From the IMG/VR virus record IMGVR_UViG_3300021375_000006: a DNA stretch of 64,000 nt; one strand, written 5' to 3'. The position numbers and the translations under genes were made by a program. The notes under the pieces were generated by a model. The model did no database searches. It saw nothing but the letters and a program-made list of their open reading frames with translations, and was not told the DNA's origin. This document shows, piece after piece, positions 1 to 64,000 of this stretch. Origin of the DNA: a virus (lineage: Duplodnaviria > Caudoviricetes). Numbering within the stretch: position 1 is the stretch's first letter; every line of letters starts with the position of its first letter.

Positions 1-45
1 TCCACCTCCTAATAAAAAGCTAGTATCTATTAATTCACCGCCCAT
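1..45 (-). CDS. 5' end of a gene running off the window (MGGELIDTSFLLGGG...)
   Basis: ATG at 45 on minus strand, open to position 1, preceded by GATATATAA motif at 67-75. Confidence 0.45.
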   Translation of the reverse strand, partial: MGGELIDTSFLLGGG

Positions 46-99
46 ATAAATATGATTTCTTTTTTATTATATATCTGACTATGTATCAGGATATTATAT

Positions 100-696
100 T
101 TAGATCCACTCTCCTCGGTCTAATTCATCATGATTTGGTCTATAAAGTATAGTATCGACCCAATCTTTATCCTTAGGGTATCTATCTACTAAAAACTTTT
201 GAAGAGCTTTAACGTATTCACCTTTACTTTGAAACTTAAATTGACCTGTATATTGAGTACGGCTTGTGAGCTCATAGAGTTCCTTTAGAGCCACTTCTAC
301 CTGAAAGTCTTGTATCTTATTGAATAGTTTATCTTGTTCGGCCTTGGTCTTCACACAAAATACTGAATCGACAGTAATAAGATATTGTTTCCATTTCTCG
401 CCATCAAAGACTCTTTCTTCTAGTGCTTTAACAGTTTTATATTCCTGTCTTTTTAGGTTAATTCTAGTCTCTTTACCTTCAAAGTCTCTGATAAATCGGC
501 CACCAAATAAATACGCTTTTAAAAAAACTATATTATCATAGAACTTTTTAATACGAATTTGATACCTAGGGTTTACATCGTCAAATTTAACGTCGTAAAT
601 TAGGGCTCGAACTGGAATAAGTACATTTGGGTTTTGTGTAGTAGATATTAAAGCTTGTACGTATTCACCTTTAGTAAATATCTTATGCTTAATCAT
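100..696 (-). CDS. hypothetical phage protein
   Basis: 198-aa ORF, overlapping operon-like packing. Confidence 0.8.
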   Translation of the reverse strand: MIKHKIFTKGEYVQALISTTQNPNVLIPVRALIYDVKFDDVNPRYQIRIKKFYDNIVFLKAYLFGGRFIRDFEGKETRINLKRQEYKTVKALEERVFDGEKWKQYLITVDSVFCVKTKAEQDKLFNKIQDFQVEVALKELYELTSRTQYTGQFKFQSKGEYVKALQKFLVDRYPKDKDWVDTILYRPNHDELDRGEWI

Positions 697-1096
697 GGTC
701 TATAAATCTAACATTATCAAACTTACTGAGTACACCTCTTTTAGGGTAATCGCATCTGTTGATAATAATTAGATCCATATCATAAAGTTCACCTGTTAGG
801 TCCGCTATAAAATGTTTAAAATTTAAAACAGCATTGCTATCTAAGTTTTTAAACATATAGAGTAACTTTGCATCATTATTTTCACCTTCTAATTTATCGT
901 TAATTAACTTTTGAATTAATTTACGAATATACAGTGAAACAATTACATCTGATGGTTCCTCGCTATACGGGTCACTTTTAACTAGTCTATTTACAATATC
1001 GAAATAGGATATAGTTAAATCATAATCACCAGACTTTGCTAATTTTTCAAACTCAGTCCTAGTTTTACACCAAACACCTTCTATTTTTAGTGTCAT
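689..1096 (-). CDS. hypothetical protein
   Basis: 135-aa ORF, ATGA overlap with upstream gene. Confidence 0.8.
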   Translation of the reverse strand: MTLKIEGVWCKTRTEFEKLAKSGDYDLTISYFDIVNRLVKSDPYSEEPSDVIVSLYIRKLIQKLINDKLEGENNDAKLLYMFKNLDSNAVLNFKHFIADLTGELYDMDLIIINRCDYPKRGVLSKFDNVRFIDHD

Positions 1097-1416
1097 TTCT
1101 TTAGTTTAGCCTCCAGTATTTTTAGTTCTTTTTTTAATTCTGAGGCTCTTAATTTTAATTCAGCTTCATTTGGGTTATACTGTTTACCCCATTCAGTTTT
1201 GACTACTATTTTATCTCTATCTAGGTCACTGCCTGTAGCAAGACCTAAGTCTAAAACAATATCTTTTAGAAACTTAACCTGGTTTGCTCGACCTAAAGCA
1301 CTGTCAAATTCATATACAACGCGAGAGGTGAATTCCTCACCTCCGCCATTGACATTATCATCAATTAAAAACTTGACCACACCATTATCAGCCGGCTCAA
1401 TTTGAATAGTAATCAT
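1093..1416 (-). CDS. hypothetical protein
   Basis: 107-aa ORF in operon. Confidence 0.8.
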   Translation of the reverse strand: MITIQIEPADNGVVKFLIDDNVNGGGEEFTSRVVYEFDSALGRANQVKFLKDIVLDLGLATGSDLDRDKIVVKTEWGKQYNPNEAELKLRASELKKELKILEAKLKK

Positions 1417-1425
1417 TAACTAATA

Positions 1426-1878
1426 TTATTTTTTACGAGAATCTAAAGACGCCTTTGCCTTTTTATGAAGAGCTTTGATTTTCTTCTTATCCTCTCTATA
1501 GGTCTCTTTATCTTTTACAACAGATAATGCCCACGCTTCTTCAAGCATTTCTATTTCTTTTGTATTGTAACCTATATTCTTCCATGTATCTTTTAAACCA
1601 TCTACGTGTTCACCTTTTTCATTGGTATAACCCTCTAGCTTTCTTTCAAGCATTTCATGGTTTCTTTTTTCTTGAATATCAAGATGTCTTTGATGTAGCT
1701 TTCTACCATTCTCTATATTTGCTTGCTGAATTTTTAATCTTTCAGCTAAAGGTAGTTTGCTAATATATTTTAGCACACCTTGTTGTTTCATCATGAATCT
1801 TCTCTGCCTTCTAGTAAGTAATGTCTGGGCCTGATTCTGTTGTTGATTCACTTCTTGTGTTTGTTCTTTTTCTGCCAT
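1426..1878 (-). CDS. hypothetical basic helical protein
   Basis: 150-aa ORF. Confidence 0.75.
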   Translation of the reverse strand: MAEKEQTQEVNQQQNQAQTLLTRRQRRFMMKQQGVLKYISKLPLAERLKIQQANIENGRKLHQRHLDIQEKRNHEMLERKLEGYTNEKGEHVDGLKDTWKNIGYNTKEIEMLEEAWALSVVKDKETYREDKKKIKALHKKAKASLDSRKK

Positions 1879-2401
1879 CGTAATATGATTTAATAAATTC
1901 TTCAGCTTGTGGTTTTAGTTGTTCTTGTAAGTTATCTATCTGGCTCATTACAAGCGCTAAAATTTGCTCATTTAGATCTGACTTAGTAATATCCATCTGG
2001 TCTTTAAACAAATCATATACTTCATGTGAAGGTATATTTAATTGTAAAGGCACCTCGATTGTATTCTTAGCACTAAGCTTTCTTAGCATTTCTAACATAA
2101 CATTTACCTCTACATTATCTTGAGTCACAGGTTGAGGTGTTGCCTTAACCGGTGTTTCATCAATTGGCTCTGGGCCTGTAGATGCAACAGTACTTTTAAA
2201 TGGAGCTGCTAAAGCTTTAGCATTTGAAATATCTTTAGCTTCCATTAAGAGTTCTGATATAATATTAGAGAATACTTTACTACCATCTGTAAATAAAGTA
2301 AATTCACCATCTACTTTATCAAATGTAACAATGTCTCCTGCACGTTCTGTTTTAGTCCAAACGTAAATTTGCTCTTTCTGTTCAGTTAATTGCTCTGCCA
2401 T
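1811..2401 (-). CDS. hypothetical protein (probable start MAEQ at 2401)
   Basis: ORF 1811-2473; class II promoter at 2463-2490 favours the internal ATG. Confidence 0.75.
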   Translation of the reverse strand: MAEQLTEQKEQIYVWTKTERAGDIVTFDKVDGEFTLFTDGSKVFSNIISELLMEAKDISNAKALAAPFKSTVASTGPEPIDETPVKATPQPVTQDNVEVNVMLEMLRKLSAKNTIEVPLQLNIPSHEVYDLFKDQMDITKSDLNEQILALVMSQIDNLQEQLKPQAEEFIKSYYDGRKRTNTRSESTTESGPDITY

Positions 2402-2411
2402 ATTCTTATTT

Positions 2412-2639
2412 TTAAATAATTGACCAATCAAAGTCAAACTCGAGCTGACCAGTCTTTCTATAGTTATACTCACGATTTAAAAATTGTTTAATAAAGTCAT
2501 CGGATCCGACAGGTCCCATGATAGCATCTGTCTTTTCATATCTTGCTTTCCAATGATTTGTAAACTGTTCTACTCCCTGTTCTTTTAGTTGTTTTTTTAA
2601 TTCTACCAACTCTGGTAGAAATAGTTTGTTAAATCCCAT
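2412..2639 (-). CDS. hypothetical protein
   Basis: 75-aa ORF. Confidence 0.6.
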   Translation of the reverse strand: MGFNKLFLPELVELKKQLKEQGVEQFTNHWKARYEKTDAIMGPVGSDDFIKQFLNREYNYRKTGQLEFDFDWSII

Positions 2640-2640
2640 A

Positions 2641-3231
2641 TTAATTTTCTGTGTTAAAAAAGAATGTTTGAAATAATCTACCTGTTTCCAGGTCTTTACC
2701 GAAATAATCTAGTGATGCATGAAATAGATCGCCAGGATAAAGTACTAATCTATTATAGACATTACCTACAGTATCTACCAATTCCCACTTAGTGTAGTCA
2801 CGGCCATCCGCATTAAGTTTATCTAATAATTCAAAGTCTCTTTCTCCGTTTGCTAATCTAGGACATGAAATAAGCCCGGTTTCTTTATGTCTATAAATAC
2901 CAGTTCCTCCAGTAACAGGAGCATCTGGAGTCAAATAACATACTCCTGCCCAGTCGTTCCACCCATCGCAATGGATCCAAGTTCTATCTGTTGCAGTTGT
3001 ATATTGAAATGCACCACAATATTCTTCTTTGCCTTCTTGTGGCCAGATAGGTTCGCCATGCACTCCTTTTAAATGATGTGCAATCCAATTTTTAATTGAT
3101 GGTGATAGGAATGCTTGAGTCCTATGACCTGGATAGTTACCGTCTACATTAAAGTCTTGTTGTAAAGCAAAGGCTCTAACATCATCCGGATTATCGTAAA
3201 AGTTGTCTATAATAATTGCGCTATATGCCAT
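2641..3231 (-). CDS. DUF6445-like / 2OG-Fe(II) oxygenase-fold protein
   Basis: IIIDNFYDNPDDVRAFAL start, WIHCD (HxD), YNRLVLYPGDLFHAS, RLFQTFFF. Confidence 0.75.
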   Translation of the reverse strand: MAYSAIIIDNFYDNPDDVRAFALQQDFNVDGNYPGHRTQAFLSPSIKNWIAHHLKGVHGEPIWPQEGKEEYCGAFQYTTATDRTWIHCDGWNDWAGVCYLTPDAPVTGGTGIYRHKETGLISCPRLANGERDFELLDKLNADGRDYTKWELVDTVGNVYNRLVLYPGDLFHASLDYFGKDLETGRLFQTFFFNTEN

Positions 3232-4967
3232 TAGTAAATTGTTTTAATTCTTTCTTCAAATGATGGAGGGAATGACCCTTTTTTATTTATCAAGCTTCTA
3301 AAGCAAGCATCCAGGATATAAGTGACTGCCCAATCATCTTTAGATCTGATACTACGACCAGCTCCCTGTTGAATAGCAATACCTGTTTTCCAATCATACC
3401 AGCCTGGAAATGTTTTCATCTTGGCTTTCACAAGTGGATCGCCTAATGATGGATAGGGTACTTTAAAGAAGATCTGAAATCTAGATTTATCATCTTTAAG
3501 GTCTAACCCTTCTAATAGAGATGGACCTATTAGTATTTTGCCTTCAGTTTTGTTAAACAGATCGATCGCGCCGCCTCTCTCCTTTGCCACATCGTAGGTA
3601 ATAAAACTGAACTTATGTTTAGAATGTTGATTGATGAAGTTCATGAAATCATAGGAACCGGCGTGAATAATTCCACTTTGCCCTTTATGTTTCTCTAGGA
3701 TTTTGTCTAAGGTCTTTACTACATGGGGGAGATTTTGTTCGCGTTCTCTAAAAGACAATTTGTGCCTGTTGACGAAAACGATGGGGGATTTTTTGTAATC
3801 GAAATTATTACTCATTCTAATAACTCTCGCATTACCCATTGAAGTATGTTTAGCAAATGATTTAATATCACCTAATGTTGCTGACATAAAGACTTTAAAA
3901 CCACTCTTCTTCTGTAAGAATTTATCAATCATCATTGCCTCTTCCAAACATAAGAATTGAGTTTCAGTTTCTTTTCGATTAATAACAATTGCATCATTGC
4001 CGAGCTCTTTAATTATGTCATGATAGTCATCAAACTTACACCATATATCTTTAAGTCTATCCATTCGTCCAAAAAAAGTCTGCCATTCTTTAGGGACATC
4101 TCCATTCTGATACTGGCGTTTACTGCGGACAAGAGCTGCTGATCTGACCTTGCGGTAAACCACGGCAATACCTCTGAACTCGCTAATGTGCCTCATTAAC
4201 TCTTGGTGATCGTCTTCCCGCATTAAGCGGTCGACAATATCTTCTATTCTGTTATTAGATACCCAGGTAGCATCAAGTGCATGTTTCTGTATAAACTTGT
4301 TTACCTCTCTAAATATCTTAGGTGTACCCACATCTATTCTAGGTGAGAAGTGTGACTGTACTATATTGTCTACCTTATGTGCTTCATCAAAGAATACAAA
4401 GTCTCTCTTAGGAAATGGTATCTCTCTATCCTGTTCTATCATCTTGTCTTCTACATAATTCCTTTGTATTAGATAATATGAATAGTTGAAGAGAGCTACA
4501 GGTAGCTCCTTCGCGCGCCGCCTAGCCTGAAGATACCCACAGGTTCCCCAGCATTTTAGTTTCTCGGCTTGTTCATACCCAATACCTTTCATCTTACAGT
4601 CAGCAAGAGAGAAGGGCAGATCGTTTACATTACAGTTATAGTTGTCTACGCCTCTGATACTGGGCCAATCCAACTTTAGTCTTTTAAAGTCTTCTTCATA
4701 CTGATCTTGTAGCATTAGATCAGAGGTTACTAAATAACCTCTTTTACCTAATTCTTTTAGAACGTGCGCGGACCACATAGCAATTAGGGATTTACCACTT
4801 CCAGTTGGGGCATCTAAAATAATAGTTCCTTCTGGATCTTGAAGATAGTGATTGCAGATAGCTTCGACGACTTCTCTTTGCCCTGCTCTAAATTGGAAGC
4901 CTTGGCCAAATTTATTTGCCTTTAAGGCATCATCAATAATACTTTCTACTCGTTCGCGTTCCAACAT
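3231..4967 (-). CDS. DinG/XPD-family (SF2) ATP-dependent helicase
   Basis: APTGSGKS Walker A, DEAH, four Cys (likely Fe-S), SATLG, EGLDLKDD, QGAGRSIRS. Confidence 0.9.
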   Translation of the reverse strand: MLERERVESIIDDALKANKFGQGFQFRAGQREVVEAICNHYLQDPEGTIILDAPTGSGKSLIAMWSAHVLKELGKRGYLVTSDLMLQDQYEEDFKRLKLDWPSIRGVDNYNCNVNDLPFSLADCKMKGIGYEQAEKLKCWGTCGYLQARRRAKELPVALFNYSYYLIQRNYVEDKMIEQDREIPFPKRDFVFFDEAHKVDNIVQSHFSPRIDVGTPKIFREVNKFIQKHALDATWVSNNRIEDIVDRLMREDDHQELMRHISEFRGIAVVYRKVRSAALVRSKRQYQNGDVPKEWQTFFGRMDRLKDIWCKFDDYHDIIKELGNDAIVINRKETETQFLCLEEAMMIDKFLQKKSGFKVFMSATLGDIKSFAKHTSMGNARVIRMSNNFDYKKSPIVFVNRHKLSFREREQNLPHVVKTLDKILEKHKGQSGIIHAGSYDFMNFINQHSKHKFSFITYDVAKERGGAIDLFNKTEGKILIGPSLLEGLDLKDDKSRFQIFFKVPYPSLGDPLVKAKMKTFPGWYDWKTGIAIQQGAGRSIRSKDDWAVTYILDACFRSLINKKGSFPPSFEERIKTIY

Positions 4968-5455
4968 ATAACCTCTTTAACTTCGATACCTGCCTTTTCT
5001 AAGAGTCCTATGCCAGACATATCTCTATAATCCTCTGAAAAGAATACTCTTTTAATACCTGATTGAATAATTAATTTTGCGCAATCAAAACATGGGCATG
5101 TAGTGATATACATATCTGCGCCTTCTGCACTTAGTGTAGATTTACTTACCTTTGCTAGAGCATTAGACTCTGCGTGTAAGACCTCTCTTTTAGTTACCTC
5201 TTTAGAACAACAAGTATCATCACATGTATAACCCTTTTCTTCTAGGACCTGTTTATGATTTTCATTCTCAATCTCTCTGACTTGTTCCTCTTCACAGTTG
5301 TTATCAAAGCCATGTGGCGTACCGTTATATCCAGTTGATATTACCTGTGTATCTTTTACAATAATACAACCAACGCGCCTACGTTTAGCATACGAGAGCT
5401 TGGCTATCTGATAAGCCATCTGCATATAAATTAAGTCAACGGGTATTCTTGGCAT
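4946..5455 (-). CDS. dCMP deaminase
   Basis: STGYNG, HAESNA, PCFDC zinc motifs. Confidence 0.92.
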   Translation of the reverse strand: MPRIPVDLIYMQMAYQIAKLSYAKRRRVGCIIVKDTQVISTGYNGTPHGFDNNCEEEQVREIENENHKQVLEEKGYTCDDTCCSKEVTKREVLHAESNALAKVSKSTLSAEGADMYITTCPCFDCAKLIIQSGIKRVFFSEDYRDMSGIGLLEKAGIEVKEVICWNANE

Positions 5456-5458
5456 ACT

Positions 5459-5496
5459 AAAAAAGTCTATGTATTCAATTAATTATACATAGACTT
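5459..5496 (-). terminator. intrinsic terminator
   Basis: AAGTCTATGTAT/ATACATAGACTT stem followed by T run on minus strand. Confidence 0.6.
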
Positions 5497-5584
5497 CTCT
5501 AAAAGTTTCTAAATATGTGTACCTAATATGCAGGCTTCCAGGGTTTAATCCAATATTCCCAGAAAATTTGTTTTGCCTTTCTCA

Positions 5585-6202
5585 TTAGTATTCAAATGGA
5601 GGTGCTTCACCGTCTTGTTCCATACCGTACCACGTACCTTTATGTTCCCAGTAGTACCATCCGTATTTATCATCGATAACTACTTCAAACTTACCCTTCG
5701 GCAGCTCTATGGACTTCTTAGGCGCTCTTGCAATATACTTAAGTACTGGTACTCCATCGTCCCAAGTCTTTTTAGTAGATCTAGCATCTACACCAACACC
5801 ACCGTCTGAATAAGCCATGTGGTATTCTGCGCCTTGAATCTCTTGGGCTAACATCATAGTAGGAGTTGCGTCTGACTCATTGATAACCGACTCAGCCATT
5901 TCTCTCTTATATACTTGTTGTAACTCTTTGAATTCTGCTTTTAGTTTAGAACCAATGGTTTTCTTAATACCCCAATAGTCACCAAAAATAAGTGGAGCTA
6001 CTGCGCCCATTCCAGCTTTCTGAACCTGGTTAGCGTATTTTCTAGCATAGACAGATCTATCAAACCAGTCTAATGCAGCTTGGGCCATTTCCTTTGAGAT
6101 CTTCTGACCTTCAATTTCGGAAGTTGCACCATTGGCTACCATCTTAAATAGTTTTTTAGCTGGAGCCTGTCTTGCTTCGTTAAGTGGTTTAATGTATTTC
6201 AT
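5585..6202 (-). CDS. putative internal head protein (CTS-like N-terminus MKYIKPLNE)
   Basis: N-terminal motif shared with several ORFs; internal MAESVINES. Confidence 0.6.
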   Translation of the reverse strand: MKYIKPLNEARQAPAKKLFKMVANGATSEIEGQKISKEMAQAALDWFDRSVYARKYANQVQKAGMGAVAPLIFGDYWGIKKTIGSKLKAEFKELQQVYKREMAESVINESDATPTMMLAQEIQGAEYHMAYSDGGVGVDARSTKKTWDDGVPVLKYIARAPKKSIELPKGKFEVVIDDKYGWYYWEHKGTWYGMEQDGEAPPFEY

Positions 6203-6203
6203 A

Positions 6204-6845
6204 TTACTCTTTACCTGCGCTGTATGTTTCTTTTAACTCGTCTATCTTTTTAGCATAAGCCTCTTTCATCTCATTACAGTGAGCCTCATACATTTCTTGA
6301 GTTAATTCTGTTTCTTTAACTTCACCATAACCTTCTTCCATTGCCTTTGCAGCAAGAGTCGCTATTAGAGCAGCATTCTCTTTCATATACATTTCTAATG
6401 TGTGGTCTTGGTATTCGTCATTCTCATAAGCACATGCAGCTTCTTTTACTTTTGCATAGCCTTCAACTAACATTTCTTCTACTGTTGATGGAGCTTCTGC
6501 TTCTCCTTCTGATTCAACTTCTTCAACTTCTTCTTCAGGAGCTTCTTCAGAATCTTCTTCATCATCATCTTCATCTTCGTCGTCATCGTCATCGTCGTCA
6601 TCTTCGTCAGAATCGTCGTCATCAGACTCTTCAGAATCATCAATATCGTCGTCAGAATCATCTTCTTCGTCTTCTATTTCTTCAGCAGGTAATTCAGTGC
6701 CTTCTTCACACTCTAAACAATTACCTTCTTCGTCGGTACCACATGGGCACTCTTCGTTTTCTACTTCTTCTGTAGTATCTACGTTATCTTGCCCAGACTT
6801 TAACTGAACTTGATACTCTTCGAATGATAGGATTTTTTTAGCCAT
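6204..6845 (-). CDS. extremely acidic protein, possible prohead core/scaffold
   Basis: long Asp/Glu tract; MAKKILSFEEY N-terminus; late promoter motif upstream. Confidence 0.6.
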   Translation of the reverse strand: MAKKILSFEEYQVQLKSGQDNVDTTEEVENEECPCGTDEEGNCLECEEGTELPAEEIEDEEDDSDDDIDDSEESDDDDSDEDDDDDDDDEDEDDDEEDSEEAPEEEVEEVESEGEAEAPSTVEEMLVEGYAKVKEAACAYENDEYQDHTLEMYMKENAALIATLAAKAMEEGYGEVKETELTQEMYEAHCNEMKEAYAKKIDELKETYSAGKE

Positions 6846-6880
6846 TTTTATATTGTTTTATTTAATTATATATCAATTTT

Positions 6881-8641
6881 TTATGCTTCAATTTTTTCGC
6901 GTAGTTCTACGTTGTGGAATAATATACCATCAGCCATATAGACATCTTCAGTTTCTACGTCAATTGAATATGTATTAACAGTTTCCGTAACATACTCAGT
7001 GCTGGTTACCTCTACCCACCCATTTGCAGTGTAGAATGAATCTCCAACTATAACATCAGCTGCCTGCTTAAACGAAATATCATTACCAACACTCATTATT
7101 AGGATAGGGTGTTCACCAGTTACCTTTGTTAAACCGTTATTAAAGTTATGATATGCAGTATGCTGACCTGCGATTACCCTAGTAACGGTTGCGCTACTTG
7201 AGCTAGCTGAGAATTGATTAATTTGACTTGAGTATTCTTCCCAAGTTGATTCTGTTTCATCATCGCCTAACCCTGTAATATCATAAGAAGCTAGAACGTC
7301 ACCCACTTGCAGATCTTCTACTAGTTTAGTTGTACCATCAGCCAAATTCATTACTGTACCTTCTACGTGACATGGTCCCCAATCAAAGGAGATGGTGTCT
7401 ACACTAGCCGAATTCAATGTAAAACTACTATCTGGGGTAAAATCAATACTTAAAGCCTGACCGCCATTCTCATTATTAACTCCATCTGTGATATAAGCAG
7501 ATACCGTTCCATTAAACACATCAACTGAGTCAATATATGAACTAGCAGGACTATCTGGGTTTTCTACATTGAAATATATGTAGTTCCCATTACTATTAGT
7601 CGCGGCTATATTTACATGACTCGCGCCATTCCAATTGTAACTAGCAGTTACCACTCCAGTACCTACCATCGGATTTGGTGGGCCATTAGGATAACTTAAC
7701 GAAGTAAATTCAAAATTAAATTCAGGTACCGGCGCTGTTGTCGTCGTTATAGATGAATTAGGAGCTGTAATTAAAACAGAACACCAGTGGCTTGTATCAT
7801 CTGGGTGTCTAACAATTAAATAAATTTGATTATACCCTAGACCTATTCCTGGAGATGCTGCTTGTGTGCTAGCACTCTCTTCTGTATAAGGTGTATTTCT
7901 AGAAAGACCACCTGAATTTGGATCAACGTGGTCATAAGAAACCTGTACCTGTCCAGTAATCGGAGCATTATTAACTGTTAAATTTTCAATCCAATATGGA
8001 TTGGGAGTCGACTGGTGGTTAGAATCATCCGGTTTTGTAGTTGACCAATATACATCATTATCTTTTACTAAAGTTGCATCAGGGTCTAACGCAAAAGTAT
8101 ATGTTGTTGAGATATTTGGCATTTGTAAGCTATTATTATCACTATATTCACTACCTCCTTGGCCAGAAATATGTTCACTTACAACAGTAGCGTTAGTGGA
8201 CGTTAATAAAATACTATTTAATGGAGCGTTCGTTGTCGTTGTTTGTTCTATAGTTGTCGTTGTTTGATCTATAGTAGTCGTTGTTTGATCTATAGTTGTC
8301 GTTGTTTGATCTATAGTTGTCTGTGGTGTCGTTGTTTGAGCTATAGTTGTCGTTGTTTGATCTATAGTTGTCGTTGTGACTGTACCATCCCCAGTTTGTG
8401 TAATAGTAAAACTATCTACTAGCGTATTATCGTTAACCCAGTTCCAATGTCTTACTTCCCATTGAGAGGTTCTAGTCACACCAGTATCGTTATCTTGAAT
8501 AGCAAAGTCTGATGTACCTGTAGTTACTGTATCAGATCTTGTGATCCATGATACACCATCCACATTAACCCATGTAAAATTTGGATTTGATGTAGTATTA
8601 TTTCCTGTATAAGTAACAGATCTTTGAATTGTTGAAGGCAT
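6881..8641 (-). CDS. virion-like Thr-rich protein with C-terminal Hint (intein-like) domain
   Basis: GPCHVEGTVMNLADGTTKLVEDLQVGD (block A), GEHP (block B), YSIDVETEDVYMADGILFHN (blocks F/G). Confidence 0.85.
   Translation of the reverse strand: MPSTIQRSVTYTGNNTTSNPNFTWVNVDGVSWITRSDTVTTGTSDFAIQDNDTGVTRTSQWEVRHWNWVNDNTLVDSFTITQTGDGTVTTTTIDQTTTTIAQTTTPQTTIDQTTTTIDQTTTTIDQTTTTIEQTTTTNAPLNSILLTSTNATVVSEHISGQGGSEYSDNNSLQMPNISTTYTFALDPDATLVKDNDVYWSTTKPDDSNHQSTPNPYWIENLTVNNAPITGQVQVSYDHVDPNSGGLSRNTPYTEESASTQAASPGIGLGYNQIYLIVRHPDDTSHWCSVLITAPNSSITTTTAPVPEFNFEFTSLSYPNGPPNPMVGTGVVTASYNWNGASHVNIAATNSNGNYIYFNVENPDSPASSYIDSVDVFNGTVSAYITDGVNNENGGQALSIDFTPDSSFTLNSASVDTISFDWGPCHVEGTVMNLADGTTKLVEDLQVGDVLASYDITGLGDDETESTWEEYSSQINQFSASSSSATVTRVIAGQHTAYHNFNNGLTKVTGEHPILIMSVGNDISFKQAADVIVGDSFYTANGWVEVTSTEYVTETVNTYSIDVETEDVYMADGILFHNVELREKIEA
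8228..8380 (-). repeat. 21-bp tandem repeat encoding TTIDQTT
   Basis: gtcgttgtttgatctatagtt unit repeated about 6-7 times with variants. Confidence 0.85.
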
Positions 8642-8675
8642 ATTGACTTTATTCTATTTTTATATATATTACTTT

Positions 8676-8978
8676 TTATGCACTATTTGCATCCGCGTGT
8701 TGTGTAATTGTAAATTGCTTACTTAAACCCGGATCATTCGGATAAGCTGAAGCTTGGAAGTGGTTTACTTCATAAGTTACTGATCTAATTTCACCCGATG
8801 CACCTGTAGTCCAATCTTCTACTTCAAATTGCCAAACATTCTCTGACACCTCTGTTGCTGTTACCCAGCCACTGCCACCAGAAGTCCACGTTGCAGTCCA
8901 GGTATATCTATCAGTTCCCGCTGGGAGCTGATCTAAATCACCATTAAATTCTACTACTTTTTGAATTGTTACCGACAT
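8676..8978 (-). CDS. small Ig-like (BACON-like) structural protein
   Basis: SGWVTAT ... RSVTY ... FTITQ pattern. Confidence 0.55.
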   Translation of the reverse strand: MSVTIQKVVEFNGDLDQLPAGTDRYTWTATWTSGGSGWVTATEVSENVWQFEVEDWTTGASGEIRSVTYEVNHFQASAYPNDPGLSKQFTITQHADANSA

Positions 8979-8994
8979 AATTATTATTTAATTT

Positions 8995-11076
8995 TTATAG
9001 TGTTTCAATTTGGTTATCCTTCATCCACGCCTCTAGCTTCTCAACAGCTGCGTTAAATATTCTGCTTCTAGAAGTTTCCATACCGAAGTTATTGAAGTAT
9101 TCTTTCATTAGATAATAAGCTGGTTCGATTGACTCGCCGTTCGCTTGCATATCTCTAATATGTTTACTAACTTCTAGTGCAGCCATCGCACCTTGCCAAA
9201 AGAACATAGTGTAACCAGTTATATCATTCCAGAATCTTTGAATAAATTTGTAACCCATTTCACCGAACTCTTTCTTACCTTTATTATCATAAGCATACAG
9301 TTCAGATCTAGTCTTGTTGTCGAAAGACCCTAACCAAATAGACATATAGTGGTGTTCACCTTTATAGACTTTATCCATAAAACCACCATCAATAATCTCT
9401 TTTGATTTTACTTTAATCCATTTTGGAAATTTAATCTTACCGTTCTCTTTAACCCAATTGTCATACTCATAAGAGCCTAGGCTTTCGTTAACTACTGATT
9501 CACTAAATAGAGTTTCTCCAGTACTAGACTCAATACTTATTACAGCATTAGGATATTCTTTCTGTAATTCATTAAATACTGCAGGAACTGCTGCTGGAGT
9601 TTTTACTAACTCTTGTTTAACAACCATACCACTATTAATTACTACAATACTTACAGGATAACTTCCTTTCTTTGCAGCTTTATGGATTGCACCTCTTTTA
9701 GCTTCATGCAGTGGTTTAATGTATTTCATTTGTTTTGACTCTTTCATAGCGTCTATTTCTTTTGATTTTTCAATTGCCCAATCAACACCTTCGTCGCCAC
9801 CCCAGATTAACCAGGCTACATAGCCATTATCTTTCCAAGGTTCGTCTTTATGTTCTGGTGCAATTGATGAATTTTTTCTGTGTCTATTAAATGCAGACAT
9901 TCTCTTTACAGTATCTGCTGAGATCTTTTCACCTTTAGCTAGTTGATGAGCTCTTGCCCAACCAACCGGAGTTCCAGCAGGTACTTCATCTCTACCATAC
10001 TTCTCTTTCCAATCAATAGCCATTTGTGCATTCTTCTTTGCAGCGGCTGGATAATCATCATAAGAGTCTTCTTCGTTTAATACAGATTCTTTAAGATCCA
10101 TATCAAGTTCTTTACTAATTTTCTTTAGATCTTTATCATTATCGTAGAATACTTTGACCCATTCAGGCTGTTGACTCTGAGGTCTCGATACAGGTATATA
10201 GTTAATTTGAACATACTTGTCACCTCTTCTAGTTTGACCATACTCAACACCTAAATGCTGATAAACCTTTTTCTTTTCAAGGCTATCTTTAGCATTATCT
10301 AAATAATCACTATCTATAGACTCTGGTAAAGGTATTGAATCTTCGTATCTTAGTTTTCTATATAGTTGATTAGATAGAATATAGTTACTAGCGAAATCTT
10401 CTAGCTCTTTTTCACTACCAAACCTATGACCACCTTTATCAATATCATGTCCTTTATAGTAAAGGTTGTAATGAGCACCTCTTGAATCCTCTTTAGTTTT
10501 AAGATAGACTATCTCATCATTACCAATATATTTCTTTGGCATCTTAGCTTCATTAACAGATTCTTTAATAATGTTATCTAAAACTAGTGAATGATAAATG
10601 TCAGAACCTACACCACTTAGATCTTCACTGCCTAAATGTTTATTACCATACTTCTTAATGTAATTATCCTCTAGGTATTCAATCTTTTCGTCTTTAGACA
10701 TTCTATTAATCTTGGCTCTATTCTTGTAAACCCATTTCTGAAATTCTAAAAGGAAAAAAGAATTGTAAAGAGGCTCTTGTAAACTCTCATCCATTTTATC
10801 AATTAGGTCTTGTCTACCTAATTGTTTATAGACTTCTTTTCTTACCTTCTCCATTTTCTCTGCGTACTTAGGATCGTCACCTCTATTAAAAACTATTTGT
10901 TGAGTTAAAGAACCACTAATCTTCTTTACATCTTTCTTTCTGGTCTTAATTAACCATGCTGCAAGATCCTTGATACCCAGGTCTTTAAATCTACCTTCGG
11001 CATCAGGAGCATCCGAGTGATGAAACTCAGGAGCGCCTTTCGGCTTCTTTTCGTTAAGTGGTTTTATGTGCCTCAT
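8995..11076 (-). CDS. modular putative internal head polyprotein
   Basis: MRHIKPLNE start, internal MKYIKPLHE, many xxES/xNE junctions; SYDDYP...VAWLIWGGDEG phage domain. Confidence 0.7.
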   Translation of the reverse strand: MRHIKPLNEKKPKGAPEFHHSDAPDAEGRFKDLGIKDLAAWLIKTRKKDVKKISGSLTQQIVFNRGDDPKYAEKMEKVRKEVYKQLGRQDLIDKMDESLQEPLYNSFFLLEFQKWVYKNRAKINRMSKDEKIEYLEDNYIKKYGNKHLGSEDLSGVGSDIYHSLVLDNIIKESVNEAKMPKKYIGNDEIVYLKTKEDSRGAHYNLYYKGHDIDKGGHRFGSEKELEDFASNYILSNQLYRKLRYEDSIPLPESIDSDYLDNAKDSLEKKKVYQHLGVEYGQTRRGDKYVQINYIPVSRPQSQQPEWVKVFYDNDKDLKKISKELDMDLKESVLNEEDSYDDYPAAAKKNAQMAIDWKEKYGRDEVPAGTPVGWARAHQLAKGEKISADTVKRMSAFNRHRKNSSIAPEHKDEPWKDNGYVAWLIWGGDEGVDWAIEKSKEIDAMKESKQMKYIKPLHEAKRGAIHKAAKKGSYPVSIVVINSGMVVKQELVKTPAAVPAVFNELQKEYPNAVISIESSTGETLFSESVVNESLGSYEYDNWVKENGKIKFPKWIKVKSKEIIDGGFMDKVYKGEHHYMSIWLGSFDNKTRSELYAYDNKGKKEFGEMGYKFIQRFWNDITGYTMFFWQGAMAALEVSKHIRDMQANGESIEPAYYLMKEYFNNFGMETSRSRIFNAAVEKLEAWMKDNQIETL

Positions 11077-11079
11077 ATT

Positions 11080-12099
11080 CTATTTATCTAACTTAAATCC
11101 TAATTGTTTTGCGCGAGCTGTCCATTTGACCAAGACCTCTTCTCTTTCTTTAGATGTGATCTCTCCCATCTCTTCTTTTTGGTCTAAATATCTATTTACA
11201 GCATCAATAGTTTTTTCTTTACGTTTCTTAGCTTCAAACCTTAAGCCTTGTAGATTTGCATCTACCTCTTTAGGTAATAATAAGTAATGCATTTTAGATA
11301 GCATACCTGAATTAATCATAGCCCTCATCATATCATCTGGTTCATTAGGCTTACCCTTTCTATAGTTACCAATATCAATACCATCTTGAGTAATATGTTC
11401 GATCTCATGTCTTAGAACATCTGCTAAATGAAAGTAAATATCTGACCAATACGTAGGTAACCAATCTGGGTTACAAGCAAAGTCTACATTAATAAATGGA
11501 TCTTGCCAATCACCTTCATCATCTTCATCTCTACCATCTGCGCCAGTAGAATTTAGGACTTCGAAACCTTTACCTTTAAAATAGATAGAACAGTTTAAGT
11601 CAAATGTTAGACCAGGATTCTGTACTTCAAACGAAAAGTTAGAAGACTTCTTACCTCTCTCAAAATCTAAGACCCATTGTCTAAAACAATCACCTAGTAA
11701 TTTATTAGAGATAGAATCCAGTTTGGTATATCTTTCAAATACCTTAGACTCCATTACAAATTTATTATGTTCTAATACAAATGCAGCTGCAGTCTTTTCA
11801 CCCATTCTTAACATTCTCGCTGCTCTAGAATAACCATCTAGTAATTGACCTTTATATACAACTAATTCTTGGTATAGGTCATCACCACTAACTTCATACT
11901 CATCATAACGCTCTTCGCCAGATTTATAGTAGTCTTTAAAGTCTCTATCTTTTAATAGATCTTTTAACTTAATAGGTTTATTCTTCCAGCCATCATTAGG
12001 TAGAATATACTTGTTAATAAAATAATCAGGCACATCAGATTCTTCTGGAGTGATATACTCAATATGATCTGCCACCTCTTTTCCAGTGAATGTATTCAT
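11080..12099 (-). CDS. ParB/Srx-like N-domain fused to HExxH zinc metallopeptidase-like domain
   Basis: LLDGYSRAA; LRHEIEHITQ and downstream EVDA. Confidence 0.6.
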   Translation of the reverse strand: MNTFTGKEVADHIEYITPEESDVPDYFINKYILPNDGWKNKPIKLKDLLKDRDFKDYYKSGEERYDEYEVSGDDLYQELVVYKGQLLDGYSRAARMLRMGEKTAAAFVLEHNKFVMESKVFERYTKLDSISNKLLGDCFRQWVLDFERGKKSSNFSFEVQNPGLTFDLNCSIYFKGKGFEVLNSTGADGRDEDDEGDWQDPFINVDFACNPDWLPTYWSDIYFHLADVLRHEIEHITQDGIDIGNYRKGKPNEPDDMMRAMINSGMLSKMHYLLLPKEVDANLQGLRFEAKKRKEKTIDAVNRYLDQKEEMGEITSKEREEVLVKWTARAKQLGFKLDK

Positions 12100-12111
12100 T
12101 TATTATATATC

Positions 12112-12144
12112 ACAAAAAAAGAGGACCCAATATTGGGTCCTCTT
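12112..12144 (-). terminator. intrinsic terminator (perfect 26-bp palindrome)
   Basis: AAGAGGACCCAATATTGGGTCCTCTT plus T run. Confidence 0.8.
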
Positions 12145-12177
12145 GCTCCTTAGTTATCTATGTCTAGCCTAAATAAA

Positions 12178-12426
12178 TTAACTATTAATGGAGCCTTCTT
12201 GAGCTACGTTCGATACGCCTTCTCCAGTTTGAATGAAGATTTCGTCTAACGCTTCTAAGCAATCATTTGCGTTAGCTACTTTTTCTACGAGTGTTGCCAT
12301 CTCTTCGATAATTTGCGGGTGTTCTCCGATTCCGACTGCGTTCTTCACGTATACCTCAAGTGTTGCGATTGCTTCAAGTTTTTCAGCTTGATACTTTGCT
12401 CTTAGAGCGTCTACTTTCAAGTCCAT
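12178..12426 (-). CDS. hypothetical phage protein
   Basis: 82-aa ORF followed by terminator. Confidence 0.75.
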   Translation of the reverse strand: MDLKVDALRAKYQAEKLEAIATLEVYVKNAVGIGEHPQIIEEMATLVEKVANANDCLEALDEIFIQTGEGVSNVAQEGSINS

Positions 12427-12428
12427 AT

Positions 12429-12641
12429 TTAATTTTTAGAATTTAATTTAATTTCATTGATAATGTTTTGAACTCCAGTGAAAATGATTCCAAAACCAAG
12501 TACTATCCAAAATTGAGGCTTTCCAATGTAAAGGAATGATGCGAACATCCATAATAGTCCGATAACATAGAACCATTGATTTAAAATTGAAGTTAATACT
12601 AGGTTTAATCCTGCTTTTAATGTGTTTAAAACTTTTGTCAT
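12429..12641 (-). CDS. small membrane protein
   Basis: two hydrophobic segments. Confidence 0.65.
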   Translation of the reverse strand: MTKVLNTLKAGLNLVLTSILNQWFYVIGLLWMFASFLYIGKPQFWIVLGFGIIFTGVQNIINEIKLNSKN

Positions 12642-12658
12642 GAATAATTATTTAAGGG

Positions 12659-13582
12659 TTATACTAGCTCGTTAATGAATTGTTTCATATATTTTTGAAC
12701 TGCCAATTCTTTTGCCTTTGCTTCTAGTTCAATATCTAGAGTTAGGCCATAAGTATTAATATGTTCGTAAATATAGTCTGCATGTGCTCGAGCCATCACA
12801 CTTGCATCCTCGTGAATTTGTTTACAAGATGAATAGTGACACAATTGCTTGACGCCTTTAGGCCAAGTAGTCGAAGCCATCTTGAGAGCCTCTTCTTGTG
12901 TTAGTTCACCAGGGTGACACCAGTGGTGATGATAATCAAATGTAATAGGAATACCAATCTTACTGTGAATACCTTGATAAAGATCTTCGACAGCATATTG
13001 CTTTTGTTTGTCGTCATTTTCTACTACAAGTCTAGTTTTGACAGAGGGATCTAATTCATGGAATGCATCGACAAACCTTTGCATTGCTTCATCTTTACCT
13101 CCTTGTGTAGTATTGACGTGAATATTGATCGCAGCATAGGGAGTACGCGGTAGACCCATAAGGTCAAATATTTCACCGTGCTTGTTAAGATCAGCAATAG
13201 ATTTGGTGACAACGTTTTCATTTTTAGATGCGAGGACATCGAATGGTCCAGGGTGGAATGTAATCCTCTGACCGTACTCCCTAGCTAGATCGCCACAGTC
13301 TTCTAGAATAGTTCTGATAATTCTAAAGTCTTTTAGATCTGAGATATTATACTCTGACATCCACGGCATAATATCTGAAGACATACGATAAAGCTTGATA
13401 CCATTGGCTTCATTCCATTTGATAATCTCACGTAGATCTCGTACGTTCTGTACAATAAGTTCTGATGCGTAGTCCATGCCTTTGGCTTGGAATGTACGTT
13501 TAATCATGGAACGATTTGTAGTAATACTGGGCTTTTGTTGTCTGAGTTGCATATTGATGCAACAATATCCGTAGTTTGTCAT
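12659..13582 (-). CDS. uvsE: UV DNA damage endonuclease (UvsE/UvdE)
   Basis: YGYCCIN, YRMSS, TFHPGPF, INIHV, VVENDD, TFDYHHH, HADY, LEAKAKE; start moved to MTNYG because promoter -10 overlaps the upstream ATG. Confidence 0.93.
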   Translation of the reverse strand: MTNYGYCCINMQLRQQKPSITTNRSMIKRTFQAKGMDYASELIVQNVRDLREIIKWNEANGIKLYRMSSDIMPWMSEYNISDLKDFRIIRTILEDCGDLAREYGQRITFHPGPFDVLASKNENVVTKSIADLNKHGEIFDLMGLPRTPYAAINIHVNTTQGGKDEAMQRFVDAFHELDPSVKTRLVVENDDKQKQYAVEDLYQGIHSKIGIPITFDYHHHWCHPGELTQEEALKMASTTWPKGVKQLCHYSSCKQIHEDASVMARAHADYIYEHINTYGLTLDIELEAKAKELAVQKYMKQFINELV

Positions 13583-13609
13583 AAGGCTAGATTTATTCAT
13601 TATATGTGG

Positions 13610-14197
13610 TTATTGGTAATTGTTCCAATTTAAGAACTCTTCCCATTTGTTTTCTTTTACTAATTTCATCCAAAGATCTACATACTTTCTCTCTTTAGGT
13701 TTAAGTATGTGTCTTGGTTGCTCAGGTATCAGTCGTTGCTGTTTATCAGGGTCAAACTTTTTACCTAAGGTTATCGATTTGATATGGAAGTAAAATTCTC
13801 TAGTTGTACCATCGAACTCTTCCATCTCTTCTTGAATTAGCTCTTGACCAATACCAAATTCTTTATCTAATTCTTCTCTTAATTTATAGAGTAGTTTATG
13901 TTCAGCTTCAAGATGAGCTTTCATCATCAAGTTCTGTCTCTTTCTGTATTGTTTTCTTTCTGGTTGGATTTGTTCTAAGTAAGATTCTTCAGTTAGCCAA
14001 GGCTTTTCTTTTTTAAGAGCCTTCTCTTTTTGCTCAAAGATTAGTTCTTCTAACATATACTCTCTACCGAGATTGTCTACTTCATATTCACCGAACTCAA
14101 TTCTCTGTTGCAATTCACTAGCAGCCTTGTACATCATTTGCTTAGGCATCTTTCTTACGCCCCAGAATCTACGCCACCATGTAAATTGCCTACTCAT
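13610..14197 (-). CDS. hypothetical protein
   Basis: 195-aa ORF. Confidence 0.75.
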   Translation of the reverse strand: MSRQFTWWRRFWGVRKMPKQMMYKAASELQQRIEFGEYEVDNLGREYMLEELIFEQKEKALKKEKPWLTEESYLEQIQPERKQYRKRQNLMMKAHLEAEHKLLYKLREELDKEFGIGQELIQEEMEEFDGTTREFYFHIKSITLGKKFDPDKQQRLIPEQPRHILKPKERKYVDLWMKLVKENKWEEFLNWNNYQ

Positions 14198-14424
14198 TCT
14201 ACTTCGTATAAATCTAAGTTACTTTCAACCATAAAACGATTGAATTCCTCTCTTACACCTTCATAGACTCTAAGTTGTTCTTTTGAGAGGGACTCATCGT
14301 ACTTAATATGTTTACGAAGGTATTGGTCCATCTGCCAACAAACGTGTTTCCAATCACCACCTTTAATAGCGTTGTTGAATTCGGGTTGGTCTTCCGGAAG
14401 ATTAAACTCTAAGATTGCTTTCAT
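14194..14424 (-). CDS. hypothetical phage protein (MKAILEFNLPED type)
   Basis: 76-aa ORF with ATGA overlaps. Confidence 0.75.
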   Translation of the reverse strand: MKAILEFNLPEDQPEFNNAIKGGDWKHVCWQMDQYLRKHIKYDESLSKEQLRVYEGVREEFNRFMVESNLDLYEVE

Positions 14425-15041
14425 TTCTCTTTTGTTTTAAAAGTTTCTTCTAACTGTTTTTCTAATCGTTCAATACTGCCCCAAATAATATCTGCATTTG
14501 GATCGATCTCTTTGATTTGCTCAACCAATTCTTTTTGGCGACCTCGACTATAAAATTCATCTTCAATAGCACTTGCTAATTCTTGTAGGTGTTCTGGTGC
14601 ATGAATACTAATTCGTAAATCATAATCAGACCATTTAGTTTTCCAATCAATAAAAGCAATACCTTTAGTGAGCTTTCGTTCTAGATTGTGTAACCTTCTA
14701 TTACGAACTCTAACAATACTTCTATCACTACCGAATACATGTAGAAAACGTAAAAACCATCTTGGACACCATTTTGGTTTGGCTTCATAATCTAATGCTA
14801 ATACCAAAGGATATAGTGCTTTAAAGTAAACACTATCCTCATTCCAAACTGAAGTTCCTAAATAACCATACTTCTCAGCAAAATCTTTAGGAAAGAAGAT
14901 ATAGCGAAGATCACTCCATTCTAAACTACGAGTGTGAATCATACCTTTCTTACGACCCTTCCAAAATAAAAATGAGTATTTCAGACTTGTTAGTCGCTCT
15001 TTAAATGTTGGAGGTGTATAGAATTTATTGCTACGTTTCAT
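14421..15041 (-). CDS. hypothetical protein
   Basis: 206-aa ORF. Confidence 0.75.
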   Translation of the reverse strand: MKRSNKFYTPPTFKERLTSLKYSFLFWKGRKKGMIHTRSLEWSDLRYIFFPKDFAEKYGYLGTSVWNEDSVYFKALYPLVLALDYEAKPKWCPRWFLRFLHVFGSDRSIVRVRNRRLHNLERKLTKGIAFIDWKTKWSDYDLRISIHAPEHLQELASAIEDEFYSRGRQKELVEQIKEIDPNADIIWGSIERLEKQLEETFKTKEK

Positions 15042-15047
15042 ATTGTT

Positions 15048-15236
15048 TTAAATTCGATCTAGTTCTGCAATTAATTCATCGATAGAACCAACTGCTAATT
15101 CACATTCATGGGCTTCGCTGCCTCCGTCCTCAATTTCGTCCTGTGCTAGGAAGAATAGGTCTCTAACTTCGTCGTCAAGTTGTGGGTATTGTTTTGAAAC
15201 CTCTTCTGCGTACTTTTTAAGATCTGATAATGTCAT
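15048..15236 (-). CDS. hypothetical acidic protein
   Basis: 62-aa ORF directly after class II promoter. Confidence 0.7.
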   Translation of the reverse strand: MTLSDLKKYAEEVSKQYPQLDDEVRDLFFLAQDEIEDGGSEAHECELAVGSIDELIAELDRI

Positions 15237-15265
15237 ATAGTTTATAGTTTAAAGTTATTAATTGT

Positions 15266-15514
15266 TTATGGTCTGAATCTGCCTAGGTGGCTATTGAATT
15301 CATCTTCTTCAATTTTGCGCTGGCGCTCTGTTGCTTCGCGTGCGTCTGCCCAATCATCTGCAAATTTGCACATAATCTTCTTCTCTTCGTCTAGGAATGT
15401 TCTTGCAATAGCAATCGCGTATTCCATGCCTTGCCAAACCTCCTTTGGACTACTTTCTAATTCTTCTTGCATTGCCTCTATTAACAATGCGACTGGTGTT
15501 TGTCTTTTACTCAT
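15266..15514 (-). CDS. hypothetical protein
   Basis: 82-aa ORF. Confidence 0.7.
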   Translation of the reverse strand: MSKRQTPVALLIEAMQEELESSPKEVWQGMEYAIAIARTFLDEEKKIMCKFADDWADAREATERQRKIEEDEFNSHLGRFRP

Positions 15515-16028
15515 AAGCTGCGGGTGATGTTAGACCAGAATATGCACAGTATTCTTTCTCGCTGTCATAAACTAGTGTTGCGTTAAACGTTTCGATTAAT
15601 TTCTTTTCATTAAATCCTGCGTGACCGTGGATTGATTTGCCTCCAGTCGCTTTAGCTTCTAGAACTGGCATGATAACATCAGTCGGTACTTCGTAGATTT
15701 TCTTGATAGTAACTCCATCTCTGACGGCAAAGTACATATTATTCGTTTGCGCGTACTTTTCGATTTTGTTCTTTGATAGCCAATGGAACTGGAAAGTACC
15801 AGATTTACCCTTGTTTCTCATGTTGATTGCCTTATACTCTGTGGGCGTTTTAGTGGCATCTAAGGCATCGCCACCCTGAGTATTATTACCATACTCGTGA
15901 CCTAAATGATTAGCCATAAACATCTCTACGAACCTCTCATTATAGAATATGTTGTCAAGTCCTAGTTCGTCTTTGGCGATCTGTTCTGCCTCTTGCAGAA
16001 GTGATTGTATTTGTTGTATTGCTTTCAT
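15507..16028 (-). CDS. PvuII-like type II restriction endonuclease homolog (orphan)
   Basis: GLDNIF, GGDALDATKTPTEYKAIN (D...ExK), IEKY, FAVRDGVTIKKIY parallel recalled R.PvuII segments GINDIF, GNDAVDNAGQEYELKSIN, IAKY, FAIYRGIAIEAIY. Confidence 0.65.
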   Translation of the reverse strand: MKAIQQIQSLLQEAEQIAKDELGLDNIFYNERFVEMFMANHLGHEYGNNTQGGDALDATKTPTEYKAINMRNKGKSGTFQFHWLSKNKIEKYAQTNNMYFAVRDGVTIKKIYEVPTDVIMPVLEAKATGGKSIHGHAGFNEKKLIETFNATLVYDSEKEYCAYSGLTSPAAYE

Positions 16029-16058
16029 ATTAATATAATTACATGCTTTTTTTAAAAC

Positions 16059-16271
16059 TTACAAACTATGGCCAATTTTTTCATGTAATCTTTTCATGTG
16101 CTTACATGGAGAGTATGACCTGAAACTTCTTGCCGGACATTCACAGTCCACAATTTTGTAATCCGTCACTTTGACGTTATAGTATTTGAGCTTTCTAGTC
16201 TTCTTGTCTCTGGAACCCATTTCTCTGTAGTACCACGATGTACCTTTTGGATGTGTGTAGAAATCTGTCAT
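16059..16271 (-). CDS. SWIM zinc-finger protein
   Basis: CECP...PCKH (CxC-xn-CxH). Confidence 0.8.
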   Translation of the reverse strand: MTDFYTHPKGTSWYYREMGSRDKKTRKLKYYNVKVTDYKIVDCECPARSFRSYSPCKHMKRLHEKIGHSL

Positions 16272-16573
16272 TACGCTTCTACTCTATCGTGAACAGGAAT
16301 CGGCGCATCGCCAGGGAATCTTGAATCTGAAGTGTAAACGAAGTTACCACCCATCATAGAATGAGTATTAGATTTTACAAGTGATGCAGGTTTTGCATAC
16401 CAAGCAGGTTTACCAAACAAATTTCTTTTGATTAAGACGAGTGAATCGTTTGGAATAGAATCCAAATCGTCAGTATCAAAATAAAGATCGAAGTTATCAC
16501 CTACTGAAGTCAAACCATTGTTAGTACAGTCTCCGAGTGGGTGTCTAAATGGGAAAGTTAAAATTTTGTTCAT
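16271..16573 (-). CDS. hypothetical phage protein
   Basis: 100-aa ORF (MMGGNFVYTSDSRF...PIPVHDR) behind class I promoter. Confidence 0.75.
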   Translation of the reverse strand: MNKILTFPFRHPLGDCTNNGLTSVGDNFDLYFDTDDLDSIPNDSLVLIKRNLFGKPAWYAKPASLVKSNTHSMMGGNFVYTSDSRFPGDAPIPVHDRVEA

Positions 16574-16583
16574 TATTGTATCG

Positions 16584-16639
16584 TTTTAATTACAGTACTA
16601 ATATACGAAAAAAAAGTGACATAAAAAAATTCTATGGCA
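16584..16639 (-). promoter_or_regulatory. class I (putative early) promoter, copy 1
   Basis: near-identical ~55-bp element also at 17135, 18328, 24537. Confidence 0.75.
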
Positions 16640-16666
16640 CTTTTTTTGTTAAAGTTATTAACAATT

Positions 16667-17125
16667 TTAGAAATCACCAGGAGCAACTTGCATACAAGTT
16701 AATCCATTATCTCTCCACATATCGACTACTTTCTGTCTGTCATCAAAGACACAGATAATATCGTTCTTGTCAGTGAAAAGTTGGTCAAACCACATTTGCT
16801 TAAGCTTGTCATCAGGCATGAACATGAAGTCCTTACTTGTAGGTCTCATCTTCAAAATGTCAAATGGCACATCAAACTTTTTCAACCAAGCTCTAGTAGC
16901 GTCTTTGGTAGCTTTACTTCTACCAGACAAGATGATAATTCTATGGCCAGCAGCTTTAAGAGTCTGAGCCATTGCAATTACACCATGGTTAGGTTGGTCA
17001 AGATCGATGTTCTTAGGATCGAAGAATACATCCCAGTCCATCTTGCCGTTTGGCTTCTTAGAAATCTGTCTCCTATCATCGATAAGAGCAAGAGTTCCGT
17101 CAAGATCAAAAATTACGTTTTTCAT
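16667..17125 (-). CDS. HAD phosphatase, polynucleotide kinase/phosphatase C-terminal type
   Basis: FDLDGTL, LSGR, KMRP, FDDRQKVVDMWR. Confidence 0.88.
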   Translation of the reverse strand: MKNVIFDLDGTLALIDDRRQISKKPNGKMDWDVFFDPKNIDLDQPNHGVIAMAQTLKAAGHRIIILSGRSKATKDATRAWLKKFDVPFDILKMRPTSKDFMFMPDDKLKQMWFDQLFTDKNDIICVFDDRQKVVDMWRDNGLTCMQVAPGDF

Positions 17126-17134
17126 TTACTTTAG

Positions 17135-17190
17135 TTTTAATTACAGTACTAATATACGAAAAATATCTGACATAAAAAAATCTAGAGGCA
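17135..17190 (-). promoter_or_regulatory. class I promoter, copy 2
   Basis: TTATGTCA-N11-CGTATATTAGTACTGTAATTAAAA on coding strand. Confidence 0.75.
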
Positions 17191-17191
17191 A

Positions 17192-17425
17192 TTATTTTGC
17201 CATATAATCTCTAATAGTTTGCATGTGTGTTTCTGCATTTGCCATTTCTTCTAGTGTAAATACATCTAGGTCTTGAAACCACAAGCCATCACCACATTCC
17301 ACAAAGATAACATTATCATCTAACTTCATGACATCATTAACTCGATATACAGTCATATCTTCTACTCTAACTACATGAGTAGTTGAAGCCAACCTCTCTA
17401 TTCTTTCTTCAATCGACAAACTCAT
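17192..17425 (-). CDS. hypothetical protein
   Basis: 77-aa ORF. Confidence 0.65.
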   Translation of the reverse strand: MSLSIEERIERLASTTHVVRVEDMTVYRVNDVMKLDDNVIFVECGDGLWFQDLDVFTLEEMANAETHMQTIRDYMAK

Positions 17426-17657
17426 TAAAAGATCTGTTTTTTAATTTAAGCATTTTTTTAAACTCTGCTAATTGTTTCTCACAGAATTGAGCTTGTCTTT
17501 CAGTCTTTTCAAAATGAGATAAGTATTTCTCTAAGTTAGCTACATAGTTATATGCACCTTCAATTTGTGTTGTATTGTGACATGAACTAATTACCTTTGA
17601 AGTCTTTCTCATTAGATCAAAGATGTAGTCCATATTAGTTTTAAAATTCCAATCCAT
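17409..17657 (-). CDS. hypothetical protein
   Basis: 82-aa ORF. Confidence 0.65.
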   Translation of the reverse strand: MDWNFKTNMDYIFDLMRKTSKVISSCHNTTQIEGAYNYVANLEKYLSHFEKTERQAQFCEKQLAEFKKMLKLKNRSFNEFVD

Positions 17658-17658
17658 T

Positions 17659-18120
17659 TTAGGGTTGTAAATAATTTAATATACTTTTCCAATCTGGAAA
17701 TGAATCACTTCCAAACTGAATTAACTCACCACTGAATTCACCAGCTCCATTCTTAGTTCTATCATCGATGAGGTAGTCGCCCATGTTTAGGTTTTTATTA
17801 TGAGACAGAATAAGTCTCTTGTAAGCTCCTTCACCTAGGTACTTGTCAACCCACAATCTTTTGTGCATCCATGCCGATGGGTTTTCCCATGGCGCAGTAC
17901 TTAAGATGTAGCAATCATATTTGTCTGAGTTGACAAACTTATTGAATGCATCTATTGCACCTTTCATTGGAGGTGGGTCTAAAAAGAGTGCAGGCATCTG
18001 ATCTACTAGATCTAATTCCTCTGCTCTCTTAATTGCTTCTGGAGGGTACTCGGCTATTTTAGCTGCTAGATCTACTAGCACACCATCCATATCAAAATAT
18101 ATTATTTTCTTATTCTCCAT
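17659..18120 (-). CDS. 5'(3')-deoxyribonucleotidase (NT5C, HAD)
   Basis: YFDMDGVLVD, ILSTAPW, LILSHNKNLNMGDYLIDD. Confidence 0.9.
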   Translation of the reverse strand: MENKKIIYFDMDGVLVDLAAKIAEYPPEAIKRAEELDLVDQMPALFLDPPPMKGAIDAFNKFVNSDKYDCYILSTAPWENPSAWMHKRLWVDKYLGEGAYKRLILSHNKNLNMGDYLIDDRTKNGAGEFSGELIQFGSDSFPDWKSILNYLQP

Positions 18121-18319
18121 CCTTTGACTTTATAGTAGCTTTTGTACCTGGAAATAAAATGTAATACAAGAGCATTAAGCCAAACATTTGCCATGGACTA
18201 ACAGGATTAGCCCAAGTAACTGCTTCAGTTAAAACAACATTCCATAAGTAGGTTGCTGTTAAAACAGCCAAAGGTACTGCTAAAAAAATAATTAGTAGTG
18301 GTCCGATTAAATTCTTCAT
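18110..18319 (-). CDS. small membrane protein
   Basis: two TM segments; behind class I promoter. Confidence 0.7.
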   Translation of the reverse strand: MKNLIGPLLIIFLAVPLAVLTATYLWNVVLTEAVTWANPVSPWQMFGLMLLYYILFPGTKATIKSKDGE

Positions 18320-18327
18320 ATATTTAG

Positions 18328-18372
18328 TTTTAATTAGAGTACTAATATAATCAATTTTTCTGACATAGAAAA
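18328..18372 (-). promoter_or_regulatory. class I promoter, copy 3 (diverged)
   Basis: ATGTCA...TATATTAGTACTCTAATTAAAA. Confidence 0.65.
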
Positions 18373-18373
18373 A

Positions 18374-18505
18374 TTATTTAGTACTTTTTTTGTTTGTTTT
18401 CTTTTTCTTTAGGTTTTTTACAACTTCTTCTAACTTACTATGACCAATGCCTTGTTTTGCCATTGCCCTTAATGTTGCTATTGATAGTTGTTTAGGTTTT
18501 TCCAT
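18374..18505 (-). CDS. small basic protein (MEKPKQLS...)
   Basis: internal ATG of ORF 18374-18574 avoids long overlap. Confidence 0.5.
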   Translation of the reverse strand: MEKPKQLSIATLRAMAKQGIGHSKLEEVVKNLKKKKTNKKSTK

Positions 18506-18749
18506 ATTTGTTAATAACCTCGTATTTCTTAATGTTATATTTCTTTTGCCATGTTTCAATAAAACTTTCACCAATCCCCATTTCTACAATGTCATATTTG
18601 TGGTCAACCACCGGTTTTGTAGCTCTTCCATTATTTAAAATATCCACATGAATATCAGTTACAATCATATAGTGTTTATTTCCTGTTTTGGTTTTTCTAT
18701 AAACCACTACATTTGTAGGTTTTCCTTTTTCTTTCCAGGGTAATTTCAT
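18492..18749 (-). CDS. hypothetical protein (MKLPWKEKG...)
   Basis: internal ATG at 18749 with ATGA overlap. Confidence 0.6.
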   Translation of the reverse strand: MKLPWKEKGKPTNVVVYRKTKTGNKHYMIVTDIHVDILNNGRATKPVVDHKYDIVEMGIGESFIETWQKKYNIKKYEVINKYGKT

Positions 18750-19126
18750 TTCCAAAATAATTGAATACTGATAATAGCCACGGCTAGAATCACACATATT
18801 GTAGTCTTCATGTTTATACCTTCACCCATTAATAACCATGTTAAAAATGCAAAGGACGTTATACCCATTGAAAAGCCAATGAATCGACCTGGCCAAAGTA
18901 GACCACCATAATGTGCAGCAATTAGAGCGGTAGCTTTAATAAACATATATGAAATCATAGTACCACCTACAATTGACATTATCCATGGGTGGTCTTTAGC
19001 CCATTTACTTAAAAATTGTCCGTTGGTTTGAAACCAAATTAGTATCTGCCCTGCTAAAAATAAGAGCATGCCTGCAATAAGTCCTCTCAAAATAATTGAT
19101 TTGTGGTAGTTAATAAATGTGAGCAA
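18746..19126 (-). CDS. four-TM membrane protein (SMR/EamA-like size)
   Basis: four hydrophobic helices; probable TTG start near 19090. Confidence 0.65.
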   Translation of the reverse strand: MLTFINYHKSIILRGLIAGMLLFLAGQILIWFQTNGQFLSKWAKDHPWIMSIVGGTMISYMFIKATALIAAHYGGLLWPGRFIGFSMGITSFAFLTWLLMGEGINMKTTICVILAVAIISIQLFWK

Positions 19127-19713
19127 AAAGATTCTCTATGGTGGTCAGTTAATCCAGACTCTTTAATAGCCGTAATATGTTGTTTAGTTCCATATCCTTT
19201 ATTAGAACCCCATCCATATACATTACCACCTTCAATAGACTTCATATATGCATCTCTTTCAGTCTTTGCTAAAATACTTGCAGCTGCAATACTTGTATAG
19301 ATATTATCTCCGCCTACTACAGTTTCAAAAGGTTTACCATCGAAGCCGTGGAATTGATCGCCATCTACTAGAATAAAATTGAATGGGTGTTTCTGGCAAG
19401 TTTCTGCTAGAGCCCTTCTCATGCCTTCTAATGTAGCTTTTAAAATGTTAGTGTTTTCTATGTCTTCCACTCCAACATGTTGAATGGAGTACGCCAACGC
19501 GTTATCTAAAACCATTTGTCTAGCCTCTGCACGCTGACCTTCATTTAGAAGTTTAGAATCTTTAATAAGTTCATGTTGGAATCCGAATGGCATAATACAT
19601 GCCGCTACAGTTACTGGCCCGGCGAGTGCGCCTCTACCAGCTTCATCTACACCAACCTCTATAATATTGGGGTCGTTTAAATGACTGCTCTTTAAAATAA
19701 TGCGTTTAGACAT
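19087..19713 (-). CDS. rnhB: ribonuclease HII
   Basis: GVDEAGRGALAGPV, DSK, LVDG, IAAASILAK, NKGYGT. Confidence 0.95.
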   Translation of the reverse strand: MSKRIILKSSHLNDPNIIEVGVDEAGRGALAGPVTVAACIMPFGFQHELIKDSKLLNEGQRAEARQMVLDNALAYSIQHVGVEDIENTNILKATLEGMRRALAETCQKHPFNFILVDGDQFHGFDGKPFETVVGGDNIYTSIAAASILAKTERDAYMKSIEGGNVYGWGSNKGYGTKQHITAIKESGLTDHHRESFCSHLLTTTNQLF

Positions 19714-19740
19714 AGATATAACTTGTTTAGTAGTTATATC

Positions 19741-20223
19741 CTAAAATAGCTTATTGTTTCTAATTTTACTACTAGGAGATAAATCAGCTGGTCGATCCCA
19801 CCTCATTTGAACTTCCTTCTGATAGAAGCCACATTTCTCATAAAAACCTATATTATCTTCTGAACAATTAAGAACTACTTTATAGCAACCCCTTTCGACC
19901 GCTAAGTCTTTTAGTCTTTCAATTAATAGTTTACCTAGACCTCTACTTCCAGCGTGCTTAGAAACCGCAACATCTTCTATTTGAGCAACTCTGTTACCAC
20001 CTCTAATTAATTTATTGATAGTAATTAATGAAGCAACGCCTACCACATAACCACCTTCTTCTGCAACATAGTAGTGAATATTAGGATTATCTAAAATATT
20101 CCACCACTGTCTATTAGATGGATTGGTCTTACCATTAAAGGCTTCTGTATAAATATCACAGATAGGTTCTAAATCCTCGTAAGTTGCTTTACGAATCTTT
20201 ACTTTTTGTTCTGAATTTTCCAT
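19741..20223 (-). CDS. GNAT acetyltransferase, glucosamine-6-phosphate N-acetyltransferase (GNA1)-like
   Basis: QIEDVAV, GSRGLGKLLI, GCYKVVLNCS, GFYEKCGF. Confidence 0.75.
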   Translation of the reverse strand: MENSEQKVKIRKATYEDLEPICDIYTEAFNGKTNPSNRQWWNILDNPNIHYYVAEEGGYVVGVASLITINKLIRGGNRVAQIEDVAVSKHAGSRGLGKLLIERLKDLAVERGCYKVVLNCSEDNIGFYEKCGFYQKEVQMRWDRPADLSPSSKIRNNKLF

Positions 20224-20879
20224 TTGTCGTATCGTGTCACGACCTCTTGAAGTATTTTAGCCCTAACAATATCTGACTCAGTAAAGATATGAGTACTAAT
20301 GCCTCTTATACCTTCTAATAATTCTATAAAACCAGGAAGACTAACTTGCGAAGCTGCAATATCTGCTTGGCTTACATCCCCTGTAACTACCACTTTACTT
20401 GACTTACCCATTCTTGTTACAAATAACATCAACTGTTTATATGTTGCGTTCTGTGCTTCATCAAGAATCATTAGGGCATCATCAAAAGTATCTCCTCTCA
20501 TATAGGCTAGTGGTTCGAATCGAATTACTTTTTTATCAAATAAGGTTTTAGTTAGCTCAACACCGATTATCTTTTCTATATTAGATTTGTAAGATCTCAT
20601 ATAAGGATCTACTTTATCATTAATATCTCCTGGTAAGTGACCCAACTTTTCACCCGCTTCTTGGATCGGCTTACATAATATAATTTCTTTAATCTTCTTT
20701 TCTTGCAACATTTCTAGCGCAGTATAACACGCTGTAAATGTTTTCGAAGTTCCAGCTGGTCCGTAACAAAACGTAATATCATTTTTATCAATAGTATCTA
20801 CGTAATTTCTTTGGTTAGGTTTTAATTGAATTCTTTTCAATCCTGCTGCAATCGATGCTGCTCTAGAGGTTCTTGCCAT
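20199..20879 (-). CDS. phoH: PhoH family ATPase
   Basis: GPAGTSKT, LAYMRGDTF, LDEAQN, TGDVSQAD. Confidence 0.93.
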   Translation of the reverse strand: MARTSRAASIAAGLKRIQLKPNQRNYVDTIDKNDITFCYGPAGTSKTFTACYTALEMLQEKKIKEIILCKPIQEAGEKLGHLPGDINDKVDPYMRSYKSNIEKIIGVELTKTLFDKKVIRFEPLAYMRGDTFDDALMILDEAQNATYKQLMLFVTRMGKSSKVVVTGDVSQADIAASQVSLPGFIELLEGIRGISTHIFTESDIVRAKILQEVVTRYDKWKIQNKK

Positions 20880-20892
20880 AGTTTTAATTTAT

Positions 20893-21189
20893 TTAATCAC
20901 CGGCCATTATGACCAGTTCACGTAGTTTCATTAACTTATTACATTTTTCATACTCTTCTAGAGATTCAAAATATTTTATCATTAAGTCAATAAACTTAGA
21001 CCTTTGTGAAATTCCATGTGGAATTTCTATTAAACGGTCCTCATCTTTAAATGCGACGAAGCGATTTACGGTCTTTGTAAAATTCCTAGTTATCTGATAA
21101 TAACTCGCCCTCATTATACTGTCTTTATCGGAGTTTGATACAAATCCGCTCATCTCAATTACTATAATTTTTTGGTTGTTGCTAACCAT
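20893..21189 (-). CDS. UVR (UvrB/C)-like motif protein 1
   Basis: KYFESLEEYEKCNKL. Confidence 0.6.
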   Translation of the reverse strand: MVSNNQKIIVIEMSGFVSNSDKDSIMRASYYQITRNFTKTVNRFVAFKDEDRLIEIPHGISQRSKFIDLMIKYFESLEEYEKCNKLMKLRELVIMAGD

Positions 21190-21272
21190 GTTATATATTT
21201 TAGTTACTCTCTATCTAAAGCTAAATAAAGAGTTAAAATTATTAGTATATTATTCTAATACTAGGTCAAAAA

Positions 21273-21473
21273 TTAAAGTTGTTGATCTTCTCTTGTTTTT
21301 AGCTGCTGTATGTATTTAGCTTTTTGCTTTTGCAGTCTCTTCTTTTGAGAAGGTTTTGTGAATTGTTTGCGATCTCTTAACGCACGAAGTTGTTTTGTTC
21401 TAATTACTTTAGATTTAAGTTGTTTTAGAGCTTTTTCAATATTGGTTTTCTTATCTAGTTTTATTATTAACAT
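21273..21473 (-). CDS. rpsU: ribosomal protein bS21, Bacteroidota type
   Basis: MLII...NIEKALKQLK...LRDRKQFTKPS...QKAKYIQQL. Confidence 0.93.
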   Translation of the reverse strand: MLIIKLDKKTNIEKALKQLKSKVIRTKQLRALRDRKQFTKPSQKKRLQKQKAKYIQQLKTREDQQL

Positions 21474-21742
21474 AAATTTTGATTTACTTGTTGCTGCATT
21501 TCATATAATTTAGCACACTTTTCGAAATCTTCACGGTCTTCATAATATTTTAACATATTGCCTAATAGCTCAATTTTTCGATCAGCTGGCATGTCTGATA
21601 ATATAACGTATGCTGGATGTTCCATCATCGCTTGATATAATGCAGTGAAAAAAGTAGACTTATTACTAACCATTAGGCCTTCGATAATAATATCCCACCT
21701 AGAGTTCATTCTTCGTCTATTTTTTCTAAAAAATTTATCCAT
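21467..21742 (-). CDS. UVR-like motif protein 2
   Basis: KYYEDREDFEKCAKL. Confidence 0.6.
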   Translation of the reverse strand: MDKFFRKNRRRMNSRWDIIIEGLMVSNKSTFFTALYQAMMEHPAYVILSDMPADRKIELLGNMLKYYEDREDFEKCAKLYEMQQQVNQNLC

Positions 21743-21791
21743 GATTTTATTATGTACTTTCTTTATATATTCTAGCTTTATTATTTTTAAT

Positions 21792-22373
21792 TCAAAATAT
21801 CTTTATGGCTTTTTTATATAAATGTCCGTTTGCCACAGCTTCATAGTTTTTAGTATACGGAAACACCACCTCTCTAGACCACATTCCATCTTTCCATTTA
21901 CCATCTTCACTTAAATGTGTACTATCACCATTTTTAATAAAAGTATTTGAAAAATGATATATTGTTTTTTTAGTAGACGCCCATTCCGGTGGATTAGGAT
22001 TTTCATTATGCATTTTATAGTAGCCTTGGATTTGTGGGTTTTGTTGCCATTCATATAAATCAAATAATTCATCTAAATAAACTACATCTGGGTATATCCC
22101 ATGCTTAAAACCTAAATGTGTAATCCAAGTCATAACAGATCTAATATTACTAGGAATATAGGGTCCTGTAATTACAAAATCAGCATCCCAAGAAATCCAA
22201 TCTTCTAAAATACTACCAGTTAAATAAAGCTCATGTTCACTAAATAAATATGGTTTACTTTTAATCTCTTTTAAAAAATCTTGAAACTTTTCATTTTCAA
22301 AAGAGTCAATACCATACCAGACGTCTGATTTATAGCCGCCATATTCAATAAGAGAATTATCCTTTGGAGTCAT
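21792..22373 (-). CDS. putative Pol-beta superfamily nucleotidyltransferase
   Basis: LTGS...DADFVI...PDVV. Confidence 0.5.
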   Translation of the reverse strand: MTPKDNSLIEYGGYKSDVWYGIDSFENEKFQDFLKEIKSKPYLFSEHELYLTGSILEDWISWDADFVITGPYIPSNIRSVMTWITHLGFKHGIYPDVVYLDELFDLYEWQQNPQIQGYYKMHNENPNPPEWASTKKTIYHFSNTFIKNGDSTHLSEDGKWKDGMWSREVVFPYTKNYEAVANGHLYKKAIKIF

Positions 22374-23157
22374 TTATTTTCTTAATATATTCAATTTGTG
22401 TATCATTTAACTCAGGGAAGCTAGCATTTATTTTACAAAGAAGACTACCTCTAATCTGAGTATCGTAATTAGGCCATCCCTTTTCACGAACCCTTAATAC
22501 TTTACCAGGTGTTGTTGCCTGTGGTACATGGATTGTAATCGGACCATCTAATGTAGATATTGTAATTTTAGTACCTGCCATAATTTCATACCATGGTAGA
22601 CTTACTTCTACCCATATATCATTATTTTGGTCTATAATAAATTCTGAACTCATTCTTACATGAATGTTCACTAATAAGTCTCCAGGCGGTAGTGTGCTAT
22701 TAAATGGATGTGCTTGCCCTTTACCTGCTAATTTAAACCTTTGTCCAGTTTTAACACCTGGTTTTAAATTAATAGTAGACTCATATCCATTTACTTGAAA
22801 TGTTTTACTACACCCTTGAAATGCTTCTTCAAATGAAATGTGCATATCTACTTTAATATCAGCACCTCTTGTTTGTTGGCGCCTTTGGCCACCAAAGAAT
22901 TGATTGAATAGATCTCCGAAGTTACCATCCATTCCACCCATATTACCAAAGCTGGCAAATGGATTATCTTGCATAACATCATATTGCTGGCGTTTTTGTT
23001 CATCGCCAACTACAGCATACGCGTCTGCAATTTCTTTAAACTTATTTTCATCACCACCTCGATCTGGGTGATGCTGCATACTAAGTTTCCTATAAGCTTT
23101 CTTAATTTCTGACTGAGTTGCTGTTTTGTCTACGCCTAAAGTTGCATAGTGACTCAC
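22357..23157 (-). CDS. dnaJ: DnaJ/CbpA-type co-chaperone lacking zinc finger
   Basis: J domain with HPD, G/F region, C-terminal domain, no CxxCxGxG repeats. Confidence 0.9.
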   Translation of the reverse strand: MSHYATLGVDKTATQSEIKKAYRKLSMQHHPDRGGDENKFKEIADAYAVVGDEQKRQQYDVMQDNPFASFGNMGGMDGNFGDLFNQFFGGQRRQQTRGADIKVDMHISFEEAFQGCSKTFQVNGYESTINLKPGVKTGQRFKLAGKGQAHPFNSTLPPGDLLVNIHVRMSSEFIIDQNNDIWVEVSLPWYEIMAGTKITISTLDGPITIHVPQATTPGKVLRVREKGWPNYDTQIRGSLLCKINASFPELNDTQIEYIKKINDSKG

Positions 23158-23315
23158 TCGCTTTCAGATTTAGATTGTCTTATTTCACGAACCTGTAAGG
23201 ACTCTAGTTTAGCTTTTCTTTTCTCAGCTACAGTCTCACGTTTGTTCTTTGCTTCCATTGCGTCGGCAATTCTCTTAAGTTGTTTTGCTATTTCGCTAGC
23301 TGTCTTTTCGTCCAT
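23154..23315 (-). CDS. small basic helical protein (53 aa, not in ORF track)
   Basis: MDEKTASEIAKQLKRIADAMEAK...; fills gap and overlaps dnaJ start (GTGA/ATGA style). Confidence 0.6.
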   Translation of the reverse strand: MDEKTASEIAKQLKRIADAMEAKNKRETVAEKRKAKLESLQVREIRQSKSESE

Positions 23316-23550
23316 ATCTATTCTTAATTAAATCTGACTTGCCATTTTGAAAATCTTGATAAGGTAATGACTTATCCTTCTCTTCCTTATGAGGGCCATT
23401 AACCATTATAGTATCTTTATATGGATTTGTTTCAACGCCCTGATCTTCTAACCAGGTCATCATATCCTTTACAGAACCTTTAAATTGTCTAATTCTTTCT
23501 AGCTCAGGGTGGTCTGTAGCGAAGTCTTCAAATAGTTTAATATGCTTCAT
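23296..23550 (-). CDS. putative internal head protein (MKHIKLFEDF)
   Basis: CTS-like N-terminus. Confidence 0.6.
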   Translation of the reverse strand: MKHIKLFEDFATDHPELERIRQFKGSVKDMMTWLEDQGVETNPYKDTIMVNGPHKEEKDKSLPYQDFQNGKSDLIKNRYGRKDS

Positions 23551-23993
23551 TAGTCTAGGCTTCCGTATTTACCTGAGGACATATCTTTACCAAATTGGTC
23601 AATCGCCTTAGTTCTATAGTCAATATATGCTGGATCTTCGTGGTGATTTTTACCACCAGCCCCAAAGTAAGAGTTAAATCTATATGAAGTAATTGCGTCA
23701 CCCTTTTCTTTAAAAGCCTTTTCCATATCTTTAACGATCTTAATAATCTTTCTCTTCTTCGATGAGTTAATAGGTCCTTTAAACTTCTCACTATCTGGCG
23801 CAAACGAAGAAGTACTACTAGTTACTTTAACGTATTCTAGAGTTTCTGGCGCATTTTCAATTAGCTTAATAAAGTCTTTTAGGTTATCTGCACTACCAGC
23901 CCAAGAAGACTCTATCTTCTTACCATTAATAGTAGAGTAGGCCATTTCGACCTTCTCGTTTAAAAATCTGTGATATGGTTGGATATGTTTCAT
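23550..23993 (-). CDS. putative internal head protein (MKHIQPYHRFLNE)
   Basis: CTS-like N-terminus; late promoter at 23997-24005. Confidence 0.6.
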   Translation of the reverse strand: MKHIQPYHRFLNEKVEMAYSTINGKKIESSWAGSADNLKDFIKLIENAPETLEYVKVTSSTSSFAPDSEKFKGPINSSKKRKIIKIVKDMEKAFKEKGDAITSYRFNSYFGAGGKNHHEDPAYIDYRTKAIDQFGKDMSSGKYGSLD

Positions 23994-24006
23994 AGGTTAT
24001 ATATCA

Positions 24007-24086
24007 ATAAAAAAACCCGCGGAAATACTAGATTTCCTACGGGTTCATTTCGGGGGCCCGCACTTCCGTTATGGATGTGCGTTAAG
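24007..24086 (-). ncRNA. candidate ~80-nt three-hairpin small RNA
   Basis: GC-rich island between a GATATATAA motif and a U-tailed terminator; no ORF beyond MNP*. Confidence 0.5.
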
Positions 24087-24094
24087 TTATATAT

Positions 24095-24400
24095 CTAACA
24101 AACTCGCTCTAAAATACGTTCTACCTTTTCGAGTTCGGTTTTTAGTACTCCACACTTCTCATATTGCTCTAGGTCAATAAAGTGTTTCGTCATATAAACA
24201 ATAGTTTCTTTCAATTGAATTACCTCTTCTGTTTCCATGTGGCGTATGTGCCAATCAGAGAGACCATTCTCTTTAATGTTATTGTAGTTCTTCTCGATGG
24301 CTTCCTCAATCATAGCGTTCTTATACGCCTCCATCTTCTGTTCGAATTCTGGATCGTTTAGGTAGTCATCAATGTTAAAGTCATCATTCATATTAAGCAA
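24095..24400 (-). CDS. UVR-like motif protein 3
   Basis: KHFIDLEQYEKCGVLK. Confidence 0.6.
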   Translation of the reverse strand: MLNMNDDFNIDDYLNDPEFEQKMEAYKNAMIEEAIEKNYNNIKENGLSDWHIRHMETEEVIQLKETIVYMTKHFIDLEQYEKCGVLKTELEKVERILERVC

Positions 24401-24524
24401 ATGTAATATTATCAGATTTGAATGCCATTTTGTATTCGTGAACTAAGTATTCAGCTTCGTCCACTGTTTCGGCCGTGTCAATTACCTCTCGGCCATAGGT
24501 TGAATCGTAGAAAATTTCGTACAT
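24393..24524 (-). CDS. small acidic protein (43 aa, not in ORF track)
   Basis: MYEIFYDSTYGREVIDTAETVDEAEYLVHEYKMAF...; directly behind class I promoter. Confidence 0.65.
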   Translation of the reverse strand: MYEIFYDSTYGREVIDTAETVDEAEYLVHEYKMAFKSDNITFA

Positions 24525-24536
24525 AATATTTATTGA

Positions 24537-24593
24537 TTTTTAATTACAGTACTAATATACGAAAAATAATTGACATAAAAAAATTCTAAGGCA
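24537..24593 (-). promoter_or_regulatory. class I promoter, copy 4
   Basis: near-identical to copies 1 and 2. Confidence 0.75.
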
Positions 24594-24616
24594 ATTATTT
24601 TGAAGAAATCTCTATC

Positions 24617-24988
24617 TTATTTGATAGAGATTTTCTTCTTATTATCAACTGAATCAAACTTAAGAGTTAAGATACCATTTGTCATAGTAGCGTTAATTGA
24701 ATCCATATCTACTGTGCTAGGTAATCTAAACTTCTTAGTAAATGATTGTGCAAATCCTTCGTCCTTCTTTTCAGAAGAGATCGTTAAGATCTGACCTTCA
24801 ACTTCAATGTTAATATCCTTCTTGCTAAATCCTGGCAAGCTAACATCTAGTTTGTTATCACCCACTTTATATTCTGGGCCTAGGATATTTAATGTGTCCC
24901 ACTCTCTTCTTGGGATTACGTTAAAGAATGAATCGAATGCTCCGTCGAAAGAGTCTTGTGCTAATTTTGATAAGTTTGTTAAATACAT
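24617..24988 (-). CDS. Hsp20/alpha-crystallin small heat-shock protein
   Basis: LPGFSKKDINIEVEG, FRLP, INATMTNGILTL. Confidence 0.92.
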   Translation of the reverse strand: MYLTNLSKLAQDSFDGAFDSFFNVIPRREWDTLNILGPEYKVGDNKLDVSLPGFSKKDINIEVEGQILTISSEKKDEGFAQSFTKKFRLPSTVDMDSINATMTNGILTLKFDSVDNKKKISIK

Positions 24989-25092
24989 GTTTTAAAATTT
25001 ATTTTGTTTCTTGTGCAATATCGCACAGTAACTATAGTGAAAAAAGTGTACCAAAGCTATTTTTGTGACGTATTGTCACCTTTTCTAAAATT

Positions 25093-25824
25093 TTATTGAC
25101 AAATTGGCATACCAGACATCTTTAAGATGACATTTGCTGTAGCCTTAATATCTTTTTCGCAATAAGTTTTAATCTCTTCATGTCTATCATTCCAGTAATA
25201 TTCTGAAACTTCTGACCCTGACATTGCGTCTTTTGGTGAGGGAATACCTAGGACTTCTGAGATGAGACCTAGTTTAGCTGAGTCCCAACCTCCGAATTGC
25301 CAAGTCTCTTTAGTATCGAGTAGACAGTTCTCCCAAGGTTTTTGTTTGTGTAAGTGAAAGTGTTTAGGAACAGAGACTCCATTTATTAGAGACCTCTTAA
25401 TAATATATGGCATATCGAAACCTTTGATAAAGTGGCCAACCCACTTCATCGCTGGGTACTTCTGCATGATCTTAGAGCTCATATCCTGAAAATCCTTTAG
25501 TATCTTATGTTCATCGGTACCGCTAAATGAGACAGCCTTAAAACCATTAGGAAAGCCTGTTTCATCAAATTGAATCTGGCCAACTGAGATACAAACAATT
25601 CTACCCCACTCTGGATTTAGTCCAGCCATTCTAGGCCACATCTTATGTGGATCTGAGTAGTCTGCTAATTCAACTGGATTCTTTTGTACCAGTTGCATGG
25701 TCTTTAAATCCCAGTATTGTTCTAACTCTGGGTTCTCGTCAATTACTTCTTGAAACGTCTCTTTCTGAGTTGCTGTTTCAATGTCGATGAAAATCATCTG
25801 CTTTAATTCGTCTAATGTGTACAT
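25093..25824 (-). CDS. PolB-related 3'-5' exonuclease (RNase H-like fold)
   Basis: IDIET, GHFIKGFDMPYI, YCEKD (ExoI-III). Confidence 0.88.
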   Translation of the reverse strand: MYTLDELKQMIFIDIETATQKETFQEVIDENPELEQYWDLKTMQLVQKNPVELADYSDPHKMWPRMAGLNPEWGRIVCISVGQIQFDETGFPNGFKAVSFSGTDEHKILKDFQDMSSKIMQKYPAMKWVGHFIKGFDMPYIIKRSLINGVSVPKHFHLHKQKPWENCLLDTKETWQFGGWDSAKLGLISEVLGIPSPKDAMSGSEVSEYYWNDRHEEIKTYCEKDIKATANVILKMSGMPICQ

Positions 25825-26008
25825 ATCTTTAATTTCCTTTAAATACTAAAAAACATCTAGCGTTAACTAGATGTTCTTTATACGTTCGAAGTCTTATTTG
25901 TTTCTTAAGAACTTCCAGATTAGTCCTATTAAACTATCAGCTTTAAATTTCTTGCCCTTGTAGTTTAATAAGTAATCTTTTCTTTCATTGTTTTCCATAA
26001 TTGTTGTT

Positions 26009-26248
26009 TTAAGTCATCCAACCGCCAGATTCTTCCCAGTCTTTATGAGAAGATAGCATTGAATATGCCTCAAAAGAAAGTGTTACTTCAACATAACCCC
26101 CGGTTATAGATTGGGGACACTTAGACTCGCTTAGGTACCAGTTAGGTGCATCTTTAATCCTACCATTCAAAAAATCAAATAGTGGATCTATGTGCATGTG
26201 GTGTACCCATATATTGATATGCATACATGTCATGTTTGCTTTACCCAT
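26009..26248 (-). CDS. hypothetical protein
   Basis: 79-aa ORF. Confidence 0.55.
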   Translation of the reverse strand: MGKANMTCMHINIWVHHMHIDPLFDFLNGRIKDAPNWYLSESKCPQSITGGYVEVTLSFEAYSMLSSHKDWEESGGWMT

Positions 26249-27173
26249 TTTCTACGCTAAATCTTTTTTTGTCAAAGTTAATTGTACTTTTAATATCTTT
26301 CTTTTGGTACATATCTATCTGTTCGATTTCAGATGATTGTAATTTTTTACCGTAATGCTCTTGATAGACTTTTTTATAGATAAGTGCCATAACACCATAG
26401 AGAGGAGCAAACTCTGAAGACATTTCCACTACCCATGGTTTCCCATCTGTATCAACCATTAGGTCTATTGAGTATATGTCTAAACCTTCATGTGCCTTAT
26501 TCATTTCCTGAAATACTTCATTCCATTCCTTTGGCATTTTACTAAGATCTTTTAACACATACTTAAAGAATAGCTTGTCTTCTTTTTTCTTTGTCATCTC
26601 TTTGGTCTCCTTGTTACCATGTACTCTTTGTACCCACATAACAGGTTCACCTCTCCACATCATTATTCTGTGTTCTTCATCGATGTCTATCTTCTCGCTG
26701 AAGACTTCAAAGTCAGAAAGGTCCATATCATTAGCTTTTCTAAGGGTATCTATTTTAATAATACCTTGGCCCGAATATCTGTTATCGGGTTTCGCTATGA
26801 TAGGGAACTTTAACTGATCTAAATCTTTTGCATCTGAAACTGTCTTTGGCACATGTTTAGAATCTTTGTGAGTCTCATGCCATTTTACTTTCGATGCGAT
26901 TTCCATCTTCTTCTCCTTAGGATTATAGATTAGGTCTTTAGGAGTACCCGCATCTAATAGTCTTTTAGTGTGGATATTACAAAAGTTAATCACAGGCATA
27001 TCAGACTTAAATGGCTGATCGCCCTTCGTAAAGAGTTGCATAAAATTTCTAGTGTGTGCAGATTTATCTGTTACATACTTAAAGTCTGTAAGCTCTGTAG
27101 ATACACACATAACAACTTTGTGCAGTTCTCCATTTTTCTCGTTAAGAAATGTTTGGAAATCTTTAATTTTCAT
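26241..27173 (-). CDS. ATP-grasp ligase (RimK-like) with CTS-like N-terminus
   Basis: FPIIAKP...SGQGIIK, EHRI, SIDLMVD...WVVEMS; MKIKDFQTFLNE. Confidence 0.75.
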   Translation of the reverse strand: MKIKDFQTFLNEKNGELHKVVMCVSTELTDFKYVTDKSAHTRNFMQLFTKGDQPFKSDMPVINFCNIHTKRLLDAGTPKDLIYNPKEKKMEIASKVKWHETHKDSKHVPKTVSDAKDLDQLKFPIIAKPDNRYSGQGIIKIDTLRKANDMDLSDFEVFSEKIDIDEEHRIMMWRGEPVMWVQRVHGNKETKEMTKKKEDKLFFKYVLKDLSKMPKEWNEVFQEMNKAHEGLDIYSIDLMVDTDGKPWVVEMSSEFAPLYGVMALIYKKVYQEHYGKKLQSSEIEQIDMYQKKDIKSTINFDKKRFSVENG

Positions 27174-27192
27174 AGATTATATATCTATGATT

Positions 27193-27621
27193 TTAAGACG
27201 GGAATACTTCAATCGTTCTTTCTTCTCTAACTAAATCTGCCCACTTGCCTTCGTATCTTGTACCTTTGACAATATGGTTATCAACCCAGTGATAGTTACC
27301 ACCTCTTGGTTTACCCATTAGTAGACCATGGTATTTGAATCCATGTTTGTTTAACCAAGCTTCTGTAATATCTCTTACATCTTCAGTTCTTGAAGTAAAG
27401 AAAGTAATTACATGGCCTTCGTCAAACCATTTATTTAAAGTTTCTTTTGCACCTGCATAGGGTAAGACTACTGACATTCTCTCTGGCTCTTCGTTTGGTA
27501 CATCATCTGTAATTGTGCCGTCAATGTCAATTAGATAGTTCTTACACCCATCGTTTAAAACAGGAGAGACTAGGTGTCCGTCATCTCCTATTGTTTCGTT
27601 AAATTTAATTTCTCTTTTCAT
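27193..27621 (-). CDS. HAD phosphatase (capsule-biosynthesis phosphatase-like)
   Basis: LIDIDGTI, FFTSR, LLMGKPRGG, WVD. Confidence 0.8.
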   Translation of the reverse strand: MKREIKFNETIGDDGHLVSPVLNDGCKNYLIDIDGTITDDVPNEEPERMSVVLPYAGAKETLNKWFDEGHVITFFTSRTEDVRDITEAWLNKHGFKYHGLLMGKPRGGNYHWVDNHIVKGTRYEGKWADLVREERTIEVFPS

Positions 27622-27634
27622 ACTTTATTGTAAA

Positions 27635-29062
27635 TTAAGGTTCTTCGTGGTTTCTAATAAATGATACAATAATATATCTCTTACCACCTGTAATTGGCCT
27701 CGCGCCATGTCTATGTGTAATCATTCCAGGGTGAAGTACTGCTGTACCTATTTGCTCTGGATTGGATAATTTTTGATACTGAGGGAACCAAGTTCCACCG
27801 CCACTAAATTCATCATTTAATTTAATAACCATCGTTAGGTGGCTTCTATCATGGTGTAGAGATAGGTGTGATTGTCTAGTCGTTGTATACCTAGCCATGA
27901 AGTTTTCATTTGAGAATGCGTCCCATTGTTTACCTTCTAGGTTCCATTGGTGAATTGCAAGAGGCCTAACTACTTCATGTAATACTTTATTGTAAATTTC
28001 ATCTAGGCCAATATCTTGTAGTAAGACATCATTAGTTGGATAGTGTTCGTGTCTGTCAATAGTCCACTTATCTTTAGCCTCTGCTAGAGCAATTGCTTCT
28101 CTACAGAATCTAGGAGTAAATAACGGGAATTCATATACGTTATCTCCTCTATCTGAAACCATTAAGTCATACTCTCCCTTTGATACTGATAGATTAATAT
28201 ACTTCTCTTTCCATTCATCCCAATTAGATATATCTAATATTTCAAAATACTCTGATGTATCAATATCAAATTCTGGTCTTACATATTCTGTTTGAGTTTG
28301 TTCAGGTTCCTGGTTAATTATTTCACGTTGGTTTGGACTACCCACTTCTGGTTCTATTGTAGAACCTCCAAGTTTACCACCTCTATTCTGTACTATAAAA
28401 TTTGGATCGCGTGTTGCTAATATAGTTAATGATTTTGGAAATAGTTCTTGAATATCATGTCTTCTATGCGGATAACCTAGTGCACTTAAATACTCATCTA
28501 CAGGAATCACGTTTTCTTTTAATCCACCTGATAATAATAGTTTTGCTACATTAGGGTTTTTAATAATATATGCATGTGCATTATACCAGTGTCTAGGATA
28601 AAGCCAAGTTTCATTAATAACCTCTTCTTCAACTTCTTTTTCAATTATATCTCTACCTAATAAGGCAACATCCCAATTAGTATCTACTGGAGGCTCTGCC
28701 AACATTGACATTGAATTACCTTCATTAAAGAAATCTTCTTCTAATATTAGTATTGGACCTAGCCCATCGAATACTGCAGCTTCCCATACTTTTCTATGTG
28801 AAATTGCACAACCAACCTCTCCTGGTAAAACAGACCTTCTCCACCAATCATTCCAAGAATAAGGTGACTCAGGGCCCACATCCCATTTATCATAAACGGT
28901 ATAACCCTCTTTTATATCACCTTCTCTACCATCAAATGCAGAAATAATTTCATACGGGGTATTTTCATAAAACGCACATGATTGTAACTTTTCTTCTATT
29001 GTTTGCTGAAGACTCTCTCTATTTGAGTCTAAAGCTATAACATAAATTTTATTAATTCTCAT
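27635..29062 (-). CDS. GT25 (COLGALT-like) glycosyltransferase fused to PLOD-like lysyl hydroxylase
   Basis: N-half: FDGR, GEVGCAISHRKVW, ILEED, WDVALLGR, AYII, PVDEYL; C-half: YEFPLFT, FMARY, HHD, GGGTWF, HPGMITHRH, KRYIIVSF. Confidence 0.88.
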   Translation of the reverse strand: MRINKIYVIALDSNRESLQQTIEEKLQSCAFYENTPYEIISAFDGREGDIKEGYTVYDKWDVGPESPYSWNDWWRRSVLPGEVGCAISHRKVWEAAVFDGLGPILILEEDFFNEGNSMSMLAEPPVDTNWDVALLGRDIIEKEVEEEVINETWLYPRHWYNAHAYIIKNPNVAKLLLSGGLKENVIPVDEYLSALGYPHRRHDIQELFPKSLTILATRDPNFIVQNRGGKLGGSTIEPEVGSPNQREIINQEPEQTQTEYVRPEFDIDTSEYFEILDISNWDEWKEKYINLSVSKGEYDLMVSDRGDNVYEFPLFTPRFCREAIALAEAKDKWTIDRHEHYPTNDVLLQDIGLDEIYNKVLHEVVRPLAIHQWNLEGKQWDAFSNENFMARYTTTRQSHLSLHHDRSHLTMVIKLNDEFSGGGTWFPQYQKLSNPEQIGTAVLHPGMITHRHGARPITGGKRYIIVSFIRNHEEP

Positions 29063-29082
29063 TATTAGTTATGAATTTTTAT

Positions 29083-29110
29083 ATTATACTAAAGTAACGC
29101 GAAAAGTTTC
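29083..29110 (-). promoter_or_regulatory. class II promoter GAAAC-N17-TATAAT (upstream of GT25-LH; 12 further copies listed in findings)
   Basis: exact 17-bp spacing at 13 sites, all upstream of gene starts. Confidence 0.75.
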
Positions 29111-30645
29111 TCGTCCTCTAATAAGCTGTTATTATTTTTTTTAATATAGTATTGATCTACCTCTGTTAAGATACCCATAATATTTTTATAGTCTTCAGAT
29201 GCTAACATTTCTTCTTTCGAATTAAAGTGTTTAATACCATCAAGATCAAAATATTTTAAATCACCATTTTCGTCTATTGCACAATTATATACATTTACTA
29301 TATCAGTTAAAAGTATATTATGTTCTAGGGCTGCTTTAAAATGTTTTAAAATCTGTGGGTAAACTCCAATATCTACTGGCCACTTCCAGTCTTCCCAATC
29401 TGGATATATGTTATATTTAGCACAAAGAACTTGATCTGCTTCATACCTCTCTTGGACAGCAAATAATACACCCTTGTAGATTCCAACGTCATATAATTTA
29501 GGTACTATTCCTAAATCATATAATATTGAGTTTGTTTTTTTAATAACTAATAATTGCTTCATAGATGAAACAGGTGATGAAGCCCCAAAAGAAAATGGGT
29601 CAAGCGTTGCTTTACATGGGTAAATAAATTTTAGTAGATAATCATCATAATAAAAAACTTTATGATAATATCTAAAATCACCGTAATTATCAAAGTGTCC
29701 ACGGTATCTGTACCTGTCTTGGATTAATTTTTTAGTATTGATATTATCTGTATTGACCTTTATATCACATTCATTTACCTCAGCAATTACCTTTCCTGTT
29801 TCAGCCCACCAGTCTTTATATTCTAGCTTAAATTTATCTCTCTCAGGTTTGTGATATTTGTTTATTTGAACATCGTTTAAATAGCAATCAATACCTAACC
29901 CTACATCTTGCATGTATTTCTTTTGAATCTTATTACCAAGCTTAGCATCTATAGTATCAACCCAAGTACCTACCTGTCCAATCCTAAAATCATGAGTTGT
30001 ATATTTAACATCTGTATTAGACTCGTTAGGTAGTCTTACATCAACAGGTTTACTAATAGTATGTCCTAAGAATTTTGCTATCTTGTTTACAGAAGAATCA
30101 TACTCATTTATTATCTCTTCAAATGAAATGATTTCCATATCAAGATCAAGAAGTTCTTTGCTCATATAAACAGAAAACCAGTTCTTGTAATAATCTATTA
30201 ATAGATCTAAAAAGTTATCATGTTTTTTATCTGAAGACTTATATCCATCAAAATCAAAGTTTTCATAAAAGTCAGAGAAAGAAGTATATTTATTTTTAAT
30301 ATGGGGCCTATGATAACATGAAGTCATTATATCTCTAACATCTCTATAGATTAAGATTATTTTTGACTCAGAAAATATTTTTTGTAGTTTTTCTTCGTCA
30401 CCTAAATCTACAGAATGGTTGTGTTTGTAAAAATTTCTATAGTTATGAGAATGCGTCCATGTTACTTTATTACCTTCATTCATCCACCCATATAAACCGT
30501 TAAGTCCTGGCCATTCAAACTTAGTATAATCAAGATAATTTTTATCGATACTTTCATATCCAAAATTATTTACTATTAGATCTACTAATAAGTGAGTACC
30601 TCCTCTTCTTGCAGAAACTACTATAACATTCTTTTTAGAATCCAT
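29089..30645 (-). CDS. sulfotransferase-domain protein with C-terminal kinase-like domain
   Basis: SARRGGTHLL (5'-PSB), YRDVRDIMTS (3'-PB), ISFEE, FRIGQVGTW; C-half LTD..NVYN...YFDLDG. Confidence 0.7.
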   Translation of the reverse strand: MDSKKNVIVVSARRGGTHLLVDLIVNNFGYESIDKNYLDYTKFEWPGLNGLYGWMNEGNKVTWTHSHNYRNFYKHNHSVDLGDEEKLQKIFSESKIILIYRDVRDIMTSCYHRPHIKNKYTSFSDFYENFDFDGYKSSDKKHDNFLDLLIDYYKNWFSVYMSKELLDLDMEIISFEEIINEYDSSVNKIAKFLGHTISKPVDVRLPNESNTDVKYTTHDFRIGQVGTWVDTIDAKLGNKIQKKYMQDVGLGIDCYLNDVQINKYHKPERDKFKLEYKDWWAETGKVIAEVNECDIKVNTDNINTKKLIQDRYRYRGHFDNYGDFRYYHKVFYYDDYLLKFIYPCKATLDPFSFGASSPVSSMKQLLVIKKTNSILYDLGIVPKLYDVGIYKGVLFAVQERYEADQVLCAKYNIYPDWEDWKWPVDIGVYPQILKHFKAALEHNILLTDIVNVYNCAIDENGDLKYFDLDGIKHFNSKEEMLASEDYKNIMGILTEVDQYYIKKNNNSLLEDEKLFALL

Positions 30646-32671
30646 CTATGCCATCAGTTCTAGGGTTATCTTCTGTGATGCCGTTTCTTTCGAGCATCTT
30701 TTTATAGTCATCATTTATATTTCTGTCAAGAGTATTATATTGAGTATGCCAGTGGTATTTTAACCATTGGAACCCACCATAATCATATTTCCACGTATCA
30801 TAAAATGGTTTATATTGTTCATAGTGTGCCCTTAAAACTTCTTCACTAAAGAATGTGTGGAAATTACCCACATTTTTATGAATAGACCATTTATATTTTC
30901 TAGAATCATCTATACCAAGTGGTTCTAACTCTAAAAACTCAGAAACTTCACTTAAAAATTTACCTTGGTTCCAAAGTACATCTTCATATCTTAATACAAT
31001 ACAGTTATCTCCAAATTGTTTTGTATATGATTCTATTAATTCTGTTTGTTTATCTGCAATTTCATTCATGAATTCTACAACTCTAATATCGTCTGGATTA
31101 TTTGTGTAGTCTTTTGAATATATGTGAAGTCCATTATCAAAATTTAAAATGTTCATAGCAACTTCTCTAGGGTCAGATATAACTAAAAATACTTTAGTTT
31201 TATTTACATCAATAAACTCATCAATAACTTTATCTTCTAATGGAACATGGCTCTTAGACCATTTCGTTAGGTCAACTGTTTCCGGAAAGTTTTCTCTAAT
31301 TAACTCTTTAGATAATTCTGAACCAACCATCCTCCAGCCTACTAAAAGATATTCATTATTTTCATTAGGTTTCCTAAGCCATGTATCAGGTCCATTTCGC
31401 CATATACCAGGTCTTTCTTCTTTCCAATCTCCCTGTAAACCCATTGAATTTGTTACAGGCCTTACAGTCTTTTCTAATAACTTATTTTTTATTTTAAAAT
31501 ATTGTTCTGCATTATTTGTTATATGTGAATGCCATGCTTCTCCTGCTACATCCCATGTAAAATACCCTGCGGAATGTTCAGCATTACGTAATGCTTTATT
31601 TTTTAATTCTGTATCTATATCTAATAAAATCTTAGCGGCAAGATCAAACATCGTATCATAATCACTAAATGGCATAATTACCCCATCTTTAACAACTGAT
31701 GGTAAAGCCGCTTTATCTGAAACTATACATAAGACCCCATTCATTTGCATTTCCAATGCGGTTATACAAAATGTTTCTTCATAATCAGAAAGATATAACC
31801 AATATGTAGCTTTTTGAGCAGCAGAATATAGTTCTTGTTTAGAAACAGATCCCATATCTGTGACTCCCTGATCCTTTAAATCATTTAATTTATCTACTAC
31901 ACCATCTATATTATACCAACTTTCCTGTCCAGTTTCATTTGGATCAGAATATTTTGGATAATAAACATCTAAGGTTGCATTAGGCATTACCTTTTTAATT
32001 TTATACCAATTATCTAATAAAGCTACTAAACCTCTATCTACAGCAGATGCCCATATAAATTTATTTGGATCTTTAATAGTAGGTGCATTGTAGAAATCTT
32101 CTTTATTAATTCCATTAGGAATGGACATAAGTCCACCTCGCCATGTTGAATTATCTAGTCTAGCTGCATTTGCAATTTGGTTAGTAATTAAATTAGGATA
32201 TTTATTTTGAATTATATTTTCTACAACATGGTTAGATGCCCACTCTGATGGAGTTGTAATACATTGTATTTCGGTTAAATGTTTAAACTCTTCAAGACCT
32301 TCTATTGGTCTACCTTTATACCATGGTTCATATTCAGTATTGTGCATCCAAATCCATTTATATTTTGGATTTAGATCAGCATCTTCTAAGTAATTTAAAA
32401 AGTTTATATAGTTTACACCTATTACTATATCAAAGTAATCACTAGGTCTATGTAAAAAATTAAATTCAAATTCACCTAGGCCATGCCAAGTAACTCCATC
32501 AATCTTTTCACCATGTGAACTTTCAACCTCTCCGGCTACATGTACTTCATGGCCAAAATTTGATAATCGTTTACTTATCTCTATTACTGCTGTTTCTGTT
32601 CCGCCTAAACCGGTAGTTGTATTACCGTTAAATGTTTCAAATCGGTAACCTGTCCAAAATAGTATTCTCAT
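30635..32671 (-). CDS. GT4 (GT-B) glycosyltransferase fused to degenerate sulfotransferase-like domain
   Basis: GLGGTETAV, IWMHN, IPNGIN, EETFCITALEM; C-part ISDPRE, VLRYED. Confidence 0.75.
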   Translation of the reverse strand: MRILFWTGYRFETFNGNTTTGLGGTETAVIEISKRLSNFGHEVHVAGEVESSHGEKIDGVTWHGLGEFEFNFLHRPSDYFDIVIGVNYINFLNYLEDADLNPKYKWIWMHNTEYEPWYKGRPIEGLEEFKHLTEIQCITTPSEWASNHVVENIIQNKYPNLITNQIANAARLDNSTWRGGLMSIPNGINKEDFYNAPTIKDPNKFIWASAVDRGLVALLDNWYKIKKVMPNATLDVYYPKYSDPNETGQESWYNIDGVVDKLNDLKDQGVTDMGSVSKQELYSAAQKATYWLYLSDYEETFCITALEMQMNGVLCIVSDKAALPSVVKDGVIMPFSDYDTMFDLAAKILLDIDTELKNKALRNAEHSAGYFTWDVAGEAWHSHITNNAEQYFKIKNKLLEKTVRPVTNSMGLQGDWKEERPGIWRNGPDTWLRKPNENNEYLLVGWRMVGSELSKELIRENFPETVDLTKWSKSHVPLEDKVIDEFIDVNKTKVFLVISDPREVAMNILNFDNGLHIYSKDYTNNPDDIRVVEFMNEIADKQTELIESYTKQFGDNCIVLRYEDVLWNQGKFLSEVSEFLELEPLGIDDSRKYKWSIHKNVGNFHTFFSEEVLRAHYEQYKPFYDTWKYDYGGFQWLKYHWHTQYNTLDRNINDDYKKMLERNGITEDNPRTDGIDGF

Positions 32672-32672
32672 A

Positions 32673-33605
32673 TTATTTCTTTTTCTTCTTCTTCTTACTA
32701 CCACCAATACCACCGATTATCTTACCAGCTTTTTTGCCAGCATTACCGGCAGCATTACCAGCATCTTGTATAGGTTGAACTACTGGTTGAGCTGCTCTAG
32801 CGGCTTCATCTTTTTTTCTTTGTAATTCTGCTGCGGCTGCATCTGCTTGTCTTTTAGATTCTGCTGCGGCTGCATCTGCTTGTCTTTTAGATTCTGCTGC
32901 GGCTTCGTCTAATCTAAGTTTTTCTGCTGTTTCTTCTGCTAGTTTTTGAGCCGCTTCTTGTGCTGGATTAGTATTAACACTTACTGAAGTATCTACATCA
33001 ACCCCGACTAAAAGTGCTACTTTTCCGTCAACACCGACTGTTGCAACTCCATCATCCATCGTAGCTCCACCGCCAACTGCGGCTCCTGCTTGAACCCCAG
33101 CTGATACTCCAGCTCCAATTTCAGCACTATTACCATCGTCATCAGATACTGTATTAGATGCTCCAACTCCAACTGATGCTCCAGCTACTGCTCCTGCATG
33201 TCCTTCTGCTCCATCCATACCAACTTGTCCACCAGCCGATACTCCAGCACTTGCTTGAGCTCCTGCATGAACTTCGGTTTCATTTGAAATATCTCCATTT
33301 TCTACTGTATTAGATGCACCAACTTCTACTGATGTTCCAACTTCTGCTCCAGCTTCTACTTTGGCATTTCTACCATCGAATCCAGCTTCAGCGCCAGCTT
33401 CTACATGTGCTTCTGCATCTGCATGTGCTTCCTGTTTAAGTTCAAAGTCACCAATTGTATCTGTGTTTTCTACACCAGCATGAGCTTCAGCTCCCGCTTC
33501 TGCTCCAGCCGATACTGAAGTATCTGTTACTTCTGTTCCAGCACTTGCTCCTGCGGATGCTCCTAGGTTTTCATCACCTACTGATTTGTTTATTTCTTCT
33601 GACAT
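32673..33605 (-). CDS. Gly/Ala/Val-rich beta-repeat protein with helical C-part and poly-Lys tail
   Basis: AGAEAGAEAHAG-type repeats; QADAAAAESKR repeats; GSKKKKKKK end. Confidence 0.7.
   Translation of the reverse strand: MSEEINKSVGDENLGASAGASAGTEVTDTSVSAGAEAGAEAHAGVENTDTIGDFELKQEAHADAEAHVEAGAEAGFDGRNAKVEAGAEVGTSVEVGASNTVENGDISNETEVHAGAQASAGVSAGGQVGMDGAEGHAGAVAGASVGVGASNTVSDDDGNSAEIGAGVSAGVQAGAAVGGGATMDDGVATVGVDGKVALLVGVDVDTSVSVNTNPAQEAAQKLAEETAEKLRLDEAAAESKRQADAAAAESKRQADAAAAELQRKKDEAARAAQPVVQPIQDAGNAAGNAGKKAGKIIGGIGGSKKKKKKK
32826..32903 (-). repeat. 33-bp tandem repeat (QADAAAAESKR)
   Basis: ttctgctgcggctgcatctgcttgtcttttaga twice plus a partial copy. Confidence 0.85.
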
Positions 33606-33621
33606 AAAATTTATTATTATA

Positions 33622-34245
33622 TTATTTGTAATGTGAGCCACCAACCCATAAAACTAAAGATCTTCTAGTACCCTTGGTGACAGGAGATACTCTATGCATC
33701 ATATAACTTGGAAAAAGAACTGCGACTCCTCTACCTCTCGGACAGGTTGTTGCTCCCCAATCATTTGAAGTATCACCACCGGAAGTAATTTGTAATTCAC
33801 CACCTTCATATTCGTCTGAATCTGATAATTGAATTGTAATAGAAACTTTTCTTCTAGAGGGTAATTCACCAGGACCTATATCTTGGTGCCAGTCGTAGTG
33901 CCCATTTTCATGAGCATAATATTCTGTATATTGAATTTGTTCTGGAGCAGAGTGTAGATCGAATTGCCATAGATTATTATTTGCCTCTTCAGCAAAACCA
34001 ATTAATCTTTTATATAGCCAGTCCCAATCTTTATTCTGTGGAACCCATTTTACCATTGAGGAACGAACTCCTTCAGGATCGTTACCCTCAATAGTTTCGC
34101 CATCTGAGCCGATTGTAGTTGCTCGTTCTACTGGAAGTTCACTAGCTAATTTAATAATTTTACTAACCTCTTCCTTAGTTAAACCTTCTTTAAACCAATA
34201 CCATTGTTGTGGATCGTTTGTTGGTTGATTAAAACTGTAAGTCAT
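33622..34245 (-). CDS. 2OG-Fe(II) oxygenase, prolyl-4-hydroxylase-like phage family
   Basis: IQYTEY, WHQD (HxD), RKVSITIQLS, YEGGEL, FPSYMMHRVSPVTKGTRRSLV. Confidence 0.88.
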   Translation of the reverse strand: MTYSFNQPTNDPQQWYWFKEGLTKEEVSKIIKLASELPVERATTIGSDGETIEGNDPEGVRSSMVKWVPQNKDWDWLYKRLIGFAEEANNNLWQFDLHSAPEQIQYTEYYAHENGHYDWHQDIGPGELPSRRKVSITIQLSDSDEYEGGELQITSGGDTSNDWGATTCPRGRGVAVLFPSYMMHRVSPVTKGTRRSLVLWVGGSHYK

Positions 34246-34309
34246 GAAATAATGTTTAATAGTTATACAATAAAAAGTAAAAAAGTTTACAGTTTATTTA
34301 TCAACCTTA

Positions 34310-35230
34310 TTAAACATCAGTTAAAGTAGCTGTTGCAGTTAATTGAGGTACGCCCTTATTATTACTATCAATATTATTTAATGTCATGATAATAGTTTCA
34401 TCTTCCTCCTTCTCATCATCTAAGACGTAGTTCAATGTAACTTGAGCTTGTCCGTTTGTAAATACAAATTTACCAAAAGCCCAACCCATTGTTGATGGTT
34501 CATAATCAGCTAAACCTACGTAACCATCTGCTTCAGCCTGGGCGCGGACATCTAAAATATCTTGCCAAGAGTTAGCAACTAACCCTACACTTTCATCTGC
34601 CGTTACATCCCATATATTAGCAGTACCAAGAAGGTAGAACGAAACTATAGTTCCATCAGGTACGTTATCTGCAGTTAGAGTCCATGTTGAGCTAGTGCCT
34701 TCAGGTGATATTGCAGGAGTAACTGATAACTGATAATTAGTTGGAAGTACCTCTGTTATTGTAGTAGTAGTCACTGGTGCTGGATAAGTCTCTGCTGGCA
34801 TACCTAATTGTGCTTTAACAGCTTCTGCTCTAGCATTTAATTCATTAAGTGCATCTAAACATAAAATTGAAAGAGCTTCATAGTCTATCCAATAATAATC
34901 CTCATCTACACCTAGCCAGTCCATAATCCTTACAAGACTTGGTTCTACTGCAGCTAATTCTTGTGCAATCAAACCAATTCTTTTAGGTTGTACTCCACCA
35001 AATTCTTCAGGTCTATCCCATCCAAATTCCTGACCTAATTCGTTCATATAGAAATAATAGGTTTCTAAAGCTTTGATTTTTTCAGTGGCAGAACCAACTG
35101 GTAAATTAATCTCTTTAGATAAAAGGTGTTGTGCCGCTGGTTTAATATCAACCGCGTACGCCCATCCACCTGAACCGTCGTTCTTTAAACTAAATCCAGG
35201 ATCGTAATTCCAATTCTCTATACCTGCCAT
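34310..35230 (-). CDS. stand-alone S74-type fibre chaperone-like domain plus C-terminal Ig/Calx-beta-like domain
   Basis: KIKALETYYF, IGLIAQELAAVEPSLV, IDYEALSILCLDALNELN; DDEKEEDETIIMTL. Confidence 0.65.
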   Translation of the reverse strand: MAGIENWNYDPGFSLKNDGSGGWAYAVDIKPAAQHLLSKEINLPVGSATEKIKALETYYFYMNELGQEFGWDRPEEFGGVQPKRIGLIAQELAAVEPSLVRIMDWLGVDEDYYWIDYEALSILCLDALNELNARAEAVKAQLGMPAETYPAPVTTTTITEVLPTNYQLSVTPAISPEGTSSTWTLTADNVPDGTIVSFYLLGTANIWDVTADESVGLVANSWQDILDVRAQAEADGYVGLADYEPSTMGWAFGKFVFTNGQAQVTLNYVLDDEKEEDETIIMTLNNIDSNNKGVPQLTATATLTDV

Positions 35231-35261
35231 TTTATATTTATATTTTTATTTTATATTAATT

Positions 35262-37604
35262 TTAATAATATCCCATGTAACACATCCCGTATTGTGGACC
35301 GTCAACACTAGCACAACCCGTGACATAATTAATTGAACATGCACAAAGGTGTTGACTATAATAACCAGACGCAGATGATGACAGACTATTCCCTTCACAG
35401 TCTGTATAATAAATAGTCGAATAACATCCACCTCTATTAATTGTCCAATCGTAACATGAACATACAGCTCCAGCAGGGCCTTGAGGGCCTGCAGCACCTC
35501 TGTCACCTCTATCTCCACCATCTCCAGTTGAACCAATACTACCAGCAGGACCTTGTGGACCTTTTGGACCTTGTGAACCGTTAGCACCTTTTGGACCTGT
35601 ACCACCTTGAGCACCTGTAGCACCCTTTGGTCCTTGTGGACCAATTCCACCTTTTGGGCCGGTAACACCTTTATCACCGGTAACACCCTTTGGTCCTTGT
35701 GGACCAATTCCACCTGGAGAACCAGTTAGACCATCTGCCCCAACTGCACCTTTTGGTCCGGTAGGGCCTTGACTACCTATAATACCCTTTGCACCTTGTG
35801 AGCCAGTACCACCTGGAGAACCAGTTAGACCAGTTGGACCAGTTGCACCTTTAGCACCTGTTACACCTTTTGCACCTAAGTTACCTTTAGCACCTTGAAG
35901 ACCGTTGATACCTATACCACCAGTTGCACCAGTATCACCAGTTACACCTTTAGATCCCCCTGGACTTAGACCAGTTGCACCTTGTGCACCTGTATCACCT
36001 ACAGGAGCAGTACCTATTGTACCTTTATTACCTACATCACCACCAGCACCTTTAGCACCTTGATCTCCGGTTGCACCTATGCCGCCTTGATCTCCGCCGC
36101 CGCCTGTAGCACCTTGTGCACCTGTATCACCACCAGCACCTTTTGCACCAGTATCACCTATTATACCTTTATCGCCACCGCCGCCTGTAGCACCTTGAGC
36201 ACCAGTATCACCACCGCCACCTTTTAAACCTTGTGGACCCGTTGCACCTTGATCTCCGCCGCCACCTACAGCACCTACAGCACCTAAATCACCACCAGCA
36301 CCTTTAAGACCAGTATCACCTATAGGACCCTGGTCACCTGTAGCACCAATAATACCTTTTGCACCAGTATCACCTATTGGACTAGCACCTACAGCACCAC
36401 CAGCACCTTTAGCACCAGTATCACCTATTGGACTAGCACCTACAGCACCAATAATACCTTTTGCACCTTGATCTCCACCAGCACCTTTTGCACCAGTATC
36501 ACCTATTACACCTTTAGGGCCAATATTACCAGTAGCTCCCTGATCACCTGTTACACCTTTTGGACTATCACCAACGCCACCTTGAGGGCCTTGAGGACCA
36601 GTAACACCTTTAAGACCAACAGCACCAATATTACCTTGATCTCCGCCGGCACCTTTTGCACCTGTACCACCTTGGTCTCCAATTGGAGCAGTTCCTTGTG
36701 GACCTATTATACCTTTTTGACCAGTATCTCCACCAGCACCTTTCGAACCAGTATTACCAGTATCACCTGTAGCACCAATAATACCTTTTGCACCAGTATC
36801 ACCGATTGGACTATCACCACCAGCACCTTTTGCACCAGTATCACCTATATCACCTTGGCCACCAACAGCACCAATATTACCTTGATCTCCGCCAGCACCT
36901 TTTAAACCAACAAGACCTTGATCTCCACCAGGGCTAGTACCTTGATCTCCGCCGCCGCCTTGGGCACCGACTACACCTTGAGAGCCTGTAGCACCAAGAG
37001 CACCAACTGGACCTTGCGTACCGCCAGCTCCTTGTTCTCCTATTTCACCAAGATCACCTCCACCGCCGATAGCACCAGTATCACCTTGTGCGCCAGTACC
37101 ACCTGGAGAACCAATTGCACCACCATCACCTGTTATACCTTTTGGAGAATCACCACCAGCACCTTTAGCACCAGTATCACCAGTTACACCTTGTGGACCT
37201 TGATCGCCAACAACACCTGCAATACCGGCATCACCACCAGCACCTTTTGCACCAGTATCTCCTCCACCGCCGACATCACCAGTTGGACCAGTAGTACCTA
37301 TATCACCTTTTGAAGCAGGAGTAGTATGGTTATCACCAGCACCACCTGAATTACCAGGAGCACCTTGGTCACCACCGTCACCACTTCCACCAGTACCGCC
37401 TTTATTACCTTTGTTTCCTGGAGCACCTTGTAAACCTTTGACACCTTGGTCGCCACCGCCACCTTTAGCACCTTTAGTACCTTTTGCACCTGTTTCACCT
37501 TTTGTACCCGGCTCTCCTACTAAATAAGGAAAGTTTTTAGGTTCAAAATTAGAATCAGTCAGTACTTGGTTACCTGCGACAAGTATGTTTCTGTAATCAG
37601 CCAT
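35262..37604 (-). CDS. collagen-like fibre 2 (kinked, Gly-rich) with 8-Cys tip
   Basis: about 219 GXY triplets, nine Pro-X insertions, one 7-aa break. Confidence 0.92.
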   Translation of the reverse strand: MADYRNILVAGNQVLTDSNFEPKNFPYLVGEPGTKGETGAKGTKGAKGGGGDQGVKGLQGAPGNKGNKGGTGGSGDGGDQGAPGNSGGAGDNHTTPASKGDIGTTGPTGDVGGGGDTGAKGAGGDAGIAGVVGDQGPQGVTGDTGAKGAGGDSPKGITGDGGAIGSPGGTGAQGDTGAIGGGGDLGEIGEQGAGGTQGPVGALGATGSQGVVGAQGGGGDQGTSPGGDQGLVGLKGAGGDQGNIGAVGGQGDIGDTGAKGAGGDSPIGDTGAKGIIGATGDTGNTGSKGAGGDTGQKGIIGPQGTAPIGDQGGTGAKGAGGDQGNIGAVGLKGVTGPQGPQGGVGDSPKGVTGDQGATGNIGPKGVIGDTGAKGAGGDQGAKGIIGAVGASPIGDTGAKGAGGAVGASPIGDTGAKGIIGATGDQGPIGDTGLKGAGGDLGAVGAVGGGGDQGATGPQGLKGGGGDTGAQGATGGGGDKGIIGDTGAKGAGGDTGAQGATGGGGDQGGIGATGDQGAKGAGGDVGNKGTIGTAPVGDTGAQGATGLSPGGSKGVTGDTGATGGIGINGLQGAKGNLGAKGVTGAKGATGPTGLTGSPGGTGSQGAKGIIGSQGPTGPKGAVGADGLTGSPGGIGPQGPKGVTGDKGVTGPKGGIGPQGPKGATGAQGGTGPKGANGSQGPKGPQGPAGSIGSTGDGGDRGDRGAAGPQGPAGAVCSCYDWTINRGGCYSTIYYTDCEGNSLSSSASGYYSQHLCACSINYVTGCASVDGPQYGMCYMGYY

Positions 37605-37622
37605 TTATTATTTTATGTTTAT

Positions 37623-40091
37623 TTAAGAACCTAATTGACTCTCAATACCTGTTAATTTCGTATCTAATTCTTTAATAGCCTCAATTAAAACAGCAGATAG
37701 TTTAGAGTAATCAACTCCTCTATAACCTTCTTCTGGATCTAATCCTGGAATTTGGAATACTAATTCTGGGAATTGAGCTTGTACCTCTTCGGCAAGCACA
37801 CCCATTCTAGGAGCAGTACCCATTCCTAATGATTGTGCGAATTCATTCGGATTCCAAATTACACCTCTAATTGCATTAATTTTAGTTAAGGTATTTCCAA
37901 TTGGACCTTCAATATTCTTTAATCTAGAATCTGAAGTTCCCGGAGGACCTGTAGGACCAGTTGCACCTTTTTGACCTTTTGGACCTTTTGGACCTTGTGA
38001 ACCTGTAGGACCTTGTGGACCAGTTAAACCTTGTGGACCAGTATTACCTTTTAAACCTTGTGGACCTGTTGCACCAGTATTACCTTTAAGACCAGTAGGA
38101 CCTGGAGAACCTCCGGGACCTGTAGGGCCAGTTGCACCAGTATTACCTTTAACTCCCTGTGGACCTGTAGGACCTCCGGGACCTGCAGGACCAGTTGCAC
38201 CAGTATTACCTTTAGCTCCCTGTGGACCTGTAGGACCAGTAGTACCTTTAATACCTTGTGAACCAGTAGCACCTTTAACTCCAGTAGGACCTTGTGGACC
38301 TTGTGCACCTCCACCACCTTGTGGACCGACTGGGCCTTGAGCACCTATATCACCTTTTGGACCAGTTGGACCTGAAGGCCCCGTTACACCTTTAAGACCA
38401 GTATCACCTTTTGGACCATTTGGACCTTTAGCTCCAGCAGGACCTTGTGGACCTTTAGCTCCCTGAGGACCTTTTGGACCAGCAGGACCTTGTGCCCCTT
38501 GACCACCTTGAGGACCTTTAGCCCCTTGACCACCTTGAGGACCTTTAGCACCTTGTGGACCGACTGGGCCTTTAGCACCTTGTGGACCAGTAACACCTTT
38601 TTGTCCTTTAACACCTTGTGGACCAGTATCACCTTTTGGACCAGTTGGACCTTTTGGACCTCCAGGACCAGTTGCACCAGTGTCACCTTTAGCACCTGTT
38701 GCACCTCCTGCACCTCCTGCACCAGTGTTACCTTTAGCACCTTGTGGGCCTTGACCACCCTGAGGACCTTTAGCTCCTTGTGGACCAGTATTACCTTTTG
38801 GACCGATTGGGCCTTTAACTCCTTGTGGACCAGTTGGACCAGTAACACCTTTAGCACCAGTATTACCTTGTGGACCTTTAGCACCTTGTGGACCAGTAAC
38901 ACCTTTAGCTCCAGCAGGACCTTGTGGACCAGTTGGACCAGTAACACCTTTTTGTCCTTTAACACCTTGTGGACCAGTATCACCTTTTGGACCAGTTGGA
39001 CCAATTATACCTTGTGGACCAGTATTACCTTTTAAACCTTGTGGACCAGTATTACCTTTAGTACCCTGTGGACCAACAGCACCTACACCACCTTGTGGAC
39101 CTTGTAGACCTTGACCACCTTGAGGACCTTTTAAACCTTGTGGACCAGTAGGACCTTGTGGACCTTTTGGACCAGCAATACCCTGTGGACCTTGCGGGCC
39201 AGTTATACCTTTTTGCCCTTTATCACCTTGTGGGCCAGTAGGACCTTGTGGACCTTTAACTCCTTGTGGACCAATTGGACCTTGCGGGCCTTTAGCCCCT
39301 TGTGGACCTTTTGCACCTTGTGGACCAGTATTACCTTTTGGTCCTTTTGGACCTTGTAGACCTTGACCACCTTGAGGACCTTTTAAACCTTGTGGACCAG
39401 TTGGACCAGTTTGACCTTTAGCTCCAGCAGGACCTTGTGGACCTTTCGGGCCAGTTACACCTTTTAAACCTTGTGGACCTTTATCACCTTGAGCTCCTTG
39501 TGGACCGGTTGAACCTTTTAATCCACCAGGACCTTGTGTACCTTGTGGACCTTTTGCACCCTGAGCCCCTTGAGGACCTTGAGGACCTTTAACACCCTGA
39601 GGACCTTGAGCACCTGTATCACCTTTAACACCTTGAGGACCAGTTGGACCTTTTGGGCCTTGCGCACCAGTTACACCTTTTAAACCTTGTGAACCCGTTG
39701 CACCTTTAACTCCAGGACCACCCTGCGATCCCTTTGTACCTTGTTCACCTCCTGGGCCTTTAGCTCCTTGTGGGCCTTTAGCTCCAACTTCACCTTTTTG
39801 GCCTTTTGAACCAGCTAAACCTGGGGCACCCTTTGCACCGCCAACACCTTTAGCTCCTTGTCCACCTTTTTGACCTTTTTGACCTGGATCACCGCCGCCA
39901 CCTTGTGGGCCTTTAGGACCTTGACTTCCAACTTCACCTTTTAGACCCTTTTCTCCACCGGGGCCTTGTTGTCCTTGGTCTCCCTTGGATCCTGTAGCTC
40001 CTTTCATGGCACTGTATTGTGTAGGGTCGAAGTTTCCAGCTGTTAGAATAATAGATCCTTGTACTGTAGCTCCTGCTTTTAAATTTGCCAT
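37623..40091 (-). CDS. collagen-like fibre 1 with C-terminal peptidase S74 intramolecular chaperone
   Basis: 229 uninterrupted GXY triplets; SDSRLKN...GVLAEEV...VDYSKL...EAIKEL. Confidence 0.95.
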
Positions 40092-40113
40092 TTCTTAGTT
40101 TTTCTTATTTTAA

Positions 40114-40122
40114 TTATATATC
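40114..40122 (-). promoter_or_regulatory. class III (late-type) promoter GATATATAA upstream of collagen 1 (further copies in findings)
   Basis: motif at 11 sites, strand-matched to downstream genes. Confidence 0.7.
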
Positions 40123-40138
40123 AAATTTTGTTATTAGG

Positions 40139-42286
40139 TTATGCTTCTGAGAAATCCCAAAAGAAAATATTACCTTCATCTGTTATGTTCATTGGATCAA
40201 TTTCTATGACGAATGGGTACATGAATTCTGCCCATAAATCAGTTCCTGCATATTGTTCAATTCTTATATTTGGTTTTATATGTGTGGTACTAGTTGTCAT
40301 ACCACATACATAACCAGCCGTAGCGGACATAATTCCATAACCATTAACTCCAGACATATTAACATCTGGGTTTGATCCATTACCATGTTCAAAGTCACCA
40401 GCCCATTTACCCCAATAGCTATTCTTCCAAGCAGTTCTCTCTGTAGAAGTCATCCAAGATGGTAAAAAGAAGCCACTTATTAACTTCCATTCATTTCTAT
40501 TACCCGATCCATCAGTTGCACTAAAATCTTGGTATGCATAATTATCTTCGTGTATAGATGTTAAATAGTTTTGTCCTTTAGTAATCGTAGAAGTTCCTAT
40601 TCCGTAACTATCAATAGATGAACCACTTGAATCTAGTATGTCTCCTATTAAAGACATTCTATTAGGAGCTTGGGATATATCAGTTCCGTCATTTCTTCTT
40701 ACCTTTACCCAAACACCAGCCATGTATACTTTTTTATGGTCAACTGCAATTCCAGCACCTGCTCCACTTCCGGTTCCACCGCCGATAATAGTATCATAAT
40801 AATTATTAACTGAGGCATTATAGATCTCATGAATCCAACCGTATGTTTGTGAATCTGCCTGGTGGGAAATTCCTCTAAACCTAGTATTAAACCACTTAAT
40901 AAAGTTATATCTTCCCTGTTGTCCATAACTCTCTGAATTACCATTTCTAGTTTGATAATTTATAGGCCTATAGAAGCCAGTTGTTGTAGACGTTGCTGTA
41001 TTAGATGTTTGTAGAGAATATGAAACACTATTACCTGCTAAATTTCTATCACTATTCCAAAAAGTCGTAAATGAATCAGGATCTCCAATTTCAAATGGCC
41101 CTGGAGATTCACTTACATTTAATCCATTTACATGGAACTTATGTACGTTTGCATCTCTTTGTGTATCTGGTGAATTTCCAGCTTTAAAAACCTGTAGATT
41201 TTTAACATCTACTGTATCATATCCCTTTCCTGTTCCAGAACCACCGTATGCTTTTATTTCAATTACTAATTCACTAGCTGCTGAAGTTTTTTCTAATGTA
41301 ATTTCTTGTTTATACCAACCATCTGTAGCTTGGTCCCCGTCCTGTCCAACCTGATTATTAGTCGACTCCGCTTCTGTATTACCAGTAGCTAATGAAACTT
41401 GTTTTAAACTAACTAAAGCATAACCTGCATAATCTGCAGCACCTGCTCCAATTCTAGTTTCAAAGCTAGCTCTAACATGTTCACCAATATTTACACCATA
41501 CTTATCTGCATTTTGCCATGGAATAGTTATATCTTGTGTATTTGTAACTCCGGCTGCTGCCATGTTTAAATATGATGAACCTGAACCTAAACCAGATGAT
41601 AACTCTTGTCCATATCCAGCATGTCCTATTGTAGTAGACGAATGTTCTATTACAGTAGAAGAATATGCAGGTGTATGGTTTGTAAGTGGACCAGCTAGAT
41701 TTTCACTTAAAAAACCAAGTTGGTTTACATTAGTTCCAATTGCAGCATACGTATGATTTGTTGCTGTTGTACTAGTAGCTCTAGTCTGCGTCCATCTCCA
41801 AGATCTACATTTTTCTTGCATTACAGTATAAAGTGATGAACTACTCTTTGTACCATTTAAACCGAATATTACATAAACCCATGCATTTTCATCATTATGA
41901 ATAACAACAAGTTCGTCGGCTAATTCGTCAGCTGTTAATGCCTCACTAGCAGAATTTAATCTTATACCTGGAGATGTACTACCGCCATTATACGTATTAG
42001 TATCATTATAGTACTTAAATTTAAGTAATGTAAATCCATCTTGACCTGAAGATGTATTTAATGTATAAGATAGGTAACCACTATTAGAAAATGCAGCAGT
42101 AGAGATTCTAGCACTATTAAGATAGCCTGAGCCACTTTTGTTATTGGGTACCCAATTTACAACTGCAGCAGAGTTGGTAGAAGTTGAGGTTGCTCCCTCA
42201 ACTTCCAACCATGTATCTGTGTAACTTCCCGCTACGGCCACCTTATCGTGTGATGCCGTTCTATATTTTGTTAGTTCAAAACTCAT
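40139..42286 (-). CDS. putative structural/receptor-binding protein (beta-sandwich rich)
   Basis: S/T/N/G/W-rich 715 aa in fibre cluster; KKVYMAGVWVK. Confidence 0.65.
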   Translation of the reverse strand: MSFELTKYRTASHDKVAVAGSYTDTWLEVEGATSTSTNSAAVVNWVPNNKSGSGYLNSARISTAAFSNSGYLSYTLNTSSGQDGFTLLKFKYYNDTNTYNGGSTSPGIRLNSASEALTADELADELVVIHNDENAWVYVIFGLNGTKSSSSLYTVMQEKCRSWRWTQTRATSTTATNHTYAAIGTNVNQLGFLSENLAGPLTNHTPAYSSTVIEHSSTTIGHAGYGQELSSGLGSGSSYLNMAAAGVTNTQDITIPWQNADKYGVNIGEHVRASFETRIGAGAADYAGYALVSLKQVSLATGNTEAESTNNQVGQDGDQATDGWYKQEITLEKTSAASELVIEIKAYGGSGTGKGYDTVDVKNLQVFKAGNSPDTQRDANVHKFHVNGLNVSESPGPFEIGDPDSFTTFWNSDRNLAGNSVSYSLQTSNTATSTTTGFYRPINYQTRNGNSESYGQQGRYNFIKWFNTRFRGISHQADSQTYGWIHEIYNASVNNYYDTIIGGGTGSGAGAGIAVDHKKVYMAGVWVKVRRNDGTDISQAPNRMSLIGDILDSSGSSIDSYGIGTSTITKGQNYLTSIHEDNYAYQDFSATDGSGNRNEWKLISGFFLPSWMTSTERTAWKNSYWGKWAGDFEHGNGSNPDVNMSGVNGYGIMSATAGYVCGMTTSTTHIKPNIRIEQYAGTDLWAEFMYPFVIEIDPMNITDEGNIFFWDFSEA

Positions 42287-42306
42287 GTGTTATCCTTTAC
42301 TGTTTA

Positions 42307-45015
42307 TTAAAATTCGAATCTTATTGTACTACCATCTGATGTTATTTCACCTCCGCTATTAAAGACGTATTTTGTAGTTACAATATGTCCCGTTGAAACA
42401 GTAAGAATACTCGTTGAATCATTGAAAGTCATATTTGATTCTCCAGTAAATGGTGTGCTTGAATTACCTGTCATGGTAACAACTCTGTTATTGGTGTTAC
42501 CTGATGCGATTGAAACAGCAGCGTCTGTACCTGATGTACCTGATGAACCTGAAGTTCCAGATGAACCTGAAGTTCCAGATGAACCAGATGTTCCAGATGA
42601 GCCTGAGCTACCAGATGAACCAGATGAACCTGACGTTCCAGAAGAACCAGATGAACCTGACGTTCCAGAAGAACCAGATGAACCTGAAGTTCCAGAAGAA
42701 CCAGATGAACCTGAAGTTCCAGAAGAACCGCTTGAACCAGATGAACCTGAAGTTCCAGAAGAACCAGATGAACCTGAAGTTCCAGATGAACCTGAGCTAC
42801 CTGAAGTACCGTTTAAATCATGTACTGGATTCCAGCTACTACCGTCCCATTGGAAAACTCGTCCATCAGCAGTGTAACCTAATTGTCCAACAAATTCACC
42901 ATTACCTAGGTCAGCAAGATCAGTTCCTGATTTAGCACCTGTATAACCAGATGAACCTGAAGTTCCAGATGAACCTGAAGAACCTGAAGTTCCAGATGAA
43001 CCAGATGAACCAGATGTACCGGAAGAACCACTTGAACCAGATGAACCTGAAGTTCCAGATGAACCTGAAGAACCTGAAGTTCCAGATGAACCTGAAGAAC
43101 CTGAAGTTCCAGATGAACCTGAAGAACCTGAAGTTCCAGAAGAACCAGATGAACCAGATGAACCGCTTGTTCCAGAAGAACCTGAAGAACCACTAGAACC
43201 TGCAGCACCAGTATCACCTTTATCACCAGTTGCAACTAATGAAATTACAATATCATCGCCGTTAACAAATGGAGCTGCGCTTGATGAACCTACATTTGAT
43301 AAATCACTTAATGTCCACCATGCACCATTATCTGTTAAATTACCGATTGCAAATAATAAGTATTCGTCGGTATTGAATTTTTTAGATATTCTAATGTGTG
43401 CCTTAATACCAGATGTTACTGCATCTAAAGTTGTAAAGAATGACTCTATACTACCACTATCATCATCGGTTTGTGATATGTAGATATTACCTGCACTTGT
43501 TTGTGTTGTAAAGTTATCTAATCTTATTCTACCATTAGCAGGTTGAGCCGCGCTTGTAGCAGATGCAAATGTATAATCAAATGATGCACCACCAAAGTTA
43601 CCGTCTTGACCAGATGTACCTGATGAGCCAGACGTACCTGAAGAACCTGAAGAACCGCTTGTTCCAGATGAACCTGAAGAACCGCTTGTTCCAGATGAAC
43701 CTGAAGAACCGCTTGTTCCAGATGAACCTGAAGTTCCAGATGAACCTGAAGAACCAGACGTACCTGAAGAACCTGAAGAACCACTTGTTCCAGATGAACC
43801 CGAAGAACCTGAAGAACCAGATGAACCGCTTGAGCCGCTTGAACCAGAAGTACCATTTAAGTCACCTACTGGATTCCATGTTGCTCCATCCCATTCATAT
43901 ATGACACCATCTGCCGTATAACCTAATTGGCCAACAAACTCACCACTACCTAATCCTACAACTTCTGTTGCTGATTTAGCACCTGAGTAACCAGATGAAC
44001 CTGAAGAACCTGAAGTTCCAGAAGAACCGCTTGAACCAGATGAACCTGAAGTTCCTGAAGAACCAGATGAACCACTTGTTCCAGATGAACCTGAAGAGCC
44101 ACTTGTACCTGAATCACCAGATGAACCAGATGAACCGCTTGTTCCAGATGAACCAGATGAACCGCTTGTTCCAGATGAACCTGAAGAACCACTTGTTCCA
44201 GATGAACCTGAAGAACCTGAAGTTCCTGAAGAACCACTTGAACCACTTGAACCTGAAGTTCCTGAAGAACCACTTGAACCAGATGATCCGTTTAAATCGT
44301 TTAATGTAATCCATGATGCTCCATCCCATTGGTGTACCAGACCATCAGCAGTATAACCTAATTGACCGACAAACTCACCATTGCCTAATCCTATAACTTC
44401 TGTTGCTGATTTAGCACCTGAGTAACCAGATGAACCTGAGCTACCAGATGAGCCTGCTGAACCTGAAGTTCCTGATGAACCTGAAGTTCCTGATGAACCT
44501 GAAGTTCCTGAGCTACCTGATGAACCTGAAGTTCCTGAGCTACCTGAAGAGCCAGAAGTACCATCAATACCTGATGAACCACTTGAGCCTGAAGTTCCAT
44601 CAATACCTGATGAACCACTTGAGCCTGAAGTTCCATCAATACCTGATGAACCACTTGAACCTGAAGTCCCATCAATACCAGATGAACCAGATGAACCTGA
44701 AGTACCATCAATACCTGATGAACCACTTGAACCTGATGTTCCTGATGAACCACTTGAACCTGATGTTCCTGAAGAGCCGGATGAACCTGAAGTTCCTGAG
44801 CTACCTGAAGAGCCAGAAGTACCATCAATACCTGATGAACCACTTGAGCCTGATGTTCCTGATGAACCACTTGAGCCGGAAGTACCAGATGAACCATCTA
44901 ATGGTGCAGCTTGGTTTTCCCATTTGCCCGTAGCGTTGTTGTATGCTAAATAATCACCGTTTTGTGTATTATTTAACAAAAATTCTTGTATTTGTTTTAA
45001 TCTTAGTCTAGACAT
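42307..45015 (-). CDS. Gly-Ser-Ser/Gly-Thr-Ser repeat fibre protein
   Basis: long (GSS/GTS)n tracts separated by three copies of a GEFVGQLGYTADG..WDG module. Confidence 0.9.
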   Translation of the reverse strand: MSRLRLKQIQEFLLNNTQNGDYLAYNNATGKWENQAAPLDGSSGTSGSSGSSGTSGSSGSSGIDGTSGSSGSSGTSGSSGSSGTSGSSGSSGTSGSSGSSGIDGTSGSSGSSGIDGTSGSSGSSGIDGTSGSSGSSGIDGTSGSSGSSGIDGTSGSSGSSGTSGSSGSSGTSGSSGTSGSSGTSGSAGSSGSSGSSGYSGAKSATEVIGLGNGEFVGQLGYTADGLVHQWDGASWITLNDLNGSSGSSGSSGTSGSSGSSGSSGTSGSSGSSGTSGSSGSSGTSGSSGSSGTSGSSGSSGDSGTSGSSGSSGTSGSSGSSGTSGSSGSSGSSGTSGSSGSSGYSGAKSATEVVGLGSGEFVGQLGYTADGVIYEWDGATWNPVGDLNGTSGSSGSSGSSGSSGSSGSSGTSGSSGSSGTSGSSGSSGTSGSSGTSGSSGSSGTSGSSGSSGTSGSSGSSGTSGSSGTSGQDGNFGGASFDYTFASATSAAQPANGRIRLDNFTTQTSAGNIYISQTDDDSGSIESFFTTLDAVTSGIKAHIRISKKFNTDEYLLFAIGNLTDNGAWWTLSDLSNVGSSSAAPFVNGDDIVISLVATGDKGDTGAAGSSGSSGSSGTSGSSGSSGSSGTSGSSGSSGTSGSSGSSGTSGSSGSSGTSGSSGSSGSSGTSGSSGSSGTSGSSGSSGTSGSSGYTGAKSGTDLADLGNGEFVGQLGYTADGRVFQWDGSSWNPVHDLNGTSGSSGSSGTSGSSGSSGTSGSSGSSGSSGTSGSSGSSGTSGSSGSSGTSGSSGSSGTSGSSGSSGSSGSSGTSGSSGTSGSSGTSGSSGTSGTDAAVSIASGNTNNRVVTMTGNSSTPFTGESNMTFNDSTSILTVSTGHIVTTKYVFNSGGEITSDGSTIRFEF

Positions 45016-45093
45016 GTAATACCTTTGTATTTTTAGCGCGTTATATTATATATCCGTAGATATTTACGTCGTGGTAAAATATCTAGCTAGATT

Positions 45094-46362
45094 TTATATC
45101 TTATATAAATTTGTTTCCCAATCATAATCCAAGCTTAAATTATGTTCATTTTTACCGGACATTAAATTGTACAATAACTTTCCATAAGTATCTATTAAAC
45201 CATCATTAAAGACTGTGTATCTTGTTAAAACTTCTTCATTCCTCTTATTGTATTCATCGATATTCTTATCATGGTTTTCTATAACCCATTGTAATTGATC
45301 TGCGCCTTTATGTATTTCAAAATCTGGATAATAATATCCCGCATCTTTAATCATATCTGCGTTATGTATTAAAGGGAATTGTAAATACATTACATCTAAA
45401 TATGCATAATTAAGAGGGTTTTCCCATTGGTGTGATAAAACAATATCTGTGAATTGAGCTAATAAGTAGTGGATAGGAAATCTATGTTGAACTTGTAACC
45501 TCCCGGCATTGTCTTTATTTTTGCCTTGTGTTAAATGTAGTTTAGCTACAAACTTTTTCCAATATGCATTTTTATACAGTCTTGCAGCGCTCACTATATG
45601 TAGTTTATTAAAATCCCCGCCTCTATCCAATACTTCCTCTGCTATAAGCATAGGTATCATACTAAACTTTACTACATTTAAGTTAGGTTCAAATACAGTT
45701 AACCTTAAATCACCAGGCTTTTTTCCTGGTATGTAAATTGGCAACTGCTCTAGAGTAGGAACTACATTACCATTTTCATCAACAGCGTCTTTACTATATA
45801 AAGTATCTACCTCATCAATAAACATAGGGTCCCATACAAAAGGAACAGGCATTACTTTATTTCTAGGTAATCTATGAGTTACTGCGTAATAGTCATGATT
45901 TTGATAGCCTTGTTGTGGAACATACCACACCTCATCTATGGTTTGATTAAATGTTACGCCGCTTTTAACCTCGTCGCCTTCTTTGTGTATCATGTACTCC
46001 ATATCAATAACATAATTGTTACCGCATGCGTATTTTACTACACGTTTGTTTTTACCAGAAGACTTAAATTCATCAACTAAATCAGGACCGATCGCAATAC
46101 CCAATAAAAATAAAACATCCATGTTCTTATATTTTTTAAAGAAATCATAGCATGGATATGTTTCAGCATCCCACGTTAAGCATTTGTTATCTAATTTACC
46201 TGTAATTTTATTTCTAGGTATTACTTTATTAGTGTCTAACAAGTATACATCATGTCCTAATTTTTGTAAAGTCTTTTGTAAAAAAATGGCATTCATTTTA
46301 ATACCATTAATCCACATACTTTCTTTTTCTTTACGTATGCCTAGTGTTATGCCTATTCTCAT
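45094..46362 (-). CDS. DUF2827-family protein (predicted GT-B glycosyltransferase-like)
   Basis: WINGIKMNAIFL; SHQWENPLNYAYLD..Y..FPLIHN; DAGYYYPDF. Confidence 0.75.
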   Translation of the reverse strand: MRIGITLGIRKEKESMWINGIKMNAIFLQKTLQKLGHDVYLLDTNKVIPRNKITGKLDNKCLTWDAETYPCYDFFKKYKNMDVLFLLGIAIGPDLVDEFKSSGKNKRVVKYACGNNYVIDMEYMIHKEGDEVKSGVTFNQTIDEVWYVPQQGYQNHDYYAVTHRLPRNKVMPVPFVWDPMFIDEVDTLYSKDAVDENGNVVPTLEQLPIYIPGKKPGDLRLTVFEPNLNVVKFSMIPMLIAEEVLDRGGDFNKLHIVSAARLYKNAYWKKFVAKLHLTQGKNKDNAGRLQVQHRFPIHYLLAQFTDIVLSHQWENPLNYAYLDVMYLQFPLIHNADMIKDAGYYYPDFEIHKGADQLQWVIENHDKNIDEYNKRNEEVLTRYTVFNDGLIDTYGKLLYNLMSGKNEHNLSLDYDWETNLYKI

Positions 46363-46398
46363 TTCATGTGAATTTATTTATAGTTTATATATCTAAAT

Positions 46399-46428
46399 AA
46401 AAAAAGGGCCCCAAAAATGGGGCCCTTT
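46399..46428 (-). terminator. intrinsic terminator
   Basis: AAAGGGCCCCA-N3-TGGGGCCCTTT stem plus T run. Confidence 0.8.
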
Positions 46429-46465
46429 AAATTGCTATAAATTAGCGTACTTGTAAACTAAATGA

Positions 46466-47833
46466 TTAGTCTCTAATGTACTTGAATTCAACAACGTCAC
46501 TAGCTTCAAGCGCGTAACCTAATTGAGCTTCAATAAGAGTCCAACTATTTGCATTGTTAACTCTAATAGCGTTGTGGTCAACACCTAAGCCGTTAACTTT
46601 CACCCATACTAAGTTAGCTTCCATCTCAGTAGTGTTATTACCTTCGATAGGAATTGCTAAGTCAAATATAAATGTTTGAGTAGCTTCAGTTACGTTATCA
46701 CCAACTGCACCACCTGTTGTATCTAGTACATTAGTTGTAGCACCGTTACCAGATATTAAACCTGTAGCAGCTAAGTGGATATACGCTTCTTTAGCGAAAC
46801 CGTTTAATGCAGTTTCTAAAGATGTAATCTCACTTCCAGTTGCTGAAATCTCAGATGATAAGTCAGAAGATACGCCGTCAATGTACGTGTCTAATGAAAT
46901 AACTTCAGAGTTGGTAGTTGAAACCTCAGACGATAAAGCGTTAGAGATAACTACGTCTAATGAATCACCAGAAGAAATTAATACCTCAATTGAATCAATT
47001 TCAGAATTGGTAGTTGCAATTTCAACAGATAAAGCATCAGATACGTTATTAACTGCAGTTTCTCCACCAACAGATGCTAATACAGCATCGATCGATGTTA
47101 CGTCAGAGTTAGTAGCAGAAATCTCAGATGATAATGCAGTTGAAAGAACAACATCCGAAGAAGTGTTTGTAGAAACTACGCCTTCTAAAGATGCAATTTG
47201 AGATGTTAATGCTCCACCGTCAGCAGTATCTAAACTGTCAACATAAGAGATAACTTCAGAGAATTGATTTAAGTCAGCTTCTGAACCTGCTAAGATAACG
47301 TCAATTCTAGATGCTTCTGTAGAGATTTCTCCAGAAAGTTCTGTATCAACAGATTCTCCTGCAGAAACTCTTGCGTCAATAGATGTAACTTCAGAATTAG
47401 TAGTTGAAATCTCAACTGATAATGCGTCAGAAATTCCACTTAAGTCCGTGTTTGTCGCTTTAGCAGCTAGTACAGTGTCAATAGATGCAACATCAGAGTT
47501 AGTAGTTGAAATCTCAACTGATAACGCGTCAGAAACAGTATCTATATTATCTTCTGCATTAGAAACTCTTAAGTCAATAGATGTAACTTCAGAATTAGTA
47601 GTTGAAATCTCAACCGATAAAGCATCAGATACATTATTAACAGCAGTAGCTCCACCAACAGATGCTAATACAGCATCAATAGATGTTACGTCAGAGTTAG
47701 TAGAAGAAACTTCACTAGATAAGTCAGTAGAAATTTGACCGATGATTGACGCATTTTGATCTGCATCGTTATCAATCAAGTTTTGAACAGCACTAGAAAA
47801 ATCGCTAATTTGTTTTACTTTTAATCTTGCCAT
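46466..47833 (-). CDS. acidic coiled-coil repeat fibre protein
   Basis: about seven SDALSVEISTTNSDVTSID-type repeats; C-terminal VKVNGL...GYAL..SD domain. Confidence 0.8.
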   Translation of the reverse strand: MARLKVKQISDFSSAVQNLIDNDADQNASIIGQISTDLSSEVSSTNSDVTSIDAVLASVGGATAVNNVSDALSVEISTTNSEVTSIDLRVSNAEDNIDTVSDALSVEISTTNSDVASIDTVLAAKATNTDLSGISDALSVEISTTNSEVTSIDARVSAGESVDTELSGEISTEASRIDVILAGSEADLNQFSEVISYVDSLDTADGGALTSQIASLEGVVSTNTSSDVVLSTALSSEISATNSDVTSIDAVLASVGGETAVNNVSDALSVEIATTNSEIDSIEVLISSGDSLDVVISNALSSEVSTTNSEVISLDTYIDGVSSDLSSEISATGSEITSLETALNGFAKEAYIHLAATGLISGNGATTNVLDTTGGAVGDNVTEATQTFIFDLAIPIEGNNTTEMEANLVWVKVNGLGVDHNAIRVNNANSWTLIEAQLGYALEASDVVEFKYIRD

Positions 47834-47963
47834 GTTTATGTTTATTATATTTAGGCCTAAAGTACGTTATTGTACTCTCATTATTATTTATCTGATAGTA
47901 AAAATATATTTGATAGTTTTTAGCTAGAAAAGATAATATATTTGTTTTATTTTTTACGTATAT

Positions 47964-47988
47964 AAAAAAAGCCGCATTAATGCGGCTT
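47964..47988 (-). terminator. intrinsic terminator
   Basis: AAGCCGCATTAATGCGGCTT plus T run. Confidence 0.8.
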
Positions 47989-48016
47989 ATTTCATATTTC
48001 ATATATTAACTTTTTG

Positions 48017-49948
48017 TTAGACGTCGTTAGAAGATGCGTCATAAACAATATCAATATCATCATCAATATCTAGTTCGTAACCTGCAATCGATCCCATCCA
48101 ATATAAAGTATCGCCTGCTGCAATGTCAGCTACTGCTCTTGGTGTAGTTCCTCCGTCTGCTGAGAAGTAACATGCTTCATCTTTAGCGCCATCACCTAAA
48201 TTACATTGTAGACCATTTACTTTAATAATAACTGCAGAATCAGAGTATGGTGTATATGTAATTGTTAAACCTGTTGAATCTTCATCTGCTGTAGTAGCTG
48301 ATGGATTTCCGTTAAAATCAGACTTAGTAGCTACACCAGTTTCAGCAATACCAGCAGAACCTTCTTCATCTTCAATCATGATTAATAAAGCTGGAGTACC
48401 CATAGATGAAGATACAATACCATTCGCGTTTACGAATGTACCGTTACCTGTTAATAGAATATCACCACCATCTGCTCTTGTTAGGACTAAAGTTCTATCC
48501 GTAGAAAGAGTTGCTGTTAAAGGCATTGCAGTTGCTTGTTGGAATGTTTGACCTGCAGCGTCAGCAGCAACGTCTGTAATTGTAATACCAGTCGCATTAC
48601 CACCAATACCACTACCTAGTGTTAAAACTAGTTTAGGGTATGTTGAATTATTAGCACCATTTGTATTTTCTTCAGTAGAAGCTGTAATATCAATATCATT
48701 TGCTTGACAAACTGTATTAATTTCATTAGCCATTGAATTTGCAGATACTGTTAGGTAACTTCCACCAGTACCGGGGAATGTAGTATCATCTGTTAAGAAA
48801 ATTACATTTGCAGAATTATTACCATCTGAAATTGTAATCTCTAAGTTTTGAACGTTAGCACCTGAATCAACAGATGTTACCATTACAATATCACCGTTAG
48901 CAGGGTTTAAACCATCGTCATAAGATTTTAAAACCGTTGGGCTTAAAGGCTCTGTTGCAGTTACAAGGTGATTTGCAGTACCAGCATTAATATCTGATAC
49001 GATCTCTGAGATACCTCTTGCGCCGTTTACGGCGGTTACGCCGTTAACTACTAATGTATCACCACTTTGAGTTGCCGAGTTAACTACGGTTGCTGTAATA
49101 ACAGTAGGAACCGCGTCTTTAAATTGAAAATATAATTTATCAGATCCTTGTGCTGAATTCGTAGTAATCTCACCAGGAGTTACAGTTGAAGCATAATAAA
49201 AATCACCTTTAGAACCAGTTAATTTTTGTGGCGTAGCAAAATCATCTATAATTGTATTAAATGGTTTAATATAAGCAATTGTATTACCGTATGATAATGA
49301 AGTTAGATAACCTACTTTAAAATCAGCAGCGCCACCCGCGCCAAATGGAATTAAATCACCATTACTATCAATCGAAATTACTTGACCTTCAGAAACTGCG
49401 GTTTGCGCAGAATCAAATTCAATTCTAAATCTTTCATCTTCTTCTTGAATAGCAAATCTAGATTGTAGCATATCTACAGCTACTTTATCTCCAAAGAATG
49501 CAGATGCATCTTCACCTGCAATTAGAGGTTTACCAGAATCAGATACTTCAAAGAAAGCAACATCATCAACATTTGCTGCAAAGTTATTAGACCTATAATT
49601 TTTGTAAACAAAAGCGTCAACATCTTTTGCTCTAAATGTGATTGATGTTTCAGTTTTAGAAGTTATAGAAATAACTTGTAAACATGTTTTACCAGTGTTA
49701 TTCGTAACCCAATCACCTGTTTTAATATCTAGACCAGTATAGGCTCTAGAAGAACCAGATCTAGTTTCGTCAGATCCTATTGCTTGTGGATCTATATTTG
49801 ATACTGTAAAGTCAAATTCAACCCCAATATTAGATCCACTTGGACCTAATCCTGTAGAATCATCAAATGCATATCTATTAGCGATTGATGAAGCAGTAAC
49901 AGTACCCTTAATAAAAAGAATCGGATTATCTACGTTATACTCAGCCAT
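48017..49948 (-). CDS. putative virion structural protein
   Basis: T/A/G/D/N-rich 643 aa; C-terminal IKVNGL...GYEL..DD domain. Confidence 0.7.
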   Translation of the reverse strand: MAEYNVDNPILFIKGTVTASSIANRYAFDDSTGLGPSGSNIGVEFDFTVSNIDPQAIGSDETRSGSSRAYTGLDIKTGDWVTNNTGKTCLQVISITSKTETSITFRAKDVDAFVYKNYRSNNFAANVDDVAFFEVSDSGKPLIAGEDASAFFGDKVAVDMLQSRFAIQEEDERFRIEFDSAQTAVSEGQVISIDSNGDLIPFGAGGAADFKVGYLTSLSYGNTIAYIKPFNTIIDDFATPQKLTGSKGDFYYASTVTPGEITTNSAQGSDKLYFQFKDAVPTVITATVVNSATQSGDTLVVNGVTAVNGARGISEIVSDINAGTANHLVTATEPLSPTVLKSYDDGLNPANGDIVMVTSVDSGANVQNLEITISDGNNSANVIFLTDDTTFPGTGGSYLTVSANSMANEINTVCQANDIDITASTEENTNGANNSTYPKLVLTLGSGIGGNATGITITDVAADAAGQTFQQATAMPLTATLSTDRTLVLTRADGGDILLTGNGTFVNANGIVSSSMGTPALLIMIEDEEGSAGIAETGVATKSDFNGNPSATTADEDSTGLTITYTPYSDSAVIIKVNGLQCNLGDGAKDEACYFSADGGTTPRAVADIAAGDTLYWMGSIAGYELDIDDDIDIVYDASSNDV

Positions 49949-49969
49949 TTATTATTTTATCTATTTAAT

Positions 49970-49987
49970 GGGCGGCCGAAGCCGCCC
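49970..49987 (-). terminator. GC stem with UUCG tetraloop (terminator or stabilising hairpin)
   Basis: GGGCGGC-TTCG-GCCGCCC on minus strand; weak U tail. Confidence 0.55.
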
Positions 49988-50005
49988 TGTTTAATTTTAT
50001 TTATA

Positions 50006-53000
50006 TTAGAACGTTAATACTAAATAAGCATGCGGGAATTTCGATGGAGCACCGAATGCACCAGGAACCGCGTTACCATATAGTAATGTTGGTTGGTCAA
50101 CGTCTAACGTGACGTTATAGTTATTAGCACCTGAGAATACATCAGCAGCCCATTGTGAATCTTCACCAGAACCACCGTCTACTGTAGAACCATTTGTAAA
50201 TGCGCCAATACCTACTTCGTATGTTACTTGTTTTGTATCTCTATCGTAATGTGTTACTGCATAGTTACCAGTATTTGGATTCCAACCGTAACCTATAACT
50301 GATATTGGAGGGTTAGTCTCAGAAGCAAAGTTAAGTGTTACTGTGTGGTTAGAATTACCACCGCCTGCATTTTGAGATATAATTTGTGCGCCGCCTATAG
50401 AAAATCCACCAGCAGGAACAAATGCACTTTGACCAGTAATTAAGTTTTCATTTACATCATATTCTAATCTTAATAAGTACTTAGTAGCACCTCCGCCAGA
50501 ACCAGCAGGACCAGTAGGACCAGTAGGACCAACAGCACCAGATGTACCTGAAGAACCAGATGTACCATCTTGACCAGATGAACCTGAAGAACCTGAAGAA
50601 CCAGCAACACCATCTACACCAGATGAACCTGAAGAACCTGAAGAACCTGAAGAACCATCATTACCATCTACACCAGATGAACCTGAAGAACCTGAAGAAC
50701 CTGAAGTACCATCTATACCAGATGAACCTGAAGAACCAGATATACCTGAAGAACCAGATGAACCTGAAGAACCAGCAGGACCTTCTGGACCTGTGCCACC
50801 ATCAACACCTGAAGAACCAGATGAACCAGATGAACCAGATGAACCAGCTAAACCTTGTGGACCTTGAATAGAACCACCAGATACCCAGGTAAAACCATCC
50901 CATATCCATAATGAATCGTCGTCTTGTACTATATAAGCATCACCTTGGTCGTTTACATCTGCTGGTAAGTCACCAACACTTTGTACTGAACCTAGCATTG
51001 TAATACCTGTACCGGTAGAACCTTGAGGACCAGTAGGACCAACAGGACCAGTTGCACCATCTTGACCAGATGAACCAGATGAACCAGATGTACCTGAAGA
51101 ACCAGATGAACCAGCTTCACCTTGTGGACCTGTTTCACCAATTGTACCAGATGAACCTGAAGAACCAGATGTACCTGAAGAACCAGATGAACCATCATTA
51201 CCATCTATACCAGATGTACCTGAAGAACCAGATGTACCATCTTCACCAGATGTACCTGAAGAACCAGATGTACCATCTATACCAGATGAACCTGAAGAAC
51301 CAGATGTACCATCTATACCAGATGAACCTGAAGAACCTGAAGAACCATCTATACCAGATGAACCTGAAGAACCATCGTTACCAGCAGGACCAGGAGCACC
51401 AACTCCACCAGCTACACCATCTTGACCAGATGAACCTGAAGAACCAGATGAACCATCTATACCAGATGAACCTGAAGAACCAGATGTACCTGAAGAACCA
51501 GATGTACCATCTTGACCAGGATTACCTTGTGGACCTGTTTCACCAATTGTACCAGATGAACCTGAAGAACCAGATGTACCTGAAGAACCGCTTGTTCCTG
51601 AAGAACCAGATGAACCGTCAACACCAGGATTACCTTGTGGACCAGTTGCACCACCAGCGCCATCTTGACCAGATGAACCTGAAGAACCAGATGAACCGTC
51701 TAAACCAGATGTACCTGAAGAACCAGATGTACCATCAGCACCAGGATTACCTTGTGGACCAGTTGCACCATCAGCTCCATCTGCGCCGGCAGGACCAACG
51801 TCACCTACATCTCCTTTAAGACCTTGAGGACCTGCATCACCTTTAATACCTTGATTACCTTGTGGTCCTATTGCACCAGGAGCACCATCTTGACCAGATG
51901 AACCTGAAGAACCAGATGAACCATCTATACCAGATGTACCTGAAGAACCAGATGAACCATCAGCACCGTCTGCACCATCTTGACCAGATGAACCTGAAGA
52001 ACCAGATGAACCGTCTAAACCAGATGTACCATCAGCACCGTCTGCACCAGGAGCACCAGCCGCACCTTGTGGACCAGTTGCACCATCAGCACCAGCTGCA
52101 CCATCTTGACCAGATGTACCTGAAGAACCAGATGTACCTGAAGAACCAGATGAACCAGATGAACCGTCTTGACCAATAATACCGTCTTCACCGTCTGTAC
52201 CTGAAGTACCCGATGAACCAGATGAACCGTCTAAACCAGATGTACCTGAAGAACCTGAAGAACCTGAAGAACCAGATGAAGTAGCTGACTCAGAAAGAGC
52301 CAGAGTAATTTCGTCTGCACCAGGGCCTAAAGTACCACTTAAGCCACCTGTAAATCTTAACTTGTGAATTCCAGTAACAGGAGCAGTTTCATTAACTGTA
52401 ATATCTAAACCTGCTTCTTCTCTAGCCGCTGCTTGTGAAAAGAAAGTTTCATAGAATAAACCAAAGCTATCGCCTTCTGCCATTTTGTAAATCTCACCTG
52501 GCGTAGTAGAGTTAGCTTCATACTGTACAGTTACCTCAATTGCATCGTCATCATCTGAGTTCCTAGGAGCTAAAGGATCTGCGTTTAGTATGTCAATTCT
52601 AGAATAAGACACTAGTCTAAATACTGAATATTCACTATTGTTTCTTACGTTTGTAAAGAAAATATTAGATCTTAAACCATCTTGGTCTAATCTTTGTTCT
52701 AATAAATTCTCAAAATATTTGTTTCTAATACCCTTATCGTCTTTTACAGCTATTTTAAACTTAGTGACCTGATCTGGTCTATCTGCATTAAAGATAATCT
52801 GACCTTGAGAAGGGTTATTGTTATTAAAGTAATTTAAACTGGCGCCGGCAACAGAATATACTGTTGAAGGTACACCATATCTTGACGCTACAATATCACC
52901 TATTGTATCACCTGCGTCATATACATTACCTAACTTTAAAATAGGTAATACTACTTCACTGATACCTTCTGTTACTTTAAGTCTTACCCAACATTCACCA

Positions 53001-53308
53001 TTGACGTTATTATCTTCTAATGGTAATGCTGCTGTTTCAGAAGGAGTTAACCCAATACTAATTTGGTTTTGAGTATCTCCATTCGCAGCACCGAAAGTTA
53101 AAGTACCTCCAGTTTTAGTTTCTGTTTTAAAGATTTGGTTATCAGTGTTAACATACTCGGCTACAACTTCTGTAATTGCACCGATATTAATTGAATTTCC
53201 AACATAGTTTTTATGTAATGAAATCGTTATATTCGCTTGTTGTCCTCTAATAATATTAATAAATTGAGGAGAAACTACGATAATTCCTTGAGAGTTTACA
53301 CTTGGCAT
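50006..53308 (-). CDS. fibre/baseplate protein with mixed GSS and collagen repeats
   Basis: globular N-domain; GSSGSS and GPQG tracts; GDAYIV..LWIWDG..W knuckle; C-terminal domain. Confidence 0.85.
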   Translation of the reverse strand: MPSVNSQGIIVVSPQFINIIRGQQANITISLHKNYVGNSINIGAITEVVAEYVNTDNQIFKTETKTGGTLTFGAANGDTQNQISIGLTPSETAALPLEDNNVNGECWVRLKVTEGISEVVLPILKLGNVYDAGDTIGDIVASRYGVPSTVYSVAGASLNYFNNNNPSQGQIIFNADRPDQVTKFKIAVKDDKGIRNKYFENLLEQRLDQDGLRSNIFFTNVRNNSEYSVFRLVSYSRIDILNADPLAPRNSDDDDAIEVTVQYEANSTTPGEIYKMAEGDSFGLFYETFFSQAAAREEAGLDITVNETAPVTGIHKLRFTGGLSGTLGPGADEITLALSESATSSGSSGSSGSSGTSGLDGSSGSSGTSGTDGEDGIIGQDGSSGSSGSSGTSGSSGTSGQDGAAGADGATGPQGAAGAPGADGADGTSGLDGSSGSSGSSGQDGADGADGSSGSSGTSGIDGSSGSSGSSGQDGAPGAIGPQGNQGIKGDAGPQGLKGDVGDVGPAGADGADGATGPQGNPGADGTSGSSGTSGLDGSSGSSGSSGQDGAGGATGPQGNPGVDGSSGSSGTSGSSGTSGSSGSSGTIGETGPQGNPGQDGTSGSSGTSGSSGSSGIDGSSGSSGSSGQDGVAGGVGAPGPAGNDGSSGSSGIDGSSGSSGSSGIDGTSGSSGSSGIDGTSGSSGTSGEDGTSGSSGTSGIDGNDGSSGSSGTSGSSGSSGTIGETGPQGEAGSSGSSGTSGSSGSSGQDGATGPVGPTGPQGSTGTGITMLGSVQSVGDLPADVNDQGDAYIVQDDDSLWIWDGFTWVSGGSIQGPQGLAGSSGSSGSSGSSGVDGGTGPEGPAGSSGSSGSSGISGSSGSSGIDGTSGSSGSSGSSGVDGNDGSSGSSGSSGSSGVDGVAGSSGSSGSSGQDGTSGSSGTSGAVGPTGPTGPAGSGGGATKYLLRLEYDVNENLITGQSAFVPAGGFSIGGAQIISQNAGGGNSNHTVTLNFASETNPPISVIGYGWNPNTGNYAVTHYDRDTKQVTYEVGIGAFTNGSTVDGGSGEDSQWAADVFSGANNYNVTLDVDQPTLLYGNAVPGAFGAPSKFPHAYLVLTF

Positions 53309-53352
53309 AATTAATGTCTATTATTTTTTATTGCTTGTATTATATATCAACA

Positions 53353-54087
53353 TCAAAACGCGTAGTCTCTATGTAATAGTGAAAAAACCATACTATTTAC
53401 AACAGTGATAGCGTGGCCCTCTAGTTTTGTGTGATTTTTAAGATCTGCTTTAATTAAAATGCGATCGGACTTCTTATCCTGGAGTTCTTCTAGGGTCTTA
53501 ATATAATCTTCTTGATTATATGTTTGAGTCTTGATATGTTGCATTTTAAAATCTTTCCATGACATCATATAGTTCTTACTTGGTTTGTTAAAGAAATATA
53601 TGTGCATTTTAGAATCTGGTGTTGTAATAAAAACAAAACCACCTGAAAGAAAGTATTTTTTATCACCTATATAAGAACATCCAAGACCATTCTCTATTGT
53701 CCTCCATTCTTTTCTACACATTTCATGCAATGACTCAAATTTATCAATCGCGTCTTCATAGATAGCATCAACAATTTCATCAGTATCTAATTCTTCTTGA
53801 GTTGTAAAAACTAATTCAAGATCTTCCCATGGAAATCCCATAAATTCTATACTAGGTACGATTGCAGTTTGTTTGACAGCATCATATCTATATAGATAAT
53901 CTAAAGTATCATCTATTTCCCAAAGAGCAGACATTAAAGAATGTGGAATCATATCCTCTAATTCATTTACTCTTTGTAAAAACTTATAGGTTTTATATTC
54001 TAAGTCTTTAGGACCTTCCTCAATCCATTTAGGTGTAATCAATTTGCTCATTGTAGTAAAATATAAGTTATTTATTTCACTTTGCAA
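53353..54087 (-). CDS. hypothetical protein
   Basis: 244-aa ORF (probable start MSKLI at 54051). Confidence 0.75.
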   Translation of the reverse strand: MQSEINNLYFTTMSKLITPKWIEEGPKDLEYKTYKFLQRVNELEDMIPHSLMSALWEIDDTLDYLYRYDAVKQTAIVPSIEFMGFPWEDLELVFTTQEELDTDEIVDAIYEDAIDKFESLHEMCRKEWRTIENGLGCSYIGDKKYFLSGGFVFITTPDSKMHIYFFNKPSKNYMMSWKDFKMQHIKTQTYNQEDYIKTLEELQDKKSDRILIKADLKNHTKLEGHAITVVNSMVFSLLHRDYAF

Positions 54088-54101
54088 ACTAAACTTACAG
54101 A

Positions 54102-54338
54102 TTATGAAAGAAAAACTTTTTCGTAATTTTTGATTAGATCTAAAGCGACCTTTTCTGCAGCGCTAAGAGTATATCTTACTCTCTTATATTTGGGTATGTC
54201 TTGATAATTCTCACGTGTCCATTTATTTGGCTTGTGCATAATAAAGAATTTAGAACGACCCCTATAGTCAAGCTTTTGAATAATGACTATTTTTCTAGTA
54301 TATTTGGGATTTAACTTTAAACGTTCCTCTTTAGTCAC
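54102..54338 (-). CDS. hypothetical basic protein
   Basis: 78-aa ORF. Confidence 0.65.
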   Translation of the reverse strand: MTKEERLKLNPKYTRKIVIIQKLDYRGRSKFFIMHKPNKWTRENYQDIPKYKRVRYTLSAAEKVALDLIKNYEKVFLS

Positions 54339-54657
54339 CTAGTTCCGAATTATTAAGTTTAACTATGTCGGATGACTCTTTTTCTAAATCAGTTAATTTT
54401 TCATTAGTAGTAAGACCCCACTGTAAAATAAACCAGCTCATTTCTTGTTGAGCCATCTTCTTACCCATTCTTAGTTTCTTTCTAATAATTTCTACACCCT
54501 TTTCTTGAAAAGCTTTTTCATCTTCTCTAGTGGTGGTATACTTCATATACCACTCTGGATCTCCTACAACATCTTCGTAAGTTTTGTTATGTGGCTCAAG
54601 TTGAAGATTAACTAATTCTTTAAAAACTTCTTTGGTCTTTTCTCTTTTTGTACTCAT
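54331..54657 (-). CDS. hypothetical protein
   Basis: 108-aa ORF overlapping clpP stop. Confidence 0.7.
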   Translation of the reverse strand: MSTKREKTKEVFKELVNLQLEPHNKTYEDVVGDPEWYMKYTTTREDEKAFQEKGVEIIRKKLRMGKKMAQQEMSWFILQWGLTTNEKLTDLEKESSDIVKLNNSELGD

Positions 54658-55331
54658 TTTTTCTGAGATTTAATAATTTCATCAATAATACCATACTTGA
54701 TTGCTTCTTCAGCATTTAGCCAGAAATCTCGTTTGGCATCTTGTTTAACTTGCTCAGGCTTCTTACCACAGTAAGATCCTAATAAGACAAATAGTTCATG
54801 GTTTACTTTTTGCCATTCTGCCCAATCGATTTCTGCATCTTGGATATTACCACTGAATCCTCCCGAGGATTGGTGTAACATTGTAGTTGAATGTCTTAAC
54901 GAACTTCTTTTGCCCTTTGTTCCAGCTCCTAATAGGACCGATCCCATTGAAGCAGCCATTCCTGTATTGACAGTTCTAATATCATTAGGAATATATTCCA
55001 TCACATCTACCATTGATAAACCGGATTTTACAGAACCTCCAGGTGAATCGATGTGCATGGTTATATCTTCTCCACTATTTGATGACAAGAACATTAATTG
55101 TGCTTGTACAATAGTAGACATATTATCATTAACTGGTCCTGCGACCCATAACAATCTATCTGCCATTAGTCTAGAGAATATGTCCATTTGAGTCATACGC
55201 ATTTCTCTTTCCTCTAGAATATAAGGAGTCAATGAGTTTTGCTTCTTATATATGTCTAACGCATTAGAGCTTACATTATGCTCTGATTGTGCGTATCTCT
55301 CAAATTCTTTTTCTTTGGGGAAGTAATTCAT
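54654..55331 (-). CDS. clpP: ATP-dependent Clp protease proteolytic subunit
   Basis: TPYILEER, DIFSRL, IDSPGGSV, AASMGS (Ser), MLHQ (His), RDFWL; Bacteroidota-like N-extension. Confidence 0.96.
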   Translation of the reverse strand: MNYFPKEKEFERYAQSEHNVSSNALDIYKKQNSLTPYILEEREMRMTQMDIFSRLMADRLLWVAGPVNDNMSTIVQAQLMFLSSNSGEDITMHIDSPGGSVKSGLSMVDVMEYIPNDIRTVNTGMAASMGSVLLGAGTKGKRSSLRHSTTMLHQSSGGFSGNIQDAEIDWAEWQKVNHELFVLLGSYCGKKPEQVKQDAKRDFWLNAEEAIKYGIIDEIIKSQKK

Positions 55332-63289: not shown

Positions 63290-64000
63290 GGAAAATTTTG
63301 CGTGCTATTTGGAAATTTTTGCCACACCGCGCCTCTACCAAGGGAAATTTTGCCATCAACTTTATTACCACCATAGGGACATAGGCCTTGACTGTTCGCA
63401 GGGGACTTGCCGTCCCGGCGGGCGCTGTGGCCCACTCTCTATGTCCCCATAGGCCATGGGAGGTAATCCCCCTGCCTACCCCTCTGAATTCTAAAAGTTC
63501 CTGTAAGTCTTTGAGTACCTCATGGGAATACCGATTACCCTTATTAGCCGATCTGTGCTTAGGTACCCACAGTTTAAGTAAAGTTTTAGTATCAGTGCTT
63601 AGGTCACATCGCACCCTGGAGGTGATGTGTGTGAGCGCGCGCGACCGCTTTTTAGAGCGGCCGTGATTTGAGTTTACCTCGAGGGTAAAAAGGCCTTTCC
63701 CCGGGGGCCCCAAATTTTTTACCACGGGCAACATTGCGTTTCCCCCAATTGGCCGGTCTGGTGAATACTGGGTAATCCATAATGGTTTCTATTGGGGGTT
63801 TACTATAGGGTTTACCCTGCGCGGGCCTAAAAGTACTGAGTTCCGGGCGGAAACAGTTGGCTCGCTTCTGGAACAATTTTCATGGCCTAGGGCTAATACC
63901 TATACTCTTCCTCCCTGATTGCGCGCCACCCCGGTCTGGCGCCACCGGCCCTGACTGCCTCACACAGCCATGGGCCCTGGAGGCCTCTCAGCCCCCACAG
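63290..64000. other. GC-rich non-coding region with short direct repeats and hairpins
   Basis: about 54% GC over 63361-64000 by hand count, against an otherwise AT-rich window; no credible ORF. Confidence 0.7.

What the first reader, a model, noticed from the sequence alone, without database searches (positions are those of the whole stretch)
27635..29062. Single-chain COLGALT-like galactosyltransferase + PLOD-like lysyl hydroxylase
The N-half matches recalled COLGALT GT25 motifs (GEVGCAISH vs GELGCFLSH; WDVALLGR vs WDLIYVGR; PVDEYL vs PVDEFL). The C-half matches the PLOD LH domain (FPLFT, FMARY, HHD..H, HPGMITHRH, KRYIIVSF) with an intact HxD...H/R set. In animals these two consecutive steps are on separate proteins, and PLOD3 and mimivirus L230 pair LH with a different GT-A domain. 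A GT25-LH fusion would make a hydroxylysine glycoside in one polypeptide, which is also of biotechnological interest for recombinant collagen.
Basis: partly seen in the sequence, partly recalled or inferred. Interest (0 to 1): 0.88.

Follow-up and report, generated by a model that had tools for sequence, protein, structure and literature searches.

The report
Phage collagen lysine hydroxylase-glycosyltransferase fusion
A large uncultured marine bacteriophage encodes one 475-residue protein that joins relatives of the two animal enzymes that hydroxylate collagen lysines and attach the first sugar, next to collagen-like tail-fibre genes whose lysines sit where such enzymes act, so the phage probably sugar-coats its own fibres in an animal-like way.

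Summary
ORF 27635-29062 (-) is a real 475-aa protein. Residues 1-227 form a GT25 domain much closer to human COLGALT1 (profile E 1.5e-29) than to a bacterial GT25 (1e-8). Residues 270-475 form a PLOD/L230-type lysyl hydroxylase (E 2e-28; TM 0.83), with the Fe/2OG residues invariant in 121 of 121 homologues.

The window is a tailed marine phage. The gene lies in a conserved cassette: collagen-like fibres, a P4H-like 2OG oxygenase, a GT4, then GT25-LH. The two nearest fibres carry 108 Lys at the Y position of Gly-X-Y and none at X.

Other viral contigs and unplaced metagenome proteins hold the same parts in other arrangements:
- split adjacent GT25 and LH genes;
- GT4-GT25-LH;
- GT4-LH;
- GT25-PLOD_GT-LH, including cultured Roseobacter phage CRP-6 and cyanophage S-PRM1.

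This supports a hydroxylate-then-glycosylate function.

Limits: no biochemistry was done, and the sugar donor is unknown. One subclade has a decayed GT25 domain. Some LH-positive contigs show no Lys-rich collagen nearby.

I found no published description in phages. This scan had already noted the same module in at least seven other genomes. I class it as a new variant of a known kind (mimivirus L230, animal LH3/COLGALT1).

The parts
27635..29062 (-). Whole ORF: 475-aa GT25-LH fusion protein (P0001)
   Evidence: more than 500 full-length homologues
28382..29062 (-). GT25 (COLGALT1 CGT-like) glycosyltransferase domain, aa 1-227
   Evidence: Pfam PF01755 E 7.8e-12. Family profile vs COLGALT1 E 1.5e-29. 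Foldseek 9evj E 4e-13. pLDDT above 90. UDP/Mn and base residues map as L11, G45, C85, E109-D110, D189-E190.
28256..28381 (-). Low-confidence linker, aa 228-269. It includes the conserved S234-T235 ('STIE'), possibly the equivalent of the COLGALT1 lid loop.
   Evidence: pLDDT below 50; S234 in 94 of 121 and T235 in 65 of 121. The lid-loop equivalence is inferred from PMC12987934, not aligned.
27638..28255 (-). PLOD/L230-type lysyl hydroxylase (2OG/Fe(II) DSBH) domain, aa 270-475
   Evidence: 6ax6 E 2e-28, LH3 E 4e-23. TM 0.83, rmsd 2.8 to L230. H403, D405, H452, R462 invariant 121/121.
30635..32713 (-). GT4 (GT-B) glycosyltransferase, about aa 1-400, with a weak sulfotransferase-like C-terminal domain specific to this window. 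Candidate for the second sugar.
   Evidence: Pfam Glycos_transf_1 E 3.9e-6; ST E 0.0033, below cut-off. The GT4 half lies directly upstream of GT25-LH in 24 loci. GT4-GT25-LH single-chain fusions exist.
33622..34245 (-). P4H/PiuC-like 2OG-Fe(II) oxygenase, conserved member of the cassette
   Evidence: PF13640 E 7e-15; PiuC 9ghl E 2e-6; present in 21 related loci
37623..40091 (-). Collagen-like tail fibre (822 aa, P0002), 230 uninterrupted Gly-X-Y triplets, C-terminal region related to fibre C-termini of cultured phages; likely substrate
   Evidence: X = Pro 98; Y = Lys 69, Gln 73, Thr 52; Lys at X = 0. Residues 715-822 match annotated tail-fibre genes in 99 phage records.
35262..37604 (-). Second collagen-like tail fibre (780 aa), 216 triplets; likely substrate
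   Evidence: Lys at Y 39, at X 0; PHROG tail fibre E 9e-76
29089..30645 (-). Sulfotransferase with an extra C-terminal domain, inserted between GT4 and GT25-LH in this phage only. It may further modify the glycan; membership is uncertain.
   Evidence: PF00685 E 1.1e-11; no homologue in 40 related loci

Best explanation
The ORF encodes a bifunctional collagen-lysine modifying enzyme that the phage makes in the infected bacterial cytoplasm. The steps below are inferred from homology and context; none has been assayed.

1. The C-terminal domain uses Fe(II), 2-oxoglutarate and O2 to convert Lys at the Y position of Gly-X-Lys triplets into 5-hydroxylysine. It acts on still-unfolded collagen-like fibre chains (ORFs 37623-40091 and 35262-37604) and probably works as an L230/LH3-type homodimer.

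2. The N-terminal GT25 domain is an inverting, Mn-dependent GT-A enzyme like the catalytic domain of COLGALT1. It transfers a hexose from a UDP-sugar onto the new 5-hydroxyl, with D189 as the catalytic base. Galactose is the guess by homology.

3. The adjacent GT4 probably adds a second sugar. In this phage the two sulfotransferase-like domains may decorate the glycan further.

What is shown: domain identity, intact catalytic residues, the fold, conserved synteny, and independent fusions or adjacency of the same parts. What is inferred: the substrate, the sugar and the order of steps.
For: Domain identity:
- LH half matches L230 at E 2e-28 and LH3 at E 4e-23; TM 0.83.
- The GT25 family profile matches COLGALT1 at E 1.5e-29, against 9.5e-9 for bacterial GT25 8xlz and 3.6e-8 for mimivirus R655.

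Residues:
- HxD...H...R are invariant in 121 of 121 homologues.
- D/E109-D110 and D189-E190 are intact in 100 of 121, and in this protein.
- Mapping onto the residues shown essential in PMC12987934 gives D436/D437 to E109/D110, D522 to D189, E523 to E190, C412 to C85, G377 to G45, Y494 to Y160.

Dimer: two copies of residues 270-475 scored 0.38 against a best control of 0.00. That mark was reached by 21 of 30 proteins solved as pairs of one chain and by 0 of 23 proteins solved as single chains. The three runs agree in at least 88% of contacts and the partner's pLDDT is at least 85. The interface (W373, L409, I448) matches the L230 interface Y798/Y831/L873 described in PMC5802723. A like complex has been solved, so the pass may come from memory.

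Context:
- The conserved order is fibres, P4H-like oxygenase, GT4, GT25-LH.
- Over all fetched loci there are 4735 collagen triplets, with Lys at Y 781 times and at X 32 times.
- 9 of 14 LH-positive loci with 7 kb or more of upstream flank have Lys-rich collagen ORFs within 10 kb. None of 10 LH-negative loci anchored on the neighbouring HAD gene do.

Independent joining of the same parts (Rosetta-stone evidence):
- split overlapping GT25 and LH genes (L028);
- GT4-GT25-LH, about 815 aa;
- GT4-LH next to a GXK-bearing giant ORF (L034);
- GT25-PLOD_GT-LH in CRP-6 gp58 and S-PRM1, each beside a fibre with Lys only at Y (26:0 and 23:0).

Other: ESM Atlas clusters of this architecture are 96-100% viral, mostly Uroviricota. 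Human LH3 and COLGALT1 form a physical complex (PMC11897130). Pieces identical to the gene occur in metatranscriptome contigs of three studies, and a fourth study holds a roughly 96%-identical 1.8-kb contig spanning the gene. This shows presence in RNA libraries only.
Against: - No enzyme assay or mass spectrometry exists for any member.
- Two COLGALT1 acceptor-site residues are not conserved: W495 corresponds to N161 and K470 to D138.
- The D-E pair also occurs in a bacterial LPS-type GT25 (8xlz, PIDE), so it does not mark a hydroxylysine acceptor.
- The GT half is much less conserved than the LH half (47% against 76% identity). About 20 of 121 homologues have a decayed GT25 domain, and L026 has LH alone in the same position. 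Glycosylation by this domain is therefore dispensable in some lineages.
- Five LH-positive loci have no Lys-rich collagen within 10 kb. Three of their contigs (27-45% complete) gave no match to an alternating GXK pattern anywhere on the contig.
- L078, which lacks LH, and L016, which has it, share the same Lys-poor fibres.
- Pro at X with Thr or Gln at Y is typical of bacterial collagens generally (PMC8968730). Lys at Y alone is therefore only consistent with the reading, not diagnostic.
Confidence: 0.68

Rival explanations
1. The LH domain hydroxylates fibre lysines, but the GT25 domain glycosylates a different acceptor. Candidates are Ser/Thr of the Gly-Ser-Ser fibres encoded nearby, or a host surface glycan, as in LPS-type GT25 enzymes.
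For: Sources annotate homologues as 'GR25 family glycosyltransferase involved in LPS biosynthesis'. W495 and K470 of the COLGALT1 acceptor cleft are not conserved. Two other fibres in the window have Ser at nearly every Y position. ESM Atlas lists GT25 fused to a Tet/JBP oxygenase in other phages, so phage GT25 domains take varied acceptors.
Against: The family profile is 20 orders of magnitude closer to COLGALT1 than to the characterised bacterial GT25. GT25 is fused to, or directly adjacent to, LH in at least four independent architectures.
Confidence: 0.12
2. The enzyme modifies a non-collagen protein of the phage or the host (a lysine in another sequence context), and the nearby collagen fibres are a coincidence of shared ancestry.
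For: Five LH-positive loci lack Lys-rich collagen within 10 kb, and three of their contigs lack the alternating GXK pattern altogether. Much of the co-occurrence is within one phage lineage, so the counts are not independent.
Against: Unrelated phages (podovirus-like CRP-6, cyanomyovirus S-PRM1, the L034 contig) also place an LH-containing enzyme beside a fibre with Lys only at Y. The closest characterised relatives, L230 and LH1-3, all act on X-Lys-Gly in collagens. Those contigs are only 27-45% complete.
Confidence: 0.1
3. The GT25 half of this protein is a non-catalytic scaffold, like the inactive N-terminal domain of COLGALT1 or the accessory domain of LH3. Only hydroxylation occurs, and any sugar comes from the separate GT4.
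For: A subclade of about 20 in 121 has lost the GExGC, EDD and DE motifs yet keeps the domain. The GT half evolves much faster than the LH half.
Against: In this protein, and in 100 of 121 homologues, the metal-binding pair, the catalytic base and the UDP-contacting residues are all present. The domain is modelled at pLDDT above 90 as a complete GT-A fold.
Confidence: 0.07

Closest known systems
Acanthamoeba polyphaga mimivirus L230 (bifunctional collagen lysyl hydroxylase / hydroxylysyl glucosyltransferase; PDB 6ax6; Luther et al. 2011, as cited in PMC12220804; PMC5802723)
   Same: A virus-encoded single chain that joins a glycosyltransferase to a C-terminal LH domain and acts on the virus's own collagen-like proteins. 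The LH domains share about 31% identity, TM 0.83, the same Fe/2OG residues and equivalent dimer-interface residues.
   Different: L230 uses the PLOD-type GT (PF25342) and adds glucose. This protein uses GT25 (COLGALT type), is half the size (475 aa against 895 aa), and belongs to a tailed bacteriophage, so it works in a bacterial cytoplasm.
Human LH3/PLOD3 with COLGALT1/GLT25D1 (the KOGG complex; PDB 8zgc; PMC11897130, PMC12987934, PMC12003778)
   Same: The same two catalytic domain families and the same order of chemistry on X-Lys-Gly: Lys to Hyl to Gal-Hyl. The animal proteins associate physically, and here they are covalently joined.
   Different: There is no GT2-like N-domain of COLGALT1 and no GT or accessory domain of LH3. 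Acceptor-cleft residues W495 and K470 are not conserved. A GT4 (GT-B) gene stands where animals use the LH3 GT-A domain for the second sugar. There is no ER targeting.
GT25-PLOD_GT-LH three-domain proteins of cultured phages (Roseobacter phage CRP-6 gp58, QBQ72782.1; Synechococcus virus S-PRM1 AXN58392.1), annotated as hypothetical
   Same: The same GT25 and LH families in the same order, sitting beside a collagen-like fibre with Lys only at Y.
   Different: They carry an extra PLOD-type GT between the two domains. Identity to this protein is only about 25-30%. CRP-6 has Lys where R462 binds 2OG. No function has been published for them.
Bacterial GT25 beta-1,4-galactosyltransferase (PDB 8xlz) and mimivirus R655 (PDB 9crz)
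   Same: The GT25 GT-A fold, the GExGC, EDD and xDE motifs.
   Different: The similarity is far weaker (E about 1e-8 against 1e-29 for COLGALT1). Both are stand-alone proteins, and the characterised bacterial enzyme has a sugar acceptor.

Membership tests
CAZy GT25 / Pfam PF01755 | Match to the family model above the curated threshold | tested here: met
   45.9 bits against a 24-bit cut-off, E 7.8e-12
COLGALT-type hydroxylysine galactosyltransferase (catalytic CGT domain) | Acidic pair that binds the UDP ribose and Mn2+ (D436-D437) | tested here: met
   E109-D110; the family has D or E then D in 116 and 107 of 121
COLGALT-type hydroxylysine galactosyltransferase (catalytic CGT domain) | Catalytic base D522 and neighbouring E523 | tested here: met
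   D189-E190. Not diagnostic of the acceptor, because bacterial 8xlz also has D-E.
COLGALT-type hydroxylysine galactosyltransferase (catalytic CGT domain) | Acceptor cleft: 'YW' motif (Y494, W495) and K470 | tested here: not met
   Y494 corresponds to Y160 and is conserved, but W495 corresponds to N161 and K470 to D138
COLGALT-type hydroxylysine galactosyltransferase (catalytic CGT domain) | Closer to COLGALT than to LPS-type GT25 | tested here: met
   Profile E 1.5e-29 against 9.5e-9; Foldseek E 4e-13 against 4e-7
COLGALT1/2 full-length architecture | N-terminal non-catalytic GT2-like domain that binds UDP-Gal | tested here: not met
   The protein starts directly with the GT25 domain
COLGALT-type hydroxylysine galactosyltransferase | UDP-galactose transfer to peptidyl 5-hydroxylysine | not testable with these tools
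   Needs an enzyme assay or mass spectrometry
Collagen lysyl hydroxylase (PLOD / L230 LH domain) | DSBH fold specifically like LH, not a generic 2OG oxygenase | tested here: met
   L230 TM 0.83, rmsd 2.8. phmmer E 2e-28 against 0.09 for prolyl 4-hydroxylases.
Collagen lysyl hydroxylase (PLOD / L230 LH domain) | Fe(II) triad HxD...H and the 2OG-binding Arg | tested here: met
   H403, D405, H452, R462 align with L230 H825, D827, H877, R887 and are invariant in 121 of 121
Collagen lysyl hydroxylase (PLOD / L230 LH domain) | Homodimer through a Leu inserted into an aromatic pocket (L873; Y798/Y801/Y831) | tested here: inconclusive
   I448, W373 and L409 occupy aligned positions and form the predicted interface. 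Score 0.38 against best control 0.00; the mark was reached by 21 of 30 proteins solved as pairs of one chain and 0 of 23 solved as single chains; the runs agree in at least 88% of contacts; partner pLDDT at least 85. A like complex has been solved, so the pass may come from memory.
Collagen lysyl hydroxylase (PLOD / L230 LH domain) | Hydroxylation of Lys in X-Lys-Gly | not testable with these tools
   Candidate substrates are present: 108 Lys at Y and 0 at X in the two nearest fibres
PLOD / L230 full-length architecture | PLOD-type GT domain (PF25342) N-terminal to LH | tested here: not met
   No PF25342 hit in this protein. It is present in the related CRP-6 and S-PRM1 proteins.

The most novel reading that the evidence does not exclude
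Tailed phages of the ocean routinely build glycosylated hydroxylysine into collagen-like tail fibres. In this phage the Hyl-linked glycan is extended by the GT4 and then sulfated (and perhaps phosphorylated) by the two inserted sulfotransferase-type genes, giving a proteoglycan-like, animal-matrix-like fibre on a bacterial virus. The compact phage fusions (GT25-LH, GT25-PLOD_GT-LH, GT4-GT25-LH) would then bear on the common origin of the LH3/COLGALT1 system that PMC12003778 raises as an open question.
Probability: 0.25. Interest if true: 0.85.

Novelty: new variant of a known kind. Interest (0 to 1): 0.64.

Why it matters
Hydroxylysine glycosylation of collagen is treated as a trait of animals, with mimivirus as the one viral exception. 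A 2022 review says prokaryotic collagens mostly lack hydroxylation and glycosylation (PMC8968730). This family would place the chemistry in abundant marine bacteriophages, acting in the bacterial cytoplasm on receptor-binding fibres, where it could affect fibre stability, host range or resistance to proteases.

The mixture of fused, split and re-fused forms gives direct material for the question of how the LH3/COLGALT1 two-enzyme system arose (PMC12003778).

There are practical points too. The enzymes are small, lack the accessory domains of the animal proteins, and are native to bacterial cells, so they are candidates for making hydroxylated and glycosylated recombinant collagen in bacteria. 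Two cultured phages, CRP-6 and S-PRM1, make the prediction testable now.

Tried and rejected
- **No genome or close cultured relative.** No whole genome is held for this window. Megablast of 12 kb against cultured phages found nothing.
- **The D189-E190 pair as an acceptor signature.** I first took it as a signature of a hydroxylysine acceptor, because E523 anchors the epsilon-amino group in COLGALT1. I rejected this because the bacterial sugar-acceptor GT25 8xlz also has P-I-D-E.
- **Control for Lys at Y in LH-less cultured phages.** Seven fibre regions were fetched through the fibre's C-terminal domain. Only three short Gly-rich runs appeared (10, 28 and 34 triplets; Lys at X 1, 3 and 2; Lys at Y 0). 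This is too little to use.
- **L078 as a control.** L078 is an LH-less syntenic relative with Lys-poor collagen, but LH-positive L016 has the same fibres, so I dropped it as a clean control.
- **Whole-contig search for an alternating GXK pattern**. There were no matches in three LH-positive fragments that are 27-45% complete. This cannot show absence.
- **Context of the GT4-GT25-LH and GT25-PLOD_GT proteins**. The contigs were too short to inform.
- **GTDB species genomes.** Only one hit, a 24-kb contig in a Flavobacteriaceae MAG. It is suggestive of the host but may be a binned phage contig.
- **C-terminal half of ORF 29089-30645 against PDB.** Nothing found. ESM Atlas features give only a kinase-like lead.
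- **RNA-library contigs**. They show presence in RNA libraries, not transcription.
Full report
**The observation.** ORF 27635-29062 on the minus strand encodes 475 residues. Pfam finds GT25 (PF01755, E 7.8e-12, above threshold) at residues 4-120. It also finds the OGFOD2-like N-terminal part of a 2OG oxygenase at 296-369.

Against solved structures, residues 280-469 match the lysyl hydroxylase domain of mimivirus L230 (E 2e-28) and human LH3 (E 4e-23). Residues 73-199 match the catalytic C-terminal GT25 domain of human COLGALT1 (E about 5e-8).

A profile of 30 phage GT25 domains matches COLGALT1 over the whole domain at E 1.5e-29. The same profile gives 9.5e-9 for a bacterial GT25 galactosyltransferase and 3.6e-8 for mimivirus R655.

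An AlphaFold2 model (mean pLDDT 82) has three parts: a GT half at pLDDT above 90, a disordered linker at 228-269, and a DSBH domain. Foldseek places the C-half on L230 (TM 0.83, rmsd 2.8 A). It places the N-half on COLGALT1 (E 4e-13), ahead of R655 and bacterial GT25.

**Active sites.** In the alignment to L230, H403, D405 and H452 are the Fe ligands and R462 is the 2OG arginine. All four are invariant in 121 of 121 family members.

For the GT half I mapped the residues shown essential in the COLGALT1 ternary complex (PMC12987934):
- D436/D437 correspond to E109/D110.
- The catalytic base D522 corresponds to D189, and E523 to E190.
- C412 corresponds to C85, G377 to G45, L348 to L11, and Y494 to Y160.
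- W495 corresponds to N161 and K470 to D138, so these two are not conserved.

The D-E pair also occurs in the bacterial enzyme 8xlz, so it says nothing about the acceptor. A conserved Ser-Thr (S234-T235) sits in the disordered linker. This is where COLGALT1 has its lid loop, which is itself disordered without substrate. That equivalence is an inference.

A homodimer prediction for residues 270-475 scored 0.38 against a best control of 0.00. That mark was reached by 21 of 30 proteins solved as pairs of one chain and by 0 of 23 solved as single chains. The runs agree in at least 88% of contacts and the partner's pLDDT is at least 85. The interface uses W373, L409 and I448, the positions aligned with the L230 dimer residues Y798, Y831 and L873 (PMC5802723). 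L230 and LH3 dimers are solved, so this shows likeness and may come from memory.

**What the genome is.** The window encodes a phage-type helicase and several tail fibres. It also encodes PhoH, dCMP deaminase, UvdE, RNase HII, DnaJ and HSP20. Almost all genes are on one strand.

It has no close relative among cultured phages. It shares synteny with many IMG/VR viral contigs of 40-210 kb. The gene occurs in seawater metagenomes of many studies. The only hit among GTDB species genomes is a 24-kb contig in a Flavobacteriaceae MAG, which is a hint of the host and no more.

**The family.** A search of 5.8 billion proteins returned more than 500 hits. The best 120 are all full-length (99-100% coverage, 49-97% identity) and are named only 'hypothetical protein' or 'GR25 family glycosyltransferase'. 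ESM Atlas clusters with this architecture are 96-100% viral, mostly Uroviricota.

The LH half is far more conserved than the GT half (76% against 47% mean identity). About 20 of 121 members form a subclade whose GT25 domain has lost its catalytic motifs. The window's protein is not in that subclade.

**Context.** Across 40 related loci the conserved order is:
1. collagen-like fibre genes;
2. a P4H/PiuC-like 2OG oxygenase (window 33622-34245);
3. a GT4 (N-half of 30635-32713);
4. GT25-LH;
5. a HAD phosphatase, an ATP-grasp ligase, an exonuclease, HSP20 and DnaJ.

The sulfotransferase ORF 29089-30645 and the sulfotransferase-like tail of the GT4 are found only in this window.

The two nearest fibres (37623-40091 and 35262-37604) have 230 and 216 Gly-X-Y triplets. 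Lys is at Y 69 and 39 times and at X never. Two further fibres are Gly-Ser-Ser types with almost no Lys. Over all fetched loci there are 4735 triplets, with Lys at Y 781 times and at X 32 times.

**Independent joining of the same parts.** This is the strongest argument for a coupled function.
- L027-L032: on these contigs LH is a stand-alone ORF of 202-211 aa. In L028, where I read the upstream gene, a 275-aa GT25 gene overlaps it by 28 nt, and three more 2OG oxygenases follow.
- L026: LH stands alone in the syntenic slot after the GT4.
- L034: a GT4 is fused to LH beside a 2334-aa ORF whose collagen triplets have Lys at Y 34 times in 53.
- A search of 1.84 billion representatives with the GT25 domain found GT4-GT25-LH proteins of about 815 aa. 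It also found GT25-PLOD_GT-2OG proteins, a C39-peptidase-GT25-LH protein and others.
- Two cultured phages carry GT25-PLOD_GT-LH as one chain. Roseobacter phage CRP-6 gp58 (589 aa) lies beside tail fibre gp60, which has 99 triplets with Lys at Y 26 times and at X never. Synechococcus virus S-PRM1 carries a 614-aa protein. It follows two P4H-like oxygenases and a giant fibre with Lys at Y 23 times and at X never.

In humans, LH3 and COLGALT1 form a physical complex (PMC11897130).

**A comparative test, and its limits.** I anchored a second search on the neighbouring HAD gene. It recovered LH-positive and LH-negative relatives.
- Of 14 distinct LH-positive loci with at least 7 kb of upstream flank, 9 have collagen ORFs with 10 or more Lys at Y within 10 kb.
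- None of 10 LH-negative loci do.

These loci are phylogenetically related, so the counts are not independent. There are also real exceptions. Four closely related LH-positive contigs (L008, L015, L016, L020) and L013 show no Lys-rich collagen nearby. Three of their contigs gave no alternating GXK pattern anywhere, but they are only 27-45% complete. L078, which lacks LH, has the same Lys-poor fibres as L016. The link to Lys-rich collagen is therefore strong but not universal in the data I could see.

**Mechanism proposed.**
1. Lys at Y of unfolded fibre chains is hydroxylated by the LH domain.
2. The 5-hydroxyl is glycosylated by the GT25 domain from a UDP-hexose, with inversion and with D189 as the base.
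3. The GT4 plausibly adds a second sugar. As I recall, GT4 is a retaining family, which would suit an alpha-linked second sugar like the animal Glc-alpha-1,2-Gal.
4. In this phage the sulfotransferases may add sulfate.

Shown here: the domains, residues, fold, synteny and fusions. Inferred: every chemical step, the donor sugar and the substrate.

**Literature.** Full-text searches found no description of a lysyl hydroxylase or a COLGALT-like enzyme in bacteriophages. The search terms combined phage, cyanophage or tail fibre with lysyl hydroxylase, GT25, procollagen, hydroxylysine or PLOD.
- The CRP-6 paper does not mention collagen, hydroxylase or glycosyltransferase.
- Iyer et al. 2010 (PMC2938197) noted bacterial operons linking other dioxygenases, sulfotransferases, tail-collar proteins and collagen-like peptides. 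This is a general precedent.
- Mimivirus L230, R699 and R655 are the viral precedent (PMC5802723, PMC9546862).

The searched library excludes most subscription journals.

**Earlier notes of this scan.** This scan had already flagged the same kind of module in at least seven other genomes. Those are unchecked AI notes and are not counted as evidence here.

**Verdict.** This is a real, intact, abundant phage enzyme family. It is most likely a compact collagen-lysine hydroxylase plus hydroxylysine glycosyltransferase acting on the phage's own fibres. It is a new variant (GT25 partner, bacteriophage setting) of the known L230 and LH3/COLGALT1 kind.

Noticed in passing
window 29089-30645 (-): A sulfotransferase (PF00685, E 1e-11) with an extra C-terminal domain of about 260 aa. 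That domain has no PDB or Pfam match. ESM Atlas features resemble small kinases (WaaY, RIO1, APH, Kdo) at a score of about 0.91, which is a lead only. No homologue was found in 40 related loci, so it is an insertion specific to this phage.
   Followed up: partly
window 30635-32713 (-): The GT4 carries a C-terminal sulfotransferase-like domain (Pfam E 0.0033, below cut-off). Related phages have only the GT4 part (query residues about 15-400).
   Followed up: partly
window 33622-34245 (-): A P4H/PiuC-like 2OG-Fe(II) oxygenase (PF13640, E 7e-15) is conserved between the fibres and the GT4 in 21 loci. It might hydroxylate the abundant X-position prolines of the fibres. Not tested.
   Followed up: partly
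window 42307-45015 and 50006-53308 (-): Two further collagen-like fibres of a different type: Gly-Ser/Thr-Ser triplets (Ser at Y in 166 of 184 and 92 of 183), with almost no Lys.
   Followed up: partly
window 26241-27173 and 27193-27621 (-): An ATP-grasp ligase (TTL/RimK-like, weak Pfam hits) and a small HAD phosphatase (about 90% identical across phages) always follow the GT25-LH gene. The HAD is also present in relatives that lack the whole modification cassette.
   Followed up: partly
window 22357-23157 and 24617-24988 (-): Phage-encoded DnaJ (J domain plus C-terminal domain) and HSP20 chaperones are conserved in the same syntenic block. They might keep fibre chains unfolded for modification, but this is speculative.
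   Followed up: no
window 45094-46362 (-): DUF2827 (E 5e-83) lies among the fibre genes. Function unknown.
   Followed up: no
window 2641-3231 (-); L028 11155-11715; L046 701-1264: DUF6445, with a weak 2OG-oxygenase signal, recurs next to LH-containing genes on unrelated contigs and is also present in this window.
   Followed up: no
ESM Atlas result: A cluster of 533-aa Uroviricota proteins fuses GT25 to a Tet/JBP oxygenase. This is the same 'hydroxylate then glycosylate' logic, apparently applied to DNA bases.
   Followed up: no
L001 5971-7740 (CRP-6 gp58); L052 6663-8507 (S-PRM1): Cultured phages carry GT25 + PLOD-type GT + LH in one chain, annotated as hypothetical. CRP-6 has Lys instead of Arg at the 2OG-binding position.
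   Followed up: partly
window 26000-41000: Metatranscriptome contigs from four studies (marsh, marine, aquatic, freshwater labels) cover parts of the enzyme and fibre genes. Three studies hold pieces identical to the fusion gene. The fourth holds a 1.8-kb contig spanning the whole fusion gene at about 96% identity.
   Followed up: partly
window 12659-13600, 15507-16028, 4946-5455, 20199-20879 (-): UvdE UV endonuclease, a PvuII-like endonuclease, dCMP deaminase and PhoH: ordinary accessory genes of large marine phages.
   Followed up: no

Follow-up and report, generated by a model that had tools for sequence, protein, structure and literature searches.

A collagen-like fibre of a marine jumbo phage as the likely substrate of a phage hydroxylysine-glycosylation module

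The DNA analysed here (64,000 nucleotides of the IMG/VR virus record IMGVR_UViG_3300021375_000006, referred to below as the window) encodes a collagen-like fibre protein which, judging from sequence comparisons, is likely to be the substrate of a hydroxylysine-glycosylation module of the phage. The fibre would probably be sugar-coated in an animal-like way. The evidence comes from the order of the genes, from the catalytic residues of an enzyme with a lysyl hydroxylase (LH) domain encoded downstream, and from the context of the fibre lysines. The idea of an LH substrate is supported by the observation that acid-free, Arg-free lysines track with LH genes in viral collagens.

The fibre gene and the phage

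The window belongs to a jumbo marine phage of approx. 250 kb; the same LH protein is encoded on a contig of 254,553 bases. Metagenomes that contain the collagen gene come mostly from seawater, marshes and urban sites. Ribosomal protein bS21 is encoded at 21273-21473 on the minus strand (PF01165, E 1e-11); in other large aquatic phages this gene goes with Bacteroidetes hosts (PMC9723584), and by analogy the host is probably a member of the Bacteroidota. Two genes of the thymidylate synthase family are present (55623-56486 and 59236-60156, both minus strand), the former being divergent (E 7e-19) and possibly encoding a base-modifying enzyme. The fibre gene comprises the following parts:

37623..40091, minus strand: collagen-like fibre gene (Pfam Collagen, E 3.5e-89, plus S74; PHROGs tail-fibre families)
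40002..40091, minus strand: 30-aa N-terminal segment, identical in loci L482/L485 and similar in L002
37941..40001, minus strand: Gly-X-Y region, 229 uninterrupted triplets, approx. 196 nm
37626..37934, minus strand: S74 intramolecular chaperone, directly after the last triplet (PF13884, aa 720-778)

Over its 822 aa the protein thus passes from an N-terminal segment of 30 aa through a Gly-X-Y run free of interruptions to the S74 domain at its C-terminus. The 229 triplets reported in an earlier note on this DNA agree with our recount (aa 31-717, nt 40001-37941). Gly occurs at every third residue without a break in aa 31-720 (230 triplets), but the last triplet (GTS) includes Ser720, which is part of the S74 motif, and 229 is therefore the fair count. 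The computed length of the rod is 196-197 nm (0.286 nm per residue), close to the 195 nm or so predicted earlier.

A trimerisation domain adjoins the helix, since the PF13884 match (31 bits) lies above the cut-off of 22. Its dyad, Ser720-x4-Lys725, is located at the start of the domain and has a spacing identical to that of the endoNF dyad S911/K916 (PMC8326128). The N-terminus resembles that of the neighbouring collagen (38% across 34 aa, some of them in the first triplets), and the 30-aa segment is a probable virion anchor.

Full-length homologues of the fibre protein were found at 61-100% identity. The 822-aa gene is present in four other assemblies (99.9-100% identity), which rules out an assembly artefact. 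Fragments of the gene in two metatranscriptomes were not used as evidence, because many other collagens cross-map and contigs are no measure of expression.

The downstream gene run and the GT25-LH enzyme

Downstream of the fibre gene lies a run of genes on the same strand, whose order is kept in relatives:

35262..37604, minus strand: second collagen, interrupted, 780 aa, Cys-rich C-terminus (Y-Lys 18%, K-G-D/E 3%); a second candidate substrate
34310..35230, minus strand: protein of 306 aa whose N-terminal domain is S74-like (PF13884 model positions 11-57, without the catalytic Ser region); possibly a separate chaperone
33622..34245, minus strand: PKHD-type 2OG-Fe(II) oxygenase (PF13640; PiuC E 2e-6)
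30635..32713, minus strand: GT4 (GT-B) glycosyltransferase fused to a degenerate sulfotransferase (domain match)
29089..30645, minus strand: sulfotransferase with an extra C-terminal domain (PF00685, E 1e-11), position kept in close relatives
27635..29062, minus strand: 475-aa fusion of a COLGALT1 catalytic-domain-like GT25 with a PLOD-type LH

In the GT25-LH fusion, located 8.6 kb downstream of the fibre gene, the LH domain matches mimivirus L230 (E 2e-28, its best match among solved structures) and human LH3 (4e-23), and the GT25 domain matches the catalytic domain of COLGALT1 (2e-7), with profile matches at E 1e-35, 5e-30 and 9e-20. The LH domain retains the HxD...H...R metal/2OG ligands (H403, D405, H452 and R462). 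In the GT25 domain, C85, E108, D110 and D189 are the equivalents of COLGALT1 Cys412, Glu435, Asp437 and Asp522, mutation of any of which kills the enzyme (PMC12003778). The COLGALT1 residue Trp495 is replaced by Asn161, and Asp436 by Glu (EDD to EED), so that galactose is only a candidate donor sugar.

No PLOD-type GT-A glucosyltransferase was matched among the ORFs scanned from the gene run; GT4 is present instead. In related loci, 17 ORFs with LH (some of them redundant) match the GT4 part of 30635..32713 at their N-terminus, and this fusion to LH in relatives makes it a candidate for the second-sugar enzyme. Sulfation of the glycan by the product of 29089..30645 is speculative.

Homologues of the PKHD-type oxygenase were present in 53 fetched loci, 44 of which have LH. 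Directly after the GT25-LH gene lie an HAD phosphatase and an ATP-grasp gene (26241-27621, minus strand), found in 22 and 23 fetched loci, respectively, always with LH, which possibly reflects mere shared gene order. Between the oxygenase and GT4 lies the gene of a protein (32673-33644, minus strand) that is rich in Gly and Ala, has a helical repeat and ends in a poly-Lys tail; it is absent from the close relatives L478, L480, L482 and L485.

Elsewhere on the minus strand we noted (i) a DUF2827 protein (45094-46362) inside the fibre gene run, (ii) nearly Lys-free proteins with Gly-Ser-Ser/Gly-Thr-Ser repeats (42307-45015 and 50006-53308), the first of which varies in length among near-identical assemblies (800-902 aa), and (iii) near the end of the window, a candidate DxD glycosyltransferase identified by its motif (62210-62908).

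Composition of the triplets

The X position of the fibre is occupied by Pro (98), Ala (40), Val (17), Leu (14), Asp, Gly and Asn (10 each), Ser and Gln (9 each), Thr (5), and Glu and Ile (4 each), and never by Lys. At Y we counted Gln (73), Lys (69), Thr (52), Gly (11), Ala (7), Val (6), Pro (5), Ile (4), Ser (2) and Asn (1), with no Arg. The hand counts of the earlier note (about 69 G-X-K triplets or 30%, no Lys at X, Pro almost exclusively at X) are borne out: all 69 Lys are at Y, and 98 of the 103 Pro are at X. Pro takes up just 43% of the X positions, and Gly is found at 21 X/Y positions.

Every Lys (69/69) lies in a Gly-X-Lys-Gly context, which is necessary for a PLOD/COLGALT substrate but generic. 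As had been noticed, the lysines are mostly followed by GP (26), GN (9), GV (8) or GA (4) and seldom by GD (7) or GE (2); GQ follows in a further 7 cases. K-G-D/E accounts for 9 of the 69 Lys (13%), or 12 when i+5 bridges are counted, and the share of Lys next to an acid is 0.13 by a strict and 0.20 by a liberal count. With 14 acids against 69 Lys and no Arg, the net charge is about +55 per chain. Lys is evenly spaced, one every 3.3 triplets. Nine of the 14 acids are placed after Lys, compared with 4.2 in shuffles (P=0.0065); the fibre is therefore acid-poor rather than bridge-avoiding.

Against a coin-flip null, the restriction of Lys to Y (p 3e-21) and of Pro to X (p 2e-23) appears extreme, but this is the wrong null because the bias is common to all prokaryotic collagens. 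The collagens of E. coli prophages have 48.1% X-Pro, 0.3% X-Lys/Arg, 7.4% Y-Pro and 31.0% Y-Lys/Arg (PMC3368898, Table 4), and Y-Lys reaches at least 25% in 24 of 120 collagens from prokaryotic genomes, in line with the earlier caveat that it is common there. Since these collagens share the bias, the triplet pattern says nothing about modification, and as evidence for it we rejected the fraction of Y-Lys, the X-Pro content and the scarcity of Y-Pro. The earlier statement that the fibre is not a prolyl-4-hydroxylase substrate is weak for the same reason: low Y-Pro is generic in prokaryotes, and the P4H of B. anthracis also hydroxylates Pro at the X position (PMC8968730).

Lysine context in collagens with and without LH

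In order to compare phages with and without LH, viral collagens were drawn from IMG/VR with context-blind patterns (50 Gly-periodic codons; 40 with one Y-Lys), their contigs were searched with an LH profile spanning both phage clades, and near-duplicates were merged. We did not score short 2OG-oxygenase matches (20-40 bits, model positions approx. 130-192) as LH. The collagen-seeded loci L003-L079, chosen with Lys-containing patterns, were excluded from the main statistics, and only clusters at least 55% complete were regarded as fully searched in the group where LH was not found.

LH was found in 9 of the 64 Lys-rich clusters. In these the K-G-D/E share is 0.10-0.47, compared with 0.56-1.0 in the 10 clusters without LH whose completeness reaches 55% or more, nine of them at 0.86 or above (U test p=2.7e-4, Fisher 1e-5, both with clusters as independent units). 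The clusters are not fully independent, because collagen and enzymes are inherited as one cassette. The Y-Lys fraction in the same sample does not differ significantly by LH status (medians 0.23 with and 0.18 without LH, p=0.11).

The earlier note had judged the triplets to suit an LH substrate, to be refuted by the same Y-Lys fraction and context in LH-less phages. The fraction is indeed similar and, like the positional bias, generic, so that this part of the argument falls; the context differs and supports the judgement. The fibre, with 13% K-G-D/E and no Arg, falls at the modified-type end of the distribution.

Collagens from other sources show the pairing of Lys with acids that the fibre lacks. 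The share of near-acid Lys is below 60% in only 4 of 72 Lys-rich collagens of prokaryotic genomes; in the median one an acid is within reach of every Lys, and a search of 49 such genomes gave no LH. In the complete, collagen-seeded LH-negative phages L040 and L063, 93-100% of Lys are near an acid (same-triplet and i+5 counted). KGD makes up 13% of all viral collagen triplets (PMC11923368) and 3% of those of the fibre.

The association has exceptions. In ten further low-pairing clusters LH was not found, but each of these is either unsearched or a small fragment, complete to no more than a quarter or so; in two of them GT25 lies beside the collagen. L059, which is approx. 70% complete and whose contig stops one gene past the collagen, combines acid-poor Lys with the absence of LH. 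The LH-positive collagens L096 and L289 retain many acids within neighbouring triplets, and the distant homologue L002 (61%) has regained acids (25/62), so the trait is graded.

A second LH clade in cultured phages

A distant LH clade, in which Lys stands in the position of the 2OG-binding Arg, occurs in the unrelated cultured phages CRP-6, S-PRM1, S-CAM9 and S-8S55, where a Lys-rich collagen is encoded a few genes upstream of the enzyme:

L236, 33029-34798: Roseobacter phage CRP-6 gp58, GT25, PLOD-GT and LH in a single chain (LH3 E 9e-23)
L237, 10663-12507: Synechococcus phage S-PRM1 gp162, GT25 plus LH-like protein
L440 and L441: GT25 plus LH-like proteins of Synechococcus phage S-CAM9 and of S-8S55

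The PLOD-GT domain of CRP-6 is located between GT25 and LH. These proteins are mostly annotated as hypothetical. The collagen gp60 of CRP-6, two genes upstream of gp58, has 99 triplets with 26 Lys, no Arg and 9% acid, while gp158 of S-PRM1, upstream of gp162, has 59 triplets with 23 Lys. A tblastn search of the collagen against cultured phages gave S74 matches only, owing to low-complexity masking.

Alternative explanations

The lysines might instead be kept unmodified for their charge, the fibre being a polycationic whisker that binds anionic capsule, LPS, exopolymer or particles, with the LH acting elsewhere or merely hitchhiking in the cassette. We consider this unlikely, but both the charge of about +55 per chain and the even spacing of Lys agree with it, and it is the density of Lys that is conserved, not its position. 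In the homologues that are 73% and 84% identical, single Lys sites swap with Gln/Thr, Lys stays at 33-34% and there is at most one Arg, which suggests that Lys density, and specifically Lys, is under selection. Site-specific conservation of Lys was considered and rejected, as it is not clearly above that of Gln and is confounded by repeat shuffling.

Acid-free cationic collagens also occur in actinobacterial MAGs (L363, L384 and L389), where no LH was found; they carry Arg besides the acid-free Lys (Y-Arg 6-12%) and are strongly cationic. L384 and L389 share a C-terminal domain. A counter-case of the opposite kind is the complete 170-kb phage G010 (L111, L475), which has a GT4-GT25-LH gene (795 aa) yet two Pro-rich, GPI/GPQ-rich collagens that are nearly Lys-free (4 Y-Lys each). 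L217-L219 likewise have Lys-poor collagens; the actinobacterial and phage cases alike count against the LH-substrate reading. A role in charge should, however, accept Arg, as in the actinobacteria, whereas Arg is absent from the fibre and Y-Arg from all nine LH-positive clusters. It also leaves unexplained why two distant LH clades lie beside such collagens in different phage types.

It is improbable that the lysines are modified in some other way (by hydroxylation only, by direct glucosylation as with mimivirus L230, or by another modification or cross-link), or that Thr or X-Pro are the main targets. The loss of the Trp495 equivalent from GT25 would fit such chemistry, as would the 52 Y-Thr of the fibre, given that Thr glycosylation stabilises collagen helices (PMC11923368), and the presence in the window of a second 2OG oxygenase, an ATP-grasp enzyme and a GNAT. 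Against it, the best matches of both GT25-LH domains among solved structures are collagen Lys enzymes, and the fusions GT25-LH, GT4-GT25-LH and GT25-PLOD-GT-LH point to sequential action on hydroxylysine.

The proposal that triple-helix preferences and AT-rich codon drift suffice, as in any prokaryotic collagen, accounts for Pro at X, Lys at Y, scarce Y-Pro, the similar Y-Lys fraction with and without LH and a Y position encoded mostly by AAA (65), CAA (64) and ACT/ACA (49), but it is the least probable reading and, as regards Lys context, largely refuted, since AT-rich Gln/Thr-type collagens without LH are almost Lys-free (Y-Lys at most 3% in 31 of 36), which excludes AT-driven drift as the source of Lys, and LH-less Lys-rich collagens pair Lys with Asp/Glu.

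Proposed modification of the fibre

If the fibre is a homotrimeric collagen modified by the module, the known PLOD/COLGALT chemistry suggests the following course: (i) the PLOD-type domain would 5-hydroxylate the lysines of Gly-X-Lys-Gly on still-unfolded chains, (ii) the fused GT25 would place a beta-linked sugar on the hydroxyl, (iii) the neighbouring GT4 would probably attach a second, alpha-linked sugar, replacing the PLOD glucosyltransferase, and (iv) S74 would trimerise the C-termini, the helix zipping toward the N-terminus. The sulfotransferases may, speculatively, cap the glycan. Hydroxylation leaves the lysine amine and would not by itself solve the charge excess; the rod would stay cationic unless sulfate were added.

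S74 is predicted to cleave itself at Thr719/Ser720. As its dyad directly follows the last triplet, cleavage would leave a headless rod of approx. 196 nm, on which one triplet in every 3.3 could offer a site for a glycan. The working part would then be the surface of the rod, and we can only guess at its role, in adhesion (to a glycan-binding surface of the host or to particles) or in shielding against proteases.

Comparison with known systems

To our knowledge, hydroxylation and glycosylation of collagen lysines have been characterised only in animals and mimivirus; our literature search for such modification in phages found no case.

The protein belongs to the collagen-like fibres of phages. 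It resembles EPclA/EPclP, the tail fibres of E. coli O157:H7 prophages (PMC3368898), in its content of X-Pro (43% vs 48%) and of basic residues at Y (30% vs 31%), in their near absence from X, in low Y-Pro, in the frequency of GPK and GPQ and in having a C-terminal trimerisation domain. It differs in its S74 chaperone and in the gene run with LH and glycosyltransferases. The EPclPs have 35.6% Asp/Glu at X, and Arg (GER 8%), in contrast to 6% acid and no Arg in the fibre. The salt-bridge feature of the EPclA/Scl2 type, with most Y-Lys followed by Gly-Asp/Glu and balanced charge, is absent from the fibre (9/69).

Mimivirus, with L71, L230, R699 and R655 (PMC9546862), likewise has its own collagen, PLOD-type LH and glycosyltransferases. 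It infects amoebae, whereas the phage infects bacteria and has a 475-aa GT25-LH in which GT4 takes over from the missing PLOD GT domain as a separate gene, and its substrate is folded by S74. Activity has been demonstrated for L230 and R699 (PMC9546862); for the phage enzymes it is predicted from sequence. With human LH3/PLOD3 and COLGALT1 of the Glc-Gal-hydroxylysine pathway (PMC12003778) the phage shares the LH ligands, the four GT residues and Gly-X-Lys-Gly, but Trp495 is replaced, Y-Pro of the hydroxyproline type is lacking, Lys takes up 30% of Y, and the work would be done by fused enzymes in the bacterial cytoplasm. The S74-chaperoned fibres of K1F (endosialidase) and T5 (L-shaped fibre) share the C-terminal S74 with its Ser-x4-Lys dyad, which here would fold a collagen helix instead of a triple beta-helix, with no receptor-binding head left after cleavage.

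What is new here is the Lys-context test, the separation of generic from informative triplet statistics, the exceptions, and cultured phages (CRP-6, S-PRM1 and S-CAM9) in which modification could be sought directly by mass spectrometry. A broader proposition, which we hold only tentatively, is that fused enzymes of their own allow many aquatic tailed phages to make headless rods of collagen with a dense coat of glycosylated and possibly sulfated hydroxylysine. Such phages would have given up salt bridges, Lys context and the lack of Arg would show from the sequence of a microbial collagen whether it is modified, and one lineage would have swapped the PLOD glucosyltransferase for GT4. The phage enzymes bear on the origin of the PLOD/COLGALT pathway and, being compact and suited to the bacterial cytoplasm, could be useful for making modified recombinant collagen. 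If the modification is real, the glycan coat of phage fibres is of the phage's own making and may govern attachment in the sea.
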